Positions 1-64,000 of a DNA stretch of 64,000 nucleotides are shown here, in pieces. The notes beneath the pieces were generated by a model. It did no database searches. It saw only the letters and a program-made list of their open reading frames with translations, and was not told the origin of the DNA. Numbering within the stretch: position 1 is the first letter of the stretch; each line of letters starts with the position of its first letter. This DNA is from a virus, in IMG/VR virus record IMGVR_UViG_3300032296_003714, positions 32,001 to 96,000 of that record, one strand, 5' to 3'. The position numbers were made by a program, and so were the translations under genes.

Positions 1-173
1 AGAAGTTTACTCTTTATACTTTCATCATAGAGTTCGTCCTGCAGTTCTCTTAGAGTTTCCGTAAAAATACTTTCACCGATATCACTATTTTCATCAGTGA
101 GTTCCGCACCATATTTTTTCTGTAACTTTTCAAATTCTGCACTAATCTGTTTTAAAAAATCTTGTTCGTCCAT
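1..173 (-). CDS. Hypothetical protein, 5' part only (runs off the window start)
   Basis: ATG at 173 overlaps the TAA of the upstream exonuclease. The frame MDEQDFLKQISAEFEKLQKKYGAEL... stays open to position 1. Confidence 0.6.
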   Translation of the reverse strand, partial: MDEQDFLKQISAEFEKLQKKYGAELTDENSDIGESIFTETLRELQDELYDESIKSKL

Positions 174-874
174 TATTTTAAATTTACTAGTTTATTAACC
201 ACCTCATACAACTGCACTACGTCTTTCTCACAATATTTGTTTATCTTATCATAATCTTTTTCATTCCAAAAAACTTCATGTACTCTTGAACCGTCCATTT
301 CATCAGATTTTGGCGAAGGTACACCTAAAACTCCACACATCAAATCTAAAGTTGATATTGATGCGTATTGACCAAATTGCCATACATCCCTTGTATCAAC
401 AGCTTTAATTTCCCAAGGTTTAGTGTCATAAGAAGGTAAAATTTTCGGAGGAAGCATACCATTGATTACCATCCTTTTACCAATCATAGGGATATCAAAG
501 TTTTTAACATTATGACCACATAACCAATATCCCATCTCACCACACTTAATTAAGGTCTTTCTGACATTCTCCAATAACTTTTTTTCATTTGTATCGGAAA
601 TTACAGTTGTTTTGAATTTACCATTAGGGTCAACTACACCCATACAAACACACACAATTTTTGCAAATTCAGGAACCAATGCGGTTCTTATTTTAAACAT
701 CTCACTCAAAGACAAATTTTCATCTTCAGGGAATCTTTTTTTGAACCATGATTCGTAGTGTTCAAATAAAGAAGCTAGTTTATCATCTTTTTTGCAAAGG
801 TCTTCGTATGTGCTTTCTGTACCGACAGTTTCGATGTCGATAAATAGTAACTTTTCAATTGGTAAATTTATCAT
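173..874 (-). CDS. Stand-alone DEDD 3'-5' exonuclease (PolB-exonuclease-related family)
   Basis: ExoI LFIDIET, ExoII GHNVKNFDIP, ExoIII YCEKDV motifs. Confidence 0.85.
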   Translation of the reverse strand: MINLPIEKLLFIDIETVGTESTYEDLCKKDDKLASLFEHYESWFKKRFPEDENLSLSEMFKIRTALVPEFAKIVCVCMGVVDPNGKFKTTVISDTNEKKLLENVRKTLIKCGEMGYWLCGHNVKNFDIPMIGKRMVINGMLPPKILPSYDTKPWEIKAVDTRDVWQFGQYASISTLDLMCGVLGVPSPKSDEMDGSRVHEVFWNEKDYDKINKYCEKDVVQLYEVVNKLVNLK

Positions 875-2085
875 ATAACAGATTTATAAAACTCCGCTCT
901 ATTTTTTGTAATGGTATTTAAATCGTAAGTGTCTTTTACGGTTTCATACAATCTTTCGCCCATGTCTTTTATTAGGTTTGGATTCTTCACTAATTTCTCT
1001 ATGAATTTTGCCCAATCGGAGTGATTTCTGTTTTCATCAACCAACAAAGCATTTCCGTCAACAAAGTTACCATTTTTTAAACTATGTTTCAAATCAATTG
1101 TATATGGACCAAGATTTGAGGCAATCAACGCCTTTTTATAGAAACCAGACTCAATTACTTTAAGTTGTGATTTCATCCTATTAAACATATGATTTTTAAT
1201 TGGTGCTAGTGAGATATCAAACCTTGAGTAATTTTTTGCATATGATGTTACAGGTTTTGTCCAAACCCTTGCATAAGATTCAGATGACTCTTTTTGGTAA
1301 TCTTCTTGTGTATAGTTTAATAAAAACTTTTTGTAATCCTCAGATATTATCTGAAAGTTTTGTGTGAATATTTTTTCATACGAAGCCCATACCGTTTCTT
1401 CAGGCCTAATATTTCTTCTTACCTGTTCACCTGTTTGTTGATTGATTTCTGTAACGCTACCTCTCGTATCAAATCCACAAAGAACATATTGTACTCTATC
1501 TTTGATTGGCATCAGTTTGCTAAAAGACTGGTCTAATAATTGTAAATCATGTAAGTGAGAAGAACCACCTAACCATCCTATTCTAATTCTGTCAAATTCA
1601 GGGGTAGGTTCCATGAACTGAGGTTCTTTAGGATTAACACCATTTGGTAGAACGAAAACATTTTTATTTGTTTTCATTATTTCATCCGCAAATAAAGTTG
1701 TTGTGGTTGTAACATGTTTTGCAACTCTTATGTTTGCGACTATTTTTTCATTTATTTTATTAAACCTAATAATGTCGTGAATCGGATGTTCTTTACCAGG
1801 CATCCAATAATCGTCAATATCACAAATAGTGACGATACCCATTGAGTTTAATTTTTGAATGAACTGATTTGCAAAATCAAAATCATTGCCTATGCTCCTA
1901 TGAAATGCAACAATTTGATATTGTTTCCAAAAATCCATATCGGATACATTTGGTTCATAATCGATATCTACATGAAATTCATTAGGATATAGATTCTGTA
2001 AAAAAATGTGTGGGTCAACAGACCTGAATTTACCAACACCCGTTCTATCTGAAGGGATAACTAAAATTTTAATTTTTGACATCAT
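871..2085 (-). CDS. GT-B fold glycosyltransferase (GT4-like)
   Basis: DIDDYW, IGWLGGSSH, DISLAP...FNRMKSQLKVIESG, and a C-terminal 'MGERLYETV' helix typical of GT4-like phage GTs. Confidence 0.75.
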   Translation of the reverse strand: MMSKIKILVIPSDRTGVGKFRSVDPHIFLQNLYPNEFHVDIDYEPNVSDMDFWKQYQIVAFHRSIGNDFDFANQFIQKLNSMGIVTICDIDDYWMPGKEHPIHDIIRFNKINEKIVANIRVAKHVTTTTTLFADEIMKTNKNVFVLPNGVNPKEPQFMEPTPEFDRIRIGWLGGSSHLHDLQLLDQSFSKLMPIKDRVQYVLCGFDTRGSVTEINQQTGEQVRRNIRPEETVWASYEKIFTQNFQIISEDYKKFLLNYTQEDYQKESSESYARVWTKPVTSYAKNYSRFDISLAPIKNHMFNRMKSQLKVIESGFYKKALIASNLGPYTIDLKHSLKNGNFVDGNALLVDENRNHSDWAKFIEKLVKNPNLIKDMGERLYETVKDTYDLNTITKNRAEFYKSVI

Positions 2086-2137
2086 AAATTATTATTCAGT
2101 CAAAAATATAATCCTAATTATCTAATAAAAAAAGGGG

Positions 2138-2701
2138 TTATGATATTTTTTTGATTTTTGTTACTTTACCTTCGAATATATGTTTTCCTACTTTAAAACT
2201 AAAAACTTCGTTAGTTTTTTCTTCGGATTCAGTAATTAATCCATTTTCTTTCAATACCTTTCTTACTGTGGATTCTACTATTTGTTGTATTTGTTTAACA
2301 TCAAGATTTGATGTTTTTTGATTAGTATTTTGTTCCACAACAGGTTCTTTACCATCTCTCATTAATCTTGTTGCCTTTTCTACAAGTTCATCTGAAAGTG
2401 CACTTGTTTGCATCTGGACTGGTTGTATAGGATGCTCAATCATTAATTTTTTAATTTCATCAGGTAACCTTGAGTTTTTTATGGCTTCGACTGTTGGAGT
2501 TTTCATTGGTCTGTCCGAAGGTAACCTTGATGGTGTTTTTGTCTCTGACATAAACTCCTGAGGAATGTTGAATTTTGCTTCGGGTGCGTCAAACTGTTGT
2601 AATGATGTTGGGGGAAGTCCTCCGTTACCCACTTTCTTTATGCTATCAGATTTATCCATAATAGCTTTAGATATCATAAGTTTTTCCATTAATCTGTCCA
2701 T
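2138..2701 (-). CDS. Hypothetical protein
   Basis: 187-aa ORF in a tightly packed minus-strand run. Confidence 0.7.
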   Translation of the reverse strand: MDRLMEKLMISKAIMDKSDSIKKVGNGGLPPTSLQQFDAPEAKFNIPQEFMSETKTPSRLPSDRPMKTPTVEAIKNSRLPDEIKKLMIEHPIQPVQMQTSALSDELVEKATRLMRDGKEPVVEQNTNQKTSNLDVKQIQQIVESTVRKVLKENGLITESEEKTNEVFSFKVGKHIFEGKVTKIKKIS

Positions 2702-2704
2702 AAT

Positions 2705-3085
2705 TTAAAATTTACTAATAATAATAACATTAGTCATGCTTTTGTCACCATTTGGATTAAAATTTGGTCTCATTTGTGTGAAAATTTCTCCGGTAGGCTT
2801 CAACGATAAGATTTTATCTATCCTAAATAATCTCCATCCTGGTAGGGGTTGTTCTCCTTTAAATCCCGTATGAGAAGCACCTTCTTCATCCCAAGCTCTA
2901 AGAACTTTGTTACCTGCTTTACTGACACCTAAGCACACGGGTTCTATTTCCCTTAATCCACGTCCTCCTGGTTCATCACCATCATAATATATAATGCACT
3001 TCTTCTTGTTTTTTATACAATCAGTTATGGACTCGATTGAAGCAATCTCACAAATTAACCCTTTAAGTGTTCCTTGTAATTTCAT
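2705..3085 (-). CDS. Stand-alone WYL-domain protein
   Basis: IYY...R-EIEP-xxLG...VLRAW...WRLFRIDKI matches the WYL Sm/SH3-like pattern; no HTH domain. Confidence 0.75.
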   Translation of the reverse strand: MKLQGTLKGLICEIASIESITDCIKNKKKCIIYYDGDEPGGRGLREIEPVCLGVSKAGNKVLRAWDEEGASHTGFKGEQPLPGWRLFRIDKILSLKPTGEIFTQMRPNFNPNGDKSMTNVIIISKF

Positions 3086-3381
3086 ATTTGAAAGTCAGGA
3101 TATGGTTTTGAAGAATTGTATCTATTAATTTTTATTTCATTTTTTCTTTCGGCGATGTCAGTTTTGTCACCAGCCGCTTGATTATATACATCTAAAAATA
3201 CTCCTGTACCTCTACCTCTAGCATCACCATCAGCAACAGCATCTCTATTCACGGCGGAATATTGATTACCGACAGCATTAAAATCATTTTTAGGTATTAA
3301 TTTAGCTCTTTCTTGGTCTGCAATTGCAGTCATTGCATTTGCAACATTTTGAGACAAATCAAGTGTAAGTTCGTTTGCCAT
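3082..3381 (-). CDS. Hypothetical protein
   Basis: 99-aa ORF with a 4-bp ATGA overlap with the WYL gene. Confidence 0.7.
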   Translation of the reverse strand: MANELTLDLSQNVANAMTAIADQERAKLIPKNDFNAVGNQYSAVNRDAVADGDARGRGTGVFLDVYNQAAGDKTDIAERKNEIKINRYNSSKPYPDFQI

Positions 3382-3384
3382 AGT

Positions 3385-3861
3385 TTAAATTTTTGATATT
3401 ATTTCGTTTATTCTTCTTAAAGATTCTGTAACCGCAACATCGTATTTTGATAATGTTGAGCTATGTTCTTTGGATTTTCTAACATTTGTAAAATCTTTCT
3501 TTTCGTGAGGTCTGATAAATTGGTTCATCATACCTGTTTCCATTTTATTTGTTTTGGTTAATTTTTGACCTTCTCTCATTCTCCTCAAAATATCATTAAC
3601 CCAATTTTTCATTTCTACACCGCCATTCAAAATAAATGAAGGGTGTTTTTGGTCTCCTGTAAAATTGTCAAAAAAGTTTTTAATCCTTTTTAATTGTTTG
3701 TAGTCTATTGTTTCTTTCCCTTGAAGCTCTTTATTTCTTTGATATCCTTCAATATCTTCTCTAACTTCACCAGCCATTTTCATGCACTTAGCCATATGTT
3801 CCCTTTTATCTTTAGGGAAATCAATTACACCACTGGCATTATTATATAATTCTTTATTCAC
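3385..3861 (-). CDS. Hypothetical protein
   Basis: 158-aa ORF, overlap-coupled to the upstream gene. Confidence 0.7.
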   Translation of the reverse strand: MNKELYNNASGVIDFPKDKREHMAKCMKMAGEVREDIEGYQRNKELQGKETIDYKQLKRIKNFFDNFTGDQKHPSFILNGGVEMKNWVNDILRRMREGQKLTKTNKMETGMMNQFIRPHEKKDFTNVRKSKEHSSTLSKYDVAVTESLRRINEIISKI

Positions 3862-4642
3862 TACCTAATAGTTTAATTATGTCTTTTTTAGACATTCCTT
3901 GTTTCTCCGCTTGTCTCATCAGAGAGTTAATTTGTTTTTTTATAATACTACTAACTTTATTCTCTTTACTACCCACCTCTGAATTATCATCTGATTTTTT
4001 ATTAACAATAATATCTTCCAACACTTTAATAGCTTTTTGTCTTTGTAATTCTTCAATTCTTTCTTTTTCTTGAAGTCTTATTCTCATATCAGCCCCTTGC
4101 TTTTTCTTTTTATCAAGTTTTGGAACTTTTCCCATTTCTTCGGCTCTACCTACGGGGTCGTCAACACCCATCTTCTTAAGTTTTTTTATAGTTTCTTTCG
4201 GTGGTAAATCTTTTGTTTCCTCGTATCCAAATGCCTTGGACATATCTTCTTCACCAAAATAACTTCTATATGAATAACCTCTTCTGAATATATCACTAGG
4301 TTGAACAGCCATAGCAATAGTTTGGTCCATAGTTTTTCTTGGGTGCATTTTTGGGTCTAAAATAGGTATCTTTGAATTCATCAAACTTCCGTCTCCATCA
4401 ACCAACTCATCGATTTCAGATTTCATTTGTTTTGTAGACTTTTTCTTTTTTACCTTCAAAACTTTTTCCAAGTATTTTTCTATCTTGTCCAACTTATCTT
4501 TTGGAATTTTAACTACCTCATCTTTTTTTCTCGCTTCAGTCAACGTATCCTCACAAGAAAAATAAAGTGAATAATCATTTTTATTTTCTTTCAAGAAAAA
4601 ATAGTAAGAGTTATAAAAAAATTCTTTATCTAAAGTAATCAT
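3854..4642 (-). CDS. Hypothetical lysine-rich protein
   Basis: 262-aa ORF, first gene of the minus-strand unit; minus-strand TATTTATA lies 10 nt upstream. Confidence 0.7.
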   Translation of the reverse strand: MITLDKEFFYNSYYFFLKENKNDYSLYFSCEDTLTEARKKDEVVKIPKDKLDKIEKYLEKVLKVKKKKSTKQMKSEIDELVDGDGSLMNSKIPILDPKMHPRKTMDQTIAMAVQPSDIFRRGYSYRSYFGEEDMSKAFGYEETKDLPPKETIKKLKKMGVDDPVGRAEEMGKVPKLDKKKKQGADMRIRLQEKERIEELQRQKAIKVLEDIIVNKKSDDNSEVGSKENKVSSIIKKQINSLMRQAEKQGMSKKDIIKLLGSE

Positions 4643-4653
4643 CTTTTTTTACT

Positions 4654-4680
4654 ATAAATACTTCAACAAAAGGTATTTAT
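4654..4680. promoter_or_regulatory. Back-to-back divergent TATTTAT promoter-like elements
   Basis: Inverted repeat ATAAATAC-N11-GTATTTAT in the 49-bp gap between divergent genes. Confidence 0.6.
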
Positions 4681-4691
4681 TCTATTAGATT

Positions 4692-6722
4692 ATGTCATAT
4701 CAAAATATAAATCAATATGTGTTTAGAAGGTTATACCTAAAACCACTTAGGGAAATAACTGATATATCGTTAGCCTCAGATGAAAAAGATTATGACCAAG
4801 AGGTTATTTTCTCTCCACTATTGATAGGTGAAGATGATGGTAATAGAATGCCATTAAGGTTTGATTTCAATAGTTCAGGTACAACAGATTGTGTTAATTG
4901 TGGTGATTTTGATAAAGATACAGTAGTTTCTGAAAATTATTGGAACCCTTTAGATTTAGATTTAATAAATTGTGGAACAATAACTGAAATATGTGATGTT
5001 GGATTGACAGGTATCGATAACGGTCTCGTTAAAGCTTTTTCGGGTGAAACAATAGAATTAAATAGTGGATTATATACCTCACGTGCAGATAGATTCTCAA
5101 GATACAAATACGATAGAAGATTTAAAATGCACCCGATTACAGGGTTTACCACGTCATCAGATAGAATATTAGATGATGATTCATACACATATGAAGTAAG
5201 TTTTGATAATGATTCTAATGTTATTGGAGATTATATAAAATTTAATGGGGGATTTTATCAAGGTTTTTATAAGTCATTCGGATATGATTATCAGGTATTA
5301 CCTGAAAGGTATAATTTAGGTTGGACTTCAGAGTTCATGTTGAGATATAGATGGACAGGAGATACTGACACGGGTTTGAATGCAAGATATCCAAATAACA
5401 AGGGAACATTTTTTTATTATGGTGCTAGAGCGGAAAACAAGTTTTACCATTATGCCGATGGCTCTCCATTGAGTGATAGTGGGTATACAAGGGTTACACA
5501 AGGGTTAAATTGTTTGGAAACTTGTGGTTGTTCTTATACTGCAAATACTGCATCAACGTGTAACTATGTTTACCAACAATCAGGTGTAACGTCACAAAAT
5601 TGTAGTTGCGGTCAATGCCCTTGTAACTGTACTACGTTTGCTTTAATGCCGGAAAAAGACCCTAAATGGGATGAGGTTTCTAATGCCATGTCTTTGAGGT
5701 TGAGTGGGGATACAGGTAGTCCTAAACTTTGTGTTAAAACATATAGAATAACTGGTGATTGTGAAACAACCGGAACTTGTGCCACAGGTTTAACATACAC
5801 AACAGGAACAAGTGTAACTGAATGGTGTTCTACAAGGGGTATTTTTGATGACTGTTCTGGTAGTACATATTCAGAAACTGAAAGGTGGGTACAAATAGAT
5901 GCGGTCTTTCAAAGAAACACCTATTTAGATGATTGTGATTTACTATATAAAGGAGGTTTGGGTGAACTTGTAAAGACAGTATATACCGCCAGCTCAGCTA
6001 ATAATAGTGTTAGCTTAATACAGCCACCTATAACCCAAGAAATAGATTATGACCCAGCAACTGTCGAGGTTGTGGAAATGAATGAAAGATGGTTAGAAGA
6101 AAAAAATTATAGATTAGGAACTCTCAAGTTTTATGTTAATGGTAAATTGTTCTTGGTAGTAAATGGGTTTGAAGAAATTATACCAAGACCTTTAAATACT
6201 CTCAGAGAAACTCAAATAGGGGTTGCATATAACATATCATTAGGAGGAGGTACTCAAGGGTTACATGATAATTTAACTGTAACAGATTGTGCAACGACAT
6301 TGACAGGAATGACTTATCAACAAGACCCTGAATGTTTGCCAACTGAGGTTTTGGATGAAACATCTTACTCAGGTCTAACAACAAATATAAAACTTGAAGA
6401 GTACTTTGGGGGTAGCTTTTATGGTGACATTAGTGCTTTCAGGATGTATACAGAGCCGTTAAATGGAGCTCAGATAAGACATAATTTCAAATTATTAAAA
6501 GATAAATATTCATTATTAGACCCGTTCTGTTTGAAATGTGACACTCCAATAATTCCAATACCAACAACCCCCACTCCCACACCGACTCAAACAAGTACAA
6601 CAACCCCCACTCCCACACCGACTCAAACACCAACTCCTAGTTTTGTAGATAATAATTTCTTATTACAAGAAAATTTAGACTATTTATTACAAGAGGACGG
6701 AAATAAAATTATTATAACATAA
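4692..6722 (+). CDS. Cys-rich virion structural protein with LamG/ConA-like elements and a C-terminal Thr/Pro linker
   Basis: WVQIDAVF, LKFYVNGKL, FYGDISAFRMYTEPLNGAQIRHNF (LamG-type C-terminus); C-terminal PTTPTPTPTQT repeats. Confidence 0.55.
   Translation: MSYQNINQYVFRRLYLKPLREITDISLASDEKDYDQEVIFSPLLIGEDDGNRMPLRFDFNSSGTTDCVNCGDFDKDTVVSENYWNPLDLDLINCGTITEICDVGLTGIDNGLVKAFSGETIELNSGLYTSRADRFSRYKYDRRFKMHPITGFTTSSDRILDDDSYTYEVSFDNDSNVIGDYIKFNGGFYQGFYKSFGYDYQVLPERYNLGWTSEFMLRYRWTGDTDTGLNARYPNNKGTFFYYGARAENKFYHYADGSPLSDSGYTRVTQGLNCLETCGCSYTANTASTCNYVYQQSGVTSQNCSCGQCPCNCTTFALMPEKDPKWDEVSNAMSLRLSGDTGSPKLCVKTYRITGDCETTGTCATGLTYTTGTSVTEWCSTRGIFDDCSGSTYSETERWVQIDAVFQRNTYLDDCDLLYKGGLGELVKTVYTASSANNSVSLIQPPITQEIDYDPATVEVVEMNERWLEEKNYRLGTLKFYVNGKLFLVVNGFEEIIPRPLNTLRETQIGVAYNISLGGGTQGLHDNLTVTDCATTLTGMTYQQDPECLPTEVLDETSYSGLTTNIKLEEYFGGSFYGDISAFRMYTEPLNGAQIRHNFKLLKDKYSLLDPFCLKCDTPIIPIPTTPTPTPTQTSTTTPTPTPTQTPTPSFVDNNFLLQENLDYLLQEDGNKIIIT
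6564..6629 (+). repeat. 36-bp-period coding tandem repeat (TTPTPTPTQT)
   Basis: acaacccccactcccacaccgactcaaaca occurs at 6564 and 6600. Confidence 0.85.
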
Positions 6723-6728
6723 AAGAAC

Positions 6729-8675
6729 ATGCCCAATTTACCCATATCTCAACTACCGTTAGCGGTTTCAGGACAACCTGATTCTTTGATGGTAATCGTA
6801 AATCACGATATTGTACCAACAGGTATAACCAATTCAATTTATTTCTCCGCACTGACTCAACAACTTTCAGGAAGTTCAGGAAGTTCAGGAACAAGCGGTA
6901 CGTCTGGTAGTTCAGGGACAGATGGTAGTTCAGGGACAGATGGTAGTTCAGGGACAGATGGAAGTTCAGGAACTAGTGGAATTTCAGGAATAGACGCGGC
7001 GGCGACGTTACGATGGATATTACAAGATACTTCAGGAGGAAATCCTTCATCTGCCACATATTTTACTTCCTGTTGCAATTCTGGTTTATTGAACACAGGG
7101 AGTTTCAAGTTCGCATATGGAAGTACAACCGTTCCATCTGAAGGATTTTGGGACACCATTAACAATGGGACTAATCCTTATTTACAAATTGTTAAGGTTG
7201 GTGACTCAAACGTAATTGGATTGTATGAAATTTCCTCCGTAAGTTATTCCGACCCAGGAAATGGGGGTCAATATAATGTTACTTGTGTTGGTATACCAGC
7301 AATTTATGCTTCAGGTCTTTGGGGTTTAGGCGATACGTATGCTGTATCTTTTATTCTCAATGGTACTTCTGGTAGTTCGGGGTCTAGTGGAACGAGTGGT
7401 TCTTCAGGAAGCTCTGGAACTGATGGTAGTTCTGGTTCTAGTGGAACGAGTGGTTCTTCAGGAAGCTCTGGAACTAATGGTAGTTCTGGTTCTAGCGGAA
7501 CAAGTGGGTCATCAGGAAGTTCTGGTACTGATGGTAGTTCAGGTTCAAGCGGAACGAGCGGTTCTTCGGGGACATCAGGTTTTTCAGGCGACTTATATAG
7601 AACAACTTCATCAACTCTTCTTACAATCCAAACGGGTATCACAGGTACTTTCGTAATTGGTACTAATTTGGGATATAGTGTGGCACAAGATGTGATAATA
7701 GCATATGATTTATCAAATCACATGATTGGTATGGTTGTAAGTTATAATCCTGTTAATGGTGACATGGTTGTTAATGTTCAAACTATTACTGGTTCGGGTT
7801 CATATTCTTCTTGGTTAGTTAATTTGGCAGGCGCTGCAGGAGGTGATGGAAGTTCAGGGACTAGTGGAAGTAGTGGTTCATCGGGTATCTCGGGCTCATC
7901 AGGAACAAGTGGTTCTAGTGGAAGTTCGGGAACCGATGGTAGTTCTGGTTCATCAGGAAGCTCAGGTTCAAGTGGGTCTTCTGGAACTTCAGGCAGTAGT
8001 GGTAGCTCAGGAACATCTGGTAGTTCAGGTTCCAGTGGTACTGATGGTTCTTCTGGTAGTTCTGGCTCGAGTGGTTCTTCAGGTTCATCAGGAAGTAGCG
8101 GTAGTTCAGGAACATCTGGTAGTTCAGGTACAAGTGGTACATCACCAGTATTACCTCTTCCTGTTGTTTTCGGATTATTTGCACAAACAGGAAATAGTGT
8201 AACAGTAAGCGGAACAACAACTGAATCAACTCTTATTGATGGTGGTATTGGAACATTAAGTGTACCTGCAAGTGGTTTCACTGTCGGTGATAGTTTTAGA
8301 GCGGATATGGCTGGCGTATTAAATGTTGGTAATAACCAAACCATAAGAATAAGAGTTAAATCGGGTTCAGTTATTTTGCTTGATAGTGGTGCTCAGGCAA
8401 TAACAAATATCACCGAAGACATTTGGGGTCTTTCGATAAACTTCACTGTAAGACAGGTTGGGCCTGCGGGAGTCGCTTCTATTGTTTCTTTAGGTGCGTT
8501 CCATTATACAAAAACCACTAATGGAACCGTGGAAGGTTTTTCATTCAACACGGTCAATAACACAACATTTGATACTACAGTGAGTAATACATTAGATATT
8601 ACTGTGGAGTGGGGAAGTACAAGTGCGTCAAATAGTATTTATTCTGACATATTTGTATTAAATAAGATTTATTAA
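6729..8675 (+). CDS. Fibre-like virion protein with three Gly-X-X (GSS/GTS/GTD) repeat blocks
   Basis: N-terminal ISQLP motif; Gly at every third residue in blocks at about 6867-6990, 7362-7589 and 7830-8144, separated by beta-rich domains. Confidence 0.65.
   Translation: MPNLPISQLPLAVSGQPDSLMVIVNHDIVPTGITNSIYFSALTQQLSGSSGSSGTSGTSGSSGTDGSSGTDGSSGTDGSSGTSGISGIDAAATLRWILQDTSGGNPSSATYFTSCCNSGLLNTGSFKFAYGSTTVPSEGFWDTINNGTNPYLQIVKVGDSNVIGLYEISSVSYSDPGNGGQYNVTCVGIPAIYASGLWGLGDTYAVSFILNGTSGSSGSSGTSGSSGSSGTDGSSGSSGTSGSSGSSGTNGSSGSSGTSGSSGSSGTDGSSGSSGTSGSSGTSGFSGDLYRTTSSTLLTIQTGITGTFVIGTNLGYSVAQDVIIAYDLSNHMIGMVVSYNPVNGDMVVNVQTITGSGSYSSWLVNLAGAAGGDGSSGTSGSSGSSGISGSSGTSGSSGSSGTDGSSGSSGSSGSSGSSGTSGSSGSSGTSGSSGSSGTDGSSGSSGSSGSSGSSGSSGSSGTSGSSGTSGTSPVLPLPVVFGLFAQTGNSVTVSGTTTESTLIDGGIGTLSVPASGFTVGDSFRADMAGVLNVGNNQTIRIRVKSGSVILLDSGAQAITNITEDIWGLSINFTVRQVGPAGVASIVSLGAFHYTKTTNGTVEGFSFNTVNNTTFDTTVSNTLDITVEWGSTSASNSIYSDIFVLNKIY
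6905..6970 (+). repeat. 18-bp coding tandem repeat (GSSGTD)
   Basis: tggtagttcagggacaga x3 plus a partial copy. Confidence 0.9.
7383..7560 (+). repeat. 54-bp coding tandem repeat (SSGTSGSSGSSGTDGSSG)
   Basis: Near-identical copies at 7383 and 7437; diverged copy at 7491. Confidence 0.85.
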
Positions 8676-8704
8676 AAATAAAACAATATTTATAAATAAA
8701 AAAA

Positions 8705-9676
8705 ATGAACTGCAAGCAATACACACTAACTAACACAACATCTGGTAATTTATATTTTAATTACACAAGATGTGATGATAATATTTTTGAAAGTCAGGTT
8801 TTATTAGAACCAGGAGAAACAAAAAAAATATGGTTAATAACAAATTCATATTCATCTGCATTTGTTACTGGAATCCAAGTTGTCGATAACGGAGCTTTTC
8901 CTGCAACACCGGCAGTAACTCCAACTCCAAGTAGCACACCTAACCCAACTCCTACCATTACACCAACCATAACTCCAACTAATAGTGTAACACCAACCAT
9001 GACTCCAACTAATACTGTAACACCAACATTAACTTCAACACCAACTGTAACACCAACATTAACTTCAACACCAACTGTAACACCAACTCAATCAAGGTAT
9101 CAATTTGCCGCGTATTTCGGCTCAACTCCAGTTCAAGCTTGTGAATTATTTAGTGCTGTTACAATTTATGGTGATTCTGAATTATTTGATAATAATAGCC
9201 AATTCTACAATAATGTCTCAGGACCTGTAACAATAGACATGTCAGGTTATTATAGTTACGATAATCAGGTAACTGAAATTAGTTCTAATGGTACCCAAGT
9301 CGGCTCATTTGATAGCTGTACGGTACTTCCAACAAGAACTCCAACACCAACCGTAACTTCGACCCCGACAGCAACAGTAACACCAACCGTAACATCGACT
9401 CCAACTCCAACCCCAACAAGAAGTATGTGGGTGTATTCTTTAGGTTATGATGCAAATTCAGCATCAACAGCATGTAGTGACTATTCATCAAGTCCAATAA
9501 CTGTTTACGCACCTCTTGAAGGTGGTCCTGGACCTAACATCGGTGAAACATTGTATTCTGATTCAGGATTAACTACTCCTGTTTCTGATGGATATTATTC
9601 AAATGGAATTGCATGGTATCAAGTTACTGGTGGTTCTGGTGAAGTAACATCTTCTGACCCTAACGGTTGTGCATAA
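8705..9676 (+). CDS. Mucin-like Thr/Pro-rich protein with a duplicated Cys-containing domain (probable virion decoration or fibre protein)
   Basis: Two TPTVTPT-type linkers; two related domains (..AC......GYYS....G....C); TATTTAT upstream and a terminator downstream. Confidence 0.6.
9014..9087 (+). repeat. 30-bp coding tandem repeat ([10 protein letters not shown])
   Basis: actgtaacaccaacattaacttcaacacca x2 plus a partial copy. Confidence 0.85.
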
Positions 9677-9698
9677 CAAAAAAAAAATAAAAAAATAT

Positions 9699-9733
9699 AA
9701 ACCCTCTACTTTCGTGGAGGGTTTTTTATTTTT
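9699..9733 (+). terminator. Intrinsic terminator
   Basis: AAACCCTCTAC-TTTC-GTGGAGGGTTT followed by a T-tract. Confidence 0.8.
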
Positions 9734-9751
9734 TAAACAAAATAATATTTC

Positions 9752-11020
9752 ATGAGCAAAATTTTTATTCAAATTGCTTCCTATAGAGACCCTCAGTTGG
9801 TTAACACTATAAAGGATATGATGGCAAATGCAAAAAAACCTGAAAATTTAGTTTTGGGTATTGCGAGACAATTTTCAGAAACAGATGGGTTTGACAACCT
9901 AGATGAATGGAGAGATGATAAAAGATTTAGAATTCTTGATGTCCCTTATCAAGAAGCGAAAGGGGTATGTTGGGCAAGACATTTAGTTCAACAACTTTAT
10001 AAAGGGGAAAAATATACAATGCAAATTGATTCTCACATGAGGTTTGAAAAAAACTGGGATGAGACATTAATTAAAATGATAAAGGGTCTACAAAAGGATG
10101 GGTATAAGAAACCTCTACTTACGGGTTATGTACCCTCCTTTGACCCTGATAATGACCCAGCAGGAAGAGCACAAGATGCTTGGAGAATGACTTTTGATAG
10201 ATTTATTCCTGAGGGTGCAGTTTTCTTTTTACCTGAAACAATACCAGGGTGGAGAGAGATGAAAAAACCCGTAACCGCAAGATTTTATTCGGCCCACTTC
10301 TGTTTTACTTTGGGTGAGTTTTCAACAGAAGTACAGCACAATCCTGAATATTATTTCCATGGTGAAGAAATTTCCATCGCAGCAAGAGCATATACTTGGG
10401 GTTATGATTTATTTCATCCACATATTCCTGTTGTATATCATGAGTATACTCGTAAAGGTAGAACAAAGCAATGGGACGATGATAAGGAATGGGTTAAAAA
10501 GAATCAACATTCACACTTGATGAATAGAAAGTTGTTTGGTATGGATGGTGAAAAACAAGAAGGTCATGATGGTGAATTTGGATTTGGCCCTGTCAGAAGT
10601 CTGAGAGATTATGAAAAATACGCGGGTCTGTTGTTTGAAAGACGCTCAGTACAAAAGTATACGTTGGATAAAAATTACCCACCAAATCCGTACAACTACG
10701 ATTCTGAAGAGGAATGGATGGAAGATTTTACTAATATCTTCAAACATTGTATTGATATCAGCTATTCTCAAGTACCTGAAACAGATTATGATTTTTGGGT
10801 AGTTGCGTTCCACAATGATAAAGATGAAACTATTTTTAGAAAAGATGCGGATAAAAATGAAATTGCGGGTTATATGAGAGACCCTGATAAATATTGTAAA
10901 GTATGGAGAGAGTTTCCAACCAAAGAGTTACCAAAGTATTGGGTTGTTTGGCCACACTCAGAATCTAAAGGATGGTGTGATAGAATTACAGGTCAATTAA
11001 ACCATAGTGTTGTTAGTTAA
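9752..11020 (+). CDS. GT60-type polypeptide alpha-GlcNAc transferase (Skp1-hydroxyproline/Thr GlcNAc-T family)
   Basis: IFIQIASYRDP, EAKGVCWAR, LYKGEKYTMQIDSHMRF (DSH motif), FHGEE, ARAYTWGYD, VVYHEY. Confidence 0.85.
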   Translation: MSKIFIQIASYRDPQLVNTIKDMMANAKKPENLVLGIARQFSETDGFDNLDEWRDDKRFRILDVPYQEAKGVCWARHLVQQLYKGEKYTMQIDSHMRFEKNWDETLIKMIKGLQKDGYKKPLLTGYVPSFDPDNDPAGRAQDAWRMTFDRFIPEGAVFFLPETIPGWREMKKPVTARFYSAHFCFTLGEFSTEVQHNPEYYFHGEEISIAARAYTWGYDLFHPHIPVVYHEYTRKGRTKQWDDDKEWVKKNQHSHLMNRKLFGMDGEKQEGHDGEFGFGPVRSLRDYEKYAGLLFERRSVQKYTLDKNYPPNPYNYDSEEEWMEDFTNIFKHCIDISYSQVPETDYDFWVVAFHNDKDETIFRKDADKNEIAGYMRDPDKYCKVWREFPTKELPKYWVVWPHSESKGWCDRITGQLNHSVVS

Positions 11021-11458
11021 ATGGTATTCATATCACATAGAGGAAATATTGACGGAAAAAATGAAGTAAGAGAAAATTCTCCATATTACGTTATAGAGGC
11101 TCTTGCCATGGGATATGATGTGGAAGTTGATGTTTGGTTTGTTGATGGTGAATTTTGGTTGGGTCATGACGGACCACAATATAAAACTGATTATAAATTT
11201 TTAGTCAATGAAAAATTGTGGTGTCACGCAAAAAATATTGAAGCTTTAATGGAAATGAAAAAATATGTCATTCATTATTTTTGGCACGAAAATGACACCG
11301 TAACTCTAACATCTAAAAATTATGTATGGGCTTATCCGACTAAAGATTTTCCCAACAATACAATTGCCGTCTTACCTGAAATGTTCAATTCTGAAATAAA
11401 TCAATGTAAAGGAGTGTGTTCTGATTTCATAAAAGAATATAAAGAAAAGTATGATTAA
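11021..11458 (+). CDS. Short GDPD/PLC-like phosphodiesterase
   Basis: ISHRGN, ENSP, GYDVEVDVW, LGHD, WCHAKN, GVCSD. Confidence 0.75.
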   Translation: MVFISHRGNIDGKNEVRENSPYYVIEALAMGYDVEVDVWFVDGEFWLGHDGPQYKTDYKFLVNEKLWCHAKNIEALMEMKKYVIHYFWHENDTVTLTSKNYVWAYPTKDFPNNTIAVLPEMFNSEINQCKGVCSDFIKEYKEKYD

Positions 11459-12827
11459 GTTAATTATTTTTGATTTGGATGGAGTTTTAGTAGAGGCAAA
11501 AAAAATTCACTATGATTGTTTGAATCAAGCTCTCGAAGAAGAAGGAGAACAGTATGTTATAGGATGGGACGAGCATTTAAGTATTTATGATGGATTAAAG
11601 ACAAACCAAAAACTAGAATTACTTTCTAACAACAAAGGTCTTCCCGTTAATTCGTATAAAAGAATATGGGAAAAAAAACAAATTCTTACATTAGAATCAC
11701 TGAATAAATTAAATCCAACAGAGCACATAAGAAACTGTATAAGTAGTTTATCTAAAGAAGGATATAAGATTGTTTGTTGTTCAAATAGTATTAGGAAAAC
11801 TGTATTAACGGTTTTAAGTAAACTAGATATAATTCAATATTTTGATTTGATTTTATCAAATGAAGATGTGAAAAACAGCAAACCTCATCCTGAAATATAT
11901 TGGAATGCAATTTCTCACATGTCTTGTTTTCCAGATGAAACACTAATTATTGAAGATTCACCTTATGGTTTGTTAGCCGCAAGTAGGAGTAATTCTATGG
12001 TATATCGTGTTAATTCTCCTAGTGACATAACATATGATAATATAAAGAATCAAATAAATTTTATTACTAAAAACAGTAAGATGGTTAAACATAAGTGGTC
12101 TGACAAAACATTAAATGTACTTGTCCCGATGGCGGGTGCTGGAAGCAGATTTGAAAAAATGGGATATACTTTTCCAAAACCTTTGATTGATGTTATGGGA
12201 AAACCCATGATTCAAGTTGTGGTTGAAAACCTTAATATAGATGCCAATTTCATTTATATTGTACAAAAATCTCATAGAGAAAAATATAATTTAGATACTC
12301 TATTAAATCTTATAACACCAAATTGTAAAATTGTGGAAGTAGATGGATTAACTGAAGGTTCAGCTTGCACAACACTATTAGCCAAAGACTTAATTAATAA
12401 TGATAGTCCATTGATATCAATGAATTCTGACCAATTTATTGAATGGGATTCAAGTGAATTTATGTATAAAATGAACGAGTCCAACTGCGATGCAGGTATT
12501 TTAACATTCAAAGCAACCCACCCTAAATGGTCATTTGTTAAAATAAATGATTTGGGTTATGTAACCGAAGTTGCAGAAAAAAAACCAATTTCTGATATTG
12601 CAACTGTTGGGATTTATTTTTGGAGAAGGGGGTCTGATTATGTAAAATATGCGGAACAAATGATTTTAAAAAATATTAGAGTTAACAATGAATTCTACAT
12701 TTGTCCGGTTTTTAATGAGGCAATTTTAGATAATAAAAAAATAAAAATATTCGATGTTGATAAAATGTGGGGTATCGGTACCCCTGAAGATTTGAATTAT
12801 TTTTTAGAAAATTACATAACTATATAA
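11451..12827 (+). CDS. HAD phosphatase fused to a sugar-phosphate nucleotidyltransferase
   Basis: N-terminal FDLDGVL, CSNS, KPHPEIY, IIEDS; C-terminal VPMAGAGSRF...PKPLIDV, EVAEKK, NNEFYICP, GIGTPEDL. Confidence 0.85.
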   Translation: MIKLIIFDLDGVLVEAKKIHYDCLNQALEEEGEQYVIGWDEHLSIYDGLKTNQKLELLSNNKGLPVNSYKRIWEKKQILTLESLNKLNPTEHIRNCISSLSKEGYKIVCCSNSIRKTVLTVLSKLDIIQYFDLILSNEDVKNSKPHPEIYWNAISHMSCFPDETLIIEDSPYGLLAASRSNSMVYRVNSPSDITYDNIKNQINFITKNSKMVKHKWSDKTLNVLVPMAGAGSRFEKMGYTFPKPLIDVMGKPMIQVVVENLNIDANFIYIVQKSHREKYNLDTLLNLITPNCKIVEVDGLTEGSACTTLLAKDLINNDSPLISMNSDQFIEWDSSEFMYKMNESNCDAGILTFKATHPKWSFVKINDLGYVTEVAEKKPISDIATVGIYFWRRGSDYVKYAEQMILKNIRVNNEFYICPVFNEAILDNKKIKIFDVDKMWGIGTPEDLNYFLENYITI

Positions 12828-12828
12828 A

Positions 12829-13677
12829 ATGAATAATAACTTTTGTTTTCTGGTTTATACTAACGAAACGTATCTCCCAATTGCTAATCTATCCATGTCA
12901 GAATTTGATAGATTTAATCCCAATTTCCCTATAAAAAGATATTTGGTTTCAAATAAAATAGGCGATTTTGAATTTAAAGCACAAAATACAACTTTAATAG
13001 ATTGTGATATTCCGTTTGATGGTTCAGGAAATCACTTTTCTAAAACAATGATGAAAGCCATCTCTAATATTAGTGAGGAGTATATTATATTTTTCTGTGA
13101 TGACTATTTGCCAATAGGCGGAACTAAATGGAATTTATTGTCAGAATTAATTGATATGATAAAAAATGAAGATATAGACTTCATATCTTTTTCATACATG
13201 CCCCAAGCAAAGCAATGGAAAAAATTTCATGCAACGCTTCCTTCAGCACCAGATAAGAATTTATATTATATTCCGGATAACTACATGTATCTGTACAGCG
13301 TCCAGCCATGTATTTGGAAAAAATCTTCATTGTTAGATATCTTATCTCATAATCCAGAAATGTCCTTACATCATTTTGATACAACAAATTTAAAAAATAG
13401 GGAAGGATTTGTTAGAACTATGGATGTTCATACTTCGACATGGAATCCATACCCACAAGGCTCACAAACCTATGGATTTAAATGTTTAAGTACGGATTAT
13501 GGTGGATTTGATGAACAAGAAAATTATGATTGTTTTATATTTCCTTACGTTGAGATAGTAAGACATGGGTTTTTTAATATGTGGAGAGAAACAAATACCA
13601 AAATATTTTTAGAAAAATATATTGTTGATAATAACATTGATGCTGATGAGCGTTTAAAAAGATTTATATACAAATAA
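12829..13677 (+). CDS. Putative GT-A fold glycosyltransferase
   Basis: YIIFFCDDY acidic motif after a beta strand; SVQPCIWKK; glycan-locus context. Confidence 0.5.
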   Translation: MNNNFCFLVYTNETYLPIANLSMSEFDRFNPNFPIKRYLVSNKIGDFEFKAQNTTLIDCDIPFDGSGNHFSKTMMKAISNISEEYIIFFCDDYLPIGGTKWNLLSELIDMIKNEDIDFISFSYMPQAKQWKKFHATLPSAPDKNLYYIPDNYMYLYSVQPCIWKKSSLLDILSHNPEMSLHHFDTTNLKNREGFVRTMDVHTSTWNPYPQGSQTYGFKCLSTDYGGFDEQENYDCFIFPYVEIVRHGFFNMWRETNTKIFLEKYIVDNNIDADERLKRFIYK

Positions 13678-13693
13678 AAATCCACACCATTTT

Positions 13694-14551
13694 ATGAATA
13701 TTGAAGTAATGTTTGAAAAACCACATACTTTGTGGAATGTTGTGTGGGTTTTTGAAAAATTTTTTCACTGGTTTAAAGAAAATTACCCTGAACATAATAT
13801 TACTTTTAAAAATAGTGACCCAGATAAGAGAGGAAATCCATGTAGTCCGTATTCACCTCATGTGATGGTTATAAGAAATTTAGATAATTTAAAATATATC
13901 ATAGTTTCATATTGGGATAGGGCATACGAACTTACATGGCCAGGTTGCGGATGGGATATTGAAAATAGAGTTGAAATAATAACATCTTCAGGTGTCCATT
14001 CCCCAATGGACTTTACACCCTTTTCTTATCTTTGTTATTCAAAGGATTTCGAACAAATTGCGAGTGTTGAAAGAATTCCTTTTGATAAAAAAGAAAAAAA
14101 TTATTTATTTTTTAGAGGGTATCTGTATCATCATAGAAAAATAATGCAAAACCATTTTCCTGAATATTTTACCGAAGAAAGAAAAGTCTCTTTCGATTTA
14201 TTCAAAGAATTTAATGAGAATAAGATTAATCTTAGTATTGATGGTGCAGCTGAAATTTGTCATAGGGATATTGAGATTCTTTCATCTGGTTCTGTTTTAT
14301 TAAGACCTGAGTTAAATCAAATTTTTCATGACCCATTAATTCCTGATTATCATTATATAAGTGTTCCAAAAAGTAATGACCCGGTAACACAATTTAAATT
14401 ATTATTAGAAAAGTACGAAGAAGTTAAAAATAACGATGAATTATTATCCACAATATCAAACAATGGATATGAATGGTATGAAAGAAATGGAACTGTAAAA
14501 TCAAATGTTGATATTTTAAAAAAAATTATAAATTTAGGTAAATTAGAATAA
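13694..14551 (+). CDS. Putative GT-B glycosyltransferase (GT47/GT90-like C-terminal domain)
   Basis: FFRG...INLSIDGAAEICHRDIEILSSG...LIPDYHYISV...ISNNGYEWY. Confidence 0.6.
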   Translation: MNIEVMFEKPHTLWNVVWVFEKFFHWFKENYPEHNITFKNSDPDKRGNPCSPYSPHVMVIRNLDNLKYIIVSYWDRAYELTWPGCGWDIENRVEIITSSGVHSPMDFTPFSYLCYSKDFEQIASVERIPFDKKEKNYLFFRGYLYHHRKIMQNHFPEYFTEERKVSFDLFKEFNENKINLSIDGAAEICHRDIEILSSGSVLLRPELNQIFHDPLIPDYHYISVPKSNDPVTQFKLLLEKYEEVKNNDELLSTISNNGYEWYERNGTVKSNVDILKKIINLGKLE

Positions 14552-14554
14552 ATT

Positions 14555-15946
14555 ATGAATGAAGTTGTTAAATATTGGGATGGGAATCTTATATTACGCC
14601 ACATCGGTAAAGAGTTAAATTGGTTATTTAGTTATCTCGATGATAAAAAAATTGAATCTGTTTCTTTCATTGATATTGGAGGTAATGTTGGAAAATTTTA
14701 TGATGAGGTTTCAAAAAAATATAATATAAAGAAGTGTGTTATTGTTGAACCTTCTAAAGTTTTATATGACTATATGTCTAATAAATTTGAAAACAACGAT
14801 TCTGTAGAAATACACAATTTTGCAATTTCAGATAAAAATGGAAGTTTTCAATTTTACGATAGTGCAAGTATGTTTGTTGACATATTTGAAAAAGAAGAAA
14901 TAAACGATTCAATAAACTTAGGATTGTCTAAGTTGTCTCATGATGTACCTGGTGATACTATGTGTTATAGTATGGATTTCTTTATGAGAGAAATTTGTAA
15001 CATACAACCTAATGAAATAGATTTTATAAAAATTGACACAGAAAATTCTGATTTACAAATTATTAAAAGCATGACGAATTTTTTTGTGGAGAATAAAATT
15101 CGACCTCTAATTCTTTTTGAGAATAACTATCATAACTCTATTAGTGAAACTGAAGCTTTGGCTATTATAAATAATTTTTGTAATTTATGTGGGTATGAAA
15201 AGATTGATTTATCAATACCAGGTGACAATATCCTAATTCCGCTAAAAAAAGAAAAAACTAATAATTTAACTGAAGTTTATAGAATATTACAAAGTTTTAA
15301 AATCGATAAAAAATTTTGGAGATATCAAAACTTAACGGGTGAGGATTATGATATTAGAAGGTCTAAACCGGCACCATACATTAAAACCGCAATTGAAATT
15401 GCTAAAGCGTTAGACTTAAAAAATGTTGTTGAAATTGGTTCTTCAAGATATTCAGTAACTGACCCATGTTTGAAATATTTTGATTTGTCTAATAATGCCT
15501 TTTTGTCTCCACCTTGTTGTTGTGACGGACATGGAGGCTTTTTTTGGTCAAGAGCGGGGTTTGAAGTTTATACTGTAGATATTGACGAAAATTGTAAAAA
15601 TGGGGTCTTGTGGTCTTATGGTAATCTTAATATTCCGGTTCCTGAAAATCTACATGTTGAAATACCTAGAGATGGGATTGAGTTCTTACAATCTTTTGAT
15701 AAAACTATAGACGTTTTATTCTTAGATGGTTGGGATATCGGTACTCCTGAATATGCTGAAAAACATTTAGAGGCGTATTTGGCTGCTGAAAATAAATTAT
15801 CTTCAACCCATTTAGTCTTAATCGATGATACTGATTACATTACCCAAGATGGAGGTAAAGATAAACTATTATCTCCTTATCTAATTGATAAGGGATATAT
15901 TCCATTATTTAATGGAAGGCAAACATTATACATGAAATATGAGTAA
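14555..15946 (+). CDS. Double methyltransferase: FkbM-family domain fused to a second class I SAM-MTase domain
   Basis: FIDIGGNVG, VEP, NFAISD, FIKIDTEN (FkbM); then VVEIGS, YTVDID, DVLFLDG, LIDD. Confidence 0.8.
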   Translation: MNEVVKYWDGNLILRHIGKELNWLFSYLDDKKIESVSFIDIGGNVGKFYDEVSKKYNIKKCVIVEPSKVLYDYMSNKFENNDSVEIHNFAISDKNGSFQFYDSASMFVDIFEKEEINDSINLGLSKLSHDVPGDTMCYSMDFFMREICNIQPNEIDFIKIDTENSDLQIIKSMTNFFVENKIRPLILFENNYHNSISETEALAIINNFCNLCGYEKIDLSIPGDNILIPLKKEKTNNLTEVYRILQSFKIDKKFWRYQNLTGEDYDIRRSKPAPYIKTAIEIAKALDLKNVVEIGSSRYSVTDPCLKYFDLSNNAFLSPPCCCDGHGGFFWSRAGFEVYTVDIDENCKNGVLWSYGNLNIPVPENLHVEIPRDGIEFLQSFDKTIDVLFLDGWDIGTPEYAEKHLEAYLAAENKLSSTHLVLIDDTDYITQDGGKDKLLSPYLIDKGYIPLFNGRQTLYMKYE

Positions 15947-16691
15947 AGTAGTTATAAGTCTTACGACAATACCAAACAGATTAAATCCTGATAGACCAGG
16001 TTATGGATTAAAGCCTGCACTAGATAGATTAACAACATTATCTTATGGTGATTATGAAGTTCATTTGAATATACCATTTGTGAATAATAAATCTGGTGAA
16101 TATTATACAATACCTAATTGGTTACAGGAATATAATTCGGACAAATTAAAAATTTTTAGAACTGAAGATTATGGTTCAATAACAAAACTGATTCCTACTG
16201 TTGATAGGTTATCTGACCCTAATGATATAATAATAACAGTTGATGATGACTTGAATTATATGGATGGTTTCATTGAATATCATTTAGAAAAAAGGAAACA
16301 ATACCCTGACGCTGCAATTGGTTTTGCGGGTATAGGCTCAATTGGGGGGACCTGCCATTTTTGTACCACAGTAAAAGATGATGTTAGAGTTAAAATTTTA
16401 GAAGGATATAAAACTGTATCATATAAAAAAGGTTTTTTTGGTTCGGATTTTAAAGATTTTGCAATAGGAAATTGGAATGATGATATGATTATATCTGCAT
16501 ACTTAGGTAAAAATTACATCCAAAAAATGGTTGTTGCTTACGATAAAGACACTGATTATTCTCCAAGAGTTGAGTCATTTCCTGTCATTGGACATCTGCC
16601 AAATGAAAGAGGTGGCTGTTGGTGGTTTAGAAATGAGTCTGTACCTGACAATCATCAGATATACTATAAATTAGGATTTTTAGAAAGATAA
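15939..16691 (+). CDS. GT-A fold glycosyltransferase (GT2-like)
   Basis: VISLTTIPNR, DYGSITKLIP, IIITVDDD, NDDMIISAY. Confidence 0.7.
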   Translation: MSKVVISLTTIPNRLNPDRPGYGLKPALDRLTTLSYGDYEVHLNIPFVNNKSGEYYTIPNWLQEYNSDKLKIFRTEDYGSITKLIPTVDRLSDPNDIIITVDDDLNYMDGFIEYHLEKRKQYPDAAIGFAGIGSIGGTCHFCTTVKDDVRVKILEGYKTVSYKKGFFGSDFKDFAIGNWNDDMIISAYLGKNYIQKMVVAYDKDTDYSPRVESFPVIGHLPNERGGCWWFRNESVPDNHQIYYKLGFLER

Positions 16692-16692
16692 T

Positions 16693-18363
16693 ATGGAAAA
16701 AGTTACTTTAGTCACAGGTTTATGGAATATTGGTAGGGATAACCTATCAGAGGGATGGTCTAGGTCATTCCAACATTATTTAGATAGATTTGATAGATTA
16801 TTGGATGTTGACGCCAATATGATAATATTTGGAGACGAGGAGTTAGAATCATTTGTCTTCAAAAAAAGAACTAATGAGAATACACAATTCATACTTAGAC
16901 CTACAAGCTGGTTTGTTCACAATGAATTCTATGATAAGATTCAAGAAATTAGGACTAAAGAATCTTGGTATAATCAAGTAGGTTGGCTCAAGGATTCAAC
17001 ACAGGCTAAGTTAGGAATGTATAACCCCTTGGTTATGTCTAAAATGTTTTTATTACATGATGCAAAAATTTTAGATAGGTTTAATTCTGATTATATGTTT
17101 TGGATTGATGCTGGTCTTGCAAACACAGTTCATCCAGGATATTTTACACACGATAAAGTTTTAGATAAATTACCAAAATATATTTCTAAATTTTCATTTG
17201 TTTGTTTTCCATATGAGACTTCTGTTGAAATACATGGTTTTGAATATTCAAAATTAAAATCTATAGCAAATTCCGATGTTAAAAAAGTTGCGAGAGGCGG
17301 ATTCTTCGGAGGTCCAAAAAGTACGATATCTGAGATAAATTCAATTTATTATTCATTGATGAAATCAACATTGTATGATGGATACATGGGTACTGAAGAG
17401 TCACTATTCAGTATTATGTGTTATAAACATGCTGATGTTGTGAATTATTTTGAAATAGATGGTAATGGATTAATGGGTAAGTTTTTTGAGGATTTGAAAA
17501 ACGATAAGTTGGTCGTAAAATCAGAGTCTTCTATTAATAATTCACACGTATTAGATTTATCAAAAACATCCTTGTACGTTATAGGTTTTAATAGTCCAAA
17601 ACAATTTAAGACACTTATTGAGTCTATGTTATCTTATGATAAAAACTTTATAGAAAAACCAAAAAAATATTTATTAGATAATTCTACTGATTTGTCAACT
17701 ACTGAGGAATACTCGGTAATTTGTAAAGAGTTTGGTTTTGAACATATTAAGAAAGATAATTTAGGTATTTGTGGTGGTAGACAATTTATTGCAGAACATT
17801 TTGAAGAAAGTGATTCTGACTTTATGTTTTTCTTTGAAGATGATATGTTTTTCTATCCTAAGGATGGTGTATGTAGAAATGGATTCAATAGATATGTTCC
17901 TGACCTGTATCAAAAATCATTAGAGATTGTGAGAAAAGAAGGTTTTGATTTTTTAAAATTAAATTATAGTGAATTTTTTGGCGATAATGGCACACAGTGG
18001 ACATGGTATAATGTACCACAACATTTGAGAGAAGAGTTTTGGCCCGAAAAACCCAAACTACCTGAAAGCGGATTAGACCCAAATGCACCTAAAGTTAAGT
18101 ACGGAAAAATAATTTCACACAAAGGAGTTCCATATTCTAATGGTGAAATATATTATTGTAACTGGCCACAAATTGTTTCTAAATTAGGTAATAAAAAAAT
18201 GTTTTTAGATACAACATGGGCACATCCGTTTGAACAAACTTGGATGAGTCATATGTATCAACTGACAAAAAAAGGTGAATTAAATCCAGGAATTTTATTA
18301 CTTACACCAACAGAACACAATAGATTTGAACATTACGGTCCAGGGTTGCGTAAAGAATCATAA
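16693..18363 (+). CDS. HtrL/WlaTC-like glycosyltransferase fused to a second GT-A domain
   Basis: TLVTGLWNIGR, YNPLVMSK, FWIDAG, GGFFGG, GTEE; second domain LLDNS, NLGICGGRQ, FFFEDD. Confidence 0.7.
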   Translation: MEKVTLVTGLWNIGRDNLSEGWSRSFQHYLDRFDRLLDVDANMIIFGDEELESFVFKKRTNENTQFILRPTSWFVHNEFYDKIQEIRTKESWYNQVGWLKDSTQAKLGMYNPLVMSKMFLLHDAKILDRFNSDYMFWIDAGLANTVHPGYFTHDKVLDKLPKYISKFSFVCFPYETSVEIHGFEYSKLKSIANSDVKKVARGGFFGGPKSTISEINSIYYSLMKSTLYDGYMGTEESLFSIMCYKHADVVNYFEIDGNGLMGKFFEDLKNDKLVVKSESSINNSHVLDLSKTSLYVIGFNSPKQFKTLIESMLSYDKNFIEKPKKYLLDNSTDLSTTEEYSVICKEFGFEHIKKDNLGICGGRQFIAEHFEESDSDFMFFFEDDMFFYPKDGVCRNGFNRYVPDLYQKSLEIVRKEGFDFLKLNYSEFFGDNGTQWTWYNVPQHLREEFWPEKPKLPESGLDPNAPKVKYGKIISHKGVPYSNGEIYYCNWPQIVSKLGNKKMFLDTTWAHPFEQTWMSHMYQLTKKGELNPGILLLTPTEHNRFEHYGPGLRKES

Positions 18364-18379
18364 CAATATATTTATTGTT

Positions 18380-18757
18380 ATGGAATTTTTTATAAAAAAG
18401 AATGCATCCCTACCGGTTCTAAAAATGCAAGTAGTTAAAGACGGAAGGTCAGGGTATCAACAATTAATGGAAGATTTAGAAGTTTCTTCAATATACTTCT
18501 CTATGATTGATACTGCAAATGGTATACCTAAAATAATCGATGCCCCATGTGGTATTGTTCCCATAGATTTACCAGCGGGTTCTCCACCCGAATATTATAT
18601 TTATTTCCAATTTAACGCGAGAGATACAAACACGACTGGAAGATATAAAGGTGAGTTTTTAATTAAAAACGATGAAGGCAATCTAATTCTACCTTTAAGG
18701 GAGGAAGTGTATATAAATGTTCAAGATAGTTTTTCCGCAATAGACCCTTGTTGTTAA
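18380..18757 (+). CDS. BppU-like baseplate/fibre adaptor domain protein
   Basis: ATG at 18380 (MEFFIKKNASLPVL...YFQFNARDTNTTGRYKGEF...LILP...INV) fits the BppU N-terminal pattern; TATTTAT ends 4 nt before this ATG. Confidence 0.55.
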   Translation: MEFFIKKNASLPVLKMQVVKDGRSGYQQLMEDLEVSSIYFSMIDTANGIPKIIDAPCGIVPIDLPAGSPPEYYIYFQFNARDTNTTGRYKGEFLIKNDEGNLILPLREEVYINVQDSFSAIDPCC

Positions 18758-18781
18758 TTTAATTTCATTTATATTTAAAAA

Positions 18782-19444
18782 ATGATAGAAAATTTTTTAG
18801 GTGTAAACATATCTTATCCATATAATATTTTTACAGAATCAGAACTTTTTTTCTTATATGGTGTAATTTCATCGATTAATCCACAAAATATAGTCGAATT
18901 GGGAGGAGGGTCTCAAGGAATTTGTTCTAGCGTTTTCACAAAAGCACAGAAAAATAATCCTAAAGCTAAGCTTTTTTCCGTAGATATTTTAGAAATGAAA
19001 AAAAAATCCAATAATCATTTTTTACTTCAAAAAGATATAAATGATGTAACACCTGATGATATACATAATGAAAAAATAGATGTTGTTTTTTTTGATTCTC
19101 ATGGAGTAATTCCGCAATTAAACTTTTATAATAAAATGGTTAAATATAATTTAATTGATGACGACACACTTCTTATTTTACACGACACAAATTTATTTTA
19201 TGAACCAATAACAAGTATGTGTATCAATTCGAATGGTCACTTTGGTATGTTCACTGAAGAAGGTTATGCTCACCAATGGGTTGAAAGAAATCTTGTTAAT
19301 TATTTTAAATTAAAAGGTTATGATGTTTTTAGTTTATCTACAAAACCAGAAAATCATAATGAAAACCATCCATTACTTTTTGGTATTTCCGTTTGTAAAA
19401 AATTCAAAGTTTTAAATCCAATTTCTTTGGTTTATCCCGAATAA
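18782..19444 (+). CDS. Class I SAM-dependent methyltransferase
   Basis: PQNIVELGGG, LFSVDI, IDVVFFDSH, LILHDT. Confidence 0.75.
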   Translation: MIENFLGVNISYPYNIFTESELFFLYGVISSINPQNIVELGGGSQGICSSVFTKAQKNNPKAKLFSVDILEMKKKSNNHFLLQKDINDVTPDDIHNEKIDVVFFDSHGVIPQLNFYNKMVKYNLIDDDTLLILHDTNLFYEPITSMCINSNGHFGMFTEEGYAHQWVERNLVNYFKLKGYDVFSLSTKPENHNENHPLLFGISVCKKFKVLNPISLVYPE

Positions 19445-19458
19445 TTTTTATATTTATC

Positions 19459-19503
19459 AGAGAAGGTAAATTTCACATTTTGTGAAAGCTAATAGACCAC
19501 TCT
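19459..19503 (+). promoter_or_regulatory. Candidate structured 5' leader RNA of the DNA polymerase gene
   Basis: Inner stem TTTCACA/TGTGAAA; outer pairings GGT/ACC and AGAG/CTCT; lies between TATTTAT (19451) and the ATG (19515). Confidence 0.4.
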
Positions 19504-19514
19504 AAAAATATATT

Positions 19515-22292
19515 ATGATATCTAACGAAGAAATTGAATCGTTTCTGCATGGAAACGACCCCGAAGAATTTATTGTTGCAATTGAATTCGACTACGCATC
19601 TAACTCCATCTACAAAATCAAAGAGATTCCTGGTAAAGGGAAAGAAATAAGGAAGGACACATTCATACCATTCGCATGGGTTGGAGATTTAAAAGGTCTC
19701 AAGTTTTATAATGATTCCAAAGGAGCTCAAAAAGAAGCCATGACCAAATACGGTATCATGATTGAAAAACTTGAAACTGCGGGAAATGAAAGGCTTGAGA
19801 AAGGAATGACTTTCATGGTTAAATCTCTAAAAGGTTATAGAGAGCTTATTCAGTTTTTTAGAGATGGTGGTTGTGACCCTTGGGGTGACAAGACGAAAGA
19901 TAAAATCACAATTCTACCTCCTGTAGAACAATATCTTATTTCAAAAGAGAAAAGACTATTCAAGGGATTTGAAGACTACAATCAAGTTACCAGACTTGTA
20001 TATGACTTGGAGACAACTTCATTGGAACCAAAAGATGGTCGTATTTTTATGATTGGAATTAAGACTAACAAGGGTTATCACAGAGTTATTGAGTGTATGG
20101 ATGAATCCCAAGAAAGAGGTGCAATTATTGAGTTTTTCAATATAATAGATGAAATAAAACCAAGTATTATTGGTGGTTATAACTCCGCAAACTTCGACTG
20201 GCATTGGATATTCGAAAGATGTTCAATTCTAAAGATTGACCCAAGAAAGGTTTGTAAATCATTACACCCCCAACATTCATTCACAAGAAAAGATAGTATG
20301 TTGAAGTTGGCGAATGAGGTAGAATCTTATGTTCAAACTTCAATATGGGGTTATAATGTTATTGATATTATTCATGCAGTAAGAAGAGCACAAGCAATTA
20401 ATTCTAGCATCAAGTCTGCGGGTTTGAAGTATATTACCAAATATATCAACGCTGAAGCTGCTGACCGTGTATACATTGACCATTTGGATATTGGAAAGAT
20501 GTATGTAAACAAAGAAGAGTTTTGGTTGAACATACAAAACGGTAAATACAGGAAGATTGGTGTTGACCCCAAGATTGATGCAATTTGTGAGAAAAGAACT
20601 GATGTTTATATTAAGACCACAGGAGACAATCTTGTCGAGAGATATCTTGACGATGACTTGGAAGAAACTTTGAAAGTTGACCAAGAGTTTAACCAAGGTT
20701 CATTTCTTCTAGCTGCGATGATTCCAACAACATATGAGAGGGTATCGACTATGGGTACCGCAACTTTGTGGAAGATGTTGATGTTGGCGTGGTCTTATAA
20801 ACACAAACTTGCAATTCCCGCCAAACAGGACAAGACAGACTTCGTAGGAGGTCTTTCCCGACTACTTAAGGTTGGTTATAGTAAGAATGTACTGAAGCTC
20901 GACTTCTCGTCTCTATACCCCTCAATTCAGCTCGTACATGATGTTTTTCCTGATTGTGATGTGACGGGTGCAATGAAAGGTATGTTAAAGTGGTTTCGTG
21001 ATACTCGTATCAAATACAAACAACTTGCTGAACAATACTATGAGACTGATAAAAAGAAGTCAGAATCATATGGTAATAAACAATTACCGATTAAAATATT
21101 CATCAACTCCATGTTCGGTGCTTTGTCCGCTCCACAAGTATTTGCATGGGGAGATATGTACATGGGTGAACAGATTACTTGCACAGGTAGACAGTATCTT
21201 CGTCAGATGATTAGGTTCTTCATGTCAAAAGGATATACCCCACTTGTGATGGATACAGACGGTGTGAACTTCTCAAGTCCTGATGATGTTAACGAAAGAA
21301 AATACATTGGTCGTGGTTTGAATTGGAAAGTTAAATTGGGTAAGGAATACACAGGACCTGAGGCTGATGTTGCTGAGTATAATGATATATTCATGAGGGG
21401 TGAGATGGCTCTTGATACTGACGGTGTTTGGCCTTCTTGTATTAACCTTGCTCGTAAGAACTATGCGGTTATGGACGCCAAAGGAAAGATTAAACTTACA
21501 GGTAATAGTATTAAGTCAAAGAAGCTTCCGATATACATTGAAGATTTCTTGGACAAAGGAATTAAGATGTTACTTGAGGGTGATGGTAAAGCCTTTGTCG
21601 AGTACTACTACGAATACCTACAAAAGATATATGACAAGAAGATACCTCTCGCAAAGATTGCACAAAGAGCGAAGGTTAAGTTGACATTAGATGATTATAA
21701 AAAGAGGTTGAATCAAAAAACAAAAGCGGGTAATAGTATGTCAAGAATGGCTCACATGGAACTTGCCTTGAAGGAAAACCTTAATGTTAATTTGGGTGAT
21801 GTTATCATGTATGTTAATAACGGAACTAAAGCATCACAAGGAGACGTTCAGAAGATGACGGCAAAACAGATTAAAGATACTAATGCTGTTTTACTTCATG
21901 AAAACCCTAGAGCGAAACCGATTACTGAAGGTGTTATGGTTAATTGTTATATGTTAAATTCTAACATTCTTGAAACAAATCCTGATTTGACGGGTGATTA
22001 CAATGTACCAAGAGCAATCACAACATTCAACAAGCGTATTGAACCACTTCTTGTTGTATTCAAACAAGAAATAAGAGATGGTTTACTTGTTGATAATCCT
22101 GATGATAGGGGAATATTCACAACATCACAATGTGAACTTATTAATGGACAACCATTTGAAGAAGGGGACCAAGATAGTTTGGATGAAGTTATGTCACTTT
22201 CTGAGGGTGAGGTGAAGTATTGGGAAAAAAGAGGTTTGAATTCTGATTATATGTATGAATTGGCCGAAGAGGGTTGGGAACAAAAATTATGA
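19515..22292 (+). CDS. polB: Family B DNA polymerase with 3'-5' exonuclease
   Basis: ExoI YDLET, ExoII GYNSANFD; motif A LDFSSLYPS, motif B KIFINSMFG, motif C MDTDG, RKNYA. Confidence 0.95.
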   Translation: MISNEEIESFLHGNDPEEFIVAIEFDYASNSIYKIKEIPGKGKEIRKDTFIPFAWVGDLKGLKFYNDSKGAQKEAMTKYGIMIEKLETAGNERLEKGMTFMVKSLKGYRELIQFFRDGGCDPWGDKTKDKITILPPVEQYLISKEKRLFKGFEDYNQVTRLVYDLETTSLEPKDGRIFMIGIKTNKGYHRVIECMDESQERGAIIEFFNIIDEIKPSIIGGYNSANFDWHWIFERCSILKIDPRKVCKSLHPQHSFTRKDSMLKLANEVESYVQTSIWGYNVIDIIHAVRRAQAINSSIKSAGLKYITKYINAEAADRVYIDHLDIGKMYVNKEEFWLNIQNGKYRKIGVDPKIDAICEKRTDVYIKTTGDNLVERYLDDDLEETLKVDQEFNQGSFLLAAMIPTTYERVSTMGTATLWKMLMLAWSYKHKLAIPAKQDKTDFVGGLSRLLKVGYSKNVLKLDFSSLYPSIQLVHDVFPDCDVTGAMKGMLKWFRDTRIKYKQLAEQYYETDKKKSESYGNKQLPIKIFINSMFGALSAPQVFAWGDMYMGEQITCTGRQYLRQMIRFFMSKGYTPLVMDTDGVNFSSPDDVNERKYIGRGLNWKVKLGKEYTGPEADVAEYNDIFMRGEMALDTDGVWPSCINLARKNYAVMDAKGKIKLTGNSIKSKKLPIYIEDFLDKGIKMLLEGDGKAFVEYYYEYLQKIYDKKIPLAKIAQRAKVKLTLDDYKKRLNQKTKAGNSMSRMAHMELALKENLNVNLGDVIMYVNNGTKASQGDVQKMTAKQIKDTNAVLLHENPRAKPITEGVMVNCYMLNSNILETNPDLTGDYNVPRAITTFNKRIEPLLVVFKQEIRDGLLVDNPDDRGIFTTSQCELINGQPFEEGDQDSLDEVMSLSEGEVKYWEKRGLNSDYMYELAEEGWEQKL

Positions 22293-22622
22293 TTGTTTCA
22301 ACCCGTCAGATGATAAAATGTACCAATTACCACCACAAAATCTAAATTCAACACACGCACCACGGTCCATTTCAATCTCATCGAATTCCTCATCAATTCT
22401 TCCCACATCTGGTTTTATTACCATATGAGTTAATGCCTTAACTACTGTGTGGTCTGTTGTTCTTGAATCTAAAGTAATTGTACTTGATGGTACACCTTTT
22501 ACAATTACACAATCTTCTCCTTGAGTGGAGTATTCTGATTCTGAAACTATTGATACTTCAGAAGTGTTAAGTATTCTACCGTGAATTATTCTTTGTGATG
22601 GGATAGTTTTGATTATTGCCAT
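22287..22622 (-). CDS. Hypothetical small beta-rich protein (possibly structural)
   Basis: ORF downstream of the neck gene; probable start MAIIK at 22622; convergent overlap with the polB stop. Confidence 0.6.
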   Translation of the reverse strand: MAIIKTIPSQRIIHGRILNTSEVSIVSESEYSTQGEDCVIVKGVPSSTITLDSRTTDHTVVKALTHMVIKPDVGRIDEEFDEIEMDRGACVEFRFCGGNWYILSSDGLKQS

Positions 22623-22628
22623 AAACAA

Positions 22629-23750
22629 TTATATTACATAAATTTGTCTTGGGAAAGCGTGAAACTTCAGTTGTTTATTTAAGTTTTCAGCAATTAATGC
22701 TTCTTTTTCCATTTGTTTTTCAGGTCTCAATCTTTCCAATCTTAATTTAAGTTCTTCCTCAAGTTTTGATTTTTCGTCTTTAGATTCTGTCAACAAACTT
22801 GTGTAATCCATTTGTATTTCAGAGTCTGGTGTTTTGAGATTACCTGAATATTTTCCTCTTACTCTGGCTAATGTTTCTTTAACATAAGCAGTAAACCATC
22901 TTCTAACCCATTGTTTTGCTGGGTCATTTAAATCAGCCCACTCAAGAGTCCCAATAGGAACATCTGTAGGTAGTTTAATTATATCAGGGTTTTGTTTTAA
23001 ACAGTCGTTTCTATCTTTTCCTGTTGTATCGTAATACCAATACCAAACTTGCTTTCCTGCATACATGCTATAATTTGACCAATTAAACCTACCTCCCGGA
23101 GTGTTCATCAAATGAACTAATTTCTTTCCGTCAGGTAAACCTGTTATTCTATAAGTTAAACTACCACCTAAAATTCTATTCAAAATGTTTGCCTCTTGGG
23201 CTCTTAACAAATAATCAAAACCTGACATCATAAAGTAAGAACCTTGATATCCAAATTGAGCATACCCTGCTTGGTTAGCACCAAGACCAATACCATCGAA
23301 ACCAAATCCACCACCAACACCACCGAGTCCAAACATTGTCCAAGGTTGGTTACTGAACCATAATAGTTCGTTCACCTCTCTACCGGCGGGTATTTCATAT
23401 AATTGTGTGTTTGCACTAAGGGTGAAATAATCTTTCTTTAATACCCAAGGACCTACTGTTTGTAGACCTACAATCTTAGAATATGAATATTGAAACTGTT
23501 GTTCAAAGTTCATTGTTCTTGTAATCAACGCGTTTGCCACGGATTGATTGTTCATATCAAGATTAACAAGATTTACCCACTGTGATTCGATAAGCCAATC
23601 CAAAATGTATTGTTGATAATCTCCAATAGATAATTCCATTAGAGAATCCATCATTTCGTCTTGTATTTCAACACTCCTAATAGGAGCACCTAACAAGTGT
23701 TTAATTCTTGTATAAATCTGACTTCTTTCTGGTTCTGCTATAACTGACAT
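22629..23750 (-). CDS. Neck / head-tail adaptor protein (T4 gp13-like)
   Basis: N-terminal HLLGAP-xx-VEI; C-terminal WVRRWFTAYVKETLARVRGKYSG. Confidence 0.7.
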   Translation of the reverse strand: MSVIAEPERSQIYTRIKHLLGAPIRSVEIQDEMMDSLMELSIGDYQQYILDWLIESQWVNLVNLDMNNQSVANALITRTMNFEQQFQYSYSKIVGLQTVGPWVLKKDYFTLSANTQLYEIPAGREVNELLWFSNQPWTMFGLGGVGGGFGFDGIGLGANQAGYAQFGYQGSYFMMSGFDYLLRAQEANILNRILGGSLTYRITGLPDGKKLVHLMNTPGGRFNWSNYSMYAGKQVWYWYYDTTGKDRNDCLKQNPDIIKLPTDVPIGTLEWADLNDPAKQWVRRWFTAYVKETLARVRGKYSGNLKTPDSEIQMDYTSLLTESKDEKSKLEEELKLRLERLRPEKQMEKEALIAENLNKQLKFHAFPRQIYVI

Positions 23751-23767
23751 ACCTATAAATATGTTAG

Positions 23768-25516
23768 TTATCTCATTTCATTAATTTTATTCATTATCTC
23801 TTCAACGAAGTCTGCATCATTTAAATTGTCACCCATTACAGTGGCAATAACTTGTTTTTTTGCAATTAAAATATCATAAATTAAACCTTCAATTGTGTTT
23901 TCAAATAGTGGGTAATAAACCAAAACATTATTTTTTTGACCGATACGATACGCCCTATCCTCAGCTTGTGAGTGGTCTGAAGGTAAAAAAGACAAATCGT
24001 TCATTATAACAGCTTCGGCTGCGGTCAAAGTAATACCAACACCCGCAGCTTTTATATTACCAACAAAAACTTTTACCTTATCGTTTTCTTGAAATTGGTC
24101 TACACTATTTTGTCTTTCTATTTTAGACATTGACCCATCCACTTTTACAGCTTGTTTACCAAAATGGTTAACAATCTGATTAAGTGAGTCTGTAAAATTA
24201 CAGAATATGATAACTTTTTTATCTTGTTCAATAATATTTTCCGATAACTCTATAGTCTGTTGTATTTTTTCATTTGCAATTACTTGTCTAACTTTAGTCA
24301 GTTTTGTAAATTGAACAGTTAAAGATTTTGATTCTTCAGGGTTGCTTCTATACCATTCAAAATATTCCCCCATTAATTCTTCGTAAGCTTTAGATTTTAA
24401 TCTCAAGTAAACAGGAGTAATGATTTTATCAGGTAAATCCAAAACATCTTCTTTCAATCTTCTTAGTATTGTACCTGATGTTCTGTCTCTTAATTCCTCT
24501 AAGTTTGATGAACCCATCACATTCCAAACTTTTCTTGGTCCTACTTTAAATTGATATCCTGAACAATATCGTATTACGTAAGCCATCCAATTTTTTGCAA
24601 CAGGAGAATCAACTAAACTAAGAAGGTTATAGTAATCAATAGGTCGTGATGTCATCGGTGTTCCTGTCAACAACCACAATCTTTCAATATCTTTAACAAT
24701 ATCATTAATTAATTTTGTTCTTTGGGCTTGAGCATTTTTTATGTAATGAGCTTCGTCAACAATAACCAAATCAAAATCCGCTTTCAAAATTTGAGAATCG
24801 GTTTTCTTTTTTGTATCGTGAAAGTTTTTGATGATATCATAATTGATAATTACAAAATCATGTTCAGTACTAAAATTTTTACTCTCCGCAATATAGACAG
24901 GTCTGTCAGTGTAGTTTTCTATCTCCCTTTTCCAGTTTATTTTCAGAGTTGCAGGACAAATGATTAGTATTTTTTTTGCCTTCGTTTCCAAAGCAGCAAT
25001 AATGGTACTTGTAGTTTTACCAAGGCCCATATCGTCAGCGAGAATAAATTTTTTATTCTCAACCAACTTTTGAATAGACTCTTTTTGATGTTCCATTGGA
25101 GGTCTGTTCTTATACTTTGAATAATCAATAACAACATTTTTAACGGTGTTATCTTTAATCAAAGATGCTTTCGGAACCCAAAAATCACTTAGTTCTCCAT
25201 CTTGAAAAAATTTTCCCCAAACATGATAAGCTTTATCACTCTCGGCCAATAATTTTTCTATCCATATTTTTTCGGGAACTACTGTTAGAAGTTTATCATT
25301 AGCAAATTTCTGTGCAAAGTAAGCGTCAAGAACAACCCATTTTTTTGCAACTTTGGGGTTCTTATTATGGTTATTTAAAATGTATTCGGATTGACTTCTA
25401 GTCGGATAAAACTTTCGGTTTATCTGTGATTTTCTTTTTAGTTCTATAATATAATTGTTAGAACCTTCGTAAGATTCAAGTATGTCTAATGCCTTTGACT
25501 CTAACGTTTGTTCCAT
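23768..25516 (-). CDS. SNF2-family helicase/translocase (SMARCAL1/HARP-like)
   Basis: LADDMGLGKT, IVDEAH, LTGTP, LRRLKEDV, AAGVGITL, QAEDRAYRIGQ. Confidence 0.92.
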   Translation of the reverse strand: MEQTLESKALDILESYEGSNNYIIELKRKSQINRKFYPTRSQSEYILNNHNKNPKVAKKWVVLDAYFAQKFANDKLLTVVPEKIWIEKLLAESDKAYHVWGKFFQDGELSDFWVPKASLIKDNTVKNVVIDYSKYKNRPPMEHQKESIQKLVENKKFILADDMGLGKTTSTIIAALETKAKKILIICPATLKINWKREIENYTDRPVYIAESKNFSTEHDFVIINYDIIKNFHDTKKKTDSQILKADFDLVIVDEAHYIKNAQAQRTKLINDIVKDIERLWLLTGTPMTSRPIDYYNLLSLVDSPVAKNWMAYVIRYCSGYQFKVGPRKVWNVMGSSNLEELRDRTSGTILRRLKEDVLDLPDKIITPVYLRLKSKAYEELMGEYFEWYRSNPEESKSLTVQFTKLTKVRQVIANEKIQQTIELSENIIEQDKKVIIFCNFTDSLNQIVNHFGKQAVKVDGSMSKIERQNSVDQFQENDKVKVFVGNIKAAGVGITLTAAEAVIMNDLSFLPSDHSQAEDRAYRIGQKNNVLVYYPLFENTIEGLIYDILIAKKQVIATVMGDNLNDADFVEEIMNKINEMR

Positions 25517-25518
25517 AA

Positions 25519-25917
25519 TTACTTAACCTCAGTATGAGTTCTCCCATCGAGCCAATATCCATCACCACCATAATATGTTAATATTTCTTCATATGGGTTT
25601 ATGTTTTTGAGGGCAAAAAATTCAAAAGTTTCATTTGTTAAATTTGACCTCCATCCGGCATTTGGTGTATTAGAATGATTATACAAGGAACCCCAACCCC
25701 AAGCAATAACTTGTTTATCCCAAAAATCAGTACCTTGTGGCCAGTTAAATCTATAATCGATGAGAATATCACTAACTTGACCCTTAGGTATTTTTAGGTC
25801 ATGAATTGGACACTCCTCGATAATCTCACCCTCAATTATAAAAGTATTTGCAAAAACACCTAGTCCATGTATTTTACTTTTAGATATAAAAATTTTTGTG
25901 GGGGGAAATATTCTCAT
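25519..25917 (-). CDS. SET-domain protein-lysine methyltransferase (minimal, vSET-like)
   Basis: SKIHGLGVFA, GEIIEECP, GSLYNHSNTPN, EEILTYYG...YW. Confidence 0.88.
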   Translation of the reverse strand: MRIFPPTKIFISKSKIHGLGVFANTFIIEGEIIEECPIHDLKIPKGQVSDILIDYRFNWPQGTDFWDKQVIAWGWGSLYNHSNTPNAGWRSNLTNETFEFFALKNINPYEEILTYYGGDGYWLDGRTHTEVK

Positions 25918-25966
25918 AGTTTTTGTGTTAAATATATAAAGAAATTAAGTATTTATCAAATATACT

Positions 25967-26482
25967 ATGCAAGAAAAATTAGTTCCAATAACAAGGTTAG
26001 GTAGATTCTTCGGAGGAGAAGACTATGCTTTGGACATTGATATGGGTCAGGAATGGCTTGAGGGTGATATGAACTTCACGGTTGTATTATACCGTGTTGA
26101 TAGATATAAAACCAAAACAGATGATGTTTATGGTGAGGCTGTTTCCGATGGGATACAGTTCCTTCCTCCAGTAGAACTTAAAGGGTATGTTCAAATTTTA
26201 GCTCCAACAAATCAAAGAGTTGGTCAAAGTAAAGTTGAATTGGATGAACCGGGTAACATGAGGTTTTCCATATATCAAAAGTATTTGGATGACTTACAGG
26301 TCGATATTGCTTTTGGTGATTATGTAGGATATTACGAAACTGAAACTAGAGTTAGATATTACAGTGTTGCGGATGATGGAAGGGTTGTTTCAGATAATAA
26401 ACATACTTACGGTGGATATAGACCATTCTATAGAACAATAGTCGCCACACCAGTAAGTCAAAATGAATTCAGAGGTTTATGA
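25967..26482 (+). CDS. Head closure / neck protein (gp14-like)
   Basis: VVLYRVD...DDVYGEA, with size and position typical of head-closure genes. Confidence 0.5.
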   Translation: MQEKLVPITRLGRFFGGEDYALDIDMGQEWLEGDMNFTVVLYRVDRYKTKTDDVYGEAVSDGIQFLPPVELKGYVQILAPTNQRVGQSKVELDEPGNMRFSIYQKYLDDLQVDIAFGDYVGYYETETRVRYYSVADDGRVVSDNKHTYGGYRPFYRTIVATPVSQNEFRGL

Positions 26483-26898
26483 TTATTCTAATATCAGAAT
26501 CACAAAAAGATGTTTTGAGGAAAAACATAATTGGACAAAAAGTTATGGTATATTACAATCTACATAAACATACTTTTTCTGTGCAAAAAAATGGAATAGT
26601 TGTTTTACATGCCGATTTTTTGAAATTATCTGATGTTGAATTCAGAGTTAGAAAGGGTGGGTTAGAAAAAGTAAGAAAAGAAAAAGTTAAGAATGTTCAT
26701 GCGTTTGTTATTGGAACATTAGAAGATTTTTGTGAGTTCCCATGTCCTGATATTCCACAAGACATGGAAGGAGAGATTATATCATATAATCCATATAAAC
26801 ATGATAGCTTTGTTGTTAAGTCAACACAAGAACCAATATTTCATGGTGATGAGGTAAATATGGTTAATAGTCATAATAAAATTTATTTATTAAAATAA
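26479..26898 (+). CDS. Conserved phage hypothetical protein
   Basis: VYYNLHK..FSV...KNVHAFV.G...YNPYK pattern; N-terminal IILISESQ. Confidence 0.65.
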   Translation: MIILISESQKDVLRKNIIGQKVMVYYNLHKHTFSVQKNGIVVLHADFLKLSDVEFRVRKGGLEKVRKEKVKNVHAFVIGTLEDFCEFPCPDIPQDMEGEIISYNPYKHDSFVVKSTQEPIFHGDEVNMVNSHNKIYLLK

Positions 26899-26899
26899 C

Positions 26900-27943
26900 A
26901 TGGCGTTTCCTGTACAAATAAAAAAATCACTCCCTTTAGTTCCCAACAAAACTTTATACGCAAGAAGGGAACAACTTAAGGATTACATTAACAAAGACGG
27001 TACGTACTTACCTCAATCTGTTTTGCATGCAGATTTAGATAGAGGCATGTTAGATTTTGTTAAGAATGATTTGAAGTTGGTTACCTCAGGAAAGATTGTT
27101 CCAATGATTGATACAATCATAACAACTCAAAACTGGTCACAATTTGCAGAAACGTGGAGTTTTGTTGACCAAGATTTCAATGTCAGTGTTCCATTCATTA
27201 CAGTTGTTAGACAACCTGAAGTTAAATATGGTACAAACCCATCACTACAATGGACTATCCCAAATAGAAAAGAATTTTACTATGCCTCCGTACCAACATG
27301 GAACGGTAATCAAGAAGGCATGGACATTTATAAAATACCACAACCAGTTCCTGTTGATATCACATATAATGTGAGAATTGTTTGTAACAGAATGAGGGAA
27401 TTAAATGGGTTTAATAAAACTGTTCTTCAGAAATTTTCTTCAAGGCAAGCATATACTTTTATCAAAGGTCAATATGTTCCAATTATAATGAATTCAGTAA
27501 GTGATGAAAGTATATCAGATTTGGATAAGAGAAAATATTATGTTCAAAATTATGATTTCACTATGCTTGGTTATCTTATTGATGAAGATGAGTTCGAAGT
27601 TAAACCGGCAATATCCAGAATTTTACAAGTTATGGAAATAGAGGGGTACACCCCTGTCGGAAAAAAGAATGAACTATATCCAAAAAACCCTGATTTGTTT
27701 ACCCAAGAATTTTTGTTTGTTACCGGTAATACTATGTTAAGTGATATAATGGACTATATGGTAAACATGACTGTAGACTCAACTACAAACGTATCAAGTT
27801 ATGATGTTTATATTAACAACCAATATTATGGTACCGATGTTAATGAAATATTAATTAACACGAACGATGTACTTAGGGTTGAGGTTGTAAAAACAGACAA
27901 CTCTTTGGAGTCAAAAATTTTATTTACAAACAAGTTACTTTAA
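26900..27943 (+). CDS. Tail completion / terminator-like protein (gp15-like)
   Basis: VPFITVVR, PQPVPVDITYNVRI, FTMLGYL; lies upstream of the sheath gene. Confidence 0.5.
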   Translation: MAFPVQIKKSLPLVPNKTLYARREQLKDYINKDGTYLPQSVLHADLDRGMLDFVKNDLKLVTSGKIVPMIDTIITTQNWSQFAETWSFVDQDFNVSVPFITVVRQPEVKYGTNPSLQWTIPNRKEFYYASVPTWNGNQEGMDIYKIPQPVPVDITYNVRIVCNRMRELNGFNKTVLQKFSSRQAYTFIKGQYVPIIMNSVSDESISDLDKRKYYVQNYDFTMLGYLIDEDEFEVKPAISRILQVMEIEGYTPVGKKNELYPKNPDLFTQEFLFVTGNTMLSDIMDYMVNMTVDSTTNVSSYDVYINNQYYGTDVNEILINTNDVLRVEVVKTDNSLESKILFTNKLL

Positions 27944-28107
27944 TTTTCTCCGTAGATATCTTTCTTCTCTTTACACTTTTCAAGAATTAATTGTTCAAGA
28001 AATTTATAAATTTTTATACCTTTCTTGTCACAATATTTTTTCAGTACTTTGTGTACATCCTCAGATATTTTAATGTTTTTTATTTTGTTGTCGTATAGTT
28101 TACCCAT
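27940..28107 (-). CDS. Small ribbon-helix-helix DNA-binding protein (not in the supplied ORF track)
   Basis: Manual translation MGKLYDNKIKNIKISEDVHKVLKKYCDKKGIKIYKFLEQLILEKCKEKKDIYGEN* (55 aa): beta-strand KNIKIS, helix, G turn, helix. Confidence 0.7.
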   Translation of the reverse strand: MGKLYDNKIKNIKISEDVHKVLKKYCDKKGIKIYKFLEQLILEKCKEKKDIYGEN

Positions 28108-28229
28108 AAAAGATAAAAAAGGCAGAATATATTCATACTAAATACAAATAGATTATAAAAAGTAAAGTTTTTTCATTCGTTATCTAATATTTATGAATAA
28201 AAATAAATCTTTTTTAGAAACCAATAATA

Positions 28230-31200
28230 ATGGCAACAGTACAAACTAATCAGAAAGTGTTTGTTTCTCCAGGTGTCTATACCTCAGAAACAGATTTGTC
28301 TTTTGTGGCTCAGAGTGTGGGTGTAACTACACTTGGTTTGGTTGGTGAGACTCTTAAGGGTCCAGCATTCGAACCTATTTTCATAACAAATTACGACGAG
28401 TTCCAAGCGTTCTTCGGAGGCTCAGAACCAACAAAATTTGTGAATACACAAATACCAAAATATGAAGCTTCATATATAGCTAAATCATATTTACAACAAT
28501 CTAACCAACTTTTCGTAACAAGAGTTTTAGGTTTATCAGGATACGACGCGGGTCCTTCTTGGACTTTAAAAGTCACGGCTAATGTTGACCCTGGAACAAT
28601 CGGGCTTGACCCAGCTGTAGGAACTCCGTGGACAATCAACTTTTCTGGTGTTGCTTCTGCAGATACGGTAACTCTAATAGGTTCTCTCCCTGATGAAATT
28701 AATAACTTGTTGAATACTCAGTATAGATTAAGTGATGGAAGTACTTCATCATTCAATCAAGACTTTAGTAATACACTCGATGCTTTTGCAACAACACCTA
28801 GTACAACAGGAACAACCGCAATAGTGTACGGTTCTATACCAAGTGCAGATTATGTAAGTCTAACATCTTTTCGTTCAACATTAACAAATGTATTTGGTGT
28901 TGATTCACTAAACTTAGATAATAATGATTTGTCTAGTAGTGACAATTACTCTTGGTTATATTCTAATTTCTCTAACTATAGTGGAAATGATTATTCAGGT
29001 TTCTCATTTGACTATATAGTGACAAGTTTTACAACAGGTGCTTCATCAACATATTCAGGTACCCTATCAGGTAATGTATATACATATTCAGGAAGTGCTT
29101 ACTCACAATATAATAATTTAGTTATCGCTACATTACGTTCTAGAGGTATTTCACTATATGATAGTAATAATCATGGACCACAGTATGAAGTTTCAGGAAC
29201 AACAGATTTGGAAATGGTTTGTACTGGTTCTTATTCGGGAGTATCAAGCAATCCATATTCAACATTCTTACTTTCAGGTGTGACAAAAGATGGTGACGAT
29301 TTCTCATTTGAAACATCATTGTCAAGTGTTAGTAGTAAGTTCTTACCAAAAGTTTTAGGATATGATAACTTCGGTAAATCAAGAAATGAAGTTCCAGTTT
29401 TCGTTGAGGAGATTTATCCTGTAGCTTTAGATTACCTTTACGACAAAGGTTATATCCGTGGTTTAAGTTGTGATTTAATTGCATTACCTGCAGCTAGTAC
29501 ATATAACGCAGATTCAATAGCTTGGAATCTTGAAAAATATACGACCCCTACTTCACCTTTTATTGTTTCAGAATTGAGAGGTAATAAAGTTTACAAATTA
29601 TTCAGATTTATTTCTATATCTGATGGTACTTCTGCAAACACTGAAATAAAGGTATCAATAGCAAATATTTCTTTTGCTAACTTATCTTTTGATGTATTAG
29701 TAAGAAGTTTCTTTGACACAGACCAAAACCCTGTGGTTATCGAGAAATATACAAATTGTACTATGGACCCAGCATCTAATAGTTTCGTAGGTAAGAAAAT
29801 AGGTTCTTTTGATGGAGAATACCCATTGGTTTCAAAATATATCATGGTTGAAATGTCCAAAGAAGCTCCTATAGATGCTTTACCTTGTGGATTCTATGGA
29901 TATGACCAAAGAATTTATGATACAACATCTAACTTATCACCTGTACCAGTGTATAAAACAAAATACGATTATCCTGGTGAACCAGTGTTTAACCCTCCTT
30001 TCGGTATTACCGCTTACGGAGCTAGTGTTAACGATTCTCCTGGTGATAATGTAAGAAGAACTTATTTAGGATTTTCAACTGTAGTAGGTGTTGATGAATC
30101 TTTCTTACAATATAAAGGTAAACAAAACCCTTCAGCTGCAACATGGGGAGTAGCATATGATTCTGTACCTTGGAATTATCTTACTCAAGGTTTCCATATG
30201 GACTCAGGAGCAACTGTTGTATCAATAGGTTCAGAATACGTGACTAGCGGAACTGCAGCATTCCAATGCGGAAGTGCGGAGTTCAGAGCAGAACCTGATA
30301 CTCAAGAAAATCCATACTATTATATCTACTCAAGAAAATACACAGTATGTTTTGCGGGTGGATTTGACGGATGGGATATCTATAGAGAATATAGGACAAA
30401 CCAAGATAGATTTAGACTTGGAGCGGCAGGTTACTTAGCAGGTGCTGCACCATCAACAAGATACCCAACAGCAACTGGTCAAGGTATGTTTAAGAGAATT
30501 GTGGTAGCCAAAAATACTCAAGACTTTGCAAACACTGACTACTACGCTTACCTATTAGGTATTCTATCTTTCTCAAACCCTGAATCTACAAACATCAATG
30601 TTTTTGCAACATCAAGTATTGATTATGTAAACAATGGTAAACTTGTGGAACAGGCGGTTAACATGGTACAGTTCTCAAGAGCGGACTCTGTGTACATCGC
30701 AACAACTCCTGACTACCCAATGTATCAGCCAGATTCAACTGACCCTGAATTGATTATTCAACCTCAAGAGGCGGTAGATAACTTAGATAACACAGGTCTT
30801 GATTCAAACTATACAGCTACTTACTATCCATGGATTTTGGTTAGGGATACTGTTAACAATACACAATTATATCTTCCACCAACAGGTGAGGTTTGTAGAA
30901 ACTTGGCTCTTACAGATAACATCGCATTCCCTTGGTTCGCATCGGCGGGTTACACAAGAGGTCTTGTAAACTCTGTTAAGGCAAGAGTTAAACTAACTCA
31001 AGAAGGTAGAGATATTCTTTATCAAGGTAGAATCAACCCAATCGCAACTTTCTCTGATGTAGGAACTGTAATTTGGGGTAACAAAACTCTACAAGTTGCT
31101 GACTCAGCACTTAACAGATTGAATGTTAGAAGATTACTACTTCAGGCTCGTAAGTTGATTTCAGCGGTAGCAGTTAGATTGTTGTTCGAACAAAACGACC

Positions 31201-31424
31201 AAATCGTTAGACAACAGTTCTTGGATAGTGTTAACCCAATCCTTGATTCAATCAGAAGAGACAGAGGTCTTTATGACTTCAGAGTAACGGTTTCTTCTTC
31301 ACCTGAAGATTTGGATAGAAACACACTAACAGGTAGAATTTATCTAAAACCAACGAAAGCACTTGAATTCATTGAGATTGAGTTCTTGATTACACCAACA
31401 GGTGCTTCGTTTGAAAATATCTAA
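28230..31424 (+). CDS. Contractile tail sheath protein (gp18-like) with large insertions
   Basis: FVSPGVYTSETDLS, GPAFEP, YYPWI, PWFASAGYTRG, INPI, WGNKTLQ, RLNVRRLL, FEQND, LKPTKALEFI. Confidence 0.95.
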   Translation: MATVQTNQKVFVSPGVYTSETDLSFVAQSVGVTTLGLVGETLKGPAFEPIFITNYDEFQAFFGGSEPTKFVNTQIPKYEASYIAKSYLQQSNQLFVTRVLGLSGYDAGPSWTLKVTANVDPGTIGLDPAVGTPWTINFSGVASADTVTLIGSLPDEINNLLNTQYRLSDGSTSSFNQDFSNTLDAFATTPSTTGTTAIVYGSIPSADYVSLTSFRSTLTNVFGVDSLNLDNNDLSSSDNYSWLYSNFSNYSGNDYSGFSFDYIVTSFTTGASSTYSGTLSGNVYTYSGSAYSQYNNLVIATLRSRGISLYDSNNHGPQYEVSGTTDLEMVCTGSYSGVSSNPYSTFLLSGVTKDGDDFSFETSLSSVSSKFLPKVLGYDNFGKSRNEVPVFVEEIYPVALDYLYDKGYIRGLSCDLIALPAASTYNADSIAWNLEKYTTPTSPFIVSELRGNKVYKLFRFISISDGTSANTEIKVSIANISFANLSFDVLVRSFFDTDQNPVVIEKYTNCTMDPASNSFVGKKIGSFDGEYPLVSKYIMVEMSKEAPIDALPCGFYGYDQRIYDTTSNLSPVPVYKTKYDYPGEPVFNPPFGITAYGASVNDSPGDNVRRTYLGFSTVVGVDESFLQYKGKQNPSAATWGVAYDSVPWNYLTQGFHMDSGATVVSIGSEYVTSGTAAFQCGSAEFRAEPDTQENPYYYIYSRKYTVCFAGGFDGWDIYREYRTNQDRFRLGAAGYLAGAAPSTRYPTATGQGMFKRIVVAKNTQDFANTDYYAYLLGILSFSNPESTNINVFATSSIDYVNNGKLVEQAVNMVQFSRADSVYIATTPDYPMYQPDSTDPELIIQPQEAVDNLDNTGLDSNYTATYYPWILVRDTVNNTQLYLPPTGEVCRNLALTDNIAFPWFASAGYTRGLVNSVKARVKLTQEGRDILYQGRINPIATFSDVGTVIWGNKTLQVADSALNRLNVRRLLLQARKLISAVAVRLLFEQNDQIVRQQFLDSVNPILDSIRRDRGLYDFRVTVSSSPEDLDRNTLTGRIYLKPTKALEFIEIEFLITPTGASFENI

Positions 31425-31443
31425 TAACAATTTAGATTATAGT

Positions 31444-31475
31444 AAAACCCCTCCATAGTGAGGGGTTTTTATTTT
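31444..31475 (+). terminator. Intrinsic terminator after the sheath gene
   Basis: AAAACCCCTC-CATAGT-GAGGGGTTTT plus a T-tract. Confidence 0.8.
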
Positions 31476-31493
31476 ATTTAATATTTATAAATC

Positions 31494-31871
31494 ATGAGAT
31501 ATATTATTTCTGAATCAAGATTGGAGGGAGCTCTGGAAAAAGTTTTTAATCAATATATAAATCTTGATGAGTTAAAATACTATCATCCTGTTGAGGAAAC
31601 AGAAGATGGTGAAGAATACGATGATACAAATAGAACTGCATTTTATTTAGGGGAAGACCCTTTGGATGGTGAACAGATTTTATGGTATTATGAGTGTGAT
31701 TATTTTGATGAAAATGCGGTAGATATAAGGAGAAACTGTCCATTGTTAAGAATAGAATCAAACATAAAAGATACATTTGACGGTATTTTTGGAGATTTTT
31801 GGGTTGAACCATTTAAGAAATGGATTAACTATTATTTGGATTTGAATGTCAAAAAAATTGATTATTTATAA
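31494..31871 (+). CDS. Hypothetical acidic protein
   Basis: 125 aa; N-terminal YIISESRL; own TATTTAT element. Confidence 0.65.
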   Translation: MRYIISESRLEGALEKVFNQYINLDELKYYHPVEETEDGEEYDDTNRTAFYLGEDPLDGEQILWYYECDYFDENAVDIRRNCPLLRIESNIKDTFDGIFGDFWVEPFKKWINYYLDLNVKKIDYL

Positions 31872-31890
31872 GTTTTAATATTTATATCAT

Positions 31891-32715
31891 ATGGTTTACA
31901 TTATTAAAGAAGGTTTTAAGGATGAGGCAACACCAATAATGAAATATTATGCCTTTGATTGGGATGATAATATTGTTCACATGCCGACAAAGATTATGTT
32001 GAAAACTGAAAATGGTGATGAGATTGGTATGAGTACGGACGATTTTGCAAAGTACAGACATGATATTGGAAAAAAACCTGTTCAATACAACGGTGAAAAA
32101 ATTGTTGGTTTTTCGGATAATGCGTTCAGAAATTTCAAAACTGCGGGAGACAAACAATTTATTATTGATTCAATGAAAGCTAAATTAGGTCCTGCGTTTG
32201 ATGATTTTAGAGAAGCGATAAACAACGGGTCAATTTTTGCGATAATCACGGCTAGAGGTCACAACCCTAACACACTAAAACAAGCGATTTATAATTATAT
32301 CGTTAGTGGTTTCGGCGGGATAGACAAAGATGAATTATTAAAAAACTTAAGAAAGTATAGAACTTTTGTGGATGAAGAGGATATGTCAGACAATGAATTG
32401 ATTAAAAGTTATTTGGAGTTGAACAAATATCACCCTGTAACTTTTGGTCAAGGTGGGGCTGAAAATCCTGAAGAATTAAAAGTTATGGCAATGGATGATT
32501 TTGTATCTTATATTAAAGGAATGTCCGCAGTTCTCAATAAGAAGGCGTATATAAAAAAAGATATAGGAAATAAATTTATACCATCTAAACCAACTATAGG
32601 GTTTTCAGATGATGACCCTAGAAATGTAGAAGTAATGAAAAAGCATTTTGAAGATAAACCGGATAAAATGGTAAAGACTTATTCTACTGCAACTGGAACT
32701 AAAAAAGAAGTATAA
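31891..32715 (+). CDS. HAD-superfamily phosphatase-like protein
   Basis: Motif I AFDWDDNI, motif II ITARG, a conserved K, motif IV GFSDDD. Confidence 0.65.
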   Translation: MVYIIKEGFKDEATPIMKYYAFDWDDNIVHMPTKIMLKTENGDEIGMSTDDFAKYRHDIGKKPVQYNGEKIVGFSDNAFRNFKTAGDKQFIIDSMKAKLGPAFDDFREAINNGSIFAIITARGHNPNTLKQAIYNYIVSGFGGIDKDELLKNLRKYRTFVDEEDMSDNELIKSYLELNKYHPVTFGQGGAENPEELKVMAMDDFVSYIKGMSAVLNKKAYIKKDIGNKFIPSKPTIGFSDDDPRNVEVMKKHFEDKPDKMVKTYSTATGTKKEV

Positions 32716-32810
32716 TTAATAATAATTTTTTGAAAAACGAAAGTAAATAGAAAAATTTTTAAACTGATTATATTTATAACATATAAACAAAGAAATTAAA
32801 AAATTATTAT

Positions 32811-33299
32811 ATGGCTGATTTATTAATGAAAATGCCTCTACCTTATGAACCGAAAAGACAAAATCGTTTCATTTTAAGGTTCCCTAGTACACTAGGTATA
32901 AATGAGTGGTTTGTAGAGACATCTAAGAGACCTAGTATTAAAATCAAAGAAACTGAAATTCCTTTTTTAAATACATCAACATTCGTTGCGGGCAGATTCA
33001 ACTGGGATGCAATTCCTGTTACATTCAGAGACCCAATCGGACCTTCTGCAGCTCAAGCTCTTATGGAGTGGGTTCGTTTACATGCTGAGTCTGTTACAGG
33101 TCGTATGGGTTATGCTGCGGGTTACAAAAAAGACATCGACATTGAAATGTTGGACCCGACAGGTGTGGTAGTTGAAAAGTGGATTCTATACGGAACTTTC
33201 TTAACGGGAGTAGACTTTGGTGTATTAAACTACGCTCAAGACGGACTTTCAACTATAAGTGCAACACTTAGAATGGATAGATGTGTGTTAGTTTACTAA
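32811..33299 (+). CDS. Tail tube protein (gp19-like)
   Basis: YEPKRQNRF, AGRFNWDAIPVTFRDPI, YKKD, LDPTG..VEKW.L.G. Confidence 0.9.
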   Translation: MADLLMKMPLPYEPKRQNRFILRFPSTLGINEWFVETSKRPSIKIKETEIPFLNTSTFVAGRFNWDAIPVTFRDPIGPSAAQALMEWVRLHAESVTGRMGYAAGYKKDIDIEMLDPTGVVVEKWILYGTFLTGVDFGVLNYAQDGLSTISATLRMDRCVLVY

Positions 33300-33331
33300 T
33301 ACTATTTATAAAAAATCAATACTAATTATAT

Positions 33332-33372
33332 TTAACCCTAAAGGTAATAAACTTTTAGGGTTAATTTTTTTA
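33332..33372 (+). terminator. Terminator/attenuator hairpin between the tube and chaperone genes
   Basis: TTAACCCTAAA...TTTAGGGTTAA followed by a T-run. Confidence 0.6.
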
Positions 33373-33373
33373 T

Positions 33374-34117
33374 ATGGATGAACAATCAAGAATATATGGT
33401 CAACAAAATTTGACACTACCACACGATGTGGTTCCTTTACCATCAGAAGGTGTTTTTTATAAAAACAAGAAAAAATCATTAAAGGTCGGATATTTGACTG
33501 CCTCTGACGAAAATATACTTTTGGCTGGTGGCATGGATATTACAACAAATTTATTAAGAAACAAAATTTACGAACCTGATATTAGGGTTGATGATTTATT
33601 GGAAGGTGATGTTGAAGCAATATTAATCTTCTTGAGAAATACCGCTTTCGGTCCGGAAATGGAGTTAACATTAACAGACCCAAAAACATCCAAAAAGTTT
33701 AATGCATCTGTAATGTTAGATTCACTATCTGTAATTAAAGGGCAAGAGCCATCACCTGATGGAACTTTCACAACCACACTTCCAAAAAGTGAAAGTGTTA
33801 TTAAATTGAAACCCTTAACGTATGGTGAGATTATTGAAATTAACAGAATGGCTGAATCATACCCACAAGGTAGAGTATATCCAAAAGTCACGAATAAATT
33901 ACAAAAACAAATCGTTGAAATAAATGGTGTTTCTGATAAAATAGAAATTGCTAAATTTGTGGAACAGATGCCAATTATGGACTCAAAGTTCATTCAAAAA
34001 TTTATTAATGAAAACGAACCTAAATTGGATATGGCTAAATATGTTACAACCCCATCAGGAGAAAAACTACAAGTTAATGTAGGTTTTGGGGTAGACTTTT
34101 TTCGCCCTTTCTTCTGA
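33374..34117 (+). CDS. Tail assembly chaperone / baseplate hub assembly protein (gp26-like)
   Basis: VPLPSEG..Y, LTASDENIL, LLEGDVEAILIFLR...FG, C-terminal DFFRP; located between the tube and tape measure genes. Confidence 0.75.
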   Translation: MDEQSRIYGQQNLTLPHDVVPLPSEGVFYKNKKKSLKVGYLTASDENILLAGGMDITTNLLRNKIYEPDIRVDDLLEGDVEAILIFLRNTAFGPEMELTLTDPKTSKKFNASVMLDSLSVIKGQEPSPDGTFTTTLPKSESVIKLKPLTYGEIIEINRMAESYPQGRVYPKVTNKLQKQIVEINGVSDKIEIAKFVEQMPIMDSKFIQKFINENEPKLDMAKYVTTPSGEKLQVNVGFGVDFFRPFF

Positions 34118-34256
34118 GTATAGAAAGGGGCAAATAGATGAGTTCTATTATCTATCAACTTTATTCCATGTTAGTTGGTCTGATTTTGAAAAAATGCCTC
34201 TTTTTGTGAGAAAATATTTGTTAGATAAATGGTACGAAGTCAATAAGAAGGACTGA
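34095..34256 (+). CDS. Start-less +1 frame: predicted frameshift extension of the tail chaperone (not in the ORF track)
   Basis: 53 open codons from just after TAG (34092-94): TFFALSSEYRKGQIDEFYYLSTLFHVSWSDFEKMPLFVRKYLLDKWYEVNKKD*. Confidence 0.7.
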   Translation, partial: TFFALSSEYRKGQIDEFYYLSTLFHVSWSDFEKMPLFVRKYLLDKWYEVNKKD

Positions 34257-34272
34257 ATTTTCAGTCCTTCTT
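34245..34272 (+). terminator. Perfect 12-bp hairpin over the stop of the +1 frame
   Basis: AAGAAGGACTGA-ATTT-TCAGTCCTTCTT. Confidence 0.6.
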
Positions 34273-34297
34273 CTATTTATAATATAAATAATTTTTA

Positions 34298-36259
34298 ATG
34301 CCAGGAATCTTTGATGATATAGTAAAACTTTTTGCACCCCTCGGAGAAGTATTACCAACAGGAGCAAGAGTTGGGGAAATATTCAAAACTGTAATTGGCG
34401 GTACAGACGAGATAAATTCTAGGTTTACCCAAGGTAGACAAAGAGTAACTGAATTTAGTGCGGCAATTGGTGATAGTATTCCGATGGTAGAGCGATTGGG
34501 TGGTACTGCAAAAGATGCTGTTGGTGTCATTGATGATGTTGCAGCTGCGACAAAAAGAAATGTGGTTGCAAGTGCTGAGGAAGTGTCAAAATTATATTCT
34601 GTACAACAATTAACAGGAACAGACGCTAAAAGACTTGTTGAAACATTCCAAAATGTAGGTATTCAGTTTTCACAAATAAGTGACCATGTAGGTGAATCGA
34701 TAAAATATATACAAAGTGTTGGTGGTAATGCTAGAGATATAATGAGGGAAGTTAATGGGTATGTTGAAAAAATTAACCAATATAATTTTCAGGATGGTGT
34801 ATTAGGTCTTACTAGAATGGCAACACAAGCACAGCTATTGAAGTTTGATATGGGTAGTACTTTGGGTTTTGCTGAAAAAGTTATGGACCCCGAAGGCGCA
34901 ATTAAAATGGCATCTGCCTTTCAAAGACTTGGAGTTGCTGCTGGAGATTTAACTGACCCATTCCAATTGATGTATAAGTCATTAAATGACCCCGAAGGAT
35001 TACAAAATAGTATTGTCAACATGACAAAACAATTTACCTATTTTGATGAGAAGGCAAATGCTTTCAAAATAAATCCGCAGGGTATGTTAATGTTAAGACA
35101 AATAGGTACTGAAGCGGGAATAAGTAGTACTGAACTATCTAAGATGGCATTAAATGCTGCAGATTTAGATAAAAAAATCTCACAAATATCACCATCTTTC
35201 GATTTCGAAAACGAAGAAGACAAACAATATATTGCTAATATTGCTAAGATGGGTAAAGGTGGTGAATATGAAATAACTGTTAAAGATGAAAAAACGGGAA
35301 AAGATAAGACTATCCTTTTACAAGAAGCAACAAATGAACAATTACAAGAATTAATAGATAGGCAAAAGGAAGGTAGAGAAGACCAAACAGTAGAAGATAT
35401 ACAAAAATTACAAATAGATGCTTTGAGTGCTGTTGTTAATGAATTGAAAGCGACAAGGGATGAATATATTGCAGGTGCTGCATCATCTAGAGAACTTACA
35501 AAAGCTCTAAACGGAATGGAACTCAGACTTTCGGCTTTGAATGCAATACAAGAATTTAAAGAAAAAAAAGGGATTGATAAAACAACAACAACAACTATTA
35601 GAGATGAGGTAGATAAAAATGTACCTCTTGTCATGAAGATGATTACGGACTTTTTTACTCAGGATAAAGAAAAGATGAAAGAAGATTTAAAAGTTCTTAT
35701 TGAGCAGATAAAAGTTTTTAGTAAAGAATCTTTGAAAGAAGTTGCGGAAGGAATTAAAAAGGCTTTGGAAATTTTAAAGGATAAGGCTCAGGGTAAGGCT
35801 TCAGGTGGATATGTCTATGGTAAAGGGACACAAACCTCAGATTCAATACCTACTTTATTAAGTAATGGTGAGTTTGTTGTTAACGCAGCGTCAACAGCTG
35901 CTTTTGGACCACTATTAGAAACTATCAACGAAAACCCTAACTATGATTTGAAACCGTTTGCAAATCAAGGATTGGAGCTCAAAAACACCAACGATATTGC
36001 AGCTTCAACCATAACCAACAGAAGTATAACGGAACAAATATCCAATTTGAACACATCTACATCTAATACTGAAACAAAAACGAGTAAAATTGAATTTGGA
36101 GAAATTTCACCGCTTAAAGTGATTTTTGAAAAAGGACCAGGATTTTCAGACAGTGATATGGCAATGCTCGAATATAATCTTGGTAAGAGTAATATTACAG
36201 AACAACTAACTAAGAGCATATCGGAAAAACTAAAGGTTTTACAAGTTAAAGAGGCATAA
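34298..36259 (+). CDS. Tape measure protein
   Basis: Helical Ala/Gly/Lys-rich protein after the chaperone; ASGGYVYGKGTQTSDSIPTLLSNGEFVVNA is a typical tape-measure C-terminal motif. Confidence 0.8.
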   Translation: MPGIFDDIVKLFAPLGEVLPTGARVGEIFKTVIGGTDEINSRFTQGRQRVTEFSAAIGDSIPMVERLGGTAKDAVGVIDDVAAATKRNVVASAEEVSKLYSVQQLTGTDAKRLVETFQNVGIQFSQISDHVGESIKYIQSVGGNARDIMREVNGYVEKINQYNFQDGVLGLTRMATQAQLLKFDMGSTLGFAEKVMDPEGAIKMASAFQRLGVAAGDLTDPFQLMYKSLNDPEGLQNSIVNMTKQFTYFDEKANAFKINPQGMLMLRQIGTEAGISSTELSKMALNAADLDKKISQISPSFDFENEEDKQYIANIAKMGKGGEYEITVKDEKTGKDKTILLQEATNEQLQELIDRQKEGREDQTVEDIQKLQIDALSAVVNELKATRDEYIAGAASSRELTKALNGMELRLSALNAIQEFKEKKGIDKTTTTTIRDEVDKNVPLVMKMITDFFTQDKEKMKEDLKVLIEQIKVFSKESLKEVAEGIKKALEILKDKAQGKASGGYVYGKGTQTSDSIPTLLSNGEFVVNAASTAAFGPLLETINENPNYDLKPFANQGLELKNTNDIAASTITNRSITEQISNLNTSTSNTETKTSKIEFGEISPLKVIFEKGPGFSDSDMAMLEYNLGKSNITEQLTKSISEKLKVLQVKEA

Positions 36260-36298
36260 TAAAAAATGTTAGTTAGCTATTTATTATAAAATAATTAA

Positions 36299-39200
36299 AT
36301 GGCAAGTCCATTACTAGTCACATCAGAGGTTTTTAGAAAGAAAATTCTTGTTAAAAATTTGACCCCTTATAACAAGTCGCCTAGGAAAATTGTGCCTCCT
36401 GTAGACTACCCTACAAATATATCTGATTTAGCGGTTAAAGATTCCCCTGACGATTTAATTGACACACCAATCTTTGCGAAAGAACTTTATACTAAAAACC
36501 AATATGGTGCTGAGGGAGGTTATAAACAAGTGCCTGACCCAGGAGCTTTGCTTAATACTAAATCTAATGAAGGCGAGTATGGACCAGGCCAACAAGATGC
36601 TAAAATTTTAGACCAAGGATTTTCTGAATCAAAAAAATGGAAACCATTAAACGCTTATGCTAACGGACCAACAGTTGTCGACTCAGCAGAAGCATTTTCA
36701 ACTTTAGACATTGTTTATCCAAACGGAGGCAGAACCCCAAACGGTCAACCATACCCAACAACATTTAACCCTTCATCATATAGTCCTGTATCAATATTAC
36801 TAACATCTGACCCACAGGGTAGTAATGGTTTGTTGAGTGCTGACTCGTATATTGCTAGATTAGGTGCCACAGTATTAAGAAAAGAATTTGAAACTAGAAT
36901 TGGTAATGAGATTAGACAAAACACAATTGCACGAGCAAACATATTCAATGTTAGAAGTGGTACCGACCTATTGAACATTGTTACAGGTAGAGTTCCTTTG
37001 ATACAGCCTGATTATAGAATTACAGTACCTGCAAATCCTATATTAGCGGCAACTGATTTTGCTTTAAGGTTGGCTGGTAGTATATTACCCGTATCACCTA
37101 TTGTTGGTTCATATTGGGATACTAGCATTAATTCAGGGCAACCAACAACAATACAACAATTAACAAATGCTTTCAAAAGGAGCGGAACAGGTAAGTTCTT
37201 CTCAAGGGTACTTGGTTTTAACAAAACAGGCTCACAACTTTTTTTGAATAACACAGGTGGAGGACAAAAATCAAGATTATTTGATAACCTTGACTATAAC
37301 AAATACAAACCAAACTATACAAGAACTATATTAGATAGACTCGGTGGCGCAATAGTAGGAACAACATCAACTGTTAGTAACTATTATATTGGTTCAATAA
37401 CATCAGACCCATCAAGAATACTTTCTCCTGGTGGTGATGTCCCTGTGGATAGTTTCGCTAGAGAAGTTAGTACACCTGTATATGGACCAACCGAGTTGGC
37501 TCAACTATACGAAGGACCTTCAAGAAGTAGTAGATTAGGTGCTAACGGACCATCATATGGTAATGGTGGTGGTGTTGAAGGTGGATTTACTTGGGTCTCA
37601 CCAAAATATAAAGGAAATGCGGGTAAGAAAGTCGGTATTGGTGGAGAAATTATACAACAAGACGAAGACTTTAAACCCTCTTCATATAACTCAACTGAAT
37701 CTACAAATTCAGAATTTAGAGACGGTTCAATACTTGATGACACACAAAGATTGATTGATAGTCAACCATCTGGAGGTAGAAGACTACAACATGTGGGAAA
37801 TGCTATAGACCAAGTAAGTAAAGTTTTCCATGATGGATATAAAGAAATAACTAAAGGTTCACAGGTTATAAAATACACAGGTGCAATAGGACAAGAGGTT
37901 GGTTATGAATACTGTAGAGTTTTTACTAAAGACGTACCATACCTCCAATACAATGATTTACAAAAAGTTGATGGTATCACGACCTCAGGTAGAAAAATAT
38001 CATATTCAGTGTTGGATAATACATACAATCTAAACATATTTCCAAATAAAAAAGATAGTGCTGGTAATTCGACTAATTTAGTCGGTGACAATGAGAACAC
38101 TTATTATGCTAAGAAATATATGTTTTCTTTGGAAAATTTGGCGTGGAGAACATCAAGTACACCTGGATATACTGTATCAGATTTGCCTGTTTGTGAGAGA
38201 GGACCTAATGGTGGTAGGGTAATGTGGTTTCCACCTTACGACCTAAAGTTTTCAGAAACTAATACCGCTTCATGGAAAGATTCCTCTTTCATAGGAAGAC
38301 CCGAACCAGTCTATACTTATTCAAACACAAGAAGAACAGGTTCACTGTCTTGGAAAATTGTTGTAGACCATCCATCAGTTCTAAATCTGATTGTAAATAA
38401 AGTTCTAAATAATGAAACAAACAATTCAAGAATTGATAATATGATTAATTCTTTCTTTGCGGGTTGTTTAAAATATGACTTATATGAGTTGGCGGAAAAA
38501 TATCCGTTGGCGAATCCCAATGAGTTATATAATATCCAAAGAGAACTTGATGCTGGTAAATTAAGTAAAGAACAAGTACAAACAGTAAAGAATACTTTGA
38601 CAACTGGTAATGAATCACCAACAGGTCAAGAAATGAGTGTTAAAAGTAATGTTGATTTAAATACAAATAATATTCAAACAGCGTTAACAGGTATAGGTTT
38701 TTATTTTGAAAATGAAGAACCTGATAATAGTTCATCATCGTTTTCATCTTTATACGATACATATATTTTAAGAAAACCTGTAATTATTGACCAGTCCCCA
38801 ACAGTTACAGACCCATATAATAGTGGACCACAACAGGTATCGACATTTTTCAATAATGTTGTTCAGTGGAATTACGAACAGTTCAATAAAAATTTGACTG
38901 ACATATACAATGGATTTAATAGTGGTAATATAGAAAAGGTCATATTTAATTTAGCAGGAACCACAAGTAGTTCAACTAATAGACAATATAACAATAGAGT
39001 TAACTCAAACAGGATAGAATCTATTAAAACGTATATTAAAAATTATAAACCTGGAGGAGCCCAAAAAACTTTGGGTCAAATTTCCGAAAGCAGAATAACT
39101 TATGTTACGGCAGCTTCAGAATCTTCAGTAAGAACAAAATCAAGTTCGGGATACGGAGAGTCTTATAATTGTGGTGAAAAAGATACAAAAAAAACAGACT

Positions 39201-41269
39201 CAACTAATGTGAATACGGTAAACGCGATGGCGTGTAGAAGGATTGTGATATCATCAATAAATGTTCAACAAAAAACACCTGTTGCTCAAAATCCGGCAAA
39301 TTCTAACCAACCAATAGTTACCTCTCAAAATGGAACCACTAATGTTGTACAGAATACAAATTCCAATAGAAGTCTACCAACAAAGAACCTTTCAAAAAAA
39401 GTCTTAAGGTTGTTGTTGTCTGAGTGTGATTACTTTGAAAGTATTAAGGAGTATACACCAATGGTTTATGATAACCTTAAAGAAAAATTAAAATTTTTCA
39501 ATCCCGCATTCCACTCAACAACCCCAGAAGGGCTAAACTCAAGATTAACTTTTTTAAATCAATGTTTAAGGCCTGGTGAAACTATACCAGTTGTTAAAAG
39601 TGTTAATGGGAAGGAAACATTACAATATAACAATTCGGTAAATACCGCATTTGGTGCACCTCCTGTTTTAGTTTTGAGAGTTGGTGATTTTTATAATACA
39701 AAAATAATACCCGACAATTTGGCAATAACATATGAAGGATTGGATTTGAACCCTGAAGGTATTGGTGTACAACCCATGATTGCCAATATCACATTGAGCT
39801 TCAAGTTTGTCGGAGGTAGCGGAATAAAAGACGCTGTGGACAGATTACAAAACGCTCTTTCATTCAACTACTATGCAAATACTGAAGTTTATGATGATAG
39901 GGCAGATGTTACTGATAAGAGTTTAGAAGATTTAGATACTCTGTTTGCTTCAATATATAATCCAACACAACCACCACCAACAACAAATGAGGTTCAAAAT
40001 AATGACGGTCAGAAGAACGGAGGAACCATCGGAGAAGTTTTATCAACTACAACAACAGAATCAGGAACTACAGGACAAATATCATACACCAAGTTTTTCT
40101 CTACTTTGTCTGATAAAACACAAGAATATTTCAGAAATGTTTTAAATAAAAATAAAGAAGTTTTATCACAATATAATGAAGGGGTTAGACAAATGTTCAC
40201 CTTCACAAGAAATTATACAAAGGGTCAGATACTAGGTTTAGGTAATGCGGAATATGGGTATATTTTTGGAAAACCCGCAAATTACCAATCTAACATGGAT
40301 AGTGTTTTTTCTGGTTTGTTATCAGATATACAACAAGATGACGATGAATTTATAGATTTTATGTCTAAAAAAGGATTTTCAAATAAAGCTATGAGGGCGT
40401 TAAAGACTAATTATAAAAATTATGTAAGTCAAAAACAATCAACTTATTTGAATGCTCTAAGTAAAACAATACAAGATTTTACACTATTACAACAAAACTA
40501 TGTTATGGAAATTGCTAAATTAAATGCAATAACATTTGGTAGAGTCGTGGGTCTTAATACTAAAGTTTCAGGAACTGACGGTTATCAAGAGAAAAATAAT
40601 AATACTGTTACTTATTTTACAACTGGGGACTCATTTTCAAATCTTACTAAAGACGGGGTTACACTTAGAACTTCATTAGGTCAATTTGCAATTGAGTGTG
40701 AAAAAACAATTTCTTTTGGAAAAGAAAACTATAGAAATCAATTAGTCAGACCGAACAATGAAAAATTCGTTAAAGACAACATTTTCAAACAAGTAAGTGG
40801 TAATGGGAAGTTCGCTAGTGCAAATTTCCAAAGAGAGTATGTAATATTGAGTAATGAAGTTGTTGATATAAACAAATATAGTGCATTCAAAAGTTTTTTA
40901 ATTAATGATATATTGAATACAAAATCACTTATGGAAAATGGAAATACTAATATAAGCGAAATGTTTGATGAATATTGGACTGGTCAAGTAAGACCAATTT
41001 TTGAAAAAGAAAACAAAGCGGCTTTAGAATTTCTTGATTATTTAGAAACCAATACACTTAAAGATTATATTAACTATACTGCTTTAAAGGGACAGAGTGA
41101 CAAAACTCTTTTCTATAGTAATCAACAAGACGCTAATGAAGACTCTCTGAAAAATAAAAGAAAAGATGTTATTAATTCATTAGGAAAGTCAAGTAATAGT
41201 AATACAATTAAAAGTACTTTTAACGACGTGGAAGGTTCGATAAACATAACTAAAGTGAAACTAAACTAA
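36299..41269 (+). CDS. Large baseplate / tube-initiator-like structural protein with a degenerate OmpA-C-like domain
   Basis: IGRPEPVYTYSNTRRTGSLSW and APPVLVLRVGDFYNTKII resemble tube-initiator motifs; position after the tape measure gene. Confidence 0.55.
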   Translation: MASPLLVTSEVFRKKILVKNLTPYNKSPRKIVPPVDYPTNISDLAVKDSPDDLIDTPIFAKELYTKNQYGAEGGYKQVPDPGALLNTKSNEGEYGPGQQDAKILDQGFSESKKWKPLNAYANGPTVVDSAEAFSTLDIVYPNGGRTPNGQPYPTTFNPSSYSPVSILLTSDPQGSNGLLSADSYIARLGATVLRKEFETRIGNEIRQNTIARANIFNVRSGTDLLNIVTGRVPLIQPDYRITVPANPILAATDFALRLAGSILPVSPIVGSYWDTSINSGQPTTIQQLTNAFKRSGTGKFFSRVLGFNKTGSQLFLNNTGGGQKSRLFDNLDYNKYKPNYTRTILDRLGGAIVGTTSTVSNYYIGSITSDPSRILSPGGDVPVDSFAREVSTPVYGPTELAQLYEGPSRSSRLGANGPSYGNGGGVEGGFTWVSPKYKGNAGKKVGIGGEIIQQDEDFKPSSYNSTESTNSEFRDGSILDDTQRLIDSQPSGGRRLQHVGNAIDQVSKVFHDGYKEITKGSQVIKYTGAIGQEVGYEYCRVFTKDVPYLQYNDLQKVDGITTSGRKISYSVLDNTYNLNIFPNKKDSAGNSTNLVGDNENTYYAKKYMFSLENLAWRTSSTPGYTVSDLPVCERGPNGGRVMWFPPYDLKFSETNTASWKDSSFIGRPEPVYTYSNTRRTGSLSWKIVVDHPSVLNLIVNKVLNNETNNSRIDNMINSFFAGCLKYDLYELAEKYPLANPNELYNIQRELDAGKLSKEQVQTVKNTLTTGNESPTGQEMSVKSNVDLNTNNIQTALTGIGFYFENEEPDNSSSSFSSLYDTYILRKPVIIDQSPTVTDPYNSGPQQVSTFFNNVVQWNYEQFNKNLTDIYNGFNSGNIEKVIFNLAGTTSSSTNRQYNNRVNSNRIESIKTYIKNYKPGGAQKTLGQISESRITYVTAASESSVRTKSSSGYGESYNCGEKDTKKTDSTNVNTVNAMACRRIVISSINVQQKTPVAQNPANSNQPIVTSQNGTTNVVQNTNSNRSLPTKNLSKKVLRLLLSECDYFESIKEYTPMVYDNLKEKLKFFNPAFHSTTPEGLNSRLTFLNQCLRPGETIPVVKSVNGKETLQYNNSVNTAFGAPPVLVLRVGDFYNTKIIPDNLAITYEGLDLNPEGIGVQPMIANITLSFKFVGGSGIKDAVDRLQNALSFNYYANTEVYDDRADVTDKSLEDLDTLFASIYNPTQPPPTTNEVQNNDGQKNGGTIGEVLSTTTTESGTTGQISYTKFFSTLSDKTQEYFRNVLNKNKEVLSQYNEGVRQMFTFTRNYTKGQILGLGNAEYGYIFGKPANYQSNMDSVFSGLLSDIQQDDDEFIDFMSKKGFSNKAMRALKTNYKNYVSQKQSTYLNALSKTIQDFTLLQQNYVMEIAKLNAITFGRVVGLNTKVSGTDGYQEKNNNTVTYFTTGDSFSNLTKDGVTLRTSLGQFAIECEKTISFGKENYRNQLVRPNNEKFVKDNIFKQVSGNGKFASANFQREYVILSNEVVDINKYSAFKSFLINDILNTKSLMENGNTNISEMFDEYWTGQVRPIFEKENKAALEFLDYLETNTLKDYINYTALKGQSDKTLFYSNQQDANEDSLKNKRKDVINSLGKSSNSNTIKSTFNDVEGSINITKVKLN

Positions 41270-41592
41270 TGGGATTTCCTTATTATAATAGATATTCGAC
41301 CTTCTTAATAAATGGAGAACAGACAGTGGTTCCCTATGTTCCAGTACCCAATAAAACGAGCGATAAGACTTATATATATAAAGTAGGTAAAAGTAGGTTG
41401 GATAAAGTCTCACAAGAATTTTATGGTACACCGTATTTCGGATGGTTGATATTACAGGCAAACCCACAATATGGTGGTTTAGAAAATTATATTTATGACG
41501 GTGCTATATTGACAATCCCATTTCCTCTCATACCATCTTTACAAGATTATAAAGGAGCATTAGAAAACTATTTCTATTATTATGGCAGATAA
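41269..41592 (+). CDS. LysM-like baseplate wedge protein (gp53/gpX-like)
   Basis: RLDKVSQEFYGTPYFGWLILQANP...GAILTIP. Confidence 0.75.
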   Translation: MGFPYYNRYSTFLINGEQTVVPYVPVPNKTSDKTYIYKVGKSRLDKVSQEFYGTPYFGWLILQANPQYGGLENYIYDGAILTIPFPLIPSLQDYKGALENYFYYYGR

Positions 41593-44500
41593 TTTTTTAT
41601 CGGACAACAGTGGTAACATATTGGTCGAGTTTGATTATAACAATATTATTATTGTTGACCCAAACAAAACAATAGACAGCCAAGGTAAAACTCAGGAAAG
41701 ACTGGTTGACCATGAAAATTTGGTTATGTTTGTCAACTTAGAGGCTGAGGTGTTACCTAGAACAAAATTGGCGGTTGGGGGTAGTCCTCAAAATGTTGCT
41801 ACAACAGTATCGATTGCAAAAATTAATTTTTTAGCACCAAATAAGGATAATTATTTTTCTACACAATATTATGATGAGTTAACAGGTTTGAATACAAATA
41901 ATGGTACGGGACAAAATCAAACAACTGAAACACTAGAAAATAATCCAAACAACAAACGACCTTACATTAAGACATCCGTTGTAACTAATGGTGTTGATGG
42001 TACGATAGACAATGGGTTATTGGGTATTACAAGTATAAATGTAAGATTAGGAACATCTTTTATACCGACAGTAGATGTAGAATTGGAGGATGTACAAGGA
42101 AGGGCGTTGTTCCAACTTGGAGATAATTCACCATATGCTGCATTTTTCAATTTACCATATCCACCATTTTATTTAACAATAAAAGGGTATTATGGGCAAG
42201 CGGTAAGATACCAACTTAATCTTGAAAAATTTAATGCAAGGTTCAACTCTTTTAGTGGGAACTACCAAGTGTCATTAAAGTTTCAAGGATATAAGTTCAA
42301 TATTTTGAATGAAATTGAGATGGGGAGCTTGTTTGCAACCCCACACATGTATTCAACAAGATATGATATCTCAAGTGGTTCTAATCCAAGAGTTAATACT
42401 TCGATAAATTCACAATCAACAGGAACAACACCTATTTTAAATTCAAATGATACTCAAGTTAATGTTGAGTCAATTGTAACTGAAAGGGGATATGAAAAAA
42501 TACTTGAGGTATACAGTGAATATAAGGCTAAAGGTATATTGGCTGCTGATTTTCCTGAGTTAACATTGGCTCAGTTTATGTATAAGATAGATTTGTTTGA
42601 AACAAATGTATTGGAAACATATCCAAAGGCAAATGTCCAACCATTGACTGATTGTAGAAAATACAAGGCATTATTGAAAGAATATTATGGGAAGGTTTAC
42701 CAAGATTCAAATTCTTGGTTTAATAAATGGATGAATCCAAAACCACTAATAGGAAATCAGGACCAAATGTATTATGTGTTCAAAGACTTTACAGCGGCAG
42801 AAAAAACTACGGCACAGGCAGAACTAAAAAATATTCTTAACACATACAGAATAAAACTTGACGAGTCAGGTGTATTAGGAAGTGGAGGAAGGTCACCCGT
42901 TGAAAACAGTATACAAATTACAGATATCATCTTAAATAATTTCAACTTTCAGGCAAATATAAACGAACAAAAAACTATACAATCAATTACAGGGATTGTT
43001 AGACCTAGTCCCGATTCTGAAGCATTTATTAAGGCAAGAGAAATCATATCACAATTATATAAAGTTACATTTGTTACTGACCAGACAAATTCTGTAAGTG
43101 TACAATCAGTGAGCAAATTAGATTTTTTATTAGAACCCATTTTTCAGTTTAGTGAGTTTACAAATAAAATACAAACGATGGAGGCCGAGGCTAATAGAAA
43201 ATTAGGTGAGTATGAGACTTTAATTACTGAAGATTTAGCAAAAAAACTCGAAGACGACAGGTTAGGTATTGGATTTCTACCAACGGTAAGAAATGTTAGT
43301 GCAATAATAATGGCTTCAGCTGAAGGTTTCATTAGACTAATGGACGAGGTACATACGAAGGCTTGGAATAAAAGAAATGATGATGTAAGAAGGAGGGTTA
43401 TTCTACAAAATACTTCTTCGGCGCCTGCTTCAGATGCAAAAAACCTTGCACAAAAAATTCCGTCAGAGCAAACCACACAATCACAAATACCGGTGTACCC
43501 GTGGCCACAATTCTTTGTTGAAACACCTGATGATAAAAAAGGTAGATTCCAACTCAGATATTTGGCGGACCCGTCTGTTGTTTCACTAACTGCAGGAAAT
43601 AGATATGATGTGTGGCCTGAGGTTGAGTTTGTTGAAGAATATTTAAAAGGACTGACTCAAAAATTTGACCCTCCAATATCGCAACCACCATCAAATAGCT
43701 CAAGTATAACTAACTTAATTAATATTAACGCTATTGAATTTCCGCAAAACAATTTAGCATATAGAAATAAAGAAGAAATTAAATTCTTCTATGAAATATA
43801 TGAAAGACAATTTGTTACTGCTCATTATTCGGGACTTAGTAGAATTAAAGATGATAATCCATATTTAACTGCGTTATTAGATTCGATAAAAGATTATGAG
43901 AGTCAAAATATTGTAAGTAGCTTAAGTATCAATAACCCAACACTAACCAGCAACTTAAAAAATTATGTATTCAATTCTACAAATTATGTAGAAAGACTTA
44001 GAGAATTTTCTAACAACGGAACAGGAAGAAGTTACCAAGACTTTATTAGAGATTTCTTTGTCACACCTTATCTTAGAACATTGACGGATAAATCATTTTC
44101 AATTCTAAATTTAGAAAATGAAGGGGCGATACCGCAAAATAATTTAGCTAAAGTTGCAACTCAAATCCAAGAAGTTTTGGATAAAGCTCCTAATACAACG
44201 ACGGTAATGGATACATATCCATTTACAGATAATTCTTGGGTTTCTAAAAACATGGTACAAATTGATAAAAACCAAGGAGGACTGGTTTTTAATACAAACA
44301 AAACATTAAAGGTTTACAAACCAAGAAATGTAATATCTAATTTTACGGGTATGACGGATTATAAATCCGCAAGACCAGTTACAAATTTCAATTATACTTT
44401 ACCAATATCAACATTAGTTGACCCAACCGCTTTTGATTATAAAAGAAGTGCCTCACAACTTATACCAACAGAGGGTTATATGAGAACAATAGTCCCTGCG

Positions 44501-47500
44501 GTTAACAACCTGAATGTACCTCAGATACCCGAACTAACAACAACATCTATTTTTAATACACCGTTTTTTATAAATGCAATTAGTGAAGGTGTTGATAACA
44601 ATAAAAAAGATAGTAAGTATCCTTATAAATCTGCGGCATATCTTTTCTTGAACTCATTACCTTTAATTTCGCTAAGAGAATTGTTGAAAACTAAAGGTGA
44701 TAATGGTTCTTATCTTGAAAACGATTATATGTTTGCATCACTTAAAAAATTTGGTGCAATTCACAAACTTCCTTACGCATGGATACTAAAGATGGGCTCA
44801 ATTTGGCACAGATATAAAACATATAAACAAGAAAATGTAGATATATTGGGCGGTGTTTGGGGTGATTTTAATTATATCAATAGTTATGACCCGATAACAA
44901 ACAACCCATCTAAAATATATTCATATATTGATTCTTCAGGAAAAATACAAGAAATACAATTAGCAAATACTGTTAACAATGTCAGTACAACAAACGTTGG
45001 ATTTTATCCAAAACTAATTAACGATTTTAATTATTTCTATAATGGGTTTAATTTATTTAGTGGATACACAAATGAGGAGTTACAATCGGCCGTAGAAAAG
45101 AAAGGATTAAAAATTTTCAATATAACTAATTCTAATATTAGTAATGTTAAAGGAGGTAATAACACTTTCAATCTTACCACATGGTCAGTTATGGTACCTG
45201 TTACGGATATCACTGTAAATATTGAAGATTGTAAACCAACTACAACAACTACAACATCTAATTTATTAATAATCCCATCTTTCGGTTCAACAATTAATGA
45301 AACTAAAACCGCTTTGGTTTATAACTCAGAAATGGCAGAAGGAAAGGCGTTTAACGGAAACCCTTCAGTGTTTAATGGTTCTTGTAGACTTTTTTGGAAA
45401 TCACCAAACTACGGATATTTTGATTCAACATTGGCAAGAAAACCTGAACCTGATGAATACATGAATCAAATCAGACAAGATATTAACGAATTGTCTCCAT
45501 TTAGATTCTTAGGCGACGGTCAATATAGCAAAATAGATGATATATTTTCTGTTTTCAATAAAAGAATATTAGACTTGTTTGAGGAAGAGTTTTTGTATTT
45601 TTGTAAACCCTTAACTGATATAGAATTAGGACCAAAGACAGTTGTTTCATATAACGGCGTAAGGTCAAATAAAGACGATGTTTTCAGGAATTTCCAATAT
45701 TTTATGAGAAACATGATGAAAGTACCGGCACAGGGTACTCAGTCACTTCAAGATGTTTTCTTAAATAATATAAACAATCAAGCGGATGTGATACAAAATC
45801 AAATTGCATCCTTTTTAGAATATGATGTTTTATTTAGATTTGGAAATCCGTCAAATTATAATGAAAGAATATTTAATTCATTTGCGTCGTACACCACTCC
45901 TTTTCCTGTGGTAGTTGACCCAATACAATTTGAACCATATGAAATTGATAGTTTACCATCTTCTTCTGGTGGGATAACACTTACACAATCAAAACAAAAA
46001 TATTCTAAGGCTTGGAGAGAATTAGAGTTGCAAGTTGGTTTTTCTACAATAGAACAATTAAGATATAAAGATAGTGGTTCTTATATTACTGACTTTTTCA
46101 TTGACAATAATATCAAATTTACCGTTGATAACATTACCATATTAGCACCAATAATAAAAATATATGCCACACAAAAATTAATAAATCCAACAATAACTAG
46201 GTCACAGTTCACTACTCTTTTGGGACAAAACGAGGCAGTTGCAAAGGCGTTACAAGATAAGATTTTGAATGGTGTTATGGATAAAGTTAGAACAAACCTA
46301 CCAAATCAAAGCCAAGTTATACAAACTACAAATCAAAGTGCTTTTGATGGAGAACAAGGTAAGGTAGAAACTTATGAAAAATTCAAAGCGTTAAATGATA
46401 AATGGATTGCTGGTGGTGATTTTACAAATAAAACTTATTTTGAAGACATATTGTTTCTAGACAGAGCTTCAAGAAATATTGGAAATACATTACTCATTGA
46501 TGTTTTTGAATTAAAGAAAATGTTGAATAAAAAAGCTGCCGAAAGTAGTTTAACCATGAGTGTATATACATTCTTGTCGGGGCTTTTAATAAATAGTAAT
46601 TTTGTCGTTATGAACCTTCCAGCTTATGTGAATTTTTATAATGTGCAAGATGTAGACGGTGTTCAATTGAGAAAACCCGAAGGAACATTAGAATTTGCAA
46701 ATAATTTATGGGGTACTTTCTTAAGTGTGGATTATAAGACATCGGGACCTAAAATGGTTTGTTTTTTCACAGGTAAACCCTCTCAATACTTAGATTTACC
46801 CGATAACAAATATTATGGATTCAGGAATGATGGTTTTGATATGAGGAGAACTTCTGAAGTCCCTCTATTAGAAAATTTGGAAAATAAACAAGATTGGGCA
46901 ATATCAAACAGATGTGTTGGTTTTGCTGTGGATATTGGCATAAGAAATCAAAATATATTTTATTCATTTACAGTAGGTCAAGAAAATGGTAAAGCAACTG
47001 CAGAATCTTTGAATGCACAATATAATATGTCTACACAAGCGGCAGGTGTAAATGTTGCAACACAGAATGTAGGATTATATAATATGTATAAACAAAGGAG
47101 TTATCCATGTACTGTTACTGCTTTAGGAAATGCAATGATACAACCAACAATGTATTTCAACCTTAGACATGTGCCTATGTTTAATGGTCCATATCTGATA
47201 CAAGATGTAGTACATTCGATATCACCAGGAAATTTCCAAACTCAATTTACAGGAACAAGACAAGGTATATTTGACCTACCACAAATCGACAAATATCTAC
47301 AGAGTATTAATAGAAATCTACTTACCAAGTTGGAGGCTATTGTTAAGAATAGAAAAGAGCAGGTAGATAATATAGCAATAACTGACGCACAAAAAGCTGC
47401 TAATACACAAAGTAATGCTAACAATTCGGCTTCCACGGAAAATTCATGTGCCGCAATTACATCGTATCTCAATGAAGGATTTGAGAGTGTTAAAGTAACT

Positions 47501-48355
47501 GCAACAACTGAAAACCCACAAACCATGTATAATGAGATTGTTAAGGTTCTTAAGCAAAATAGTCCTGTAGCTACGATTGACAATCAAATGCTTAAAGTGA
47601 TGTACTCAATATGTTACGTAACAAATTATAAAGATAATGTATTCAATGGTTACTCTAATAACTATTCAACACCAATTAATCTTAAAAATAATTTTTCACC
47701 AACATATAAAACACCTAGTGGAGGAATTCAGTATTTCAACAAAACATATAGTTGTGTTAAAGTTAGTGACAAGGAACAATTGCCTGTTGCAAACTTTGAT
47801 ACCTTGAATGATTTCGTATCTTTCTTATATGCTAGATTAAAACCTAACCAAAAGTTAATAACTAAAGAAGGTTTATGGAAATATTATAATTGTGATTATC
47901 CAAGGGTTGGTTACGTTTCTAAATCAGCCTTTGAAAGTACAAAATTAACTAGTACGAATTATCAAAACACATTAGTAAGATTAACTGAAGGGGTTGAGAG
48001 TCTTAGAAAATTTGGTGTTGATGTTACAGACATAAAAGAATTAATAAGTGGAACAACTGTAACTGCGGAACTGGCTAAAAATGCAAAATGTCCACCACCT
48101 ACAATTATTGACTTTTATCCTAAATCAGCGTTCACGGGGGATACTGCACCACTAATTACAATAACAGGAACTTCACTTTACGGTAGCACTCAGGTATTCT
48201 TAAGTGGAATTACAGGTACAGTTAACTCAAAAACAAATACAGATACCGTTGTTCAGTTTGTACCGAGACAAAAAGTAACAGGTAAAATTAAAGTTAAAAC
48301 TCAATACGGTGAAGTAGAAAGTAAAGAAGATTTTGTATTTAGGTCTACTCAGTAA
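41582..48355 (+). CDS. Very large baseplate hub protein (gp27/gpD-like termini) with a C-terminal IPT/TIG domain
   Basis: N-terminal LGITSINV...VELEDVQG..LF...FYLTIKGYYG; CTVTALGNAMIQP...GPYLIQDVVHSISPGNFQTQFTG; C-terminal PTIIDFYP...ITITGTSL...TGKIKVKT. Confidence 0.6.
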   Translation: MADNFLSDNSGNILVEFDYNNIIIVDPNKTIDSQGKTQERLVDHENLVMFVNLEAEVLPRTKLAVGGSPQNVATTVSIAKINFLAPNKDNYFSTQYYDELTGLNTNNGTGQNQTTETLENNPNNKRPYIKTSVVTNGVDGTIDNGLLGITSINVRLGTSFIPTVDVELEDVQGRALFQLGDNSPYAAFFNLPYPPFYLTIKGYYGQAVRYQLNLEKFNARFNSFSGNYQVSLKFQGYKFNILNEIEMGSLFATPHMYSTRYDISSGSNPRVNTSINSQSTGTTPILNSNDTQVNVESIVTERGYEKILEVYSEYKAKGILAADFPELTLAQFMYKIDLFETNVLETYPKANVQPLTDCRKYKALLKEYYGKVYQDSNSWFNKWMNPKPLIGNQDQMYYVFKDFTAAEKTTAQAELKNILNTYRIKLDESGVLGSGGRSPVENSIQITDIILNNFNFQANINEQKTIQSITGIVRPSPDSEAFIKAREIISQLYKVTFVTDQTNSVSVQSVSKLDFLLEPIFQFSEFTNKIQTMEAEANRKLGEYETLITEDLAKKLEDDRLGIGFLPTVRNVSAIIMASAEGFIRLMDEVHTKAWNKRNDDVRRRVILQNTSSAPASDAKNLAQKIPSEQTTQSQIPVYPWPQFFVETPDDKKGRFQLRYLADPSVVSLTAGNRYDVWPEVEFVEEYLKGLTQKFDPPISQPPSNSSSITNLININAIEFPQNNLAYRNKEEIKFFYEIYERQFVTAHYSGLSRIKDDNPYLTALLDSIKDYESQNIVSSLSINNPTLTSNLKNYVFNSTNYVERLREFSNNGTGRSYQDFIRDFFVTPYLRTLTDKSFSILNLENEGAIPQNNLAKVATQIQEVLDKAPNTTTVMDTYPFTDNSWVSKNMVQIDKNQGGLVFNTNKTLKVYKPRNVISNFTGMTDYKSARPVTNFNYTLPISTLVDPTAFDYKRSASQLIPTEGYMRTIVPAVNNLNVPQIPELTTTSIFNTPFFINAISEGVDNNKKDSKYPYKSAAYLFLNSLPLISLRELLKTKGDNGSYLENDYMFASLKKFGAIHKLPYAWILKMGSIWHRYKTYKQENVDILGGVWGDFNYINSYDPITNNPSKIYSYIDSSGKIQEIQLANTVNNVSTTNVGFYPKLINDFNYFYNGFNLFSGYTNEELQSAVEKKGLKIFNITNSNISNVKGGNNTFNLTTWSVMVPVTDITVNIEDCKPTTTTTTSNLLIIPSFGSTINETKTALVYNSEMAEGKAFNGNPSVFNGSCRLFWKSPNYGYFDSTLARKPEPDEYMNQIRQDINELSPFRFLGDGQYSKIDDIFSVFNKRILDLFEEEFLYFCKPLTDIELGPKTVVSYNGVRSNKDDVFRNFQYFMRNMMKVPAQGTQSLQDVFLNNINNQADVIQNQIASFLEYDVLFRFGNPSNYNERIFNSFASYTTPFPVVVDPIQFEPYEIDSLPSSSGGITLTQSKQKYSKAWRELELQVGFSTIEQLRYKDSGSYITDFFIDNNIKFTVDNITILAPIIKIYATQKLINPTITRSQFTTLLGQNEAVAKALQDKILNGVMDKVRTNLPNQSQVIQTTNQSAFDGEQGKVETYEKFKALNDKWIAGGDFTNKTYFEDILFLDRASRNIGNTLLIDVFELKKMLNKKAAESSLTMSVYTFLSGLLINSNFVVMNLPAYVNFYNVQDVDGVQLRKPEGTLEFANNLWGTFLSVDYKTSGPKMVCFFTGKPSQYLDLPDNKYYGFRNDGFDMRRTSEVPLLENLENKQDWAISNRCVGFAVDIGIRNQNIFYSFTVGQENGKATAESLNAQYNMSTQAAGVNVATQNVGLYNMYKQRSYPCTVTALGNAMIQPTMYFNLRHVPMFNGPYLIQDVVHSISPGNFQTQFTGTRQGIFDLPQIDKYLQSINRNLLTKLEAIVKNRKEQVDNIAITDAQKAANTQSNANNSASTENSCAAITSYLNEGFESVKVTATTENPQTMYNEIVKVLKQNSPVATIDNQMLKVMYSICYVTNYKDNVFNGYSNNYSTPINLKNNFSPTYKTPSGGIQYFNKTYSCVKVSDKEQLPVANFDTLNDFVSFLYARLKPNQKLITKEGLWKYYNCDYPRVGYVSKSAFESTKLTSTNYQNTLVRLTEGVESLRKFGVDVTDIKELISGTTVTAELAKNAKCPPPTIIDFYPKSAFTGDTAPLITITGTSLYGSTQVFLSGITGTVNSKTNTDTVVQFVPRQKVTGKIKVKTQYGEVESKEDFVFRSTQ

Positions 48356-48396
48356 TAATATCTACAGTAACGATATATTTATATAAAAACTATTTT

Positions 48397-48621
48397 ATGG
48401 ATTTAACAAATACTTTGAACGCTTACTTAGGAAAAAAAGTAAGATATAGCGAACAAGATAACGGTGATGGAACAAGAGAAGTGTGTGATTTAGATACTGG
48501 TGATTGTTATGTTGTAAGGGAAAAAGATGGTCTTATTGAAAGAGCCGGACACCAAGTCTATACAAACAGAAAAGTTAAAGTAGAAACTTCAAGAGGAATA
48601 AAACAACTATTAAACGGATAA
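48397..48621 (+). CDS. Hypothetical protein
   Basis: 74 aa, CDLDTGDC motif, TATTTAT upstream. Confidence 0.65.
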   Translation: MDLTNTLNAYLGKKVRYSEQDNGDGTREVCDLDTGDCYVVREKDGLIERAGHQVYTNRKVKVETSRGIKQLLNG

Positions 48622-48623
48622 AA

Positions 48624-49271
48624 ATGGCAATAGATAAAAAAATTATAAGTGAGATACAAAGGTATCATTTTATTAACAATTATTTGAATGAGCAAGACGC
48701 TCCTCCACCTCCACCGGTTCCTGGTGAAGAAGCTGCCGTTCCTCCACCACCAGCTCCTGGTACAGAACCAGCACCTGTTGGAGACACCCCACCTCAAATC
48801 ATAGATGTGGAGGCTGATAGTGAAGTAGAAAAAATAGATGATTCAGGGGAGTCCGAAGAAGCTGGTTCAGATAGTGGAACAGAAGAATTGGAAATTACAG
48901 ACTTAGTAAAATCACAAGAAAACATTGAAACTAAGCAAGAAGAGTATTTCAATAACTTGTTTTCACAAGTTTCAAGTTTAGAATCTAAATTAGGTGAAAT
49001 GGATGCAATTTTAAATAAATTGAATTCATTGGAAGCTAAGATAGAAAAATACAGAGAAAAAACACCACAAGAAAAATTAGAACTAAGAACATATGATTCA
49101 TATCCTTTTAATCAGAAGCTAACAGATTTCTTTGATGATAAAAAAGAGGAGATGGAAAAAACAGGAAAACATGACTATGTTTTAACAAGTGATGATGTAA
49201 CTGACATCAATGACAGGGATATAAAAGATAGTTTTCATTTAAATCCTAATGATGAAGAAGAAAATTATTAA
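48624..49271 (+). CDS. Acidic Pro-rich / coiled-coil hypothetical protein (possible head-internal or scaffold protein)
   Basis: IISE/LNE motifs, poly-Pro and acidic region, then a heptad-rich helix. Confidence 0.6.
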   Translation: MAIDKKIISEIQRYHFINNYLNEQDAPPPPPVPGEEAAVPPPPAPGTEPAPVGDTPPQIIDVEADSEVEKIDDSGESEEAGSDSGTEELEITDLVKSQENIETKQEEYFNNLFSQVSSLESKLGEMDAILNKLNSLEAKIEKYREKTPQEKLELRTYDSYPFNQKLTDFFDDKKEEMEKTGKHDYVLTSDDVTDINDRDIKDSFHLNPNDEEENY

Positions 49272-49272
49272 A

Positions 49273-49298
49273 ATAAAGGTCTCTCAGGAGACCTTTAT
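49273..49298 (+). terminator. Hairpin terminator
   Basis: ATAAAGGTCTC-TCAG-GAGACCTTTAT. Confidence 0.7.
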
Positions 49299-49300
49299 AA

Positions 49301-49332
49301 TTTGACTGAAGTCGAACTTTCAACTATATTTA
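49301..49332 (+). promoter_or_regulatory. Host-RNAP-type promoter of the replication operon
   Basis: TTTG-N20-TATATTTA (Bacteroidota -33/-7 pattern); also reads as TTGACT-N17-TATATT. Confidence 0.6.
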
Positions 49333-49351
49333 AACTATAAATTTTATAAAC

Positions 49352-50203
49352 ATGAACACATTAGACGCCGTATTGGCACAGTACGAAAAAAATCAAACAT
49401 CGGGCGGGGCCCAAAACAGAATGTCGCAAGACGAAAGAATGAAAAAGTATTTCGCCCTTATCTTGGGTGATAAAGAAAAAACGGGACAAAGAAGAGTTAG
49501 GATTCTCCCAACTCAAGACGGCTCCTCACCATTCAAAGAAGCTTGGTATCATGAAATCCAAGTAGGTGGTCAATGGCAAAAATTCTATGACCCAGGAAAG
49601 AATGACAACGAACGTTCACCTTTGAACGAAGTTTATGAAGAACTTATGTCCACAGGAAAAGAGTCAGACAAAGAACTTGCAAAACAGTACAAATCTCGTA
49701 AGTTTTATATCGTTAAGGTTATTGACCGTGATAACGAACAAGACGGACCAAAGTTTTGGAGATTCAAACACAACTATAAGAACGACGGTATCTTGGATAA
49801 GGTAATTCCAATTTGGAGAAACAAGGGTGATATCACCGACCCTGAAAAAGGTAGAGACCTCATCATCGAGCTCAGCAAATCCAAAACGCCAAAGGGTAAA
49901 GAATATACAACAGTATCAACCATCATGTATGATGACCCATCTCCTGTACATGAAGAAAAAGACCAGGCTAAAGCTTGGATTAACGACGAACTAACTTGGC
50001 TCGACGTTTATTCCAAAAAACCTGTCGAGTATCTCGAAGCAATTGCAAGAGGTGAGACCCCGAAATGGGATTCTGATAAAGGTGGATATGTTTATGGTGA
50101 TAGCACCGTTTCTGAAACATCTATGGGTGGCAGCAAATCAACTAAGTCATCTTATGTTGACCCACAAGCTGAAGACGAACCAGACGGAGACTTACCATTC
50201 TAA
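49352..50203 (+). CDS. Single-stranded DNA-binding protein (T4 gp32-like)
   Basis: RVRILP, FYIVKVIDRD, GPKFWRF, DITDPEKGRDL, acidic tail ending DGDLPF. Confidence 0.85.
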   Translation: MNTLDAVLAQYEKNQTSGGAQNRMSQDERMKKYFALILGDKEKTGQRRVRILPTQDGSSPFKEAWYHEIQVGGQWQKFYDPGKNDNERSPLNEVYEELMSTGKESDKELAKQYKSRKFYIVKVIDRDNEQDGPKFWRFKHNYKNDGILDKVIPIWRNKGDITDPEKGRDLIIELSKSKTPKGKEYTTVSTIMYDDPSPVHEEKDQAKAWINDELTWLDVYSKKPVEYLEAIARGETPKWDSDKGGYVYGDSTVSETSMGGSKSTKSSYVDPQAEDEPDGDLPF

Positions 50204-50209
50204 CTTAAT

Positions 50210-50240
50210 GGGTGGGGGACTAACCCCACCCTTAATTTTA
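50210..50240 (+). terminator. GC-rich hairpin after the SSB gene
   Basis: GGGTGGGG-GACTAA-CCCCACCC followed by ttaatttt. Confidence 0.65.
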
Positions 50241-50244
50241 TTAT

Positions 50245-50535
50245 ATGACATTTAAAGAAGAAATTGAATTACAATCAAGAGATAATAAAGTATTATCTTA
50301 CGAAATATTGACTAACCTAAAAGACAAGTTCTATTGGTCCGGTAGACCTAAAGAAGTTGGTGATACCGTTTTATTCGGGATGGTTGAGTTGGAAGAACAA
50401 GGGGAAAAGTCTTTAAGATTAATAACTTTTCATGAAGAGGAGGTAGGTGTTTTGTACGAAGAAAATACCAAGTTCTATTCTAAAGAAAAACAAGATAAAT
50501 TTCCACGACTTAAAAAAATAGAAAATGGCAATTAA
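50245..50535 (+). CDS. Hypothetical protein
   Basis: 96-aa ORF overlapping the start of the recombinase gene. Confidence 0.65.
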   Translation: MTFKEEIELQSRDNKVLSYEILTNLKDKFYWSGRPKEVGDTVLFGMVELEEQGEKSLRLITFHEEEVGVLYEENTKFYSKEKQDKFPRLKKIENGN

Positions 50536-51529
50536 GAAAAACGAATTCAGTGACATTAAAAAGAAGTTCTCGACTTCCGCAAAATATAAACCGCAAAGGT
50601 TCTTTGATTTGGGTGAAGACTTCTTGGATGCTGTTGGACTACCCGGCCCTGCGATTGGACACTTGAATATGTTCTTGGGTCACTCAGATACAGGTAAAAC
50701 AACTGCGGCAATCAAAACCGCGGTAGATGCACAGAAGAAAGGTATTCTTCCTGTGTTCATTATCACTGAACAAAAATGGTCTTTTGAACATGCAAGACTC
50801 ATGGGTTTTGAATGTGAAGAAACTGTTGACCAAGATACTGGAGAATTGGATTGGGACGGATTCTTTATCTTCAATAATAATTTCAACTATATTGAACAAA
50901 TCACTGATTATATCAACTCACTTATTGATGCGCAAGAGAAGGGCGAACTTGAATATAGTTTGTGTTTCATTTGGGATTCTGTTGGTTCTGTACCTTGTAA
51001 AATGACTTATGAGGGTAAGGGTGGTAAACAACACAATGCTTCCACACTCGCTGATAAGATTGGTATGGGAATCAACCAAAGAATTTCAGGTTCAAGAAAG
51101 GCGGATTCAAAGTTTGAGAACACTTTGATTATCATCAATCAACCTTGGGTTGAACTTCCTGATAATCCATTCGGACAACCTAAGATTAAAGCTAAAGGTG
51201 GTGAATCAATTTGGTTGAATTCATCTTTGGTATTTTTGTTTGGTAATCAAAAAGGTGCTGGTACAAATAAAATAACTGCAACAAAAGACAAAAGAAGTGT
51301 TAAGTTTGCAACGAGAACGAAAGTATCAGTGTTGAAAAATCACATCAACGGTCTTGGATATGAGGATGGGAAGATTATTGTCACACCACATGGATTTTTG
51401 GCAGGAAAAGAAGCAGCAGAAGAAAAAGCATCTATCGAAGCGTATAAGAAAGAATATGCTGACTATTGGAAAGAGATTATCGGAACCGATGGTGATTTTA
51501 CATTGAAAGAAGAAAAAGAAGATTCGTAA
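50525..51529 (+). CDS. uvsX: RecA/UvsX-like recombinase
   Basis: Walker A GHSDTGKT, Walker B FIWDSVG, IIINQ, KGG, VLKNH. Confidence 0.85.
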   Translation: MAIKKNEFSDIKKKFSTSAKYKPQRFFDLGEDFLDAVGLPGPAIGHLNMFLGHSDTGKTTAAIKTAVDAQKKGILPVFIITEQKWSFEHARLMGFECEETVDQDTGELDWDGFFIFNNNFNYIEQITDYINSLIDAQEKGELEYSLCFIWDSVGSVPCKMTYEGKGGKQHNASTLADKIGMGINQRISGSRKADSKFENTLIIINQPWVELPDNPFGQPKIKAKGGESIWLNSSLVFLFGNQKGAGTNKITATKDKRSVKFATRTKVSVLKNHINGLGYEDGKIIVTPHGFLAGKEAAEEKASIEAYKKEYADYWKEIIGTDGDFTLKEEKEDS

Positions 51530-51546
51530 CCCTATAAAAATTAAAT

Positions 51547-52548
51547 GTGGGAAAGACTTTGTTGGTAGATGGTGATAACTTATTTAAAATAGGTTTTCAC
51601 GGAGCTAAGGACCTCTTTAACGACGGTTCACATGTTGGTGGGGTGTATCACTTCATTAACACCTTGAGACGATTCTTGGAGGAGCACAATCACGATAAGG
51701 TGGTTGTATTTTGGGATGGAGATTCTAATTCATCCGCAAGAAAAAAATTATACCCTCAATATAAAGAGAACAGAAGGTTAGGTATGAATGAGTTTAAGTA
51801 CGAATCATACTTAACCCAAAAGTCTCGTGTTAAACAATACATTGAAGAAGTATTTGTTAGACAAGTTGAAATGCACGATAACGAGGCGGACGACCTCATT
51901 GCATATTACTGTAAAATTGCTATAGACGAGAACATAATAATCTTCTCAGCAGATAAAGACCTCACACAACTAATCAATGAAAGGGTAACAATCTATTCAC
52001 CCGTATCAAAAAGTTATTTCAAGAAAGGAGATAAGATAACAATCAATAAGGTTGAAATACCGCATGAGAATGTTTTGCTCTGTAAAGTTTTTACAGGAGA
52101 CAAATCAGATAACATTGATGGTATTGAAGGTTTGGGAGAAAAGACTTTGGTTAAATACTTTCCTGAATTGCAGGAAAAATCATGCACTATCGAAGAAATA
52201 TTGGATAATGCACGAAATATCCCGCAAACAAAACCTATTAAAAGTTTATCTAATATTTTGACAGGTAAGACAAAAAGTGGTATACTTGGTGAAGAGTTCT
52301 ATAATATGAACAAGAAAATTGTGGATTTATCGAACCCACTAATTACCGATGAGGGTAAAGAGTTGGTGGAACAAATTCATAAAGACACAATAGACCCAAC
52401 AGATAGGGGGTATAAAAATCTGATGAGAATGATGGTACAAGACGGGATGTTCAAGTTTCTTCCAAAGAACGACGAAGCTTGGGTAGATTTCCTGAGACCA
52501 TTCATGAAACTAATAAGAAAAGAAAAAAGAAACACAAATAAAAATTAA
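51547..52548 (+). CDS. 5'-3' exonuclease / flap endonuclease (T4 RNase H / PolA N-terminal-like)
   Basis: LLVDGDN, YKENR, EADD, SADKDLTQL, GDKSDNIDGIEGLGEKT; GTG start. Confidence 0.9.
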   Translation: MGKTLLVDGDNLFKIGFHGAKDLFNDGSHVGGVYHFINTLRRFLEEHNHDKVVVFWDGDSNSSARKKLYPQYKENRRLGMNEFKYESYLTQKSRVKQYIEEVFVRQVEMHDNEADDLIAYYCKIAIDENIIIFSADKDLTQLINERVTIYSPVSKSYFKKGDKITINKVEIPHENVLLCKVFTGDKSDNIDGIEGLGEKTLVKYFPELQEKSCTIEEILDNARNIPQTKPIKSLSNILTGKTKSGILGEEFYNMNKKIVDLSNPLITDEGKELVEQIHKDTIDPTDRGYKNLMRMMVQDGMFKFLPKNDEAWVDFLRPFMKLIRKEKRNTNKN

Positions 52549-52551
52549 ATT

Positions 52552-53004
52552 ATGAAAGAGCAAGACATTACGAAGCTAGAGTTCCTTTTGACACTTAACG
52601 ACAACATCGTGGTTCAAAGATTCTTCAATGTAAAAGGGTTCAACCCAAAGGCAAAAAACTCTGTTGACTTGTATGAGTTTATGAGAGATGTTGCTGACAC
52701 ATTGAAGTATGACATGAAAATGAAAACTGTTATCTACATGTTGGATAATAAGGAGTCAATTATGCACGATGCGAGTGTGATGGAAACATCCTTCACTGAA
52801 GGACCAGAAAATTTTAACATGTATATCAAACTCGGAGAACAGACAATTTGTCATAGAATTTTCGATGGAAAAATGTTCCCGCCAAAAGTTCGTTATACCG
52901 TGGACGTAAGACCATATCTTAAAGATTTGTTAAAGGGATTGACTGACATTTTTTCAGCACAGAAATTAAATTTCAAATTTTTAGGATACGACTTCAGTAA
53001 GTAA
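52552..53004 (+). CDS. Hypothetical protein in the replication operon
   Basis: 150-aa ORF between the exonuclease and helicase genes. Confidence 0.7.
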   Translation: MKEQDITKLEFLLTLNDNIVVQRFFNVKGFNPKAKNSVDLYEFMRDVADTLKYDMKMKTVIYMLDNKESIMHDASVMETSFTEGPENFNMYIKLGEQTICHRIFDGKMFPPKVRYTVDVRPYLKDLLKGLTDIFSAQKLNFKFLGYDFSK

Positions 53005-53033
53005 GTATTTAATTAATAGAGAGGTCTAAAATT

Positions 53034-54419
53034 ATGATGAAAAATTTTGAGTATTTAGGTAACACCTTTCAGCTACAGCTGATAAATCAAATAGTTCTCG
53101 ACAAGACCTTTTCTGCAGCAATCTTAGATGTTTTAGAGAGTTCATATTTTGATAATAAGTACTTCAAGACTATCATACAGATGATTAAGGAGTATCACAA
53201 AAAATATGAATCATCACCATCTTTCGATACTCTCGAACAAATCGTAAAGGCTGAAATTTCACAAGAGCTTTTGGCTAAAATTGTTTTGGATACACTAAAA
53301 CAAATCAAGGACGCTCCTCTTGAGGGTTCAGTTTTTGTACAGGAAAGAGGTCTGAAGTTTTGTAAACAACAAGAACTTCAGAAGGCAATGGAGAAGGCAC
53401 AGAAAATTATCAACGAAGGAGACTTTGAATCGTATGATAAAGTTGAAGGGTTGATTAGAGATGCCTTACAGGTTGGGCAAATTGAGACAGGAACTGAAGA
53501 TGTGTTTCAGAATCTTGACACAGTTTTGGACGAAGACTACAGACACCCAATACCGATGGGTATTCACGGAATCGATAACCTACTTAAGGGTGGGTTGGCT
53601 AAGGGTGAGATTGGTGTAATATTGGCACCAACAGGTGTGGGTAAAACTACTATCTTAACTAAGATTGCAAATACTGCTTTTAACATGGGGTATAATGTTC
53701 TTCAAATATTCTTTGAAGACAATCCAAAAATCGTACAAAGAAAACACTTTACGATATGGACTGGAATTGAACCTGATAATTTGGCTAACCATAAAGAAGA
53801 GGTTATTACTAAAATAACCGAGATTCAAGAGACAATGAGTAATAAGTTAATTCTAAAAAAATTGGCTTCTGATACAATGACTATGAATCAGATTAAAAAT
53901 CAGGTTAGAAAGATGATAGCTGATGGTATTAAAATAGATATGATTCTATTAGATTACATTGATTGTGTTCTACCTGAACAATCATCTAAAGATGAGTGGA
54001 AAGCTGAGGGTTCAGTAATGAGAGGGTTTGAAGCAATGTGTCACGAATTGAGTATTGCGGGTTGGACAGCGACCCAAGGGAACAGAAGTTCTATTTCATC
54101 TGAAGTTGTAACCACAGACCAAATGGGTGGTTCTATCAAGAAGGCACAAGTGGGACATGTGATTATCACAGTAGCTAAAACTCTTCAACAAAAAGAGATG
54201 AACTTGGCAACAATTGCAATTACCAAATCAAGGTTGGGAAAAGATGGGGTTGTATTTGAGAATTGTAAGTTCAACAATGAACTTCTTGAAATAGATACAG
54301 AAAGTTCTGTAACATTCTTAGGTTTTGAAGAACAGAAAGAAGAAAAGAATAGAGATAGAGTAAGGGAACTCTTGGAGAAGAGAAAACAAAAAGAAGAGGC
54401 AAAAAAACAAACAAACTAA
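53034..54419 (+). CDS. dnaB: DnaB-like replicative helicase (gp41-like)
   Basis: Walker A APTGVGKT, LLDYID, WTATQGNR, ITKSRLG. Confidence 0.9.
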   Translation: MMKNFEYLGNTFQLQLINQIVLDKTFSAAILDVLESSYFDNKYFKTIIQMIKEYHKKYESSPSFDTLEQIVKAEISQELLAKIVLDTLKQIKDAPLEGSVFVQERGLKFCKQQELQKAMEKAQKIINEGDFESYDKVEGLIRDALQVGQIETGTEDVFQNLDTVLDEDYRHPIPMGIHGIDNLLKGGLAKGEIGVILAPTGVGKTTILTKIANTAFNMGYNVLQIFFEDNPKIVQRKHFTIWTGIEPDNLANHKEEVITKITEIQETMSNKLILKKLASDTMTMNQIKNQVRKMIADGIKIDMILLDYIDCVLPEQSSKDEWKAEGSVMRGFEAMCHELSIAGWTATQGNRSSISSEVVTTDQMGGSIKKAQVGHVIITVAKTLQQKEMNLATIAITKSRLGKDGVVFENCKFNNELLEIDTESSVTFLGFEEQKEEKNRDRVRELLEKRKQKEEAKKQTN

Positions 54420-54467
54420 ATATCTACTTTTTGTGAAAAAAACTTATTATTTTTAATGAAAATTATG

Positions 54468-54496
54468 GGTCGCATATCATGCGACCTTATATTTAT
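54468..54496 (+). promoter_or_regulatory. Palindrome abutting the TATATTTAT element upstream of nrdJ
   Basis: GGTCGCAT-ATC-ATGCGACC followed by TATATTTAT. Confidence 0.5.
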
Positions 54497-54547
54497 AACT
54501 AAAATCAACGATTTTTTATAAAAAAAACAAATTACAAAAATTAAAGT

Positions 54548-56404
54548 ATGGACATTTCGAACAGAATCCTCAGTGATATTACAGTATACATGAAGTATGC
54601 GAAGTTTATCCCTGAGTTGAACAGAAGAGAGACGTGGCAAGAACTAGTCACAAGAAACATGGAGATGCATATTAAGCAGTATCCAAATTTAGAAAAGGAA
54701 ATCAGAGAGAACTACATGTATGTATTCAAAAAGCAAGTTCTCCCATCAATGAGGTCAATGCAGTTTGCAGGAAAACCTATTGAAATTTCTCCGAACAGAA
54801 TCTATAACTGTGCTTTTGCACCAATTGATGATTGGAGAGTATTTTCTGAAATCATGTTTTTGTTATTAGGTGGAACAGGTGTTGGCTATTCTGTACAAAA
54901 ACATCACGTTGAAACATTACCTGAAATCATGAAACCAAATAAAGAAAGAAGTAGAAGATGGTTGGTTGCTGACTCAATTGAAGGATGGGCAGACGCTGTA
55001 AAAATTTTGGTAAAATCATATTTTTATGGTGGTTCGCATATCGAGTTCGATTTCAGTGACATCAGGCCAAAAGGTGCAAGATTGGTAACTTCAGGAGGAA
55101 AGGCACCTGGACCTCAACCATTGAAAGAATGTCTTATCAAACTTGAAGGTATTCTTGATTCCAAAGAAAATGGAGAAAAGTTAAGACCAATTGAAGTTCA
55201 TGATATGGTTTGTCATATTGCGGATGCGGTATTGGCTGGCGGTATCAGAAGAGCCGCACTTATCTCATTGTTCTCAGCAACTGATGATGAAATGATTGGA
55301 TGTAAGTCAGGTGCTTGGTGGGAAACAAATCCACAAAGAGGTAGAGCAAATAACTCAGCTGTGTTGCTCCGACACAAAATCACAAAAGATTACTTCATGG
55401 ACCTTTGGAAGAGAATTGAAGCAAGCGGAGCTGGTGAACCCGGTATTTACTTGACTAATGATAAAGATTGGGGAACAAACCCTTGTTGTGAAATTGCCTT
55501 GAGACCATTCCAATTCTGTAACTTAACAGAGGTGAATGTGTCAAATGTGGTATCACAAGAAGATTTTGAAGACAGAGTTAGAGCCGCGGCTTTCTGTGGT
55601 ACACTTCAGGCTGGTTATACAAACTTCCATTACCTAAGACCTATTTGGCAAAGAACAACTGAGAAAGACGCTTTGATTGGTGTATCCATGACAGGTATTG
55701 GTTCAGGTGCGGTATTGAAATTGGATATGAAATCCGCCGCAAAAATTGTTAAAGAAGAGAACAAAAGAGTTGCTGAATTACTTGGCATAAATCCTGCGGC
55801 GAGAAGTACAACTGTTAAACCAGCAGGTACAACTTCATTGACTCTCGGTACATCATCAGGAATCCATGCTTGGCACAATGATTATTATGTCAGAAGAGTT
55901 AGAGTTGGAAAGAATGAAGCAATTTACACTTACTTAAAAGAAAATCATCCTGAGTTGGTTGAAGATGAATACTTCAGACCACACGATACTGCGGTAATTG
56001 GTATTCCACAAAAAGCACCAGAAGGTTCTATTTTGAGAAATGAATCACCAATTCAACTACTCGAAAGAGTTAAGAAAGTTCATGTCGATTGGATTAAACC
56101 AGGTCACAGAAGTGGTAGTAACTCTCACAACGTATCTGCAACAGTTTCTATTCGTGAACACGAATGGCCTGCGGTAGGTGAGTGGATGTGGGAAAATAGA
56201 GACCACTATAACGGACTTTCAGTTCTACCATATGACGGAGGTACTTACATTCAAGCACCGTTCGAAGATTGTACAAAAGAAAGATATGAAGAATTGATGC
56301 AGACATTGCATGAAGTTGACCTATCTAAAATTGTAGAGTTGGAAGACGAAACAGATTTGAGTGGTGAGTTGGCTTGTGCTGGTGGAGCTTGTGTATTAGT
56401 ATAA
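54548..56404 (+). CDS. nrdJ: Class II (adenosylcobalamin-dependent) ribonucleotide reductase, monomeric RTPR type
   Basis: IYNC, RRAALI, TNPCCEI, CNLTE, TTVKPAGT, C-terminal ACAGGAC. Confidence 0.9.
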   Translation: MDISNRILSDITVYMKYAKFIPELNRRETWQELVTRNMEMHIKQYPNLEKEIRENYMYVFKKQVLPSMRSMQFAGKPIEISPNRIYNCAFAPIDDWRVFSEIMFLLLGGTGVGYSVQKHHVETLPEIMKPNKERSRRWLVADSIEGWADAVKILVKSYFYGGSHIEFDFSDIRPKGARLVTSGGKAPGPQPLKECLIKLEGILDSKENGEKLRPIEVHDMVCHIADAVLAGGIRRAALISLFSATDDEMIGCKSGAWWETNPQRGRANNSAVLLRHKITKDYFMDLWKRIEASGAGEPGIYLTNDKDWGTNPCCEIALRPFQFCNLTEVNVSNVVSQEDFEDRVRAAAFCGTLQAGYTNFHYLRPIWQRTTEKDALIGVSMTGIGSGAVLKLDMKSAAKIVKEENKRVAELLGINPAARSTTVKPAGTTSLTLGTSSGIHAWHNDYYVRRVRVGKNEAIYTYLKENHPELVEDEYFRPHDTAVIGIPQKAPEGSILRNESPIQLLERVKKVHVDWIKPGHRSGSNSHNVSATVSIREHEWPAVGEWMWENRDHYNGLSVLPYDGGTYIQAPFEDCTKERYEELMQTLHEVDLSKIVELEDETDLSGELACAGGACVLV

Positions 56405-56409
56405 AACCT

Positions 56410-56607
56410 ATGGAAAATACAAACAATAAGAGGGAGAATCAAAATGAGATTCTCCCTTCTGATTATTATATAGATAATGGTAGAGTCGTCTTCACAGAAA
56501 GTTATCATGTGAGGAGAGGACATTGCTGTGGTTCTTATAATGGATGTAGACATTGTCCTTATGAACCGAAAGGAATAAAAGGTAATACTACTTTAGTTGA
56601 AAAATAG
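56410..56607 (+). CDS. Small Cys-rich protein (DUF5522-like)
   Basis: ATG at 56410; YYIDNGRVVFTESYHVRRGHCCGS..GCRHCPY. Confidence 0.7.
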   Translation: MENTNNKRENQNEILPSDYYIDNGRVVFTESYHVRRGHCCGSYNGCRHCPYEPKGIKGNTTLVEK

Positions 56608-56627
56608 TCTGTGTATATTTATTTAAT

Positions 56628-57098
56628 ATGGCAGATGGTACTACATATGGTTTATTTTTTCCATTTCAAGACTCAAGAAGAGGAGATTACCTAGCGCTTA
56701 CAGAATTTGAACAAGAAGAAGTAAGGTCAGATTTAATTCATTTGTTATTAACAAGAAAAGGAACAAGGTATTTTTTACCTGACTTTGGAACAAAACTTTA
56801 CGATTACATATTTGAACCGTTTGACGGATTGACATTCAATGCAATCGAATCTGATATCAGAGATTCTATTTCAAGGTATATGCCTAATTTAATAGTAAAC
56901 AATATATCTATTGAACCAATAACACCTGAAGAAGAATTTGATGGTACTGTTACAGGTACAATTGGAAGTGTCAGAGTTTACGACATCTATAGAGTACCAG
57001 GAAAAAACACATACGAATATACTGCAAAAGTAAGAATTGATTATTCAATCAATGATTTGACTTTTTCGCAAAGTGATTTCGTTATTATAAATATTTAA
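56628..57098 (+). CDS. Baseplate wedge / sheath-initiator protein (gp25-like)
   Basis: LIHLLLTRKGTRYFLPDFGTKLYDYIFEP...ISRYMP. Confidence 0.9.
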   Translation: MADGTTYGLFFPFQDSRRGDYLALTEFEQEEVRSDLIHLLLTRKGTRYFLPDFGTKLYDYIFEPFDGLTFNAIESDIRDSISRYMPNLIVNNISIEPITPEEEFDGTVTGTIGSVRVYDIYRVPGKNTYEYTAKVRIDYSINDLTFSQSDFVIINI

Positions 57099-57104
57099 TA
57101 CAAT

Positions 57105-58943
57105 ATGGCTAACAATAAAATATCATATACAGTTAGGGATTACCAAGGAATTAGAGCGGAACTACTTAACTATGTCAAAACTTATTATCCCGAATTAATT
57201 CAAGACTTCAACGACGCTTCTGTTTTTTCTGTGTTTTTGGATTTAAATGCTGCTGTTGCCGATAACCTACATTACCATATTGATAGAAGTATTCAAGAAA
57301 CAGTATTACAATATGCACAACAAAGGTCATCAATATATAATATAGCTAGAACTTATGGATTAAAAATCCCTGGTCAAAGACCTTCAGTATCTTTGGTAGA
57401 TTTTTCTATAACAGTTCCTGCATTTGGTGACAAAGAAGATGAAAGATATTTGGGCACATTAATTAGAGGTTCACAAGTAAGCGGTGCGGGTATTGTTTTT
57501 GAAAACATATATGATATTGATTTTACTTCACCATACAATGCTCAAGGGTTTCCAAATAGACTTAAGATACCAAATTTTAATACAAATGGGGTCTTACTAA
57601 ATTATACAATAACTAAAAGAGAACTTGTTGTTAATGGTATAACAAAAGTATTCAAAAGAGTTATTTCACCAAATGATGTTAGACCATTTTTTGAATTGTT
57701 CTTACCTGAAAAAAATGTTTTAGGCATAACAAGTGTATTGTTAAAGAATGGTACAGATTATACAAATATACCACCGGCATCTGAATTTGTTGGTTTAGCT
57801 AACAGGTGGTATGAAGTTGACGCGCTTGCCGAAGATAGGGTTTTTATTGAAGACCCAACAAAAGTTGCAGACCAACCAGGAATTAAGGTTGGTAGATATA
57901 TTCAAACTAGTGACAGATTCATTTCTGAATATACTCCTGAAGGTTTTAAAAAAATGACTTTTGGTGGAGGAACAACATCTGCTCAAGACCAGCTTAATTT
58001 ATTTACTAACTTAGGAGGTCCTTTGAATATACAAAATTATTTAAATAATTTTTCATTAGGTTCTGCTTTAGTTCCAAACTCTACATTGTTTGTTCAGTAT
58101 AGAGTTGGAGGTGGATTAGCAACTAATTTAGGTACTAATGTAATTAATCAAGTCGGTACTGTTTCATTTTTTGTTAATGGTCCTTCAGAAGTTACAAATC
58201 AATCAGTTATAAATTCATTAAGATGTAATAACGTAACTGCAGCAATAGGTGGTGCAAACCAACCAAATATAGAGGAGGTTAGAAACTTTGTTTCTTTTAA
58301 TTTCTCAGCACAAAAAAGAGCTGTTACTGTTAATGATTATGAGGCGATTATTAGAAATATGCCTTCACAATTTGGAGCACCTGCTAAAGTTGCAATCACA
58401 GAAAACGATAATAAGGTTAAAGTACAAATATTATCATATGATACCCAAGGTAAATTAACAAGTGTTGTTTCCAATACTTTAAAACAAAACCTTGCAACAT
58501 ATCTTTCAAACTATAGAATGTTAAATGATTATATCTCAATATTAACTGCTGAGGTTATTGATTTAAGTGTTGAAGTTTCTATTGTACTTACTTCAGCACA
58601 AAATTCAGGTCAGATTATTACAGATGTTGTAAGTAGAATCTCAAATTATTTTAATCCGCAATTTAGAGAACTAGGACAAAATGTTAATATCTCCGAGTTG
58701 AGAAGTATTATACAAAATCAGACAGGTGTTTTGAATGTCACATCTATAGATATTTTCAATTTGGTCGGAGGGCAATACTCATCAGCACAAACATCTATGT
58801 TATATGCCGACGAAGAAACAAGAAAAATACAACCTGTAGATGATACTTTATTTGCAGAACCAAATCAAATTTACCAAGTAAGATTTCCAACAAAAGACAT
58901 TAAAGTTAGTGTAAAGAACTATCAAACAACTACATTATCTTAA
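57105..58943 (+). CDS. Baseplate wedge protein (gp6 / baseplate J-like)
   Basis: RDYQGIR, SIYNIARTYG, YRVGGG...N, AAIGGA, QKRAVTVNDY. Confidence 0.88.
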   Translation: MANNKISYTVRDYQGIRAELLNYVKTYYPELIQDFNDASVFSVFLDLNAAVADNLHYHIDRSIQETVLQYAQQRSSIYNIARTYGLKIPGQRPSVSLVDFSITVPAFGDKEDERYLGTLIRGSQVSGAGIVFENIYDIDFTSPYNAQGFPNRLKIPNFNTNGVLLNYTITKRELVVNGITKVFKRVISPNDVRPFFELFLPEKNVLGITSVLLKNGTDYTNIPPASEFVGLANRWYEVDALAEDRVFIEDPTKVADQPGIKVGRYIQTSDRFISEYTPEGFKKMTFGGGTTSAQDQLNLFTNLGGPLNIQNYLNNFSLGSALVPNSTLFVQYRVGGGLATNLGTNVINQVGTVSFFVNGPSEVTNQSVINSLRCNNVTAAIGGANQPNIEEVRNFVSFNFSAQKRAVTVNDYEAIIRNMPSQFGAPAKVAITENDNKVKVQILSYDTQGKLTSVVSNTLKQNLATYLSNYRMLNDYISILTAEVIDLSVEVSIVLTSAQNSGQIITDVVSRISNYFNPQFRELGQNVNISELRSIIQNQTGVLNVTSIDIFNLVGGQYSSAQTSMLYADEETRKIQPVDDTLFAEPNQIYQVRFPTKDIKVSVKNYQTTTLS

Positions 58944-59024
58944 TTCGTTTATTTATTTCATTAAAGTCTTAACTTTTAGGGTGGGTAAAAATTTACCCTA
59001 AACTATTTATAGATTAAAGATTAC

Positions 59025-62000
59025 ATGGGTCAAAGCCTGAGAATTAGAAGTAAGCTTGGAATTAATCAAACATTAAACGTACCTCTTGACCAAGAATATG
59101 AATTTTTGGAGATTTTATCTTTAAAAATTCTACAGGCAGACATATATACTCGTTCATGTGCAGAATATGGCGTTATTGTTGGTAGGGTAACTGCAAACAA
59201 TGGATTTGGAGTACCTAACGCAAAAGTTTCAGTTTTTATACCAATTCAGAATGAAGATTTAGATAATCCATTAATTACAAGTGTATATCCGTATACGGTA
59301 CCTACAGATAAGAATGAGGACGGATATAGATATAACTTGTTACCATATGAGAAATCATATTCTAAACATGCGGCGACAGGAACTTTCCCAACAAGATTAG
59401 ATGCGTTAACAGATTCAACGGTAATAGAACTTGTTGACAAGTATTATAAATTTACTGTCAAAACAAATGATAGTGGTGACTATATGATAATGGGAGTACC
59501 TACAGGGTTTCAAACTCTTGTTATGGATGTAGACCTTTCAGATATAGGTGAGTTCTCACTTACACCACAAGATTTGATAAGGATGGGTTTAGCTACAGAA
59601 TCACAAGTTGCGGGTAATAAATTCAAAAGCTCACAAGATTTAGAATCACTTCCTCAAATTATCAGTATAACAAAAACTGTTGAAGTATCTCCATTGTGGG
59701 GAGAGCCAGATATATGTCAAATTGCTATCAACAGAGTTGATTTTGATTTAAGAGACGATGCGAATGTTGATATACAACCAACAGCTGTTTTCATTGGGTC
59801 AATGTTTTCAACTGCAGAAAATTTAAGACTTAGAAAAAATTGCAAACCAAGAGATAATATGGGAAACCTTTGTAACTTAGTTGCAGGACCTGGACAAATT
59901 CTAGCGATAAGACAGACAATTAATCAAGATAGTGAGGGTAATCCAATATTAGAGCAATATGAATTAGAACAATCGGGTAATGTAATTGATGAAGATGGTA
60001 CATGGTTAGTAGAATTACCTATGAATTTGGATTACATTATAACAAATGAGTTCGGTGAAAGAGTTATATCACCTGACTCTAGCGTTGGTATACCATCAAA
60101 AGGAAATTATAGATTTAAGATAAAGTGGCAACAACCTAAAGATTTAACACAACAAACAAGGAGAGCATATTTTCTTGTTCCGAATGTTAGGGAATTCGGA
60201 TGGACTTCAAACTCAGACCCTAATTATCTACCAACAACTTCATTACAGGGAAAACAGTTGGCTAGTTCATATTATTTTGGATTAGATTGGAGTGGTTATA
60301 CTGATGGACTAACAACCATATCAGATAAAAATGCTAAGATAGATGAGATAGTTAAATGTGAAGACACATTTTATTCTTTTGGTTTTAATAAAGTGTATAC
60401 GGTTTCGGGATTAATTGATGAATATAAAAATGGTTTAACTAGAGGGAGATTTATAGGGATAAAAGAAATTGATGATAATGATTGCTCGTCCACAGTAAAT
60501 AAATTTCCTGTAAACGACGGAGTGAGAAATTTCGATTCAATATTTTTTGTTGTGTCTATTTTATTACAAATAATTCAATTAATCGGAGTTCCAATATTAA
60601 TTGTTCTTCACTTTGTTGCTTGGATATGGAATAACATATTGGTACCATACAAACTATTATTTACGCTTCTAATGTCATTTCAAGTTGGATGGTATTTATT
60701 TGGTTTTTTTTCTAAGTTTATCAGGGCAAAGGCAATGGCTATTGCGTCAATACTTAATCCTGCTCTTACCGCCGAAGCTGCTGGTTTAGAAACTGCCGCT
60801 TGGCAAGACTTGGCAAATTCTGGAAAATGGGCATTAACTCTTGGACTATTTGAATCTGCAATGAGGGCTACGAAAAAGAGAAACTTTCCACCAATTAAAT
60901 TAACTAGTATAACCTATCCTAATTGTCAAACTTGTCAATGTTCTGGATTTGATTCAAACTCTGAGTTTGGATTAAACGCTGGAGGAGGTACTTTAACAAA
61001 TTTTGATAATAATGCTGATTATTTGGATAATATATCAACAAAAACCGTAATTAGTACATATAATTCTGATGATATCGAAATAGCGACAATTGCGTTTTCT
61101 CAAGCAGTTGGGACAAGAACTGACGGTATTACTGACAGAACAGTGTATAAAACAATGGAATCACAAGAATTTGTTTATGGAAGTAATACAAATAAGTTTT
61201 TTAATTACTCTTTAGATTTACCTTTTGCAGAAAGAATTAATGTATTTAACCTAAGAAAAAAATATTTTGACGGAGTTAATAAAATAAGTGTAACATTTAA
61301 TTCGCCTGATAATTCTGTAAATCACTTTGATAATACAATAACAATAATATCTAAAACTCCTTTTGAAACAGGAACATTATTTACTTTTGTTGACCCGGCA
61401 ACAACACAAGATGTTAATTATAGAAATTTGGGTATAAGTGGAATAACTTTAAACGCCGGACCATCCACATACAATGTTGAATATGCAATTTCTCAAACAA
61501 CAAATGGCACGGTTTCTTATATCCTTAATACCGGTTCAACGGTTTCTAATTATAAATTTCCATCTGATGTGGAATATTATCAGGTTTTAACTGCAATGAC
61601 AATATCTGATGCATCCAAAATATGGGAAAATACCAATGAATCTTTATTACCTGGATTACTTAATTCCTCAACGGTTGTTAGATATAACGAAAGAACTGAT
61701 TTTTTATCAGGTTGGGGGTCTGTCAAACAATATCCTTCATATAAAATAAGAGAATTATTTGCAGATTTTGATAATCAATATATTTTGATATTACAAAGAG
61801 GGGTTGACCCATACTCACCAACTTATACAAACAAATATGGTATTGGAAAACTTTTAGGATTTCCTACCGAAGATTCTGTTATTATAACAGGAAATACAAG
61901 ATTGAATATCCCAATTCAAAAATTGACAAATACAAGTGCTTCAGTCCAACTATTTAATAATCAAAATAATATTTTTTACCCTTCTCACTTTTTTAGGGCT

Positions 62001-63866
62001 GGAGATGATTTTTCTGCTTTTACAACTAACAGAGTAGGTTATTATGGTGGATTAGATGCGACAAACACAGTTATTACATATTCTTTTTCTTTAAACACAC
62101 CAACAATAAATTCAGTAAGAACCACAGTTTCCTCTTCTAGTAATGGGGCTTTTGATGTTTTTAGTAATCAAGCAAGATATGATTTATCTGAAGATTTATC
62201 TGGAGGTGGTTATTATTATGTAAATGCTGGTAATAAGCCAAGCAACACAACAATATTCTACTACACATCTACATTACTACCAAGTTTAACGGCTAACCCA
62301 ATGAATATTTCTTCAAAAGTTAATAATGTTCTAAGAACAGATAGATTACCATCATCAGATTATTTGGATGGTAGCTCATGGAATTATAATCCAAGTTTAT
62401 TACAACAAAATATAGGTTTCACATTTTATGAAATTAATACCGAAAGTGATACCATTACAGTTCAGGGGTACGGTAGCGGTGCTGATATTGTTCCACCTGA
62501 TATTAGTGGATTAACCGCTAGTCAAAATGTATTTAATACTTTCGAATGTGAAAATATGGTTAGCCTAAGTTGTTATAGCGGTAATAGTACAAGTTTTGGT
62601 GTAAAGAAAGGTTGTTCTGATGAAGATTCAGTAGAAAACGGATGTTATGTTTTAATGAAAAAACCTCTTACCGATTTGTTTAATGGTAAAGATTTGAAGA
62701 CTTGGAGTGAATGGGGTTATAGATTCAGGTTTTTTTATGGGTTATGTAGAGGAGTACTCTCACAAACTTTTGTGAATAACTGGGTTAACGGAACATTATA
62801 TGCTTATCCAATACAGGTAGATACATACTATAATAAACAAAACAAACCAACAACACCTATCTTCTGTAAAGACACCATATATTTTGACAGTAAGACAAAT
62901 AATTTTTATTACAGAAGTAGTCCATATAATAATACATCAGACAAGTTTATAGGAAAAAGTGTCTCAACACAAGCGAGACCTATAAATCAACGATTGTTAC
63001 AATACCCAACCACAATAATGAATTTAGGATGGAAAGATTCTTTTTATTCTGAAATAAGTTTTGACCCAAGCACAAGGGGTTATGTGGTTAATCAACTGAA
63101 CCCAACAAGTTATTCAGATACATCTGATTTGGTGAATTTGTTTGTTATCTCAAGAATAACTGATGAAAACTTTATACAGAGATTAACATCAGGATTTAAT
63201 CCTGATAATTCATTGAATCAATTATTTTCAAGACCCGAAAGAAGAATTGATGGTGATTTAGCTCAATTAATGTCAATAAATTCAGAAGAAGGTGTTATAA
63301 AATTCTCACCCGAATATTATTCTTTGACTGGGTCTCAGTATGAGCCAGTTATTATTGATAACCCTATTTCAGGGAATCCAACAATCGGAGTTTTCTTTTC
63401 TTCAACTACAGAAAATTTACAATTCAAAGATTTCTTGTCACCAGGTAGAATTGATTTCAGAGCAACACCAACAGAGAATTTTAAACCATTTAGCTATGGT
63501 ATCAAATCACAAGAAGTACCTTACTATAAATGGGGATTAGAAAGTTCTCAAACAATATTTGGTACCGAACGTAATAACTGGGTAACAAGCCAGGCTCAAA
63601 TTGGACAATCAAGATATCAGTCTTTGGACCGAACAACCGCAACATATTATCAAGGAGATGGAATTGTTAACGACCAAAATAAAAGAGGTTATATTTTTAA
63701 AGTAAGTAATGATTCAACTTTGGTTGCTGGAACACAATATGATAAAGTTAGAGCAAATGAAAATAGTGTATTCTTAGTTGGCGCACCATTTCATTTTTAT
63801 TTCGGACTAACACAAGGCGCAACCGCACTAAATAAATTTAAAACAAAGTATGCTTTAGATGAGTAA
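59025..63866 (+). CDS. Large virion/baseplate-associated protein with an internal hydrophobic segment
   Basis: N-terminal GVIVGRV..NNGFGVPNAKVSVF...TNDSGDYMIMGVP.G (prealbumin/CarboxypepD-reg-like); hydrophobic stretch at about 60540-60725; follows the gp6-like gene. Confidence 0.55.
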   Translation: MGQSLRIRSKLGINQTLNVPLDQEYEFLEILSLKILQADIYTRSCAEYGVIVGRVTANNGFGVPNAKVSVFIPIQNEDLDNPLITSVYPYTVPTDKNEDGYRYNLLPYEKSYSKHAATGTFPTRLDALTDSTVIELVDKYYKFTVKTNDSGDYMIMGVPTGFQTLVMDVDLSDIGEFSLTPQDLIRMGLATESQVAGNKFKSSQDLESLPQIISITKTVEVSPLWGEPDICQIAINRVDFDLRDDANVDIQPTAVFIGSMFSTAENLRLRKNCKPRDNMGNLCNLVAGPGQILAIRQTINQDSEGNPILEQYELEQSGNVIDEDGTWLVELPMNLDYIITNEFGERVISPDSSVGIPSKGNYRFKIKWQQPKDLTQQTRRAYFLVPNVREFGWTSNSDPNYLPTTSLQGKQLASSYYFGLDWSGYTDGLTTISDKNAKIDEIVKCEDTFYSFGFNKVYTVSGLIDEYKNGLTRGRFIGIKEIDDNDCSSTVNKFPVNDGVRNFDSIFFVVSILLQIIQLIGVPILIVLHFVAWIWNNILVPYKLLFTLLMSFQVGWYLFGFFSKFIRAKAMAIASILNPALTAEAAGLETAAWQDLANSGKWALTLGLFESAMRATKKRNFPPIKLTSITYPNCQTCQCSGFDSNSEFGLNAGGGTLTNFDNNADYLDNISTKTVISTYNSDDIEIATIAFSQAVGTRTDGITDRTVYKTMESQEFVYGSNTNKFFNYSLDLPFAERINVFNLRKKYFDGVNKISVTFNSPDNSVNHFDNTITIISKTPFETGTLFTFVDPATTQDVNYRNLGISGITLNAGPSTYNVEYAISQTTNGTVSYILNTGSTVSNYKFPSDVEYYQVLTAMTISDASKIWENTNESLLPGLLNSSTVVRYNERTDFLSGWGSVKQYPSYKIRELFADFDNQYILILQRGVDPYSPTYTNKYGIGKLLGFPTEDSVIITGNTRLNIPIQKLTNTSASVQLFNNQNNIFYPSHFFRAGDDFSAFTTNRVGYYGGLDATNTVITYSFSLNTPTINSVRTTVSSSSNGAFDVFSNQARYDLSEDLSGGGYYYVNAGNKPSNTTIFYYTSTLLPSLTANPMNISSKVNNVLRTDRLPSSDYLDGSSWNYNPSLLQQNIGFTFYEINTESDTITVQGYGSGADIVPPDISGLTASQNVFNTFECENMVSLSCYSGNSTSFGVKKGCSDEDSVENGCYVLMKKPLTDLFNGKDLKTWSEWGYRFRFFYGLCRGVLSQTFVNNWVNGTLYAYPIQVDTYYNKQNKPTTPIFCKDTIYFDSKTNNFYYRSSPYNNTSDKFIGKSVSTQARPINQRLLQYPTTIMNLGWKDSFYSEISFDPSTRGYVVNQLNPTSYSDTSDLVNLFVISRITDENFIQRLTSGFNPDNSLNQLFSRPERRIDGDLAQLMSINSEEGVIKFSPEYYSLTGSQYEPVIIDNPISGNPTIGVFFSSTTENLQFKDFLSPGRIDFRATPTENFKPFSYGIKSQEVPYYKWGLESSQTIFGTERNNWVTSQAQIGQSRYQSLDRTTATYYQGDGIVNDQNKRGYIFKVSNDSTLVAGTQYDKVRANENSVFLVGAPFHFYFGLTQGATALNKFKTKYALDE

Positions 63867-64000
63867 CTTATATTCAATCATACCAAGCGTACAACAATAT
63901 AAGTCGGCACCTGCTGATGACCAGCAGTTGTCTGTTGTTTTGGAAGAACAAAGTCAAAATCTTGTTGAGTATGATAGAAGTACGACCGTTAGCCTTGCCC
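63859..64000 (+). CDS. Hypothetical protein, 5' part only (runs off the window end)
   Basis: ATG at 63859 overlaps the upstream gene end; MSNLYSIIPSVQQYKSAPADDQQLSVVLEEQ... is open to the window end. Confidence 0.6.
   Translation, partial: MSNLYSIIPSVQQYKSAPADDQQLSVVLEEQSQNLVEYDRSTTVSLA

Follow-up and report, generated by a model that had tools for sequence, protein, structure and literature searches.

In Gram-positive bacteria, serine-rich-repeat adhesins receive a first O-linked HexNAc in the cytoplasm on their long Ser/Thr-rich repeats. The initiator is the GT-B (GT4) enzyme pair GtfA/GtfB, the elongating glycosyltransferases (GTs) are strain-variable and include a bifunctional two-domain GT, and export is carried out by accessory Sec. 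In giant viruses, the capsid glycans of chloroviruses are N-linked, and Mimivirus has fibril glycans and collagen GTs (R699) with hydroxylysine linkage; we know of no GT60 initiator described there. Glycosylation of virion proteins by viruses is established in giant viruses and some mycobacteriophages, and is deemed rare in phages.

The families GT27 and GT60 both O-glycosylate Ser/Thr of polypeptides, with DxH (instead of DxD) as their hallmark metal-binding motif (PMC7185993), and their characterised enzymes favour Thr/Pro-rich mucin-like sequences (PMC7185993, PMC9472816). The GT60 glycans of T. cruzi are extended with Galf (PMC9472816). O-glycosylation of capsid and tail proteins in mycobacteriophage virions was described by Freeman et al. 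(2023), as summarised in a review (PMC11652166). Virions of the jumbo phage XacN1 gave at least two Schiff-positive bands, without protein assignment, and its authors proposed in 2018 that two GTs, a GT60 homolog included, make virion glycoproteins (PMC5852040). A literature search on GT60 and phage returned nothing relevant.

The window analysed here is a stretch of 64,000 nucleotides from an uncultured jumbo phage. It carries a protist- and animal-style candidate initiator of GT60/GT27 type, found in a very abundant clade of freshwater jumbo phages (578 viral contigs) and accompanied by dedicated mucin-like candidate acceptors and an O-antigen-like variable cassette. The enzymes known in phage virion glycosylation differ from those at this locus. 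With the serine-rich-repeat system it would share the cytoplasmic start, variable elongating GTs and a two-domain GT, and a search of the ORFs in the locus and the left-hand island showed neither GtfA/GtfB nor SecA2/SecY2. With giant viruses it has in common big sets of GTs, sugar-nucleotide enzymes and methyltransferases independent of the host secretory pathway, but their hosts are eukaryotic and their linkages different. As in the mycobacteriophages of the review's summary, the GTs would decorate the phage's own structural proteins, with glycans that shield the virion; there, however, other GT families and other acceptors (capsid and tail subunits) are reported, with one to a few GTs in a system shown by experiment, whereas more than 15 glyco-genes would take part here.

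Fibre-like genes and the GT60 enzyme

The ORF positions of a preliminary description stood, as did its three consecutive fibre-type genes with Ser/Thr acceptor tracts followed by a GT60-type enzyme:

4692–6722, + strand: Cys-rich fibre- or decoration-like protein of 676 aa, with a ConA/Laminin_G_3-like lead and a C-terminal TP tract
6729–8675, + strand: collagen-like tail-fibre-type protein (PF01391 at 2.4e-30; PHROG tail-fibre families)
8705–9676, + strand: "beads on a string" protein of 323 aa, Cys-containing small domains linked by TP tracts, candidate main acceptor
9699–9724, + strand: hairpin resembling an intrinsic terminator (stem of 11 bp followed by a T-run) at the boundary of fibre genes and GT60
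9752–11020, + strand: GT60 (PF11397) polypeptide-type GT-A glycosyltransferase, candidate initiating enzyme (Pfam, PHROG, motif and fold)

The three fibre-like genes are co-oriented, each with TP tracts or Ser/Thr-type collagen repeats, and the collagen-like gene is flanked by both TP-tract genes directly upstream of GT60. In the whole 107-kb record, only the products of 4692–6722 and 8705–9676 are true TP-tract proteins. The tract of the former covers 32 residues (nt 6552–6647; 14 T, 10 P), and those of the latter 63 (nt 8900–9088) and 35 residues (nt 9326–9430). The 676-aa protein, in which neither signal peptide nor TM segment was detected, was kept in 28/28 relatives with full flanks; tblastn gave no match for it in 50,697 phage records, and neither single-sequence nor profile searches matched it significantly to PDB sequences. 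The collagen-like protein contains three arrays (nt 6870–6995, 7362–7595 and 7830–8144) with 75 Gly-X-Y triplets, whose X and Y are nearly all S, T, D or N, Pro and Lys being absent; its C-terminal globular domain is conserved. In the relative L022 this protein is reduced to 211 aa with the N- and C-terminal parts retained and the repeats gone, and the homolog of the 676-aa protein has 1309 aa, with TP-linker residues in the hundreds.

With the strong terminator in between, fibre genes and GT60 may or may not be co-expressed. The fibre-like genes are surrounded by replication and GT genes, and the main structural block lies elsewhere (28–64 kb), which counts against glycosylation of the phage's own fibres. 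The motif TATTTAT shows no overall excess (37 copies against 41 expected); because it stands ahead of PolB, RNR and structural genes alike, it was not used as evidence of late expression.

The product of 9752–11020 matched PF11397 with an E-value of 4.7e-66 (224 bits, cut-off 21) and phrog_24687 with 1e-161. Its DxH motif is D93-S94-H95, which did not vary in comparisons of 6 and of 22 homologs from phages and bacteria, and the gene was found in 80/80 related loci with 83–90% identity. PF11397 was the only Pfam match, GT27 catalytic and ricin-type lectin profiles being absent, and PDB sequences yielded no significant match in single-sequence or profile searches. The fold of the AF2 model (pLDDT 92.6) is closest to GT27: the best 29 VIA entries were all ppGalNAc-Ts (Z 19.5–22.5; GalNAc-T2 at Z 22.5, rmsd 3.6 over 276 aligned residues), and the next GT-As reached about 17. 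The enzyme would be GT27-like in its working, but by sequence it is not a member of GT27. A conserved, beta-rich C-terminal domain covers about residues 325–415.

With the protist GT60 alpha-GlcNAc-transferases (TcOGNT1/2 of T. cruzi, Gnt1 of Dictyostelium and Toxoplasma) the phage enzyme shares PF11397, DxH, a GT-A fold nearest GT27 and candidate acceptors that are mucin-like and rich in Thr and Pro. T. cruzi adds Gal and Galf to its GlcNAc-O-Thr, and the phage has a gene for a UDP-galactopyranose mutase (Glf). Unlike the protist enzymes, the phage one is predicted to be soluble and cytoplasmic without a Golgi anchor, has the extra beta-rich domain, always has a tandem GT-A enzyme as its partner, and is encoded in a phage genome. 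The GT27 enzymes, which act on dense Thr/Pro tracts, also combine a catalytic with a C-terminal accessory domain and DxH, but they are Golgi-lumenal, and fold searches did not place the C-terminal domain of the phage enzyme, for which Pfam reports no ricin-type lectin.

The tandem GT-A partner and the variable cassette

Downstream of GT60, and in an island to the left, further glyco-genes were located:

871–2085, − strand: glycosyltransferase of 404 aa, rightmost gene of the left-hand glyco-gene island (phrog_7162)
11021–11458, + strand: cassette ORF of 145 aa (phrog_34507)
11451–12827, + strand: fusion of HAD (beta-phosphoglucomutase-family) and sugar-1-phosphate nucleotidylyltransferase (Pfam, PHROG)
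12829–13677, + strand: cassette ORF of 282 aa, with 43 homologs and no Pfam match
13694–14551, + strand: cassette ORF of 285 aa, language-model lead to an RXYLT1_C/GT90/Glyco_trans_1_2-type GT
14555–15946, + strand: protein of 463 aa with an N-terminal FkbM methyltransferase domain and a C-terminal domain without family match (Pfam; phrog_24975)
15939–16691, + strand: cassette ORF of 250 aa, with more than 350 homologs and no family
16693–18363, + strand: tandem GT-A enzyme of 556 aa, conserved GT60 partner (Pfam, AF2 folds)
18326–18757, + strand: conserved ORF of 143 aa (77/80 relatives)
18782–19444, + strand: SAM-dependent O-methyltransferase of 220 aa, Methyltransf_24-like (homolog annotations)

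The 556-aa enzyme was present in 80/80 phage loci and about 30 bacterial loci. Residues 3–255 matched PF09612 (HtrL_YibB, 5e-18), and comparisons with PDB sequences, single-sequence and profile, gave nothing significant. In its AF2 model (pLDDT 88.4), residues 1–268 match GT6 enzymes (Z 13.6), and residues 286–550 match B4GALNT1, POMGnT1 and GnT-I (Z 15–16). The N-terminal domain would be HtrL_YibB/GT6-like and of the retaining type, and the C-terminal domain, with invariant E382-D383-D384, a putative inverting GT-A. As a predicted double GT-A structure it resembles LH3, COLGALT1, LARGE1, K4CP and Mimivirus R699, the last being a likeness to giant viruses among its best matches. Since a retaining-type and an inverting-type domain stand in the same chain, the enzyme may transfer two sugars in sequence, or alternate between them in a polymerising manner.

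The six genes between GT60 and this enzyme form a swap slot, with 36 ORF families and at least 22 architectures in relatives; its hypervariable contents are GTs and sugar O-methyltransferases. The set in the window is almost private, being absent from nearly all relatives. The HAD-nucleotidyltransferase fusion, which matched both domains as described before, is missing from all 80 relatives and is probably an NDP-sugar donor module. Profile comparison ties the 282-aa ORF weakly to the Fringe-like GT of the island (hhalign 43%). The product of 13694–14551, which had a single match in the cassettes of relatives (L038), is possibly a GT, a lead that comes from the language model alone. Many metagenomic phage contigs carry homologs of the 250-aa ORF, in one case as a fusion with methyltransferase domains, and hhalign found no link to the relatives' annotated GT and methyltransferase families. 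Downstream, 18782–19444 occupies a second variable slot ahead of the PolB gene; in most relatives this slot is empty and about 95 nt long. Among homologs of the 220-aa product, one contains PF13578 and one bears the name YrrM in its source; BLASTP of that product against the Methyltransf_24 protein of the island was not significant.

The left-hand island is larger, extends to the left of the window, and holds GT2, GT14, GT31-like and GT47-like enzymes, Glf and methyltransferases. No TM-like segment was found in about 40 island ORFs, whose products are predicted to be soluble. Megablast of the locus against 50,697 phage records gave no match.

The preliminary description had counted four further GT genes with five domains. 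The two GT-A domains of 16693–18363 held up and the count did not, since 12829–13677 has a weak link, 15939–16691 is familyless and 13694–14551 has a language-model lead. Two of three claimed methyltransferase domains were recovered, the FkbM-type one in 14555–15946 and that in 18782–19444, and the third was not found. No match was obtained for the supposed GDPD-like protein (11021–11458), for which PDB sequences also gave nothing significant, or for the BppU-like adaptor (18326–18757), and none supports a phospho-substituent on the glycan. To speak of one locus is misleading, as a terminator precedes GT60, six genes form a variable cassette and at least nine more GT-type genes lie outside 4692–19444.

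Counterparts in other phages and in bacteria

Co-occurrence of GT60 with TP proteins, proposed earlier as a check, was examined across phages. The ORF directly upstream of GT60 had 74–299 TP-tract residues in 49/54 relatives, and (PT)n-coding tracts were found in 4/4 complete GT60-positive jumbo phages versus 0/5 GT60-negative large myoviruses, a comparison that covers only about two independent phage lineages. The reversed-pattern control gave 0 in every genome.

The GT60 homolog of XacN1 is 46% identical. XacN1-type phages of Xanthomonas and Stenotrophomonas resemble the locus in GT60 (45–49%) and the double-GT-A enzyme (42%), with the order kept, and in the TP-linker proteins ORF350 and ORF325. 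They differ in a cassette of carbamoyltransferase and two other ORFs, in having neither Glf nor a P4H-like oxygenase, and in TP proteins that lie away from GT60. ORF350 homologs in GT60-negative phages were sought as a natural experiment, which failed; the N-domain occurs only in the four GT60-positive phages. In the homolog from Xoo-sp13 the linker is missing. Given the 2018 proposal of the XacN1 authors (PMC5852040), the idea of phage virion glycosylation is not wholly undescribed, and the system first presented as undescribed was partly anticipated.

In bacterial chromosomes, GT60 and the double-GT-A gene were paired in about 30/58 loci from several phyla. TP-tract ORFs within 1 kb of bacterial GT60 numbered 10, against 1.7 expected (about 6-fold, Poisson 1.3e-5), though such adjacency was seen in only about 10/58 loci. 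The bacterial TP proteins have RR signal-like N-termini, the motifs being spotted by eye, and NCBIfam gave no Tat-signal match; one of them (L089) has a T9SS sorting domain above cut-off. One Gemmatimonadaceae GT60 neighbour bears a PqqD peptide-recognition domain, and in Saprospiraceae MAGs GT60 is 67–69% identical. Tentatively, and at rather less than even odds, GT60 plus tandem GT-A could be an unrecognised prokaryotic "mucin-type" O-glycosylation module, common to several bacterial phyla and a widespread jumbo-phage clade. Bacteria would then glycosylate TP-repeat surface proteins, secreted or T9SS-sorted, in the cytoplasm and perhaps before Tat export, and the phage slot would yield strain-specific glycans of virion fibres, possibly mimicking or competing with host surface mucin.

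Proposed pathway and its alternatives

We propose, with a probability of about 0.6, that the phage glycosylates its own fibre or decoration proteins in the cytoplasm, before or during assembly; the acceptors and sugars, the sequence of reactions, the place in the virion and the function are inferred. GT60 would use a UDP-sugar to attach a first HexNAc, alpha-GlcNAc by family precedent, to Thr, and possibly to Ser or hydroxyproline, in the TP tracts of 8705–9676 and 4692–6722, and perhaps in the Ser/Thr Gly-X-Y repeats of 6729–8675. The 556-aa enzyme would then lengthen the chain, by the next two sugars or by a disaccharide repeat. Branches that differ between strains, and O-methyl caps, would come from the variable slot (NDP-sugar module, putative GTs, FkbM and Methyltransf_24 methyltransferases), and the island would contribute its GT2, GT14, GT31-like and GT47-like enzymes, its Glf and its methyltransferases. 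The outcome would be a mucin-like, strain-variable glycan coat over flexible fibre linkers, with possible roles in stiffening, protease resistance, adhesion or shielding.

The core idea, a GT60 initiator with adjacent Thr/Pro or Ser/Thr-collagen fibres, elongating GTs and methyl caps, stood up to every computational test made here, while the preliminary interpretation as a whole is partly supported. The core idea gains from the ppGalNAc-T-like fold, the bacterial pair beside TP proteins, the (PT)n tracts in 4/4 versus 0/5 genomes and the Schiff-positive bands of XacN1; synteny across 80 relatives is inherited and so is not independent evidence. Counting against it, TP linkers are common flexible spacers that do not require glycosylation, and soluble GTs can also act on lipid-linked intermediates.

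The glycans might instead go to acceptors other than, or besides, the adjacent TP and collagen-like proteins, such as proteins of the capsid, the sheath, other parts of the virion or the host, TP tracts being plain linkers. The terminator ahead of GT60, the unassigned bands of XacN1, the wide occurrence of TP linkers in proteins without known glycosylation, and the capsid and tail acceptors characterised in mycobacteriophages, as the review's summary has it (PMC11652166), are in keeping with this. We hold it unlikely, as TP-tract ORFs are enriched beside GT60 in unrelated bacterial lineages, (PT)n tracts follow GT60 in large phages, and characterised GT60/GT27 enzymes favour Thr/Pro-rich mucin-like sequences (PMC7185993, PMC9472816). 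That the island remodels a host glycoconjugate (LPS, capsule or a TP-rich surface glycoprotein) for superinfection exclusion or receptor masking, or makes a free polysaccharide, appears quite improbable. About 40 island proteins have no membrane segment, the ORFs of locus and left-hand island include no flippase, polymerase, phosphoglycosyl transferase or Gtr-type protein, the initiator is of polypeptide-directed type, and signal-less TP proteins of the phage itself adjoin GT60 in 49/54 relatives. This is set against the HtrL/YibB, GT25, GT2 and GT9 families typical of LPS loci, cassettes as hypervariable as O-antigen or capsule loci, and bacteria (Saprospiraceae MAGs included) that hold the enzyme pair beside secreted TP proteins, so the phage copy could act on a host protein. 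Of the membrane proteins for Und-P-linked surface polysaccharides (phosphoglycosyl transferase, flippase, polymerase, ABC transporter), none occurred among locus and left-island ORFs; host genes could supply them.

Replication genes (PolB, exonuclease, SNF2 helicase) surround the locus, and multi-GT pathways for DNA glycans exist in phages (bioRxiv 10.1101/2023.12.21.572611; PMC13326640), so hypermodification of phage DNA for protection from restriction was also considered. It is very improbable: all characterised GT60 enzymes work on polypeptides, and the phage GT-As that act on DNA look like JGT and TarP rather than GT27/GT60. DNA-modification genes were checked in complete relatives, the window's own record being 35% complete. 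Two complete relatives have no C5 DNA methyltransferase (PF00145) and no Tet/JBP dioxygenase (PF12851), the latter a weak absence as 0/14 control genomes were positive, and the relatives have a single, canonical ThyA homolog, which matches PF00303 with 287 bits and thymidylate synthases of solved structure with 1e-70.

For glycosylation of the phage's own fibres, cultured entry points are XacN1, Xoo-sp13, CM1, RAS14 and the bacterium Jiulongibacter sediminis. If true, it would give a prokaryotic and viral counterpart to mucin-type O-glycosylation, an explanation for many TP-linker proteins of phages and Bacteroidota, and a portable set of soluble enzymes with which peptides could be densely O-glycosylated. 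Phage particles would then carry strain-specific glycan coats, which would bear on adsorption, stability and antibody recognition.

Fibre-like proteins and glycosyltransferases of the locus

Complete relatives of the source genome are about 317-321 kb, and sheath, tape-measure-like, baseplate, PolB, DnaB and RNR genes were found in the window, therefore the source is a jumbo myovirus. The window spans bases 32001-96000 of the 107-kb IMG/VR virus record, whose completeness is about 35% (CheckV); GC is about 32%. The plus-strand ORF coordinates agreed with those listed in the preliminary description.

Genes of the locus with features assigned (window coordinates, strand, product)
4692-6722, +, 676-aa protein, Cys-rich, whose C-terminal end is a 32-residue TP tract
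6729-8675, +, collagen-type protein (PF01391, 2.4e-30; PHROG tail-fibre families)
8705-9676, +, TP protein, small Cys-containing domains linked by 63- and 35-residue TP tracts
11451-12827, +, HAD and NTP-transferase fusion, beta-PGM-family HAD domain with sugar-1-phosphate nucleotidylyltransferase
12829-13677, +, candidate GT, weak link to Fringe-like GT
13694-14551, +, candidate GT, language-model lead to RXYLT1_C/GT90-type viral proteins
14555-15946, +, FkbM protein, FkbM methyltransferase domain at the N-terminus
15939-16691, +, ORF with more than 350 homologs and no family match
18782-19444, +, putative O-methyltransferase, via homologs (one with PF13578, one source-named YrrM)

Ser/Thr-dense tracts had been described in three consecutive fibre-like genes and were recovered in all of them, as TP tracts in 4692-6722 and 8705-9676 and as Gly-X-Y in 6729-8675. 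The collagen-type protein has 75 Gly-X-Y triplets, in which X and Y are nearly all S, T, D or N, with Pro and Lys absent. When the whole 107-kb record was scanned, true TP tracts were confined to the other two proteins. Another Ser/Thr-rich protein, of 713 aa with 27% S+T, is encoded at genome 103340-105481, about 7.3 kb past the right end of the window; the GXY-run scan of the record did not pick it up, and it is a further possible acceptor.

The GT60-type enzyme of the preliminary description (9752-11020) is a clear member of PF11397/GT60 (4.7e-66). Its model was confident (pLDDT 92.6, pTM 0.87), and in a fold search the predicted catalytic domain matched 29 polypeptide GalNAc-transferase entries at Z 19.5-22.5 (GalNAc-T2, rmsd 3.6 across 276 residues), with the remaining GT-A enzymes trailing at about Z 17. 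A D-S-H motif was unvarying among phage and bacterial GT60 homologs; DxH is a signature common to GT27 and GT60, the two families O-glycosylating polypeptide Ser/Thr, and GT60 is restricted to prokaryotes and protists (PMC7185993). A further domain, beta-rich and about 90-120 residues long, sits C-terminal to the catalytic domain; it is kept in phage and "paired" bacterial forms and missing from a Burkholderia-type subfamily.

The 556-aa protein encoded by 16693-18363 contains two GT-A domains (model pLDDT 88.4). Residues 1-268 matched PF09612 (HtrL_YibB) and resembled retaining GT6 enzymes at Z 13.6, while residues 286-550 were like the inverting protein-glycan-extending enzymes B4GALNT1, POMGnT1 and GnT-I (Z 15-16), and E-D-D was unvarying in this C-domain. 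At full length the best matches were two-domain GTs: LH3, COLGALT1, LARGE1, K4 chondroitin polymerase, heparosan synthase and Mimivirus R699.

As a whole, the earlier observation was largely real, and its core interpretation is the best supported, while several annotated details were wrong. The HAD-nucleotidyltransferase fusion held as a beta-PGM-family HAD with a sugar-1-phosphate nucleotidylyltransferase. Among four further GT genes proposed, 16693-18363 was demonstrated, and 12829-13677, 13694-14551 and 15939-16691 were not. Two of three methyltransferase domains were recovered (FkbM, and the O-methyltransferase from homologs); a third was not found. Nothing supported a GDPD-like protein for 11021-11458, a BppU-like adaptor for 18326-18757 or a phospho-substituent on the glycan.

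Conserved and variable genes among phage relatives

GT60 relatives were encoded on 578 viral contigs. Over the best 80 of these (83-90% identity), the 676-aa protein, TP protein, GT60, double GT-A, 143-aa ORF (18326-18757) and PolB were conserved, whereas each of the six genes that separate GT60 from the double GT-A, like the methyltransferase preceding PolB, was present in 0 or 1 of the 80. Among the 54 relatives with sufficient sequence, 49 had 74-299 TP-tract residues in the ORF immediately 5' of GT60. The 676-aa protein has a 1309-aa homolog in one relative (L022) with linker residues in the hundreds.

Most relatives have 1.6 kb between GT60 and the double GT-A, and others have 2-8 kb; over 81 phages the ORFs of this interval form 36 families, arranged in at least 22 architectures. 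The annotated families are GT25, GT10-like, PLOD-GT, RXYLT1_C, GT1, GT2, FkbM and a CmcI-type rhamnosyl O-methyltransferase. With such variable GT and methyltransferase families the interval is a slot in which glycan-tailoring genes are swapped, and in this it is comparable to an O-antigen locus. The stretch from the 143-aa ORF to PolB (18758-19514) is another variable slot: most relatives have about 95 nt and no gene there, a few have 640-1430 nt, and in the window the O-methyltransferase gene fills it.

The system extends beyond 4692-19444, the range first described, into a glyco-gene island left of the window.

Glyco-genes on the left side
L085:7369-19565 (left-of-window region; genome 19369-31565), -, glyco-gene island with GT2, GT1-like, PhoH and several ORFs without family
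Island, -, UDP-galactopyranose mutase (2.9e-74)
Island, -, two Methyltransf_24 genes
Island, -, GT47/RXYLT1-like gene
Island, -, Fringe/GT31-like gene
Island, -, Core-2/I-branching GT14 gene (7.7e-36)
Island, -, GT2_5 gene
Window 871-2085, GT gene

The TP gene and GT60 are separated by a terminator-like hairpin with an 11-bp stem. Sense-strand TATTTAT was observed 4-62 nt 5' of 17 of the 48 window gene starts (e.g. 4674-4680, 8687-8693, 28188-28194), including the three fibre genes, sheath, baseplate and many structural genes, also PolB and RNR, and before none of the ten GT-operon genes from 9752 to 19444. Window intergenic DNA has 16 sense versus 4 antisense copies. This distribution supports no conclusion on expression timing.

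The cultured phages XacN1, Xoo-sp13, CM1 and RAS14 encode GT60 at 45-49% and the double GT-A at 42% identity. In XacN1, ORF350 has about 200 TP/TPS linker residues flanking a ConA-like domain. In a scan of XacN1, Xoo-sp13, CM1, a complete clade relative and five GT60-negative large myoviruses, (PT)n-coding tracts were present at several sites in the three cultured phages, present also in the clade relative, and found in 0 of 5 GT60-negative genomes; the reversed-pattern control was empty in every genome. Further (PT)n loci of XacN1 (212685-212839, 124967-132288, 274816-276005) include the 3313-aa ORF325 beside baseplate genes, and the GT cluster. XacN1 virions gave at least two Schiff-positive bands, protein identities not given, and the authors proposed the XacN1 GTs as their makers (PMC5852040).

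Bacterial counterparts

GT60 relatives were found in 63 bacterial loci, in about 30 of which a double GT-A gene directly adjoins GT60; these span Gemmatimonadota, Saprospiraceae, Lewinellaceae, Cytophagales, Verrucomicrobia and Acidobacteriota. TP-tract ORFs within 1 kb of bacterial GT60 numbered 10 versus 1.7 expected (P ~1e-5). RR motifs were present in five GT60-adjacent TP proteins, and, by eye only, Tat export may be proposed for them. A T9SS sorting domain scored above cut-off in one TP protein (L089) and slightly below in another.

Locus of a Jiulongibacter sediminis isolate
L107:2949-13151, UDP-glucose dehydrogenase, UXS-like, second GT60 paralog, 262-aa protein, GT60, carbamoyltransferase, FkbM and HtrL fusion

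In the 262-aa protein, an RR signal-like N-terminus is combined with about 125 TP residues; the carbamoyltransferase is shared with XacN1. In a chromosomal module of this kind (L107, also L126, L089, L094 and L106), UDP-GlcA and UXS-like genes flank an RR-signal-like TP-repeat protein, one or two GT60, a carbamoyltransferase and an FkbM/HtrL double GT. To the extent searched, it would be an undescribed bacterial glycoprotein system.

In a Gemmatimonadaceae locus, the ORF directly 5' of GT60 (L106:7230-7955) has a PqqD (RiPP recognition element-like) peptide-recognition domain and a short S/T/P tract, so that the product of this locus may be a glycosylated peptide. On a 3-Mb Saprospiraceae MAG contig (L111:316-5853), an 1845-aa TP-containing protein with a crAss-like muzzle-protein N-terminus lies 5' of GT60; either a phage origin of this stretch or a chimeric contig might account for it. 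The phage locus belongs to a larger system that is modular and has counterparts in bacteria.

Proposed acceptor of the predicted glycans

That the phage O-glycosylates its own TP and collagen-like fibre proteins is the best-supported reading, unproven, with a probability of roughly 0.6. The locus GTs might instead hypermodify phage DNA with glycans, as is already known in phages, but complete relatives were without TET/JBP and C5-MT genes (the TET/JBP search was also empty in all control genomes), their thymidylate synthase is canonical only, and DNA-directed GT-As are similar to JGT and TarP, not GT27. Remodelling of the host surface by island enzymes is weakened because the island lacks any membrane component (no TM-like segments in about 40 proteins) and the phage carries its own signal-less TP proteins. 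The acceptor could also be another virion protein.

The thymidylate synthase homolog of a complete relative (L149:174-1268; 364 aa), canonical in sequence, has an insertion relative to 264-aa bacterial enzymes, and its PDB matches break into 2-3 stretches.

Hydroxyproline rather than Thr is a possible attachment residue. PF13640-type oxygenases are encoded in the clade, whereas they are absent from XacN1 and Xoo-sp13.

PF13640 (P4H-like 2OG-Fe(II) oxygenase) matches
G000:C1:4054-4302, this record (n=1)
G001:C1:28772-29065, 152970-153233 and 162023-162214, complete relatives (n=3)

If these oxygenases hydroxylate proline, the TP tracts could bear Hyp-linked glycans.

What the first reader, a model, noticed from the sequence alone, without database searches (positions are those of the whole stretch)
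8705..11020. GT60 enzyme encoded immediately after a protein with PTVT repeats
Seen: 8705-9676 contains several PTVT/PTIT/PTLT units, and the next gene has the GT60 signature (ASYRD, DSH, GEE) plus an extra ~90-aa C-terminal domain (FKHCIDI...WVVWPHS). Known: in Dictyostelium the PTVT repeats of PsA are O-GlcNAc-glycosylated in a modB (GT60)-dependent manner, and Trypanosoma GT60s initiate mucin glycans on Thr. Inference: this is a direct enzyme-substrate gene pair resembling protist mucin glycosylation. No prolyl hydroxylase is present in this window, which favours Thr as the acceptor.
Basis: partly seen in the sequence, partly recalled or inferred. Interest (0 to 1): 0.75.

Follow-up and report, generated by a model that had tools for sequence, protein, structure and literature searches.

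The report
Phage GT60 sugar-transferase beside Pro-Thr-repeat proteins
An uncultured jumbo phage encodes a soluble relative of the enzymes that start mucin-type sugar chains, right after genes for proteins with proline-threonine linkers; the same enzyme sits next to such tracts in many bacteria, so the phage probably sugar-coats its own proteins, though no sugar has been measured here.

Summary
ORF 8705-9676 has 16 PTxT units (1.2 expected by shuffling) in two disordered linkers joining three small folded modules. ORF 9752-11020 is a clear PF11397/GT60 protein with ASYRD, DSH and GEE motifs and a conserved folded C-terminal domain.

The enzyme-substrate reading is partly supported.
- For: a PT-tract gene lies directly upstream in 61 of 63 relatives. 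In 80 bacterial GT60 loci an exact (PT)5 pattern occurs 13 times (about 0.06 expected), on unrelated proteins including T6SS VgrG spikes. The catalytic domain matches mucin-type ppGalNAc-transferases best (Z 22). Xanthomonas phage XacN1, which has a 46%-identical homologue, has PAS-stained virion glycoproteins.
- Against a simple 'pair': a terminator conserved in 79 of 79 relatives separates the two genes. PT tracts occur in several other genes of complete relatives. The partner that stays with GT60 is an HtrL_YibB-like protein, with a swappable sugar-gene island between them.
- The 'no prolyl hydroxylase' argument holds only for the window: the contig has a PF13640 oxygenase upstream.

No biochemistry exists, and donor and acceptor residue are inferred. 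This scan has noted the same GT60/Thr-Pro system on many other phage and bacterial DNAs. I found no paper describing it.

The parts
4692..6722 (+). 676-aa protein with a C-terminal PT tract (residues about 617-652, nt about 6540-6647) followed by a short conserved tail. Likely a second acceptor.
   Evidence: ORF. PT tract. 6 PTxT units. Homologues 47-93% identical upstream of GT60 in relatives. No Pfam or PHROG family.
6729..8675 (+). Collagen-like (Gly-Ser/Thr-Ser repeat) tail-fibre-type protein. It marks this block as virion and fibre genes.
   Evidence: PF01391 Collagen E=2.4e-30. PHROG tail fibre families E about 1e-31. 18/27/54-bp DNA repeats. No PTxT units.
8705..9676 (+). 323-aa beads-on-a-string protein: three small folded Cys-pair modules (residues 1-64, 132-192, 241-318) joined by two disordered PT linkers (nt about 8903-9088 and 9326-9424). 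Proposed acceptor.
   Evidence: 16 PTxT against 1.2 expected. AlphaFold2 modules at pLDDT 80-90, linkers below 50. The same modules are shuffled and duplicated in relatives, whose proteins run 200-920 aa. No known fold, best Z 5.1.
9699..9734 (+). Intrinsic-terminator-like hairpin (11-bp stem, 4-nt loop) plus T-run between the PT gene and GT60.
   Evidence: Best terminator-like site in 4400-19600. Folds at -20.6 kcal/mol. A hairpin plus T-run is present upstream of GT60 in 79 of 79 relatives.
9752..11020 (+). Soluble GT60 (PF11397) glycosyltransferase: GT-A catalytic domain (residues 1 to about 310) plus a conserved beta-rich C-terminal domain (residues about 326-415, nt about 10727-10996). 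Proposed initiating polypeptide glycosyltransferase.
   Evidence: No N-terminal hydrophobic segment; the first beta-strand starts at residue 4.
11021..11458 (+). 145-aa protein of phrog_34507 (function unknown); first gene of the strain-specific island.
   Evidence: phrog_34507 E=8e-30. No Pfam hit. Absent from the 80 relatives.
11451..12827 (+). HAD phosphatase/mutase-type domain fused to a sugar-phosphate nucleotidyltransferase domain. Probably makes an activated sugar donor.
   Evidence: PF13419 E=1e-30 and PF00483 E=5.8e-12. Absent from the 80 relatives.
12829..14551 (+). Two genes of unknown function (282 aa and 285 aa) in the island.
   Evidence: ORFs. No family at E up to 1. The 285-aa product was found in 1 of 80 relatives.
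14555..15946 (+). FkbM-type methyltransferase with an extra C-terminal region.
   Evidence: PF05050 E=6e-10, phrog_8156 E=5e-16. Found in 1 of 80 relatives.
15939..16691 (+). 250-aa protein of unknown function; last gene of the variable island.
   Evidence: ORF. No family.
16693..18363 (+). 556-aa HtrL_YibB-like protein (domain at residues 3-255 plus about 300 further residues). It is the conserved partner of GT60.
   Evidence: PF09612 E=5e-18, TIGR02192 E=1.3e-20 but below its cut-off. Within 6 kb downstream of GT60 in 74 of 75 relatives. 42% identical in XacN1 and Xoo-sp13. Next to GT60 in 35 of 80 bacterial loci.

Best explanation
The gene at 9752-11020 encodes a soluble, cytoplasmic GT60-family glycosyltransferase. 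During infection it most likely attaches a first sugar, probably an N-acetylhexosamine, to threonine hydroxyls in the Pro-Thr linkers of phage proteins. Those proteins are made from the neighbouring late genes: the 323-aa modular protein at 8705-9676 and the C-terminal tract of the 676-aa protein at 4692-6722, and probably further PT-tract proteins elsewhere in the full genome. The conserved HtrL_YibB-like protein (16693-18363) and the strain-specific island between them (a nucleotide-sugar-forming HAD/nucleotidyltransferase fusion, an FkbM methyltransferase and four unknowns) would extend and cap the chain, giving this phage lineage its own glycan.

Shown: family membership, fold, conserved catalytic residues, gene order and its conservation, and the statistical link between GT60 genes and PT tracts.

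Inferred: that protein is the acceptor, that Thr is the residue, that the donor is a UDP-HexNAc, and that the products are virion parts.
For: 1. Family and fold. PF11397 at 224 bits. Invariant D93, H95, E205, E206 and H230. High-confidence GT-A model. The 29 best structural matches are all polypeptide GalNAc-transferases: Z 19-22, rmsd about 3.6 A over about 275 residues. The next group, polysaccharide and teichoic-acid GTs, scores Z 18 or less.

2. Phage synteny. A PT tract lies within 1.5 kb upstream in 61 of 63 evaluable IMG/VR relatives. In the 107-kb contig the only two true PT-tract ORFs lie within 5 kb upstream of GT60. In a complete 321-kb relative, 34 of 71 PTxTPTxT matches fall in the two genes next to GT60.

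3. Independent bacterial evidence. An exact (PT)5 coding pattern occurs in 13 of 80 GT60 loci (1.01 Mb). The background is about 57 loci in about 1 Gb of 300 Pseudomonadota genomes, so about 0.06 would be expected. In Ralstonia, Achromobacter and Paraherbaspirillum, the only or nearly only (PT)5 locus of the genome lies 1-4 kb from GT60.

4. The carrier proteins are unrelated to each other. They include T6SS VgrG spikes with Pro/Ser/Thr-repeat tails, LamG, BNR/fn3 and T9SS-sorted proteins, small leader-plus-PT proteins in same-strand cassettes with HtrL and GT60, and PqqD-PT fusions. This is what a tract-modifying enzyme predicts.

5. Experiment in a relative. XacN1 encodes a 45.7%-identical homologue, ORF334, and many PTxT tracts. 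Its virions contain at least two PAS-stained glycoprotein bands, which the authors attribute to its two glycosyltransferases (PMC5852040).
Against: - No transfer, glycan or modified residue has been measured for this enzyme or any prokaryotic or phage GT60 that I could find.
- The two genes are separated by a conserved terminator, so adjacency is not operon membership.
- The close relatives are 83-90% identical, so their synteny is inherited and is not independent evidence.
- Most GT60-bearing Pseudomonadota sampled (28 of 34) have no strict (PT)5 tract anywhere. In XacN1 and Xoo-sp13 the gene upstream of GT60 is not a PT protein.
- HtrL_YibB relatives are otherwise found in LPS/LOS loci (PMC4172580), which leaves a non-protein acceptor open.
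- The PAS-positive XacN1 bands were not identified.
- PT linkers also occur in many proteins that are not known to be glycosylated.
Confidence: 0.55

Rival explanations
1. The same enzyme modifies the same PT tracts, but the acceptor is hydroxyproline. A phage P4H-type 2OG-Fe(II) oxygenase first hydroxylates prolines in the tracts, and GT60 then adds GlcNAc to Hyp, as Gnt1 does on Skp1.
For: GT60 includes the strictly Hyp-specific Gnt1 (PMC6939170). The contig encodes a PF13640 oxygenase at G000:C1:4054-4302, and the complete relative has three. Prolines are as regular as threonines in the tracts.
Against: XacN1 has the GT60 homologue, many PTxT tracts and virion glycoproteins but no PF13640 match. 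The oxygenase gene is about 37 kb from GT60 and not linked to it. Some VgrG tails next to GT60 are Ser/Glu/Pro repeats, where the hydroxyl residue varies and Pro spacing differs.
Confidence: 0.1
2. GT60 glycosylates phage or host proteins other than the PT tracts, for example the Ser/Thr-rich collagen-like fibre, sheath or capsid. The PT linkers are plain flexible spacers whose position next to GT60 reflects inherited gene order in a virion-gene block.
For: A conserved terminator separates the genes. PT tracts occur at several places far from GT60 in complete genomes. XacN1 and Xoo-sp13 have no PT gene next to GT60. The collagen-like fibre at 6729-8675 is extremely Ser/Thr-rich.
Against: This does not explain the more than 100-fold excess of PT tracts next to GT60 in unrelated bacteria on unrelated carrier proteins.
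Confidence: 0.15
3. The cluster builds or alters a non-protein glycan, such as a lipid-linked oligosaccharide, host LPS or capsule, or a polysaccharide. GT60 here is not a polypeptide transferase.
For: HtrL_YibB proteins are uncharacterised members of LPS/LOS loci. Most relatives have a GT25 (LPS-type) gene after GT60. JGI labels some homologues 'glycosyltransferase involved in cell wall biosynthesis'. Lower-ranked fold matches include polysaccharide and teichoic-acid GTs.
Against: The best structural matches by a clear margin are peptide transferases. The characterised GT60 members named act on polypeptides. The enzyme lacks a membrane segment. The link with PT tracts and with T6SS VgrG tails is hard to explain this way.
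Confidence: 0.12

Closest known systems
CAZy GT60 / Pfam PF11397 polypeptide alpha-GlcNAc-transferases of protists (Trypanosoma cruzi pp-alpha-GlcNAcT on mucin Thr; Dictyostelium and Toxoplasma Gnt1 on Skp1 hydroxyproline)
   Same: Same Pfam family at high score, with the conserved DSH and GEE motifs. Soluble like cytoplasmic Gnt1. Proposed to start a chain on Thr/Pro-rich repeats as in T. cruzi mucins (family properties from PMC6939170).
   Different: Encoded by a phage, with homologues in many bacteria. Carries a conserved beta-rich C-terminal domain outside the Pfam model. Paired with an HtrL_YibB-like protein. Activity, donor, linkage and acceptor are untested. Position relative to Gnt1 and TcOGNT in a tree was not determined.
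Animal and Toxoplasma polypeptide GalNAc-transferases (GT27), initiators of mucin-type O-glycosylation
   Same: Closest solved structures of the catalytic domain: Z about 22, rmsd about 3.6 A, about 278 residues, 11-14% identity. Both have a catalytic GT-A domain followed by a C-terminal accessory domain, and GT27 acts on Thr/Ser in Pro-rich repeats.
   Different: No sequence-level membership; Pfam finds only PF11397. The C-terminal domain was not aligned to the ricin-type lectin domain in most matches. No signal anchor, so it acts in the cytoplasm rather than the Golgi.
Glycosyltransferase cluster of Xanthomonas jumbo phage XacN1 (ORF334 and neighbours), also Xoo-sp13 and Stenotrophomonas phages CM1 and RAS14
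   Same: Homologous GT60 with the C-terminal domain at 45-49% identity over 97-98% of its length. Homologous HtrL-like gene downstream at 42% identity. PolB nearby. Many PTxT-tract proteins in the genome. Virion glycoproteins seen by PAS staining.
   Different: In XacN1 the island holds a carbamoyltransferase and two unknowns, and no PT gene abuts GT60. The paper names ORF334 only as a glycosyltransferase family protein and does not link it to GT60 or to PT tracts.
Serine-rich-repeat adhesin glycosylation in Gram-positive bacteria (GtfA/GtfB O-GlcNAc initiation plus variable extending GTs beside the substrate gene); from my own knowledge, not tested here
   Same: It works alike: a cytoplasmic initiating transferase puts GlcNAc on a long hydroxy-amino-acid repeat of a protein encoded nearby, and strain-variable GTs then extend the chain.
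   Different: Different enzyme family (GT4 against GT60), Ser-rich rather than Pro-Thr repeats, and a dedicated SecA2/Y2 export route. No homology claimed.
Mycobacteriophage virion glycosylation (Freeman et al. 2023, cited in PMC12582341; the paper itself was not held)
   Same: Phage-encoded glycosyltransferases modify the phage's own virion proteins.
   Different: Hosts and phage types are unrelated. Whether its enzyme families or acceptor motifs resemble this system could not be checked here.

Membership tests
GT60 / Pfam PF11397 | Match to the family profile above the curated threshold | tested here: met
   224.1 bits against a cut-off of 21, E=4.7e-66. 188 bits in the six-frame genome search.
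GT60 / Pfam PF11397 | GT-A fold with a D-x-H metal/nucleotide motif (DSH) and conserved acidic residues (GEE) | tested here: met
   DSH at 93-95 and GEE at 204-206. D93, H95, E205 and E206 are invariant in 30 relatives. GT-A model with pLDDT 94.6, Z 22 to GT-A peptide transferases.
GT60 / Pfam PF11397 | Transfers alpha-GlcNAc from UDP-GlcNAc to a hydroxyl of a polypeptide (Thr/Ser or Hyp) | not testable with these tools
   Only indirect evidence: the genomic link to PT tracts and PAS-positive virion proteins in XacN1.
GT60 / Pfam PF11397 | Phylogenetic placement with characterised members (Gnt1, TcOGNT, Dictyostelium Golgi enzyme) | not tested
   No named reference sequences could be obtained through the tools. 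There is no solved GT60 structure by sequence search.
GT27 polypeptide GalNAc-transferases | Sequence membership (GT2-type catalytic domain plus ricin B lectin domain) | tested here: not met
   Pfam finds only PF11397 and no Glycos_transf_2 or Ricin_B_lectin. PDB sequence search finds no GT27 chain at E up to 1. The similarity is structural only.
GT27 polypeptide GalNAc-transferases | C-terminal beta-trefoil lectin domain that reads earlier-added sugars | tested here: inconclusive
   Most structural alignments stop at model residue about 327-333; a few span to 388-414 with high rmsd. The C-terminal domain was not folded and searched alone. The Atlas search of residues 312-422 gave no usable hit.
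HtrL_YibB (PF09612 / TIGR02192), for the partner gene at 16693-18363 | Match to the family profile above the curated threshold | tested here: inconclusive
   The Pfam threshold is met (66.1 bits against 24.1). The NCBIfam equivalog thresholds are not met (74 against 265 bits). It is a distant member with about 300 extra residues.

The most novel reading that the evidence does not exclude
GT60 plus the HtrL_YibB-like protein form the core of a widespread, undescribed prokaryotic and phage system for cytoplasmic mucin-type O-glycosylation of Pro-Thr/Ser tracts. Its clients would include parts of contractile injection machines made in the cytoplasm (jumbo-phage fibre and appendage proteins, and the repeat tails of T6SS VgrG spikes) and small leader-bearing PT proteins. 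In phages, the swappable gene island between the two conserved enzymes would give each lineage its own glycan coat, affecting adsorption, protease resistance or recognition.
Probability: 0.35. Interest if true: 0.8.

Novelty: new variant of a known kind. Interest (0 to 1): 0.6.

Why it matters
Protein O-glycosylation started by a mucin-type (GT60/GT27-like) transferase is textbook biology for eukaryotes. It has not, as far as my searches show, been described for bacteria or their viruses.

If the reading is right, jumbo phages build a strain-specific glycan coat on flexible Pro-Thr stalks of their own proteins inside the host cytoplasm. The same enzyme pair would decorate T6SS spikes and other PT-tract proteins in many bacterial phyla. 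That would bear on phage adsorption and host range, on the stability and antigenicity of phage particles, and on the evolutionary origin of eukaryotic mucin-type glycosylation.

The hypothesis is directly testable with two small genes of this window and with the cultured phage XacN1.

This window is one more instance of a system this scan has met often. What it adds:
- a rare donor-sugar/methyltransferase island;
- a clean quantitative control for the GT60-PT link;
- the T6SS VgrG link;
- the published PAS staining in XacN1.

Tried and rejected
- Megablast of the pair against the phage collection: no match.
Two single distant queries against viral contigs gave nothing or one locus.
- PDB sequence search for GT60: no relative.
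- ESM Atlas search of the C-terminal domain: no usable hit.
- Fold search of the PT protein against 48,161 chains: best Z 5.1, generic small beta-sandwiches, not informative. BLASTP between its three modules found no relation.
- Literature searches for GT60 or PF11397 in phages or bacteria, and for VgrG glycosylation: nothing relevant. The Freeman 2023 paper was not held.
- The strict (PT)5 DNA pattern does not detect the window's own PTxT-type tracts, so it undercounts. The looser amino-acid criterion (34 of 80 bacterial loci) includes dubious P/S/T-rich frames in high-GC DNA and was not used for statistics.
- DNA glucosylation as the role of this GT: rejected. The fold is closest to peptide transferases, and the gene travels with PT tracts and T6SS genes in bacteria.
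- Homology between the window's island genes and the genes between GT60 and HtrL in relatives or XacN1: none found.
- The Tat-signal call for the small bacterial PT proteins is only sub-threshold (TIGR01409 14.0 against 16.7 bits).
Full report
**What the DNA is.** The window is bases 32001-96000 of a 107-kb IMG/VR viral contig judged 35% complete. It has about 32% G+C and encodes a tail sheath, a family B DNA polymerase, an SNF2 helicase and tape-measure-like proteins. It is therefore part of a jumbo myovirus of roughly 300 kb. Complete relatives of 317-321 kb exist in IMG/VR. The closest cultured relatives of the gene in question are Xanthomonas phages XacN1 and Xoo-sp13 and Stenotrophomonas phages CM1 and RAS14.

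- ORF 8705-9676 (323 aa) has 16 overlapping PTxT units, against 1.24 expected from shuffles (maximum 7 in 10,000). They lie in two tracts, residues about 67-128 and 208-240.
- The first tract is a 30-bp tandem DNA repeat.
- AlphaFold2 with 35 homologues gives three confident small domains (pLDDT 80-90) joined by linkers with pLDDT below 50.
- In relatives the same three roughly 65-80-aa modules, each with a conserved Cys pair, are shuffled and duplicated between PT linkers. The resulting proteins run from 200 to 920 aa.
- No known fold or family was found for the modules.
- ORF 9752-11020 (422 aa) is an unambiguous PF11397 protein with the quoted motifs at residues 9, 93 and 204.
- Its extra C-terminal domain is conserved in 30 relatives of 37-48% identity and folds confidently (pLDDT 94.6, pTM 0.90).
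- The protein starts directly with the first beta-strand and has no signal or membrane segment, so it should act in the cytoplasm.

**What surrounds it.**
- Upstream on the same strand lie a 676-aa protein whose C-terminus is another PT tract, a collagen-like tail-fibre protein and the 323-aa protein.
- The strongest terminator-like hairpin of the region (9699-9724 plus a T-run) follows. A hairpin with a T-run is present at this position in 79 of 79 relatives.
- GT60 therefore starts a new transcription unit: a 145-aa protein of phrog_34507, a HAD/nucleotidyltransferase fusion, two unknowns, an FkbM methyltransferase, another unknown, and a 556-aa HtrL_YibB-like protein. PolB comes next.
- Across 80 IMG/VR relatives the backbone is PT gene, GT60, a variable stretch, HtrL-like, PolB. 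The HtrL-like gene is within 6 kb downstream in 74 of 75. The stretch is usually 1.6 kb, which in relative L020 holds a GT25 glycosyltransferase and one unknown.
- The window's 5.7-kb island is a rare expansion whose genes are almost absent from the relatives.
- XacN1 and Xoo-sp13 keep GT60 (45-49% identity) and the HtrL-like gene (42%), with a carbamoyltransferase and two unknowns between. They have no PT gene directly upstream.
- The long-term partner of GT60 is thus the HtrL-like protein, with swappable tailoring genes between the two.

**Is the PT tract the substrate?** Synteny among close relatives (61 of 63 with a PT tract within 1.5 kb upstream) is inherited and proves little. I therefore looked outside the clade.
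- A profile of the family finds more than 550 loci in prokaryotic genomes, including finished chromosomes.
- In the 80 best loci (35-69% identity, many phyla), an HtrL-like gene is adjacent in 35. A P/T/S-rich ORF lies within 7 kb in 34, many with long unambiguous (PT)n runs.
- With a strict DNA pattern for (PT)5, 13 of the 80 loci (1.01 Mb) match.
- In 300 other Pseudomonadota genomes (about 1 Gb), only 36 have any match, about 57 loci in all. About 0.06 matches would therefore be expected by chance.
- In Ralstonia sp. 25C, one of two (PT)5 loci in 6.0 Mb is about 1 kb from GT60. In an Achromobacter and in Paraherbaspirillum soli, the only such locus of the genome is 4 kb and 2.6 kb from GT60. 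In an Acidimicrobiaceae MAG, two of three loci flank GT60.
- Caveats: the background is from one phylum, while the 80 loci come from many. The enrichment would still be more than 20-fold if the true background were ten times denser.

**The PT-bearing proteins are unrelated to one another.**
- T6SS VgrG spikes in seven Burkholderiales loci, all ending in (PT)n, (TPEP)n, (PPTE)n, (PSEEP)n or (ASDEEP)n tails. In Ralstonia the GT60 gene sits inside the T6SS core cluster.
- LamG-, BNR/fn3- and T9SS-sorted proteins.
- Small proteins made of a twin-arginine-like leader and little else but PT repeats. They lie in tight same-strand cassettes with an HtrL-like gene and GT60 in Halieaceae, Vicinamibacterales and a deltaproteobacterium. 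The Tat call is sub-threshold.
- PqqD-domain proteins with PT-rich tails in Gemmatimonadota.
- A link to the tract rather than to a protein family is what a tract-modifying enzyme predicts.

**Limits of the link.**
- Of 34 GT60-bearing genomes in the Pseudomonadota sample, only 6 have a strict (PT)5 tract anywhere. The link is strong but not universal, or the acceptors are often less regular. The window's own tract escapes the strict pattern.
- In a complete 321-kb relative, PTxTPTxT matches fall in about five gene clusters. 34 of 71 lie in the two genes next to GT60.
- XacN1 has such tracts in at least ten genes, none adjacent to GT60.
- The 323-aa protein is thus at most one of several clients.

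**Structure.**
- Foldseek and the second-look aligner both rank polypeptide GalNAc-transferases (GT27; human T1, T2, T4, T7, T10, T12, Drosophila PGANT9, Toxoplasma T3) as the 29 best matches of the catalytic domain. Scores are Z 19-22, rmsd 3.5-4.0 A and about 270-280 residues.
- These lie ahead of polysaccharide, teichoic-acid and LPS-type GT-A enzymes at Z 18 or less.
- This favours a peptide acceptor but does not prove one.
- The C-terminal domain was not matched and remains of unknown role. By analogy with the lectin domain of GT27 it might bind the tract or earlier-added sugars, but this is speculation.

[quoted passage not shown] It also reports at least two virion glycoprotein bands by periodic acid-Schiff staining, which the authors suggest are made by the phage enzymes (PMC5852040, main text and Supplementary Fig. 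S4). ORF334 is the GT60 homologue. The bands were not identified.

**Thr or Hyp?** GT60 contains both a Thr-directed enzyme (T. cruzi) and the Hyp-specific Gnt1 (PMC6939170). The window lacks a prolyl hydroxylase. However, the contig has a PF13640 oxygenase upstream of the window, and the complete relative has three. XacN1 has none. Thr remains the better guess, but Hyp is not excluded.

**Relation to earlier notes of this scan.** After my own analysis I found that the scan has recorded the same GT60/Thr-Pro arrangement on many other phage contigs and some bacterial genomes, with similar conclusions from follow-up agents. These are not independent evidence. I did not find the T6SS VgrG link among those notes, nor any mention of the XacN1 PAS staining.

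**Verdict.** The most likely reading (about 0.55) is a phage-encoded, cytoplasmic, mucin-type O-glycosylation system. GT60 would be the initiator, the HtrL-like protein a conserved second enzyme, and a strain-specific island would supply and tailor sugars. The PT linkers of the neighbouring fibre-block proteins would be among the acceptors. In print it would be a new variant of known kinds (GT60 enzymes; phage virion glycosylation). Within this scan it is a repeat sighting.

Noticed in passing
L148:6950-12131 (Ralstonia sp. 25C chromosome); also L135, L110, L152, L132, L155, L160: In Burkholderiales, a GT60 gene sits inside or beside a T6SS core cluster (TagJ, TssE, TssF, TssG, TssA, a fimbrial-like gene, GT60; convergent VgrG, TagF, TssM). 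The VgrG ends in a long Pro plus Ser/Thr(/Glu) repeat tail: about 70 PT units in Ralstonia, and (TPEP)n, (PPTE)n, (PSEEP)n or (ASDEEP)n elsewhere. This suggests glycosylated T6SS spike tails. I found no paper on this.
   Followed up: partly
L161:3831-8230; L120:3940-8215; L165:4790-8230; L116:1189-8242; L133: Same-strand cassettes with small or no gaps: small PT protein, HtrL-like gene, GT60 (with a further ~240-250-aa ORF between the PT gene and HtrL in L161 and L120). The PT proteins share a twin-arginine-like leader (RRxLLxALG ... WxKPxI) followed almost only by PT repeats. Two end in a hydrophobic anchor plus a basic tail. The Tat profile hits are below threshold.
   Followed up: partly
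L100:6314-6955; L097:6215-6940; L102:6221-6874 (Gemmatimonadota MAGs): Proteins with an N-terminal PqqD domain (a peptide-chaperone / RiPP-recognition type; Pfam 32.5 and 26.9 bits against a cut-off of 23.4 for two of them, and 23.2 bits, just under the cut-off, for L102) and a PT-rich tail lie directly upstream of GT60 and the HtrL-like gene.
   Followed up: partly
G000:C1:4054-4302 (same contig, about 28 kb upstream of the window start): A PF13640 (P4H-type 2OG-Fe(II) oxygenase) gene, E=1.2e-10. The complete relative G306 has three such genes and XacN1 has none.
   Followed up: partly
window 11021-16691: The island between GT60 and the HtrL-like gene (phrog_34507 protein, HAD/nucleotidyltransferase fusion, two unknowns, FkbM methyltransferase, one unknown) is nearly unique to this contig among 80 relatives. 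Most have about 1.6 kb there, which in relative L020 holds a GT25 glycosyltransferase and one unknown.
   Followed up: partly
P0242, P0243, P0244, P0251 (representative library); G153:C1:95717-99601; G033:C3:692689-695628: Giant proteins of 1,600-2,460 aa carry two to five tandem GT60 domains, in metagenomes and in two Pseudomonadota genomes.
   Followed up: no
L089:5504-6649 (230-kb contig binned as a Saprospiraceae MAG): A Ser/Pro/Thr-repeat protein with a T9SS C-terminal sorting domain lies next to a GT60 and HtrL pair that is 63-68% identical to the phage's. The contig may be a misbinned jumbo phage, or it may hint at a Bacteroidota host.
   Followed up: no
window 6729-8675: The collagen-like tail-fibre protein has three Gly-Ser/Thr-Ser arrays built from 18-, 27-, 54- and 99-bp DNA repeats. 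It is very Ser/Thr-rich but has no PTxT units.
   Followed up: no

Follow-up and report, generated by a model that had tools for sequence, protein, structure and literature searches.

How many products does the tail assembly chaperone gene of an uncultured giant phage encode, considering that a second reading frame, overlapping its 3′ end, continues well past its stop codon without any evident start of its own? A preliminary description of the DNA analyzed here (64,000 nucleotides [nt], positions 32,001 to 96,000 of IMG/VR record IMGVR_UViG_3300032296_003714, referred to below as the window) had proposed that ribosomes change frame at UUU_CGC near the end of this gene. On the evidence presented below, we consider it highly probable that a programmed +1 ribosomal frameshift at UUU_CGC yields chaperone forms of 247 and 293 amino acids (aa), for which there is no protein, reporter, or ribosome-profiling evidence.

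Gene neighborhood and frame layout

The chaperone gene lies between a tail tube gene and a tape measure-like gene (Table 1), which is the position expected of a gene recoded in the manner of lambda G/GT. The earlier placement of a chaperone upstream of a tape measure gene was borne out, as the protein matches PF12322 and phrog_150 and is followed by the tape measure-like gene. Further upstream, a tail sheath gene (28230 to 31424) encodes an unusually long protein of 1,064 aa, in which sheath-domain matches were confined to the last ∼200 residues, indicating large inserted or added domains.

The 0 frame of the chaperone gene ends in GAC TTT TTT CGC CCT TTC TTC TGA (34094 to 34117), while the +1 frame is closed by TAG at 34092 to 34094 and then open for 53 sense codons (34095 to 34253) up to TGA at 34254 to 34256. 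The sole ATG of this open stretch (34194 to 34196) encodes its residue Met-34 and lies 20 codons before the end, with neither GTG nor TTG ahead of it in the window's +1 frame, and the −1 frame is closed. This layout had been described correctly in every detail, and the computed products (247 aa from the 0 frame and 293 aa after a +1 shift) matched the sizes that had been predicted. Two terminator-like hairpins flank the open reading frame (ORF) together with its +1 extension. Of the hairpin and the next promoter that had been placed only after the +1 stop, the hairpin spans that stop; the promoter was not established, since TATAAATA (34283 to 34290), tried as a late promoter, occurred in 16 copies in the window against 10.7 expected and was not significantly enriched. 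At the window's base composition, we estimate that an open frame of 53 codons arises by chance in ∼2% of cases; it is therefore conservation that lifts the +1 frame above chance.

Table 1 Features of the chaperone locus, alternative slip sites, and tandem paralogues (positions refer to the window unless a locus or phage is named)
Feature	Position or locus	Strand	Remarks
Tail tube gene, 162 aa	32811–33299	+	phrog_4542 tail tube (E 4.5e-24); weak Pfam gp19 match; upstream neighbor
Terminator-like hairpin preceding the chaperone gene	33332–33364	+	
0-frame ORF, short form of 247 aa, T4 gp26-like hub/tail assembly chaperone	33374–34117	+	PF12322, phrog_150
Candidate upstream stem, ACCCCA (34049–34054)/TGGGGT (34087–34092)	34049–34092	+	One covarying pair; role unknown
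TAG closing the +1 frame just 5′ of the slip site	34092–34094	+	
Slip site UUU UUU CGC	34097–34105	+	P-site UUU 34100–34102; A-site CGC 34103–34105; re-pairing on UUC 34101–34103
+1-frame extension, 50 codons plus TGA, predicted C-terminal three-helix domain of the 293-aa form	34104–34256	+	pN/pS, gapless alignment, model
0-frame stop TGA	34115–34117	+	
Terminator-like hairpin across the +1 stop, 12 bp	34245–34272	+	
Tape measure-like gene, 653 aa	34298–36259	+	phrog_25241 tape measure (E 8e-18) and four other tape measure PHROGs; downstream neighbor
Slip site UUU_UGG	Mel-JY01, L166		
Slip sites CUU_UGG and CUU_UAC	L168–L191		RF2 slip codon
Slip site UUU_CGU	L192		
Slip site UUU_CUA	LR756508		
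Slip site UUU_AGU	LIS04		
Tandem gp26-like paralogues	L221–L271, e.g., L226:5087–6930, L262:5051–6951		

Conservation and coding selection in the +1 frame

Searches of IMG/VR with the 0-frame protein yielded 315 relatives and those with the +1 peptide 272; from these, 72 distinct retrieved sequences besides the window, sharing 64 to 90% aa identity, formed the comparison set. As in the window, the extension lies in the +1 frame in all 72. Per-site entropy revealed that variation follows the third positions of the 0 frame up to the slip site and those of the +1 frame from ∼15 nt past it, also across the 25 codons that precede the internal ATG, and the same switch was observed in a sister clade with a different slip site. 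The overlap TTT CGY CCT TTC TTC is invariant in these relatives but for the exchange of CGC and CGT, as would be expected if both frames are translated there.

Moreover, pooled Nei-Gojobori estimates gave a pN/pS of 0.26 for the +1 frame over the 25 codons between the 0-frame stop and the internal ATG, compared with 1.16 and 1.24 for the same DNA in the other two frames; the corresponding values were 0.19 for the +1 frame downstream of the ATG and 0.24 for the last 50 codons of the 0-frame gene. The lack of +1-frame conservation upstream of the ATG, which had been named as a possible refutation, was thus not observed, this segment being under purifying selection. Judged by these substitution patterns, the +1 frame is real coding sequence. 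The third frame of the window also holds a 23-codon hydrophobic ORF (34138 to 34209) with a good Shine-Dalgarno (SD) sequence (GGGG, 7 nt, ATG); it was rejected as a gene, being unconserved in relatives and having a pN/pS of 1.24 in its frame.

The arrangement might in principle be an artefact, either an assembly indel in the T run, homopolymer runs being error-prone in sequencing, or a merely fortuitous open frame. Against this, up to 159 loci of independent metagenomes and three GenBank phages share the layout, relatives also conserve the 0-frame tail RPFF together with its stop, and no in-frame fused form was found among close relatives in 5.8 billion proteins. The assembly indel foreseen as a refuter can be excluded on the grounds of the shared layout and the missing close fusion, and the probability that we attach to an artefact of either kind is negligible.

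Sequence of the slip site and direction of the shift

The TAG and TGA codons on either side of the site leave about 20 nt in which the +1 frame can be entered, and within this stretch only the UUU at 34100 to 34102, followed by C, permits a P-site tRNA to re-pair one base forward (on UUC). A conserved TTT TTT (C/T)GN site had been anticipated. Its core TTT_CG[CT] was invariant in the 72 distinct relatives, but the first TTT was not, as the preceding codon is TTC in 6 of them. As for the 0-frame stop, 5 distinct relatives use TAA, and in 3 the stop is displaced downstream by two codons; with both its identity and its position variable, a stop next to the site is not required. Taken together, TTC TTT CGY in six relatives and the variable stop indicate that a −2 shift, transcriptional slippage, and stop-dependent shifting are not conserved options.

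A −2 shift had been left open beside +1. In that case, tRNA-Phe would move back two bases on the U6 run and give a 294-aa product containing ...DFFFALSS..., and TTT TTT in the window and most relatives would indeed allow perfect re-pairing two bases back; moreover, the site of phage LIS04 reads UUU UUU A, where +1 re-pairing on UUA would be poor. However, in the six relatives with TTC TTT CGY the tRNA would land on UCU, yet UUU_C is kept; clades with CUU_U also fit +1, and long paralogues encoded in a single ORF match the +1 product without an extra residue. The direction +1 is thus favored, the six relatives in particular disfavoring −2, which we regard as quite unlikely. The predicted junction peptides of the window's clade are ...GVDFFALSSEYR for +1 versus ...GVDFFFALSSEYR for −2.

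RNA polymerase slippage on the T run, by which some mRNAs would lose one U or gain two, could likewise draw on the six T residues at 34097 to 34102 and on the seven in Microcystis phage Mel-JY01. Yet six T residues are fewer than in runs known to slip efficiently, the run is cut to T3 in six distinct relatives, and no T run exists in the CTT_TGG and TTC_TGG clades, the arrangement being kept in all of these. Slippage during transcription is therefore highly improbable, and a shift of the ribosome by +1 remains the preferred reading.

The site also shows both features that characterize the influenza PA-X type of site: the P-site UUU has a C after it, and the A-site codon is a rare CGN. The impression that CGC is rare and Arg mostly encoded by AGA was confirmed by counting: among 590 Arg codons in the 31 large plus-strand ORFs of the window, CGC occurred 3 times, CGT 29 times, and AGA 448 times; CGC amounts to 0.2 per 1,000 codons. 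These counts are consistent with pausing at a rare A-site codon, as for PA-X. On the other side, tRNA-Arg(ACG) is among the tRNAs encoded by a related complete 317-kb phage, and CGY may thus not be slowly read during infection. The genome of this relative (G001, the record of locus L011) contains 24 tRNA genes at 131 to 138 kb and 157.7 kb, 23 of them in one cluster, including those for Arg(ACG), Arg(UCU), Phe(GAA), and Trp(CCA). No tRNA genes were found in the window or in the 107-kb contig to which it belongs.

Fused product or separate gene

The +1 ORF could alternatively be a separate small gene with its own initiation or re-initiation, whose product is never fused to the chaperone. Most relatives do have a +1-frame ATG 23 nt 5′ of the site, the corresponding ORF of Mel-JY01 is annotated separately in GenBank with a TTG start, and Xanthomonas phage XacN1 has a small ORF that does not overlap the chaperone gene. 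But this ATG is a by-product of 0-frame Asn-Val, lacks a good SD sequence, is directly followed by TAG in the window, and is replaced by ACG in the 22 loci of the L010 group, while in four distinct relatives the +1 frame does not open until 5 nt ahead of the site. The relatives share no conserved start codon in the +1 frame, the window offers no ATG, GTG, or TTG before codon 34, the 25 codons ahead of its only ATG are under selection, and homologues carry the extension domain fused in frame. Independent initiation, which would have refuted the original proposal, was thus not supported, and we consider a separate gene improbable. The second ORF overlaps the first, has no start of its own in the window, and is conserved as coding, in agreement with what defines the G/GT type of recoding.

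The in-frame homologues emerged from a phmmer search with the +1 fusion product (P0003) against 1.84 billion representatives, which returned 1,322 matches, 150 of which were listed. Nearly all of these 150 alignments stop at query residue 243, i.e., at the slip site, and the proteins concerned end 4 to 6 residues past it; among the matches listed, five single-ORF homologues continue through the junction into the extension. They align to the +1 product with neither a gap at the junction nor an extra residue (..G.DFF-ALSSEYRK..DEFYYL in the window and ..G.EFL-SMPIEHRK..EEQFLV in the homologues). A profile of the single-ORF long forms detected 55 metagenome loci, and in 27 of the 27 loci longer than 9 kb a short paralogue without the extension lies directly upstream of the long form. 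The long form of these tandem loci comprises 317 to 370 aa (extension HMM, E 4e-5 to 1e-16), whereas the short paralogue has 275 to 321 aa and ends in ...LF[WY]P.., much as the 0-frame proteins of the frameshifting clades do; in four contigs, a tape measure homologue follows the tandem pair at ∼2 kb. A search of viral contigs with one single-ORF long form (P0091) returned nothing. The predicted pair of short and long forms is thus also made from two genes in nature. As far as comparison of sequences can establish them, the frame layout, selection in both frames, conservation of the site, and homology to single-ORF proteins are all established.

Slip sites, frames, and annotation in distant phages

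The +1 extension is kept in distant phages, including Mel-JY01, LIS04, LR756508, and loci L163 to L192, where other slip sites are used (Table 1). In L163, L165, and L167, the site (about positions 3270 to 3290) reads CTT TCT TTC TTC TGG; here homology places the junction at UUC_U, where re-pairing of the P-site tRNA is impossible, and the product length would be unchanged if the slip occurred at CUU_U, three codons upstream. The homologous extension of phage XacN1 (L217, ORF316) and of LR756511 (L219) lies in the −1 frame, indicating that not all branches of the family shift in the same direction.

In both annotated examples, the long form escaped the gene callers. In Listeria phage LIS04 (OQ999172; L161:3742–3971), a 230-nt GenBank gap without annotation is open in the +1 frame, and in Mel-JY01 (PP395634; L160:3737–3973) the extension is recorded as a separate "hypothetical protein" with a TTG start inside the chaperone gene. 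The latter is a spurious annotation, through which the long form was missed.

RNA elements around the site

Among possible RNA signals, a candidate stem upstream of the site (Table 1) was paired in 97% of cells but contains only one compensatory pair (AU to GC), and it is absent from distant clades. An SD-like AGGAG (34057 to 34061) in its loop is invariant, and synonymous positions are invariant in ACC CCN TCA GGA GA and in GGG G (34088 to 34091). The covariation gives only weak support for this stem as a functional element. Two further candidates were rejected. A downstream stimulatory hairpin (34105 to 34112 with 34122 to 34129) folds in the window, but its partners vary without compensation in relatives. 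The SD-like GGGG was considered as a stimulator of the kind used by release factor 2 (RF2), where the stimulatory SD lies ∼3 nt from the slip site; its spacing here is 8 nt. An Rfam search over 33900 to 34400 found nothing near any gathering score. Thus, no RNA element stimulating the shift has been established.

Relationship to T4 gp26 and gp51 and predicted structure

The 0-frame protein matched PF12322 (T4_baseplate) with 31.9 bits (cutoff, 24.5) and phrog_150 "baseplate hub" with an E value of 2e-14, and fold matches to "baseplate hub" proteins in BFVD reached E values down to 5e-33. Both gp26 (208 aa) and gp51 (249 aa) of T4, which are listed as hub assembly chaperones (Leiman et al. 2010, PMC3004832, Table 2), match PF12322 and phrog_150 as the window protein does. 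T4 gp26 ends in ...KEFFELL, at the EFF motif where the short form of the window ends, and its match to phrog_150 (282 positions) covers positions 14 to 235, compared with 13 to 280 for gp51, 9 to 270 for the single-ORF long form P0091, and 12 to 245 for the window's fusion product P0003. In T4, the two proteins come from separate, divergently transcribed genes, whereas the window has one gene with an extension; no +1 extension follows T4 gene 26, in which the +1 frame stops after 8 codons.

The extension had been likened to the small gene annotated separately after gp26 in T4-like phages. This likeness is upheld by the separate ORF of Mel-JY01 and by the additional C-terminal part of the profile that gp51 covers, and hhalign placed the extension on gp51 residues 197 to 245; but a profile of the extension alone had no significant match to the gp51 C terminus. 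From these profile alignments, it is likely, though not demonstrated, that gp51 is the T4 equivalent of the long form and gp26 that of the short form.

An AlphaFold model of the fusion product (pLDDT 89, pTM 0.85) predicts that the extension forms three helices (residues 247 to 291, pLDDT 83 to 88). Over residues 127 to 217, VIA-align related the protein to the HK97 chaperone (2ob9; Z 5.6, root mean square deviation 3.3, 78 residues aligned) and to YqbN (3klu; Z 5.8), both below the safe level of the tool, and Foldseek found no match in the PDB. The modeled fold link to solved tail assembly chaperones (HK97 and YqbN) is accordingly no more than suggestive.

Proposed mechanism and its implications

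We propose that most ribosomes would read the 0-frame ORF to its end and release the 247-aa gp26-like chaperone ending in ...GVDFFRPFF, while some would pause when tRNA-Phe occupies the P site on the UUU at 34100 to 34102 and the A site presents the rare codon CGC. This tRNA-Phe would then re-pair one base forward on UUC, where its G34 would gain a Watson-Crick pair, and reading in the +1 frame up to TGA at 34254 to 34256 would produce the 293-aa form, ...GVDFF-ALSSEYRKGQ...KKD, which would carry a further domain of three helices. As an analogy to lambda G/GT and T4 gp26/gp51 suggests, both forms may act together as chaperones, absent from the virion, for tape measure, tube, and hub. Slippage as such, how often it occurs, ribosomal pausing on CGC, and the function of the extension are all matters of inference. 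A requirement for both forms, regardless of the mode of encoding, is suggested only indirectly by the comparative data, namely, by the constraint on both frames in the overlap and by the phages that encode the two forms as two genes.

Other phages, T4 among them, apparently obtain the short and long forms from two separate genes. A broader hypothesis, whose chances we judge to be evenly balanced, is that T4-type phages have in the gp26/gp51 family their equivalent of the lambda tail assembly chaperone, with a necessary short/long pair encoded in three interchangeable ways: by a +1 shift (in the clade described here, with sites drifting among UUU_C, UUU_U, and CUU_U), by a −1 shift, or by two paralogous genes (in T4 and the tandem pairs). 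If so, T4 would no longer be an apparent exception to the tail-chaperone frameshift rule, and a large natural series of bacterial +1 slip sites would become available. Nothing on such a three-way encoding was found in the literature searched, nor any report of a frameshift in gp26/gp51 or baseplate-hub genes, most subscription journals being outside the scope of the search.

In bacteria and bacterial viruses, programmed +1 frameshifts are uncommon, and few are represented by hundreds of natural variants. The case described here would be a rare forward variant of the lambda G/GT frameshift within the T4 gp26/gp51 family and would connect the tails of T4-type phages with the G/GT rule that other long-tailed phages follow. 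Moreover, the role of gp26/gp51 has so far been described only as "hub assembly chaperone," and the short/long model is concrete and testable, including at the bench in two cultivable phages, Mel-JY01 and an SP-15-like Listeria phage.

Comparison with known frameshift systems

Three known systems are relevant to the proposed shift. Bacterial prfB, encoding RF2, undergoes a +1 frameshift at CUU UGA with an upstream SD. The window resembles it in the +1 slip of a P-site tRNA onto UUU/UUC, and the sister clade L168 to L191 uses CUU_U, the slip codon of RF2 itself. Unlike in prfB, however, the A-site codon of the window is the sense codon CGC, the 0-frame stop is 4 to 6 codons away and variable in position, and there is no SD 3 nt upstream, the nearest G-rich run ending 8 nt before the P-site codon. 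The site is thus not of the prfB type, whose definition combines CUU_UGA, an A-site stop codon, and an SD located 3 nt upstream.

The influenza A PA-X protein is produced by a +1 frameshift at UCC UUU CGU (PMC4317690). Both sites place UUU and then CGY in the P and A sites, tRNA-Phe can re-pair on UUC in both, and the Arg codon in the A site is one that the respective genome seldom uses. They differ in that PA-X is made by eukaryotic ribosomes and is an unrelated protein and in that the E-site codon of the window's clade is UUU or UUC, preceded by GAN rather than UCC.

A conserved frameshift in tail assembly chaperone genes, with lambda gpG/gpGT as the example, was reportedly described by Xu, Hendrix, and Duda in 2004. 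The window differs from lambda in shifting by +1 and not by −1, in lacking an X XXY YYZ heptamer, and in encoding a protein of the T4 gp26/gp51 family (PF12322) about twice the size of gpG. It shares with lambda the location of the gene between those for tube and tape measure, short and C-terminally extended products with a common N terminus, a second ORF without its own start, and a conserved slip site. The recoding of the G/GT type that had been proposed at UUU_CGC upstream of the tape measure gene is thus supported by conservation of the site, by selection, and by the lack of conserved starts.
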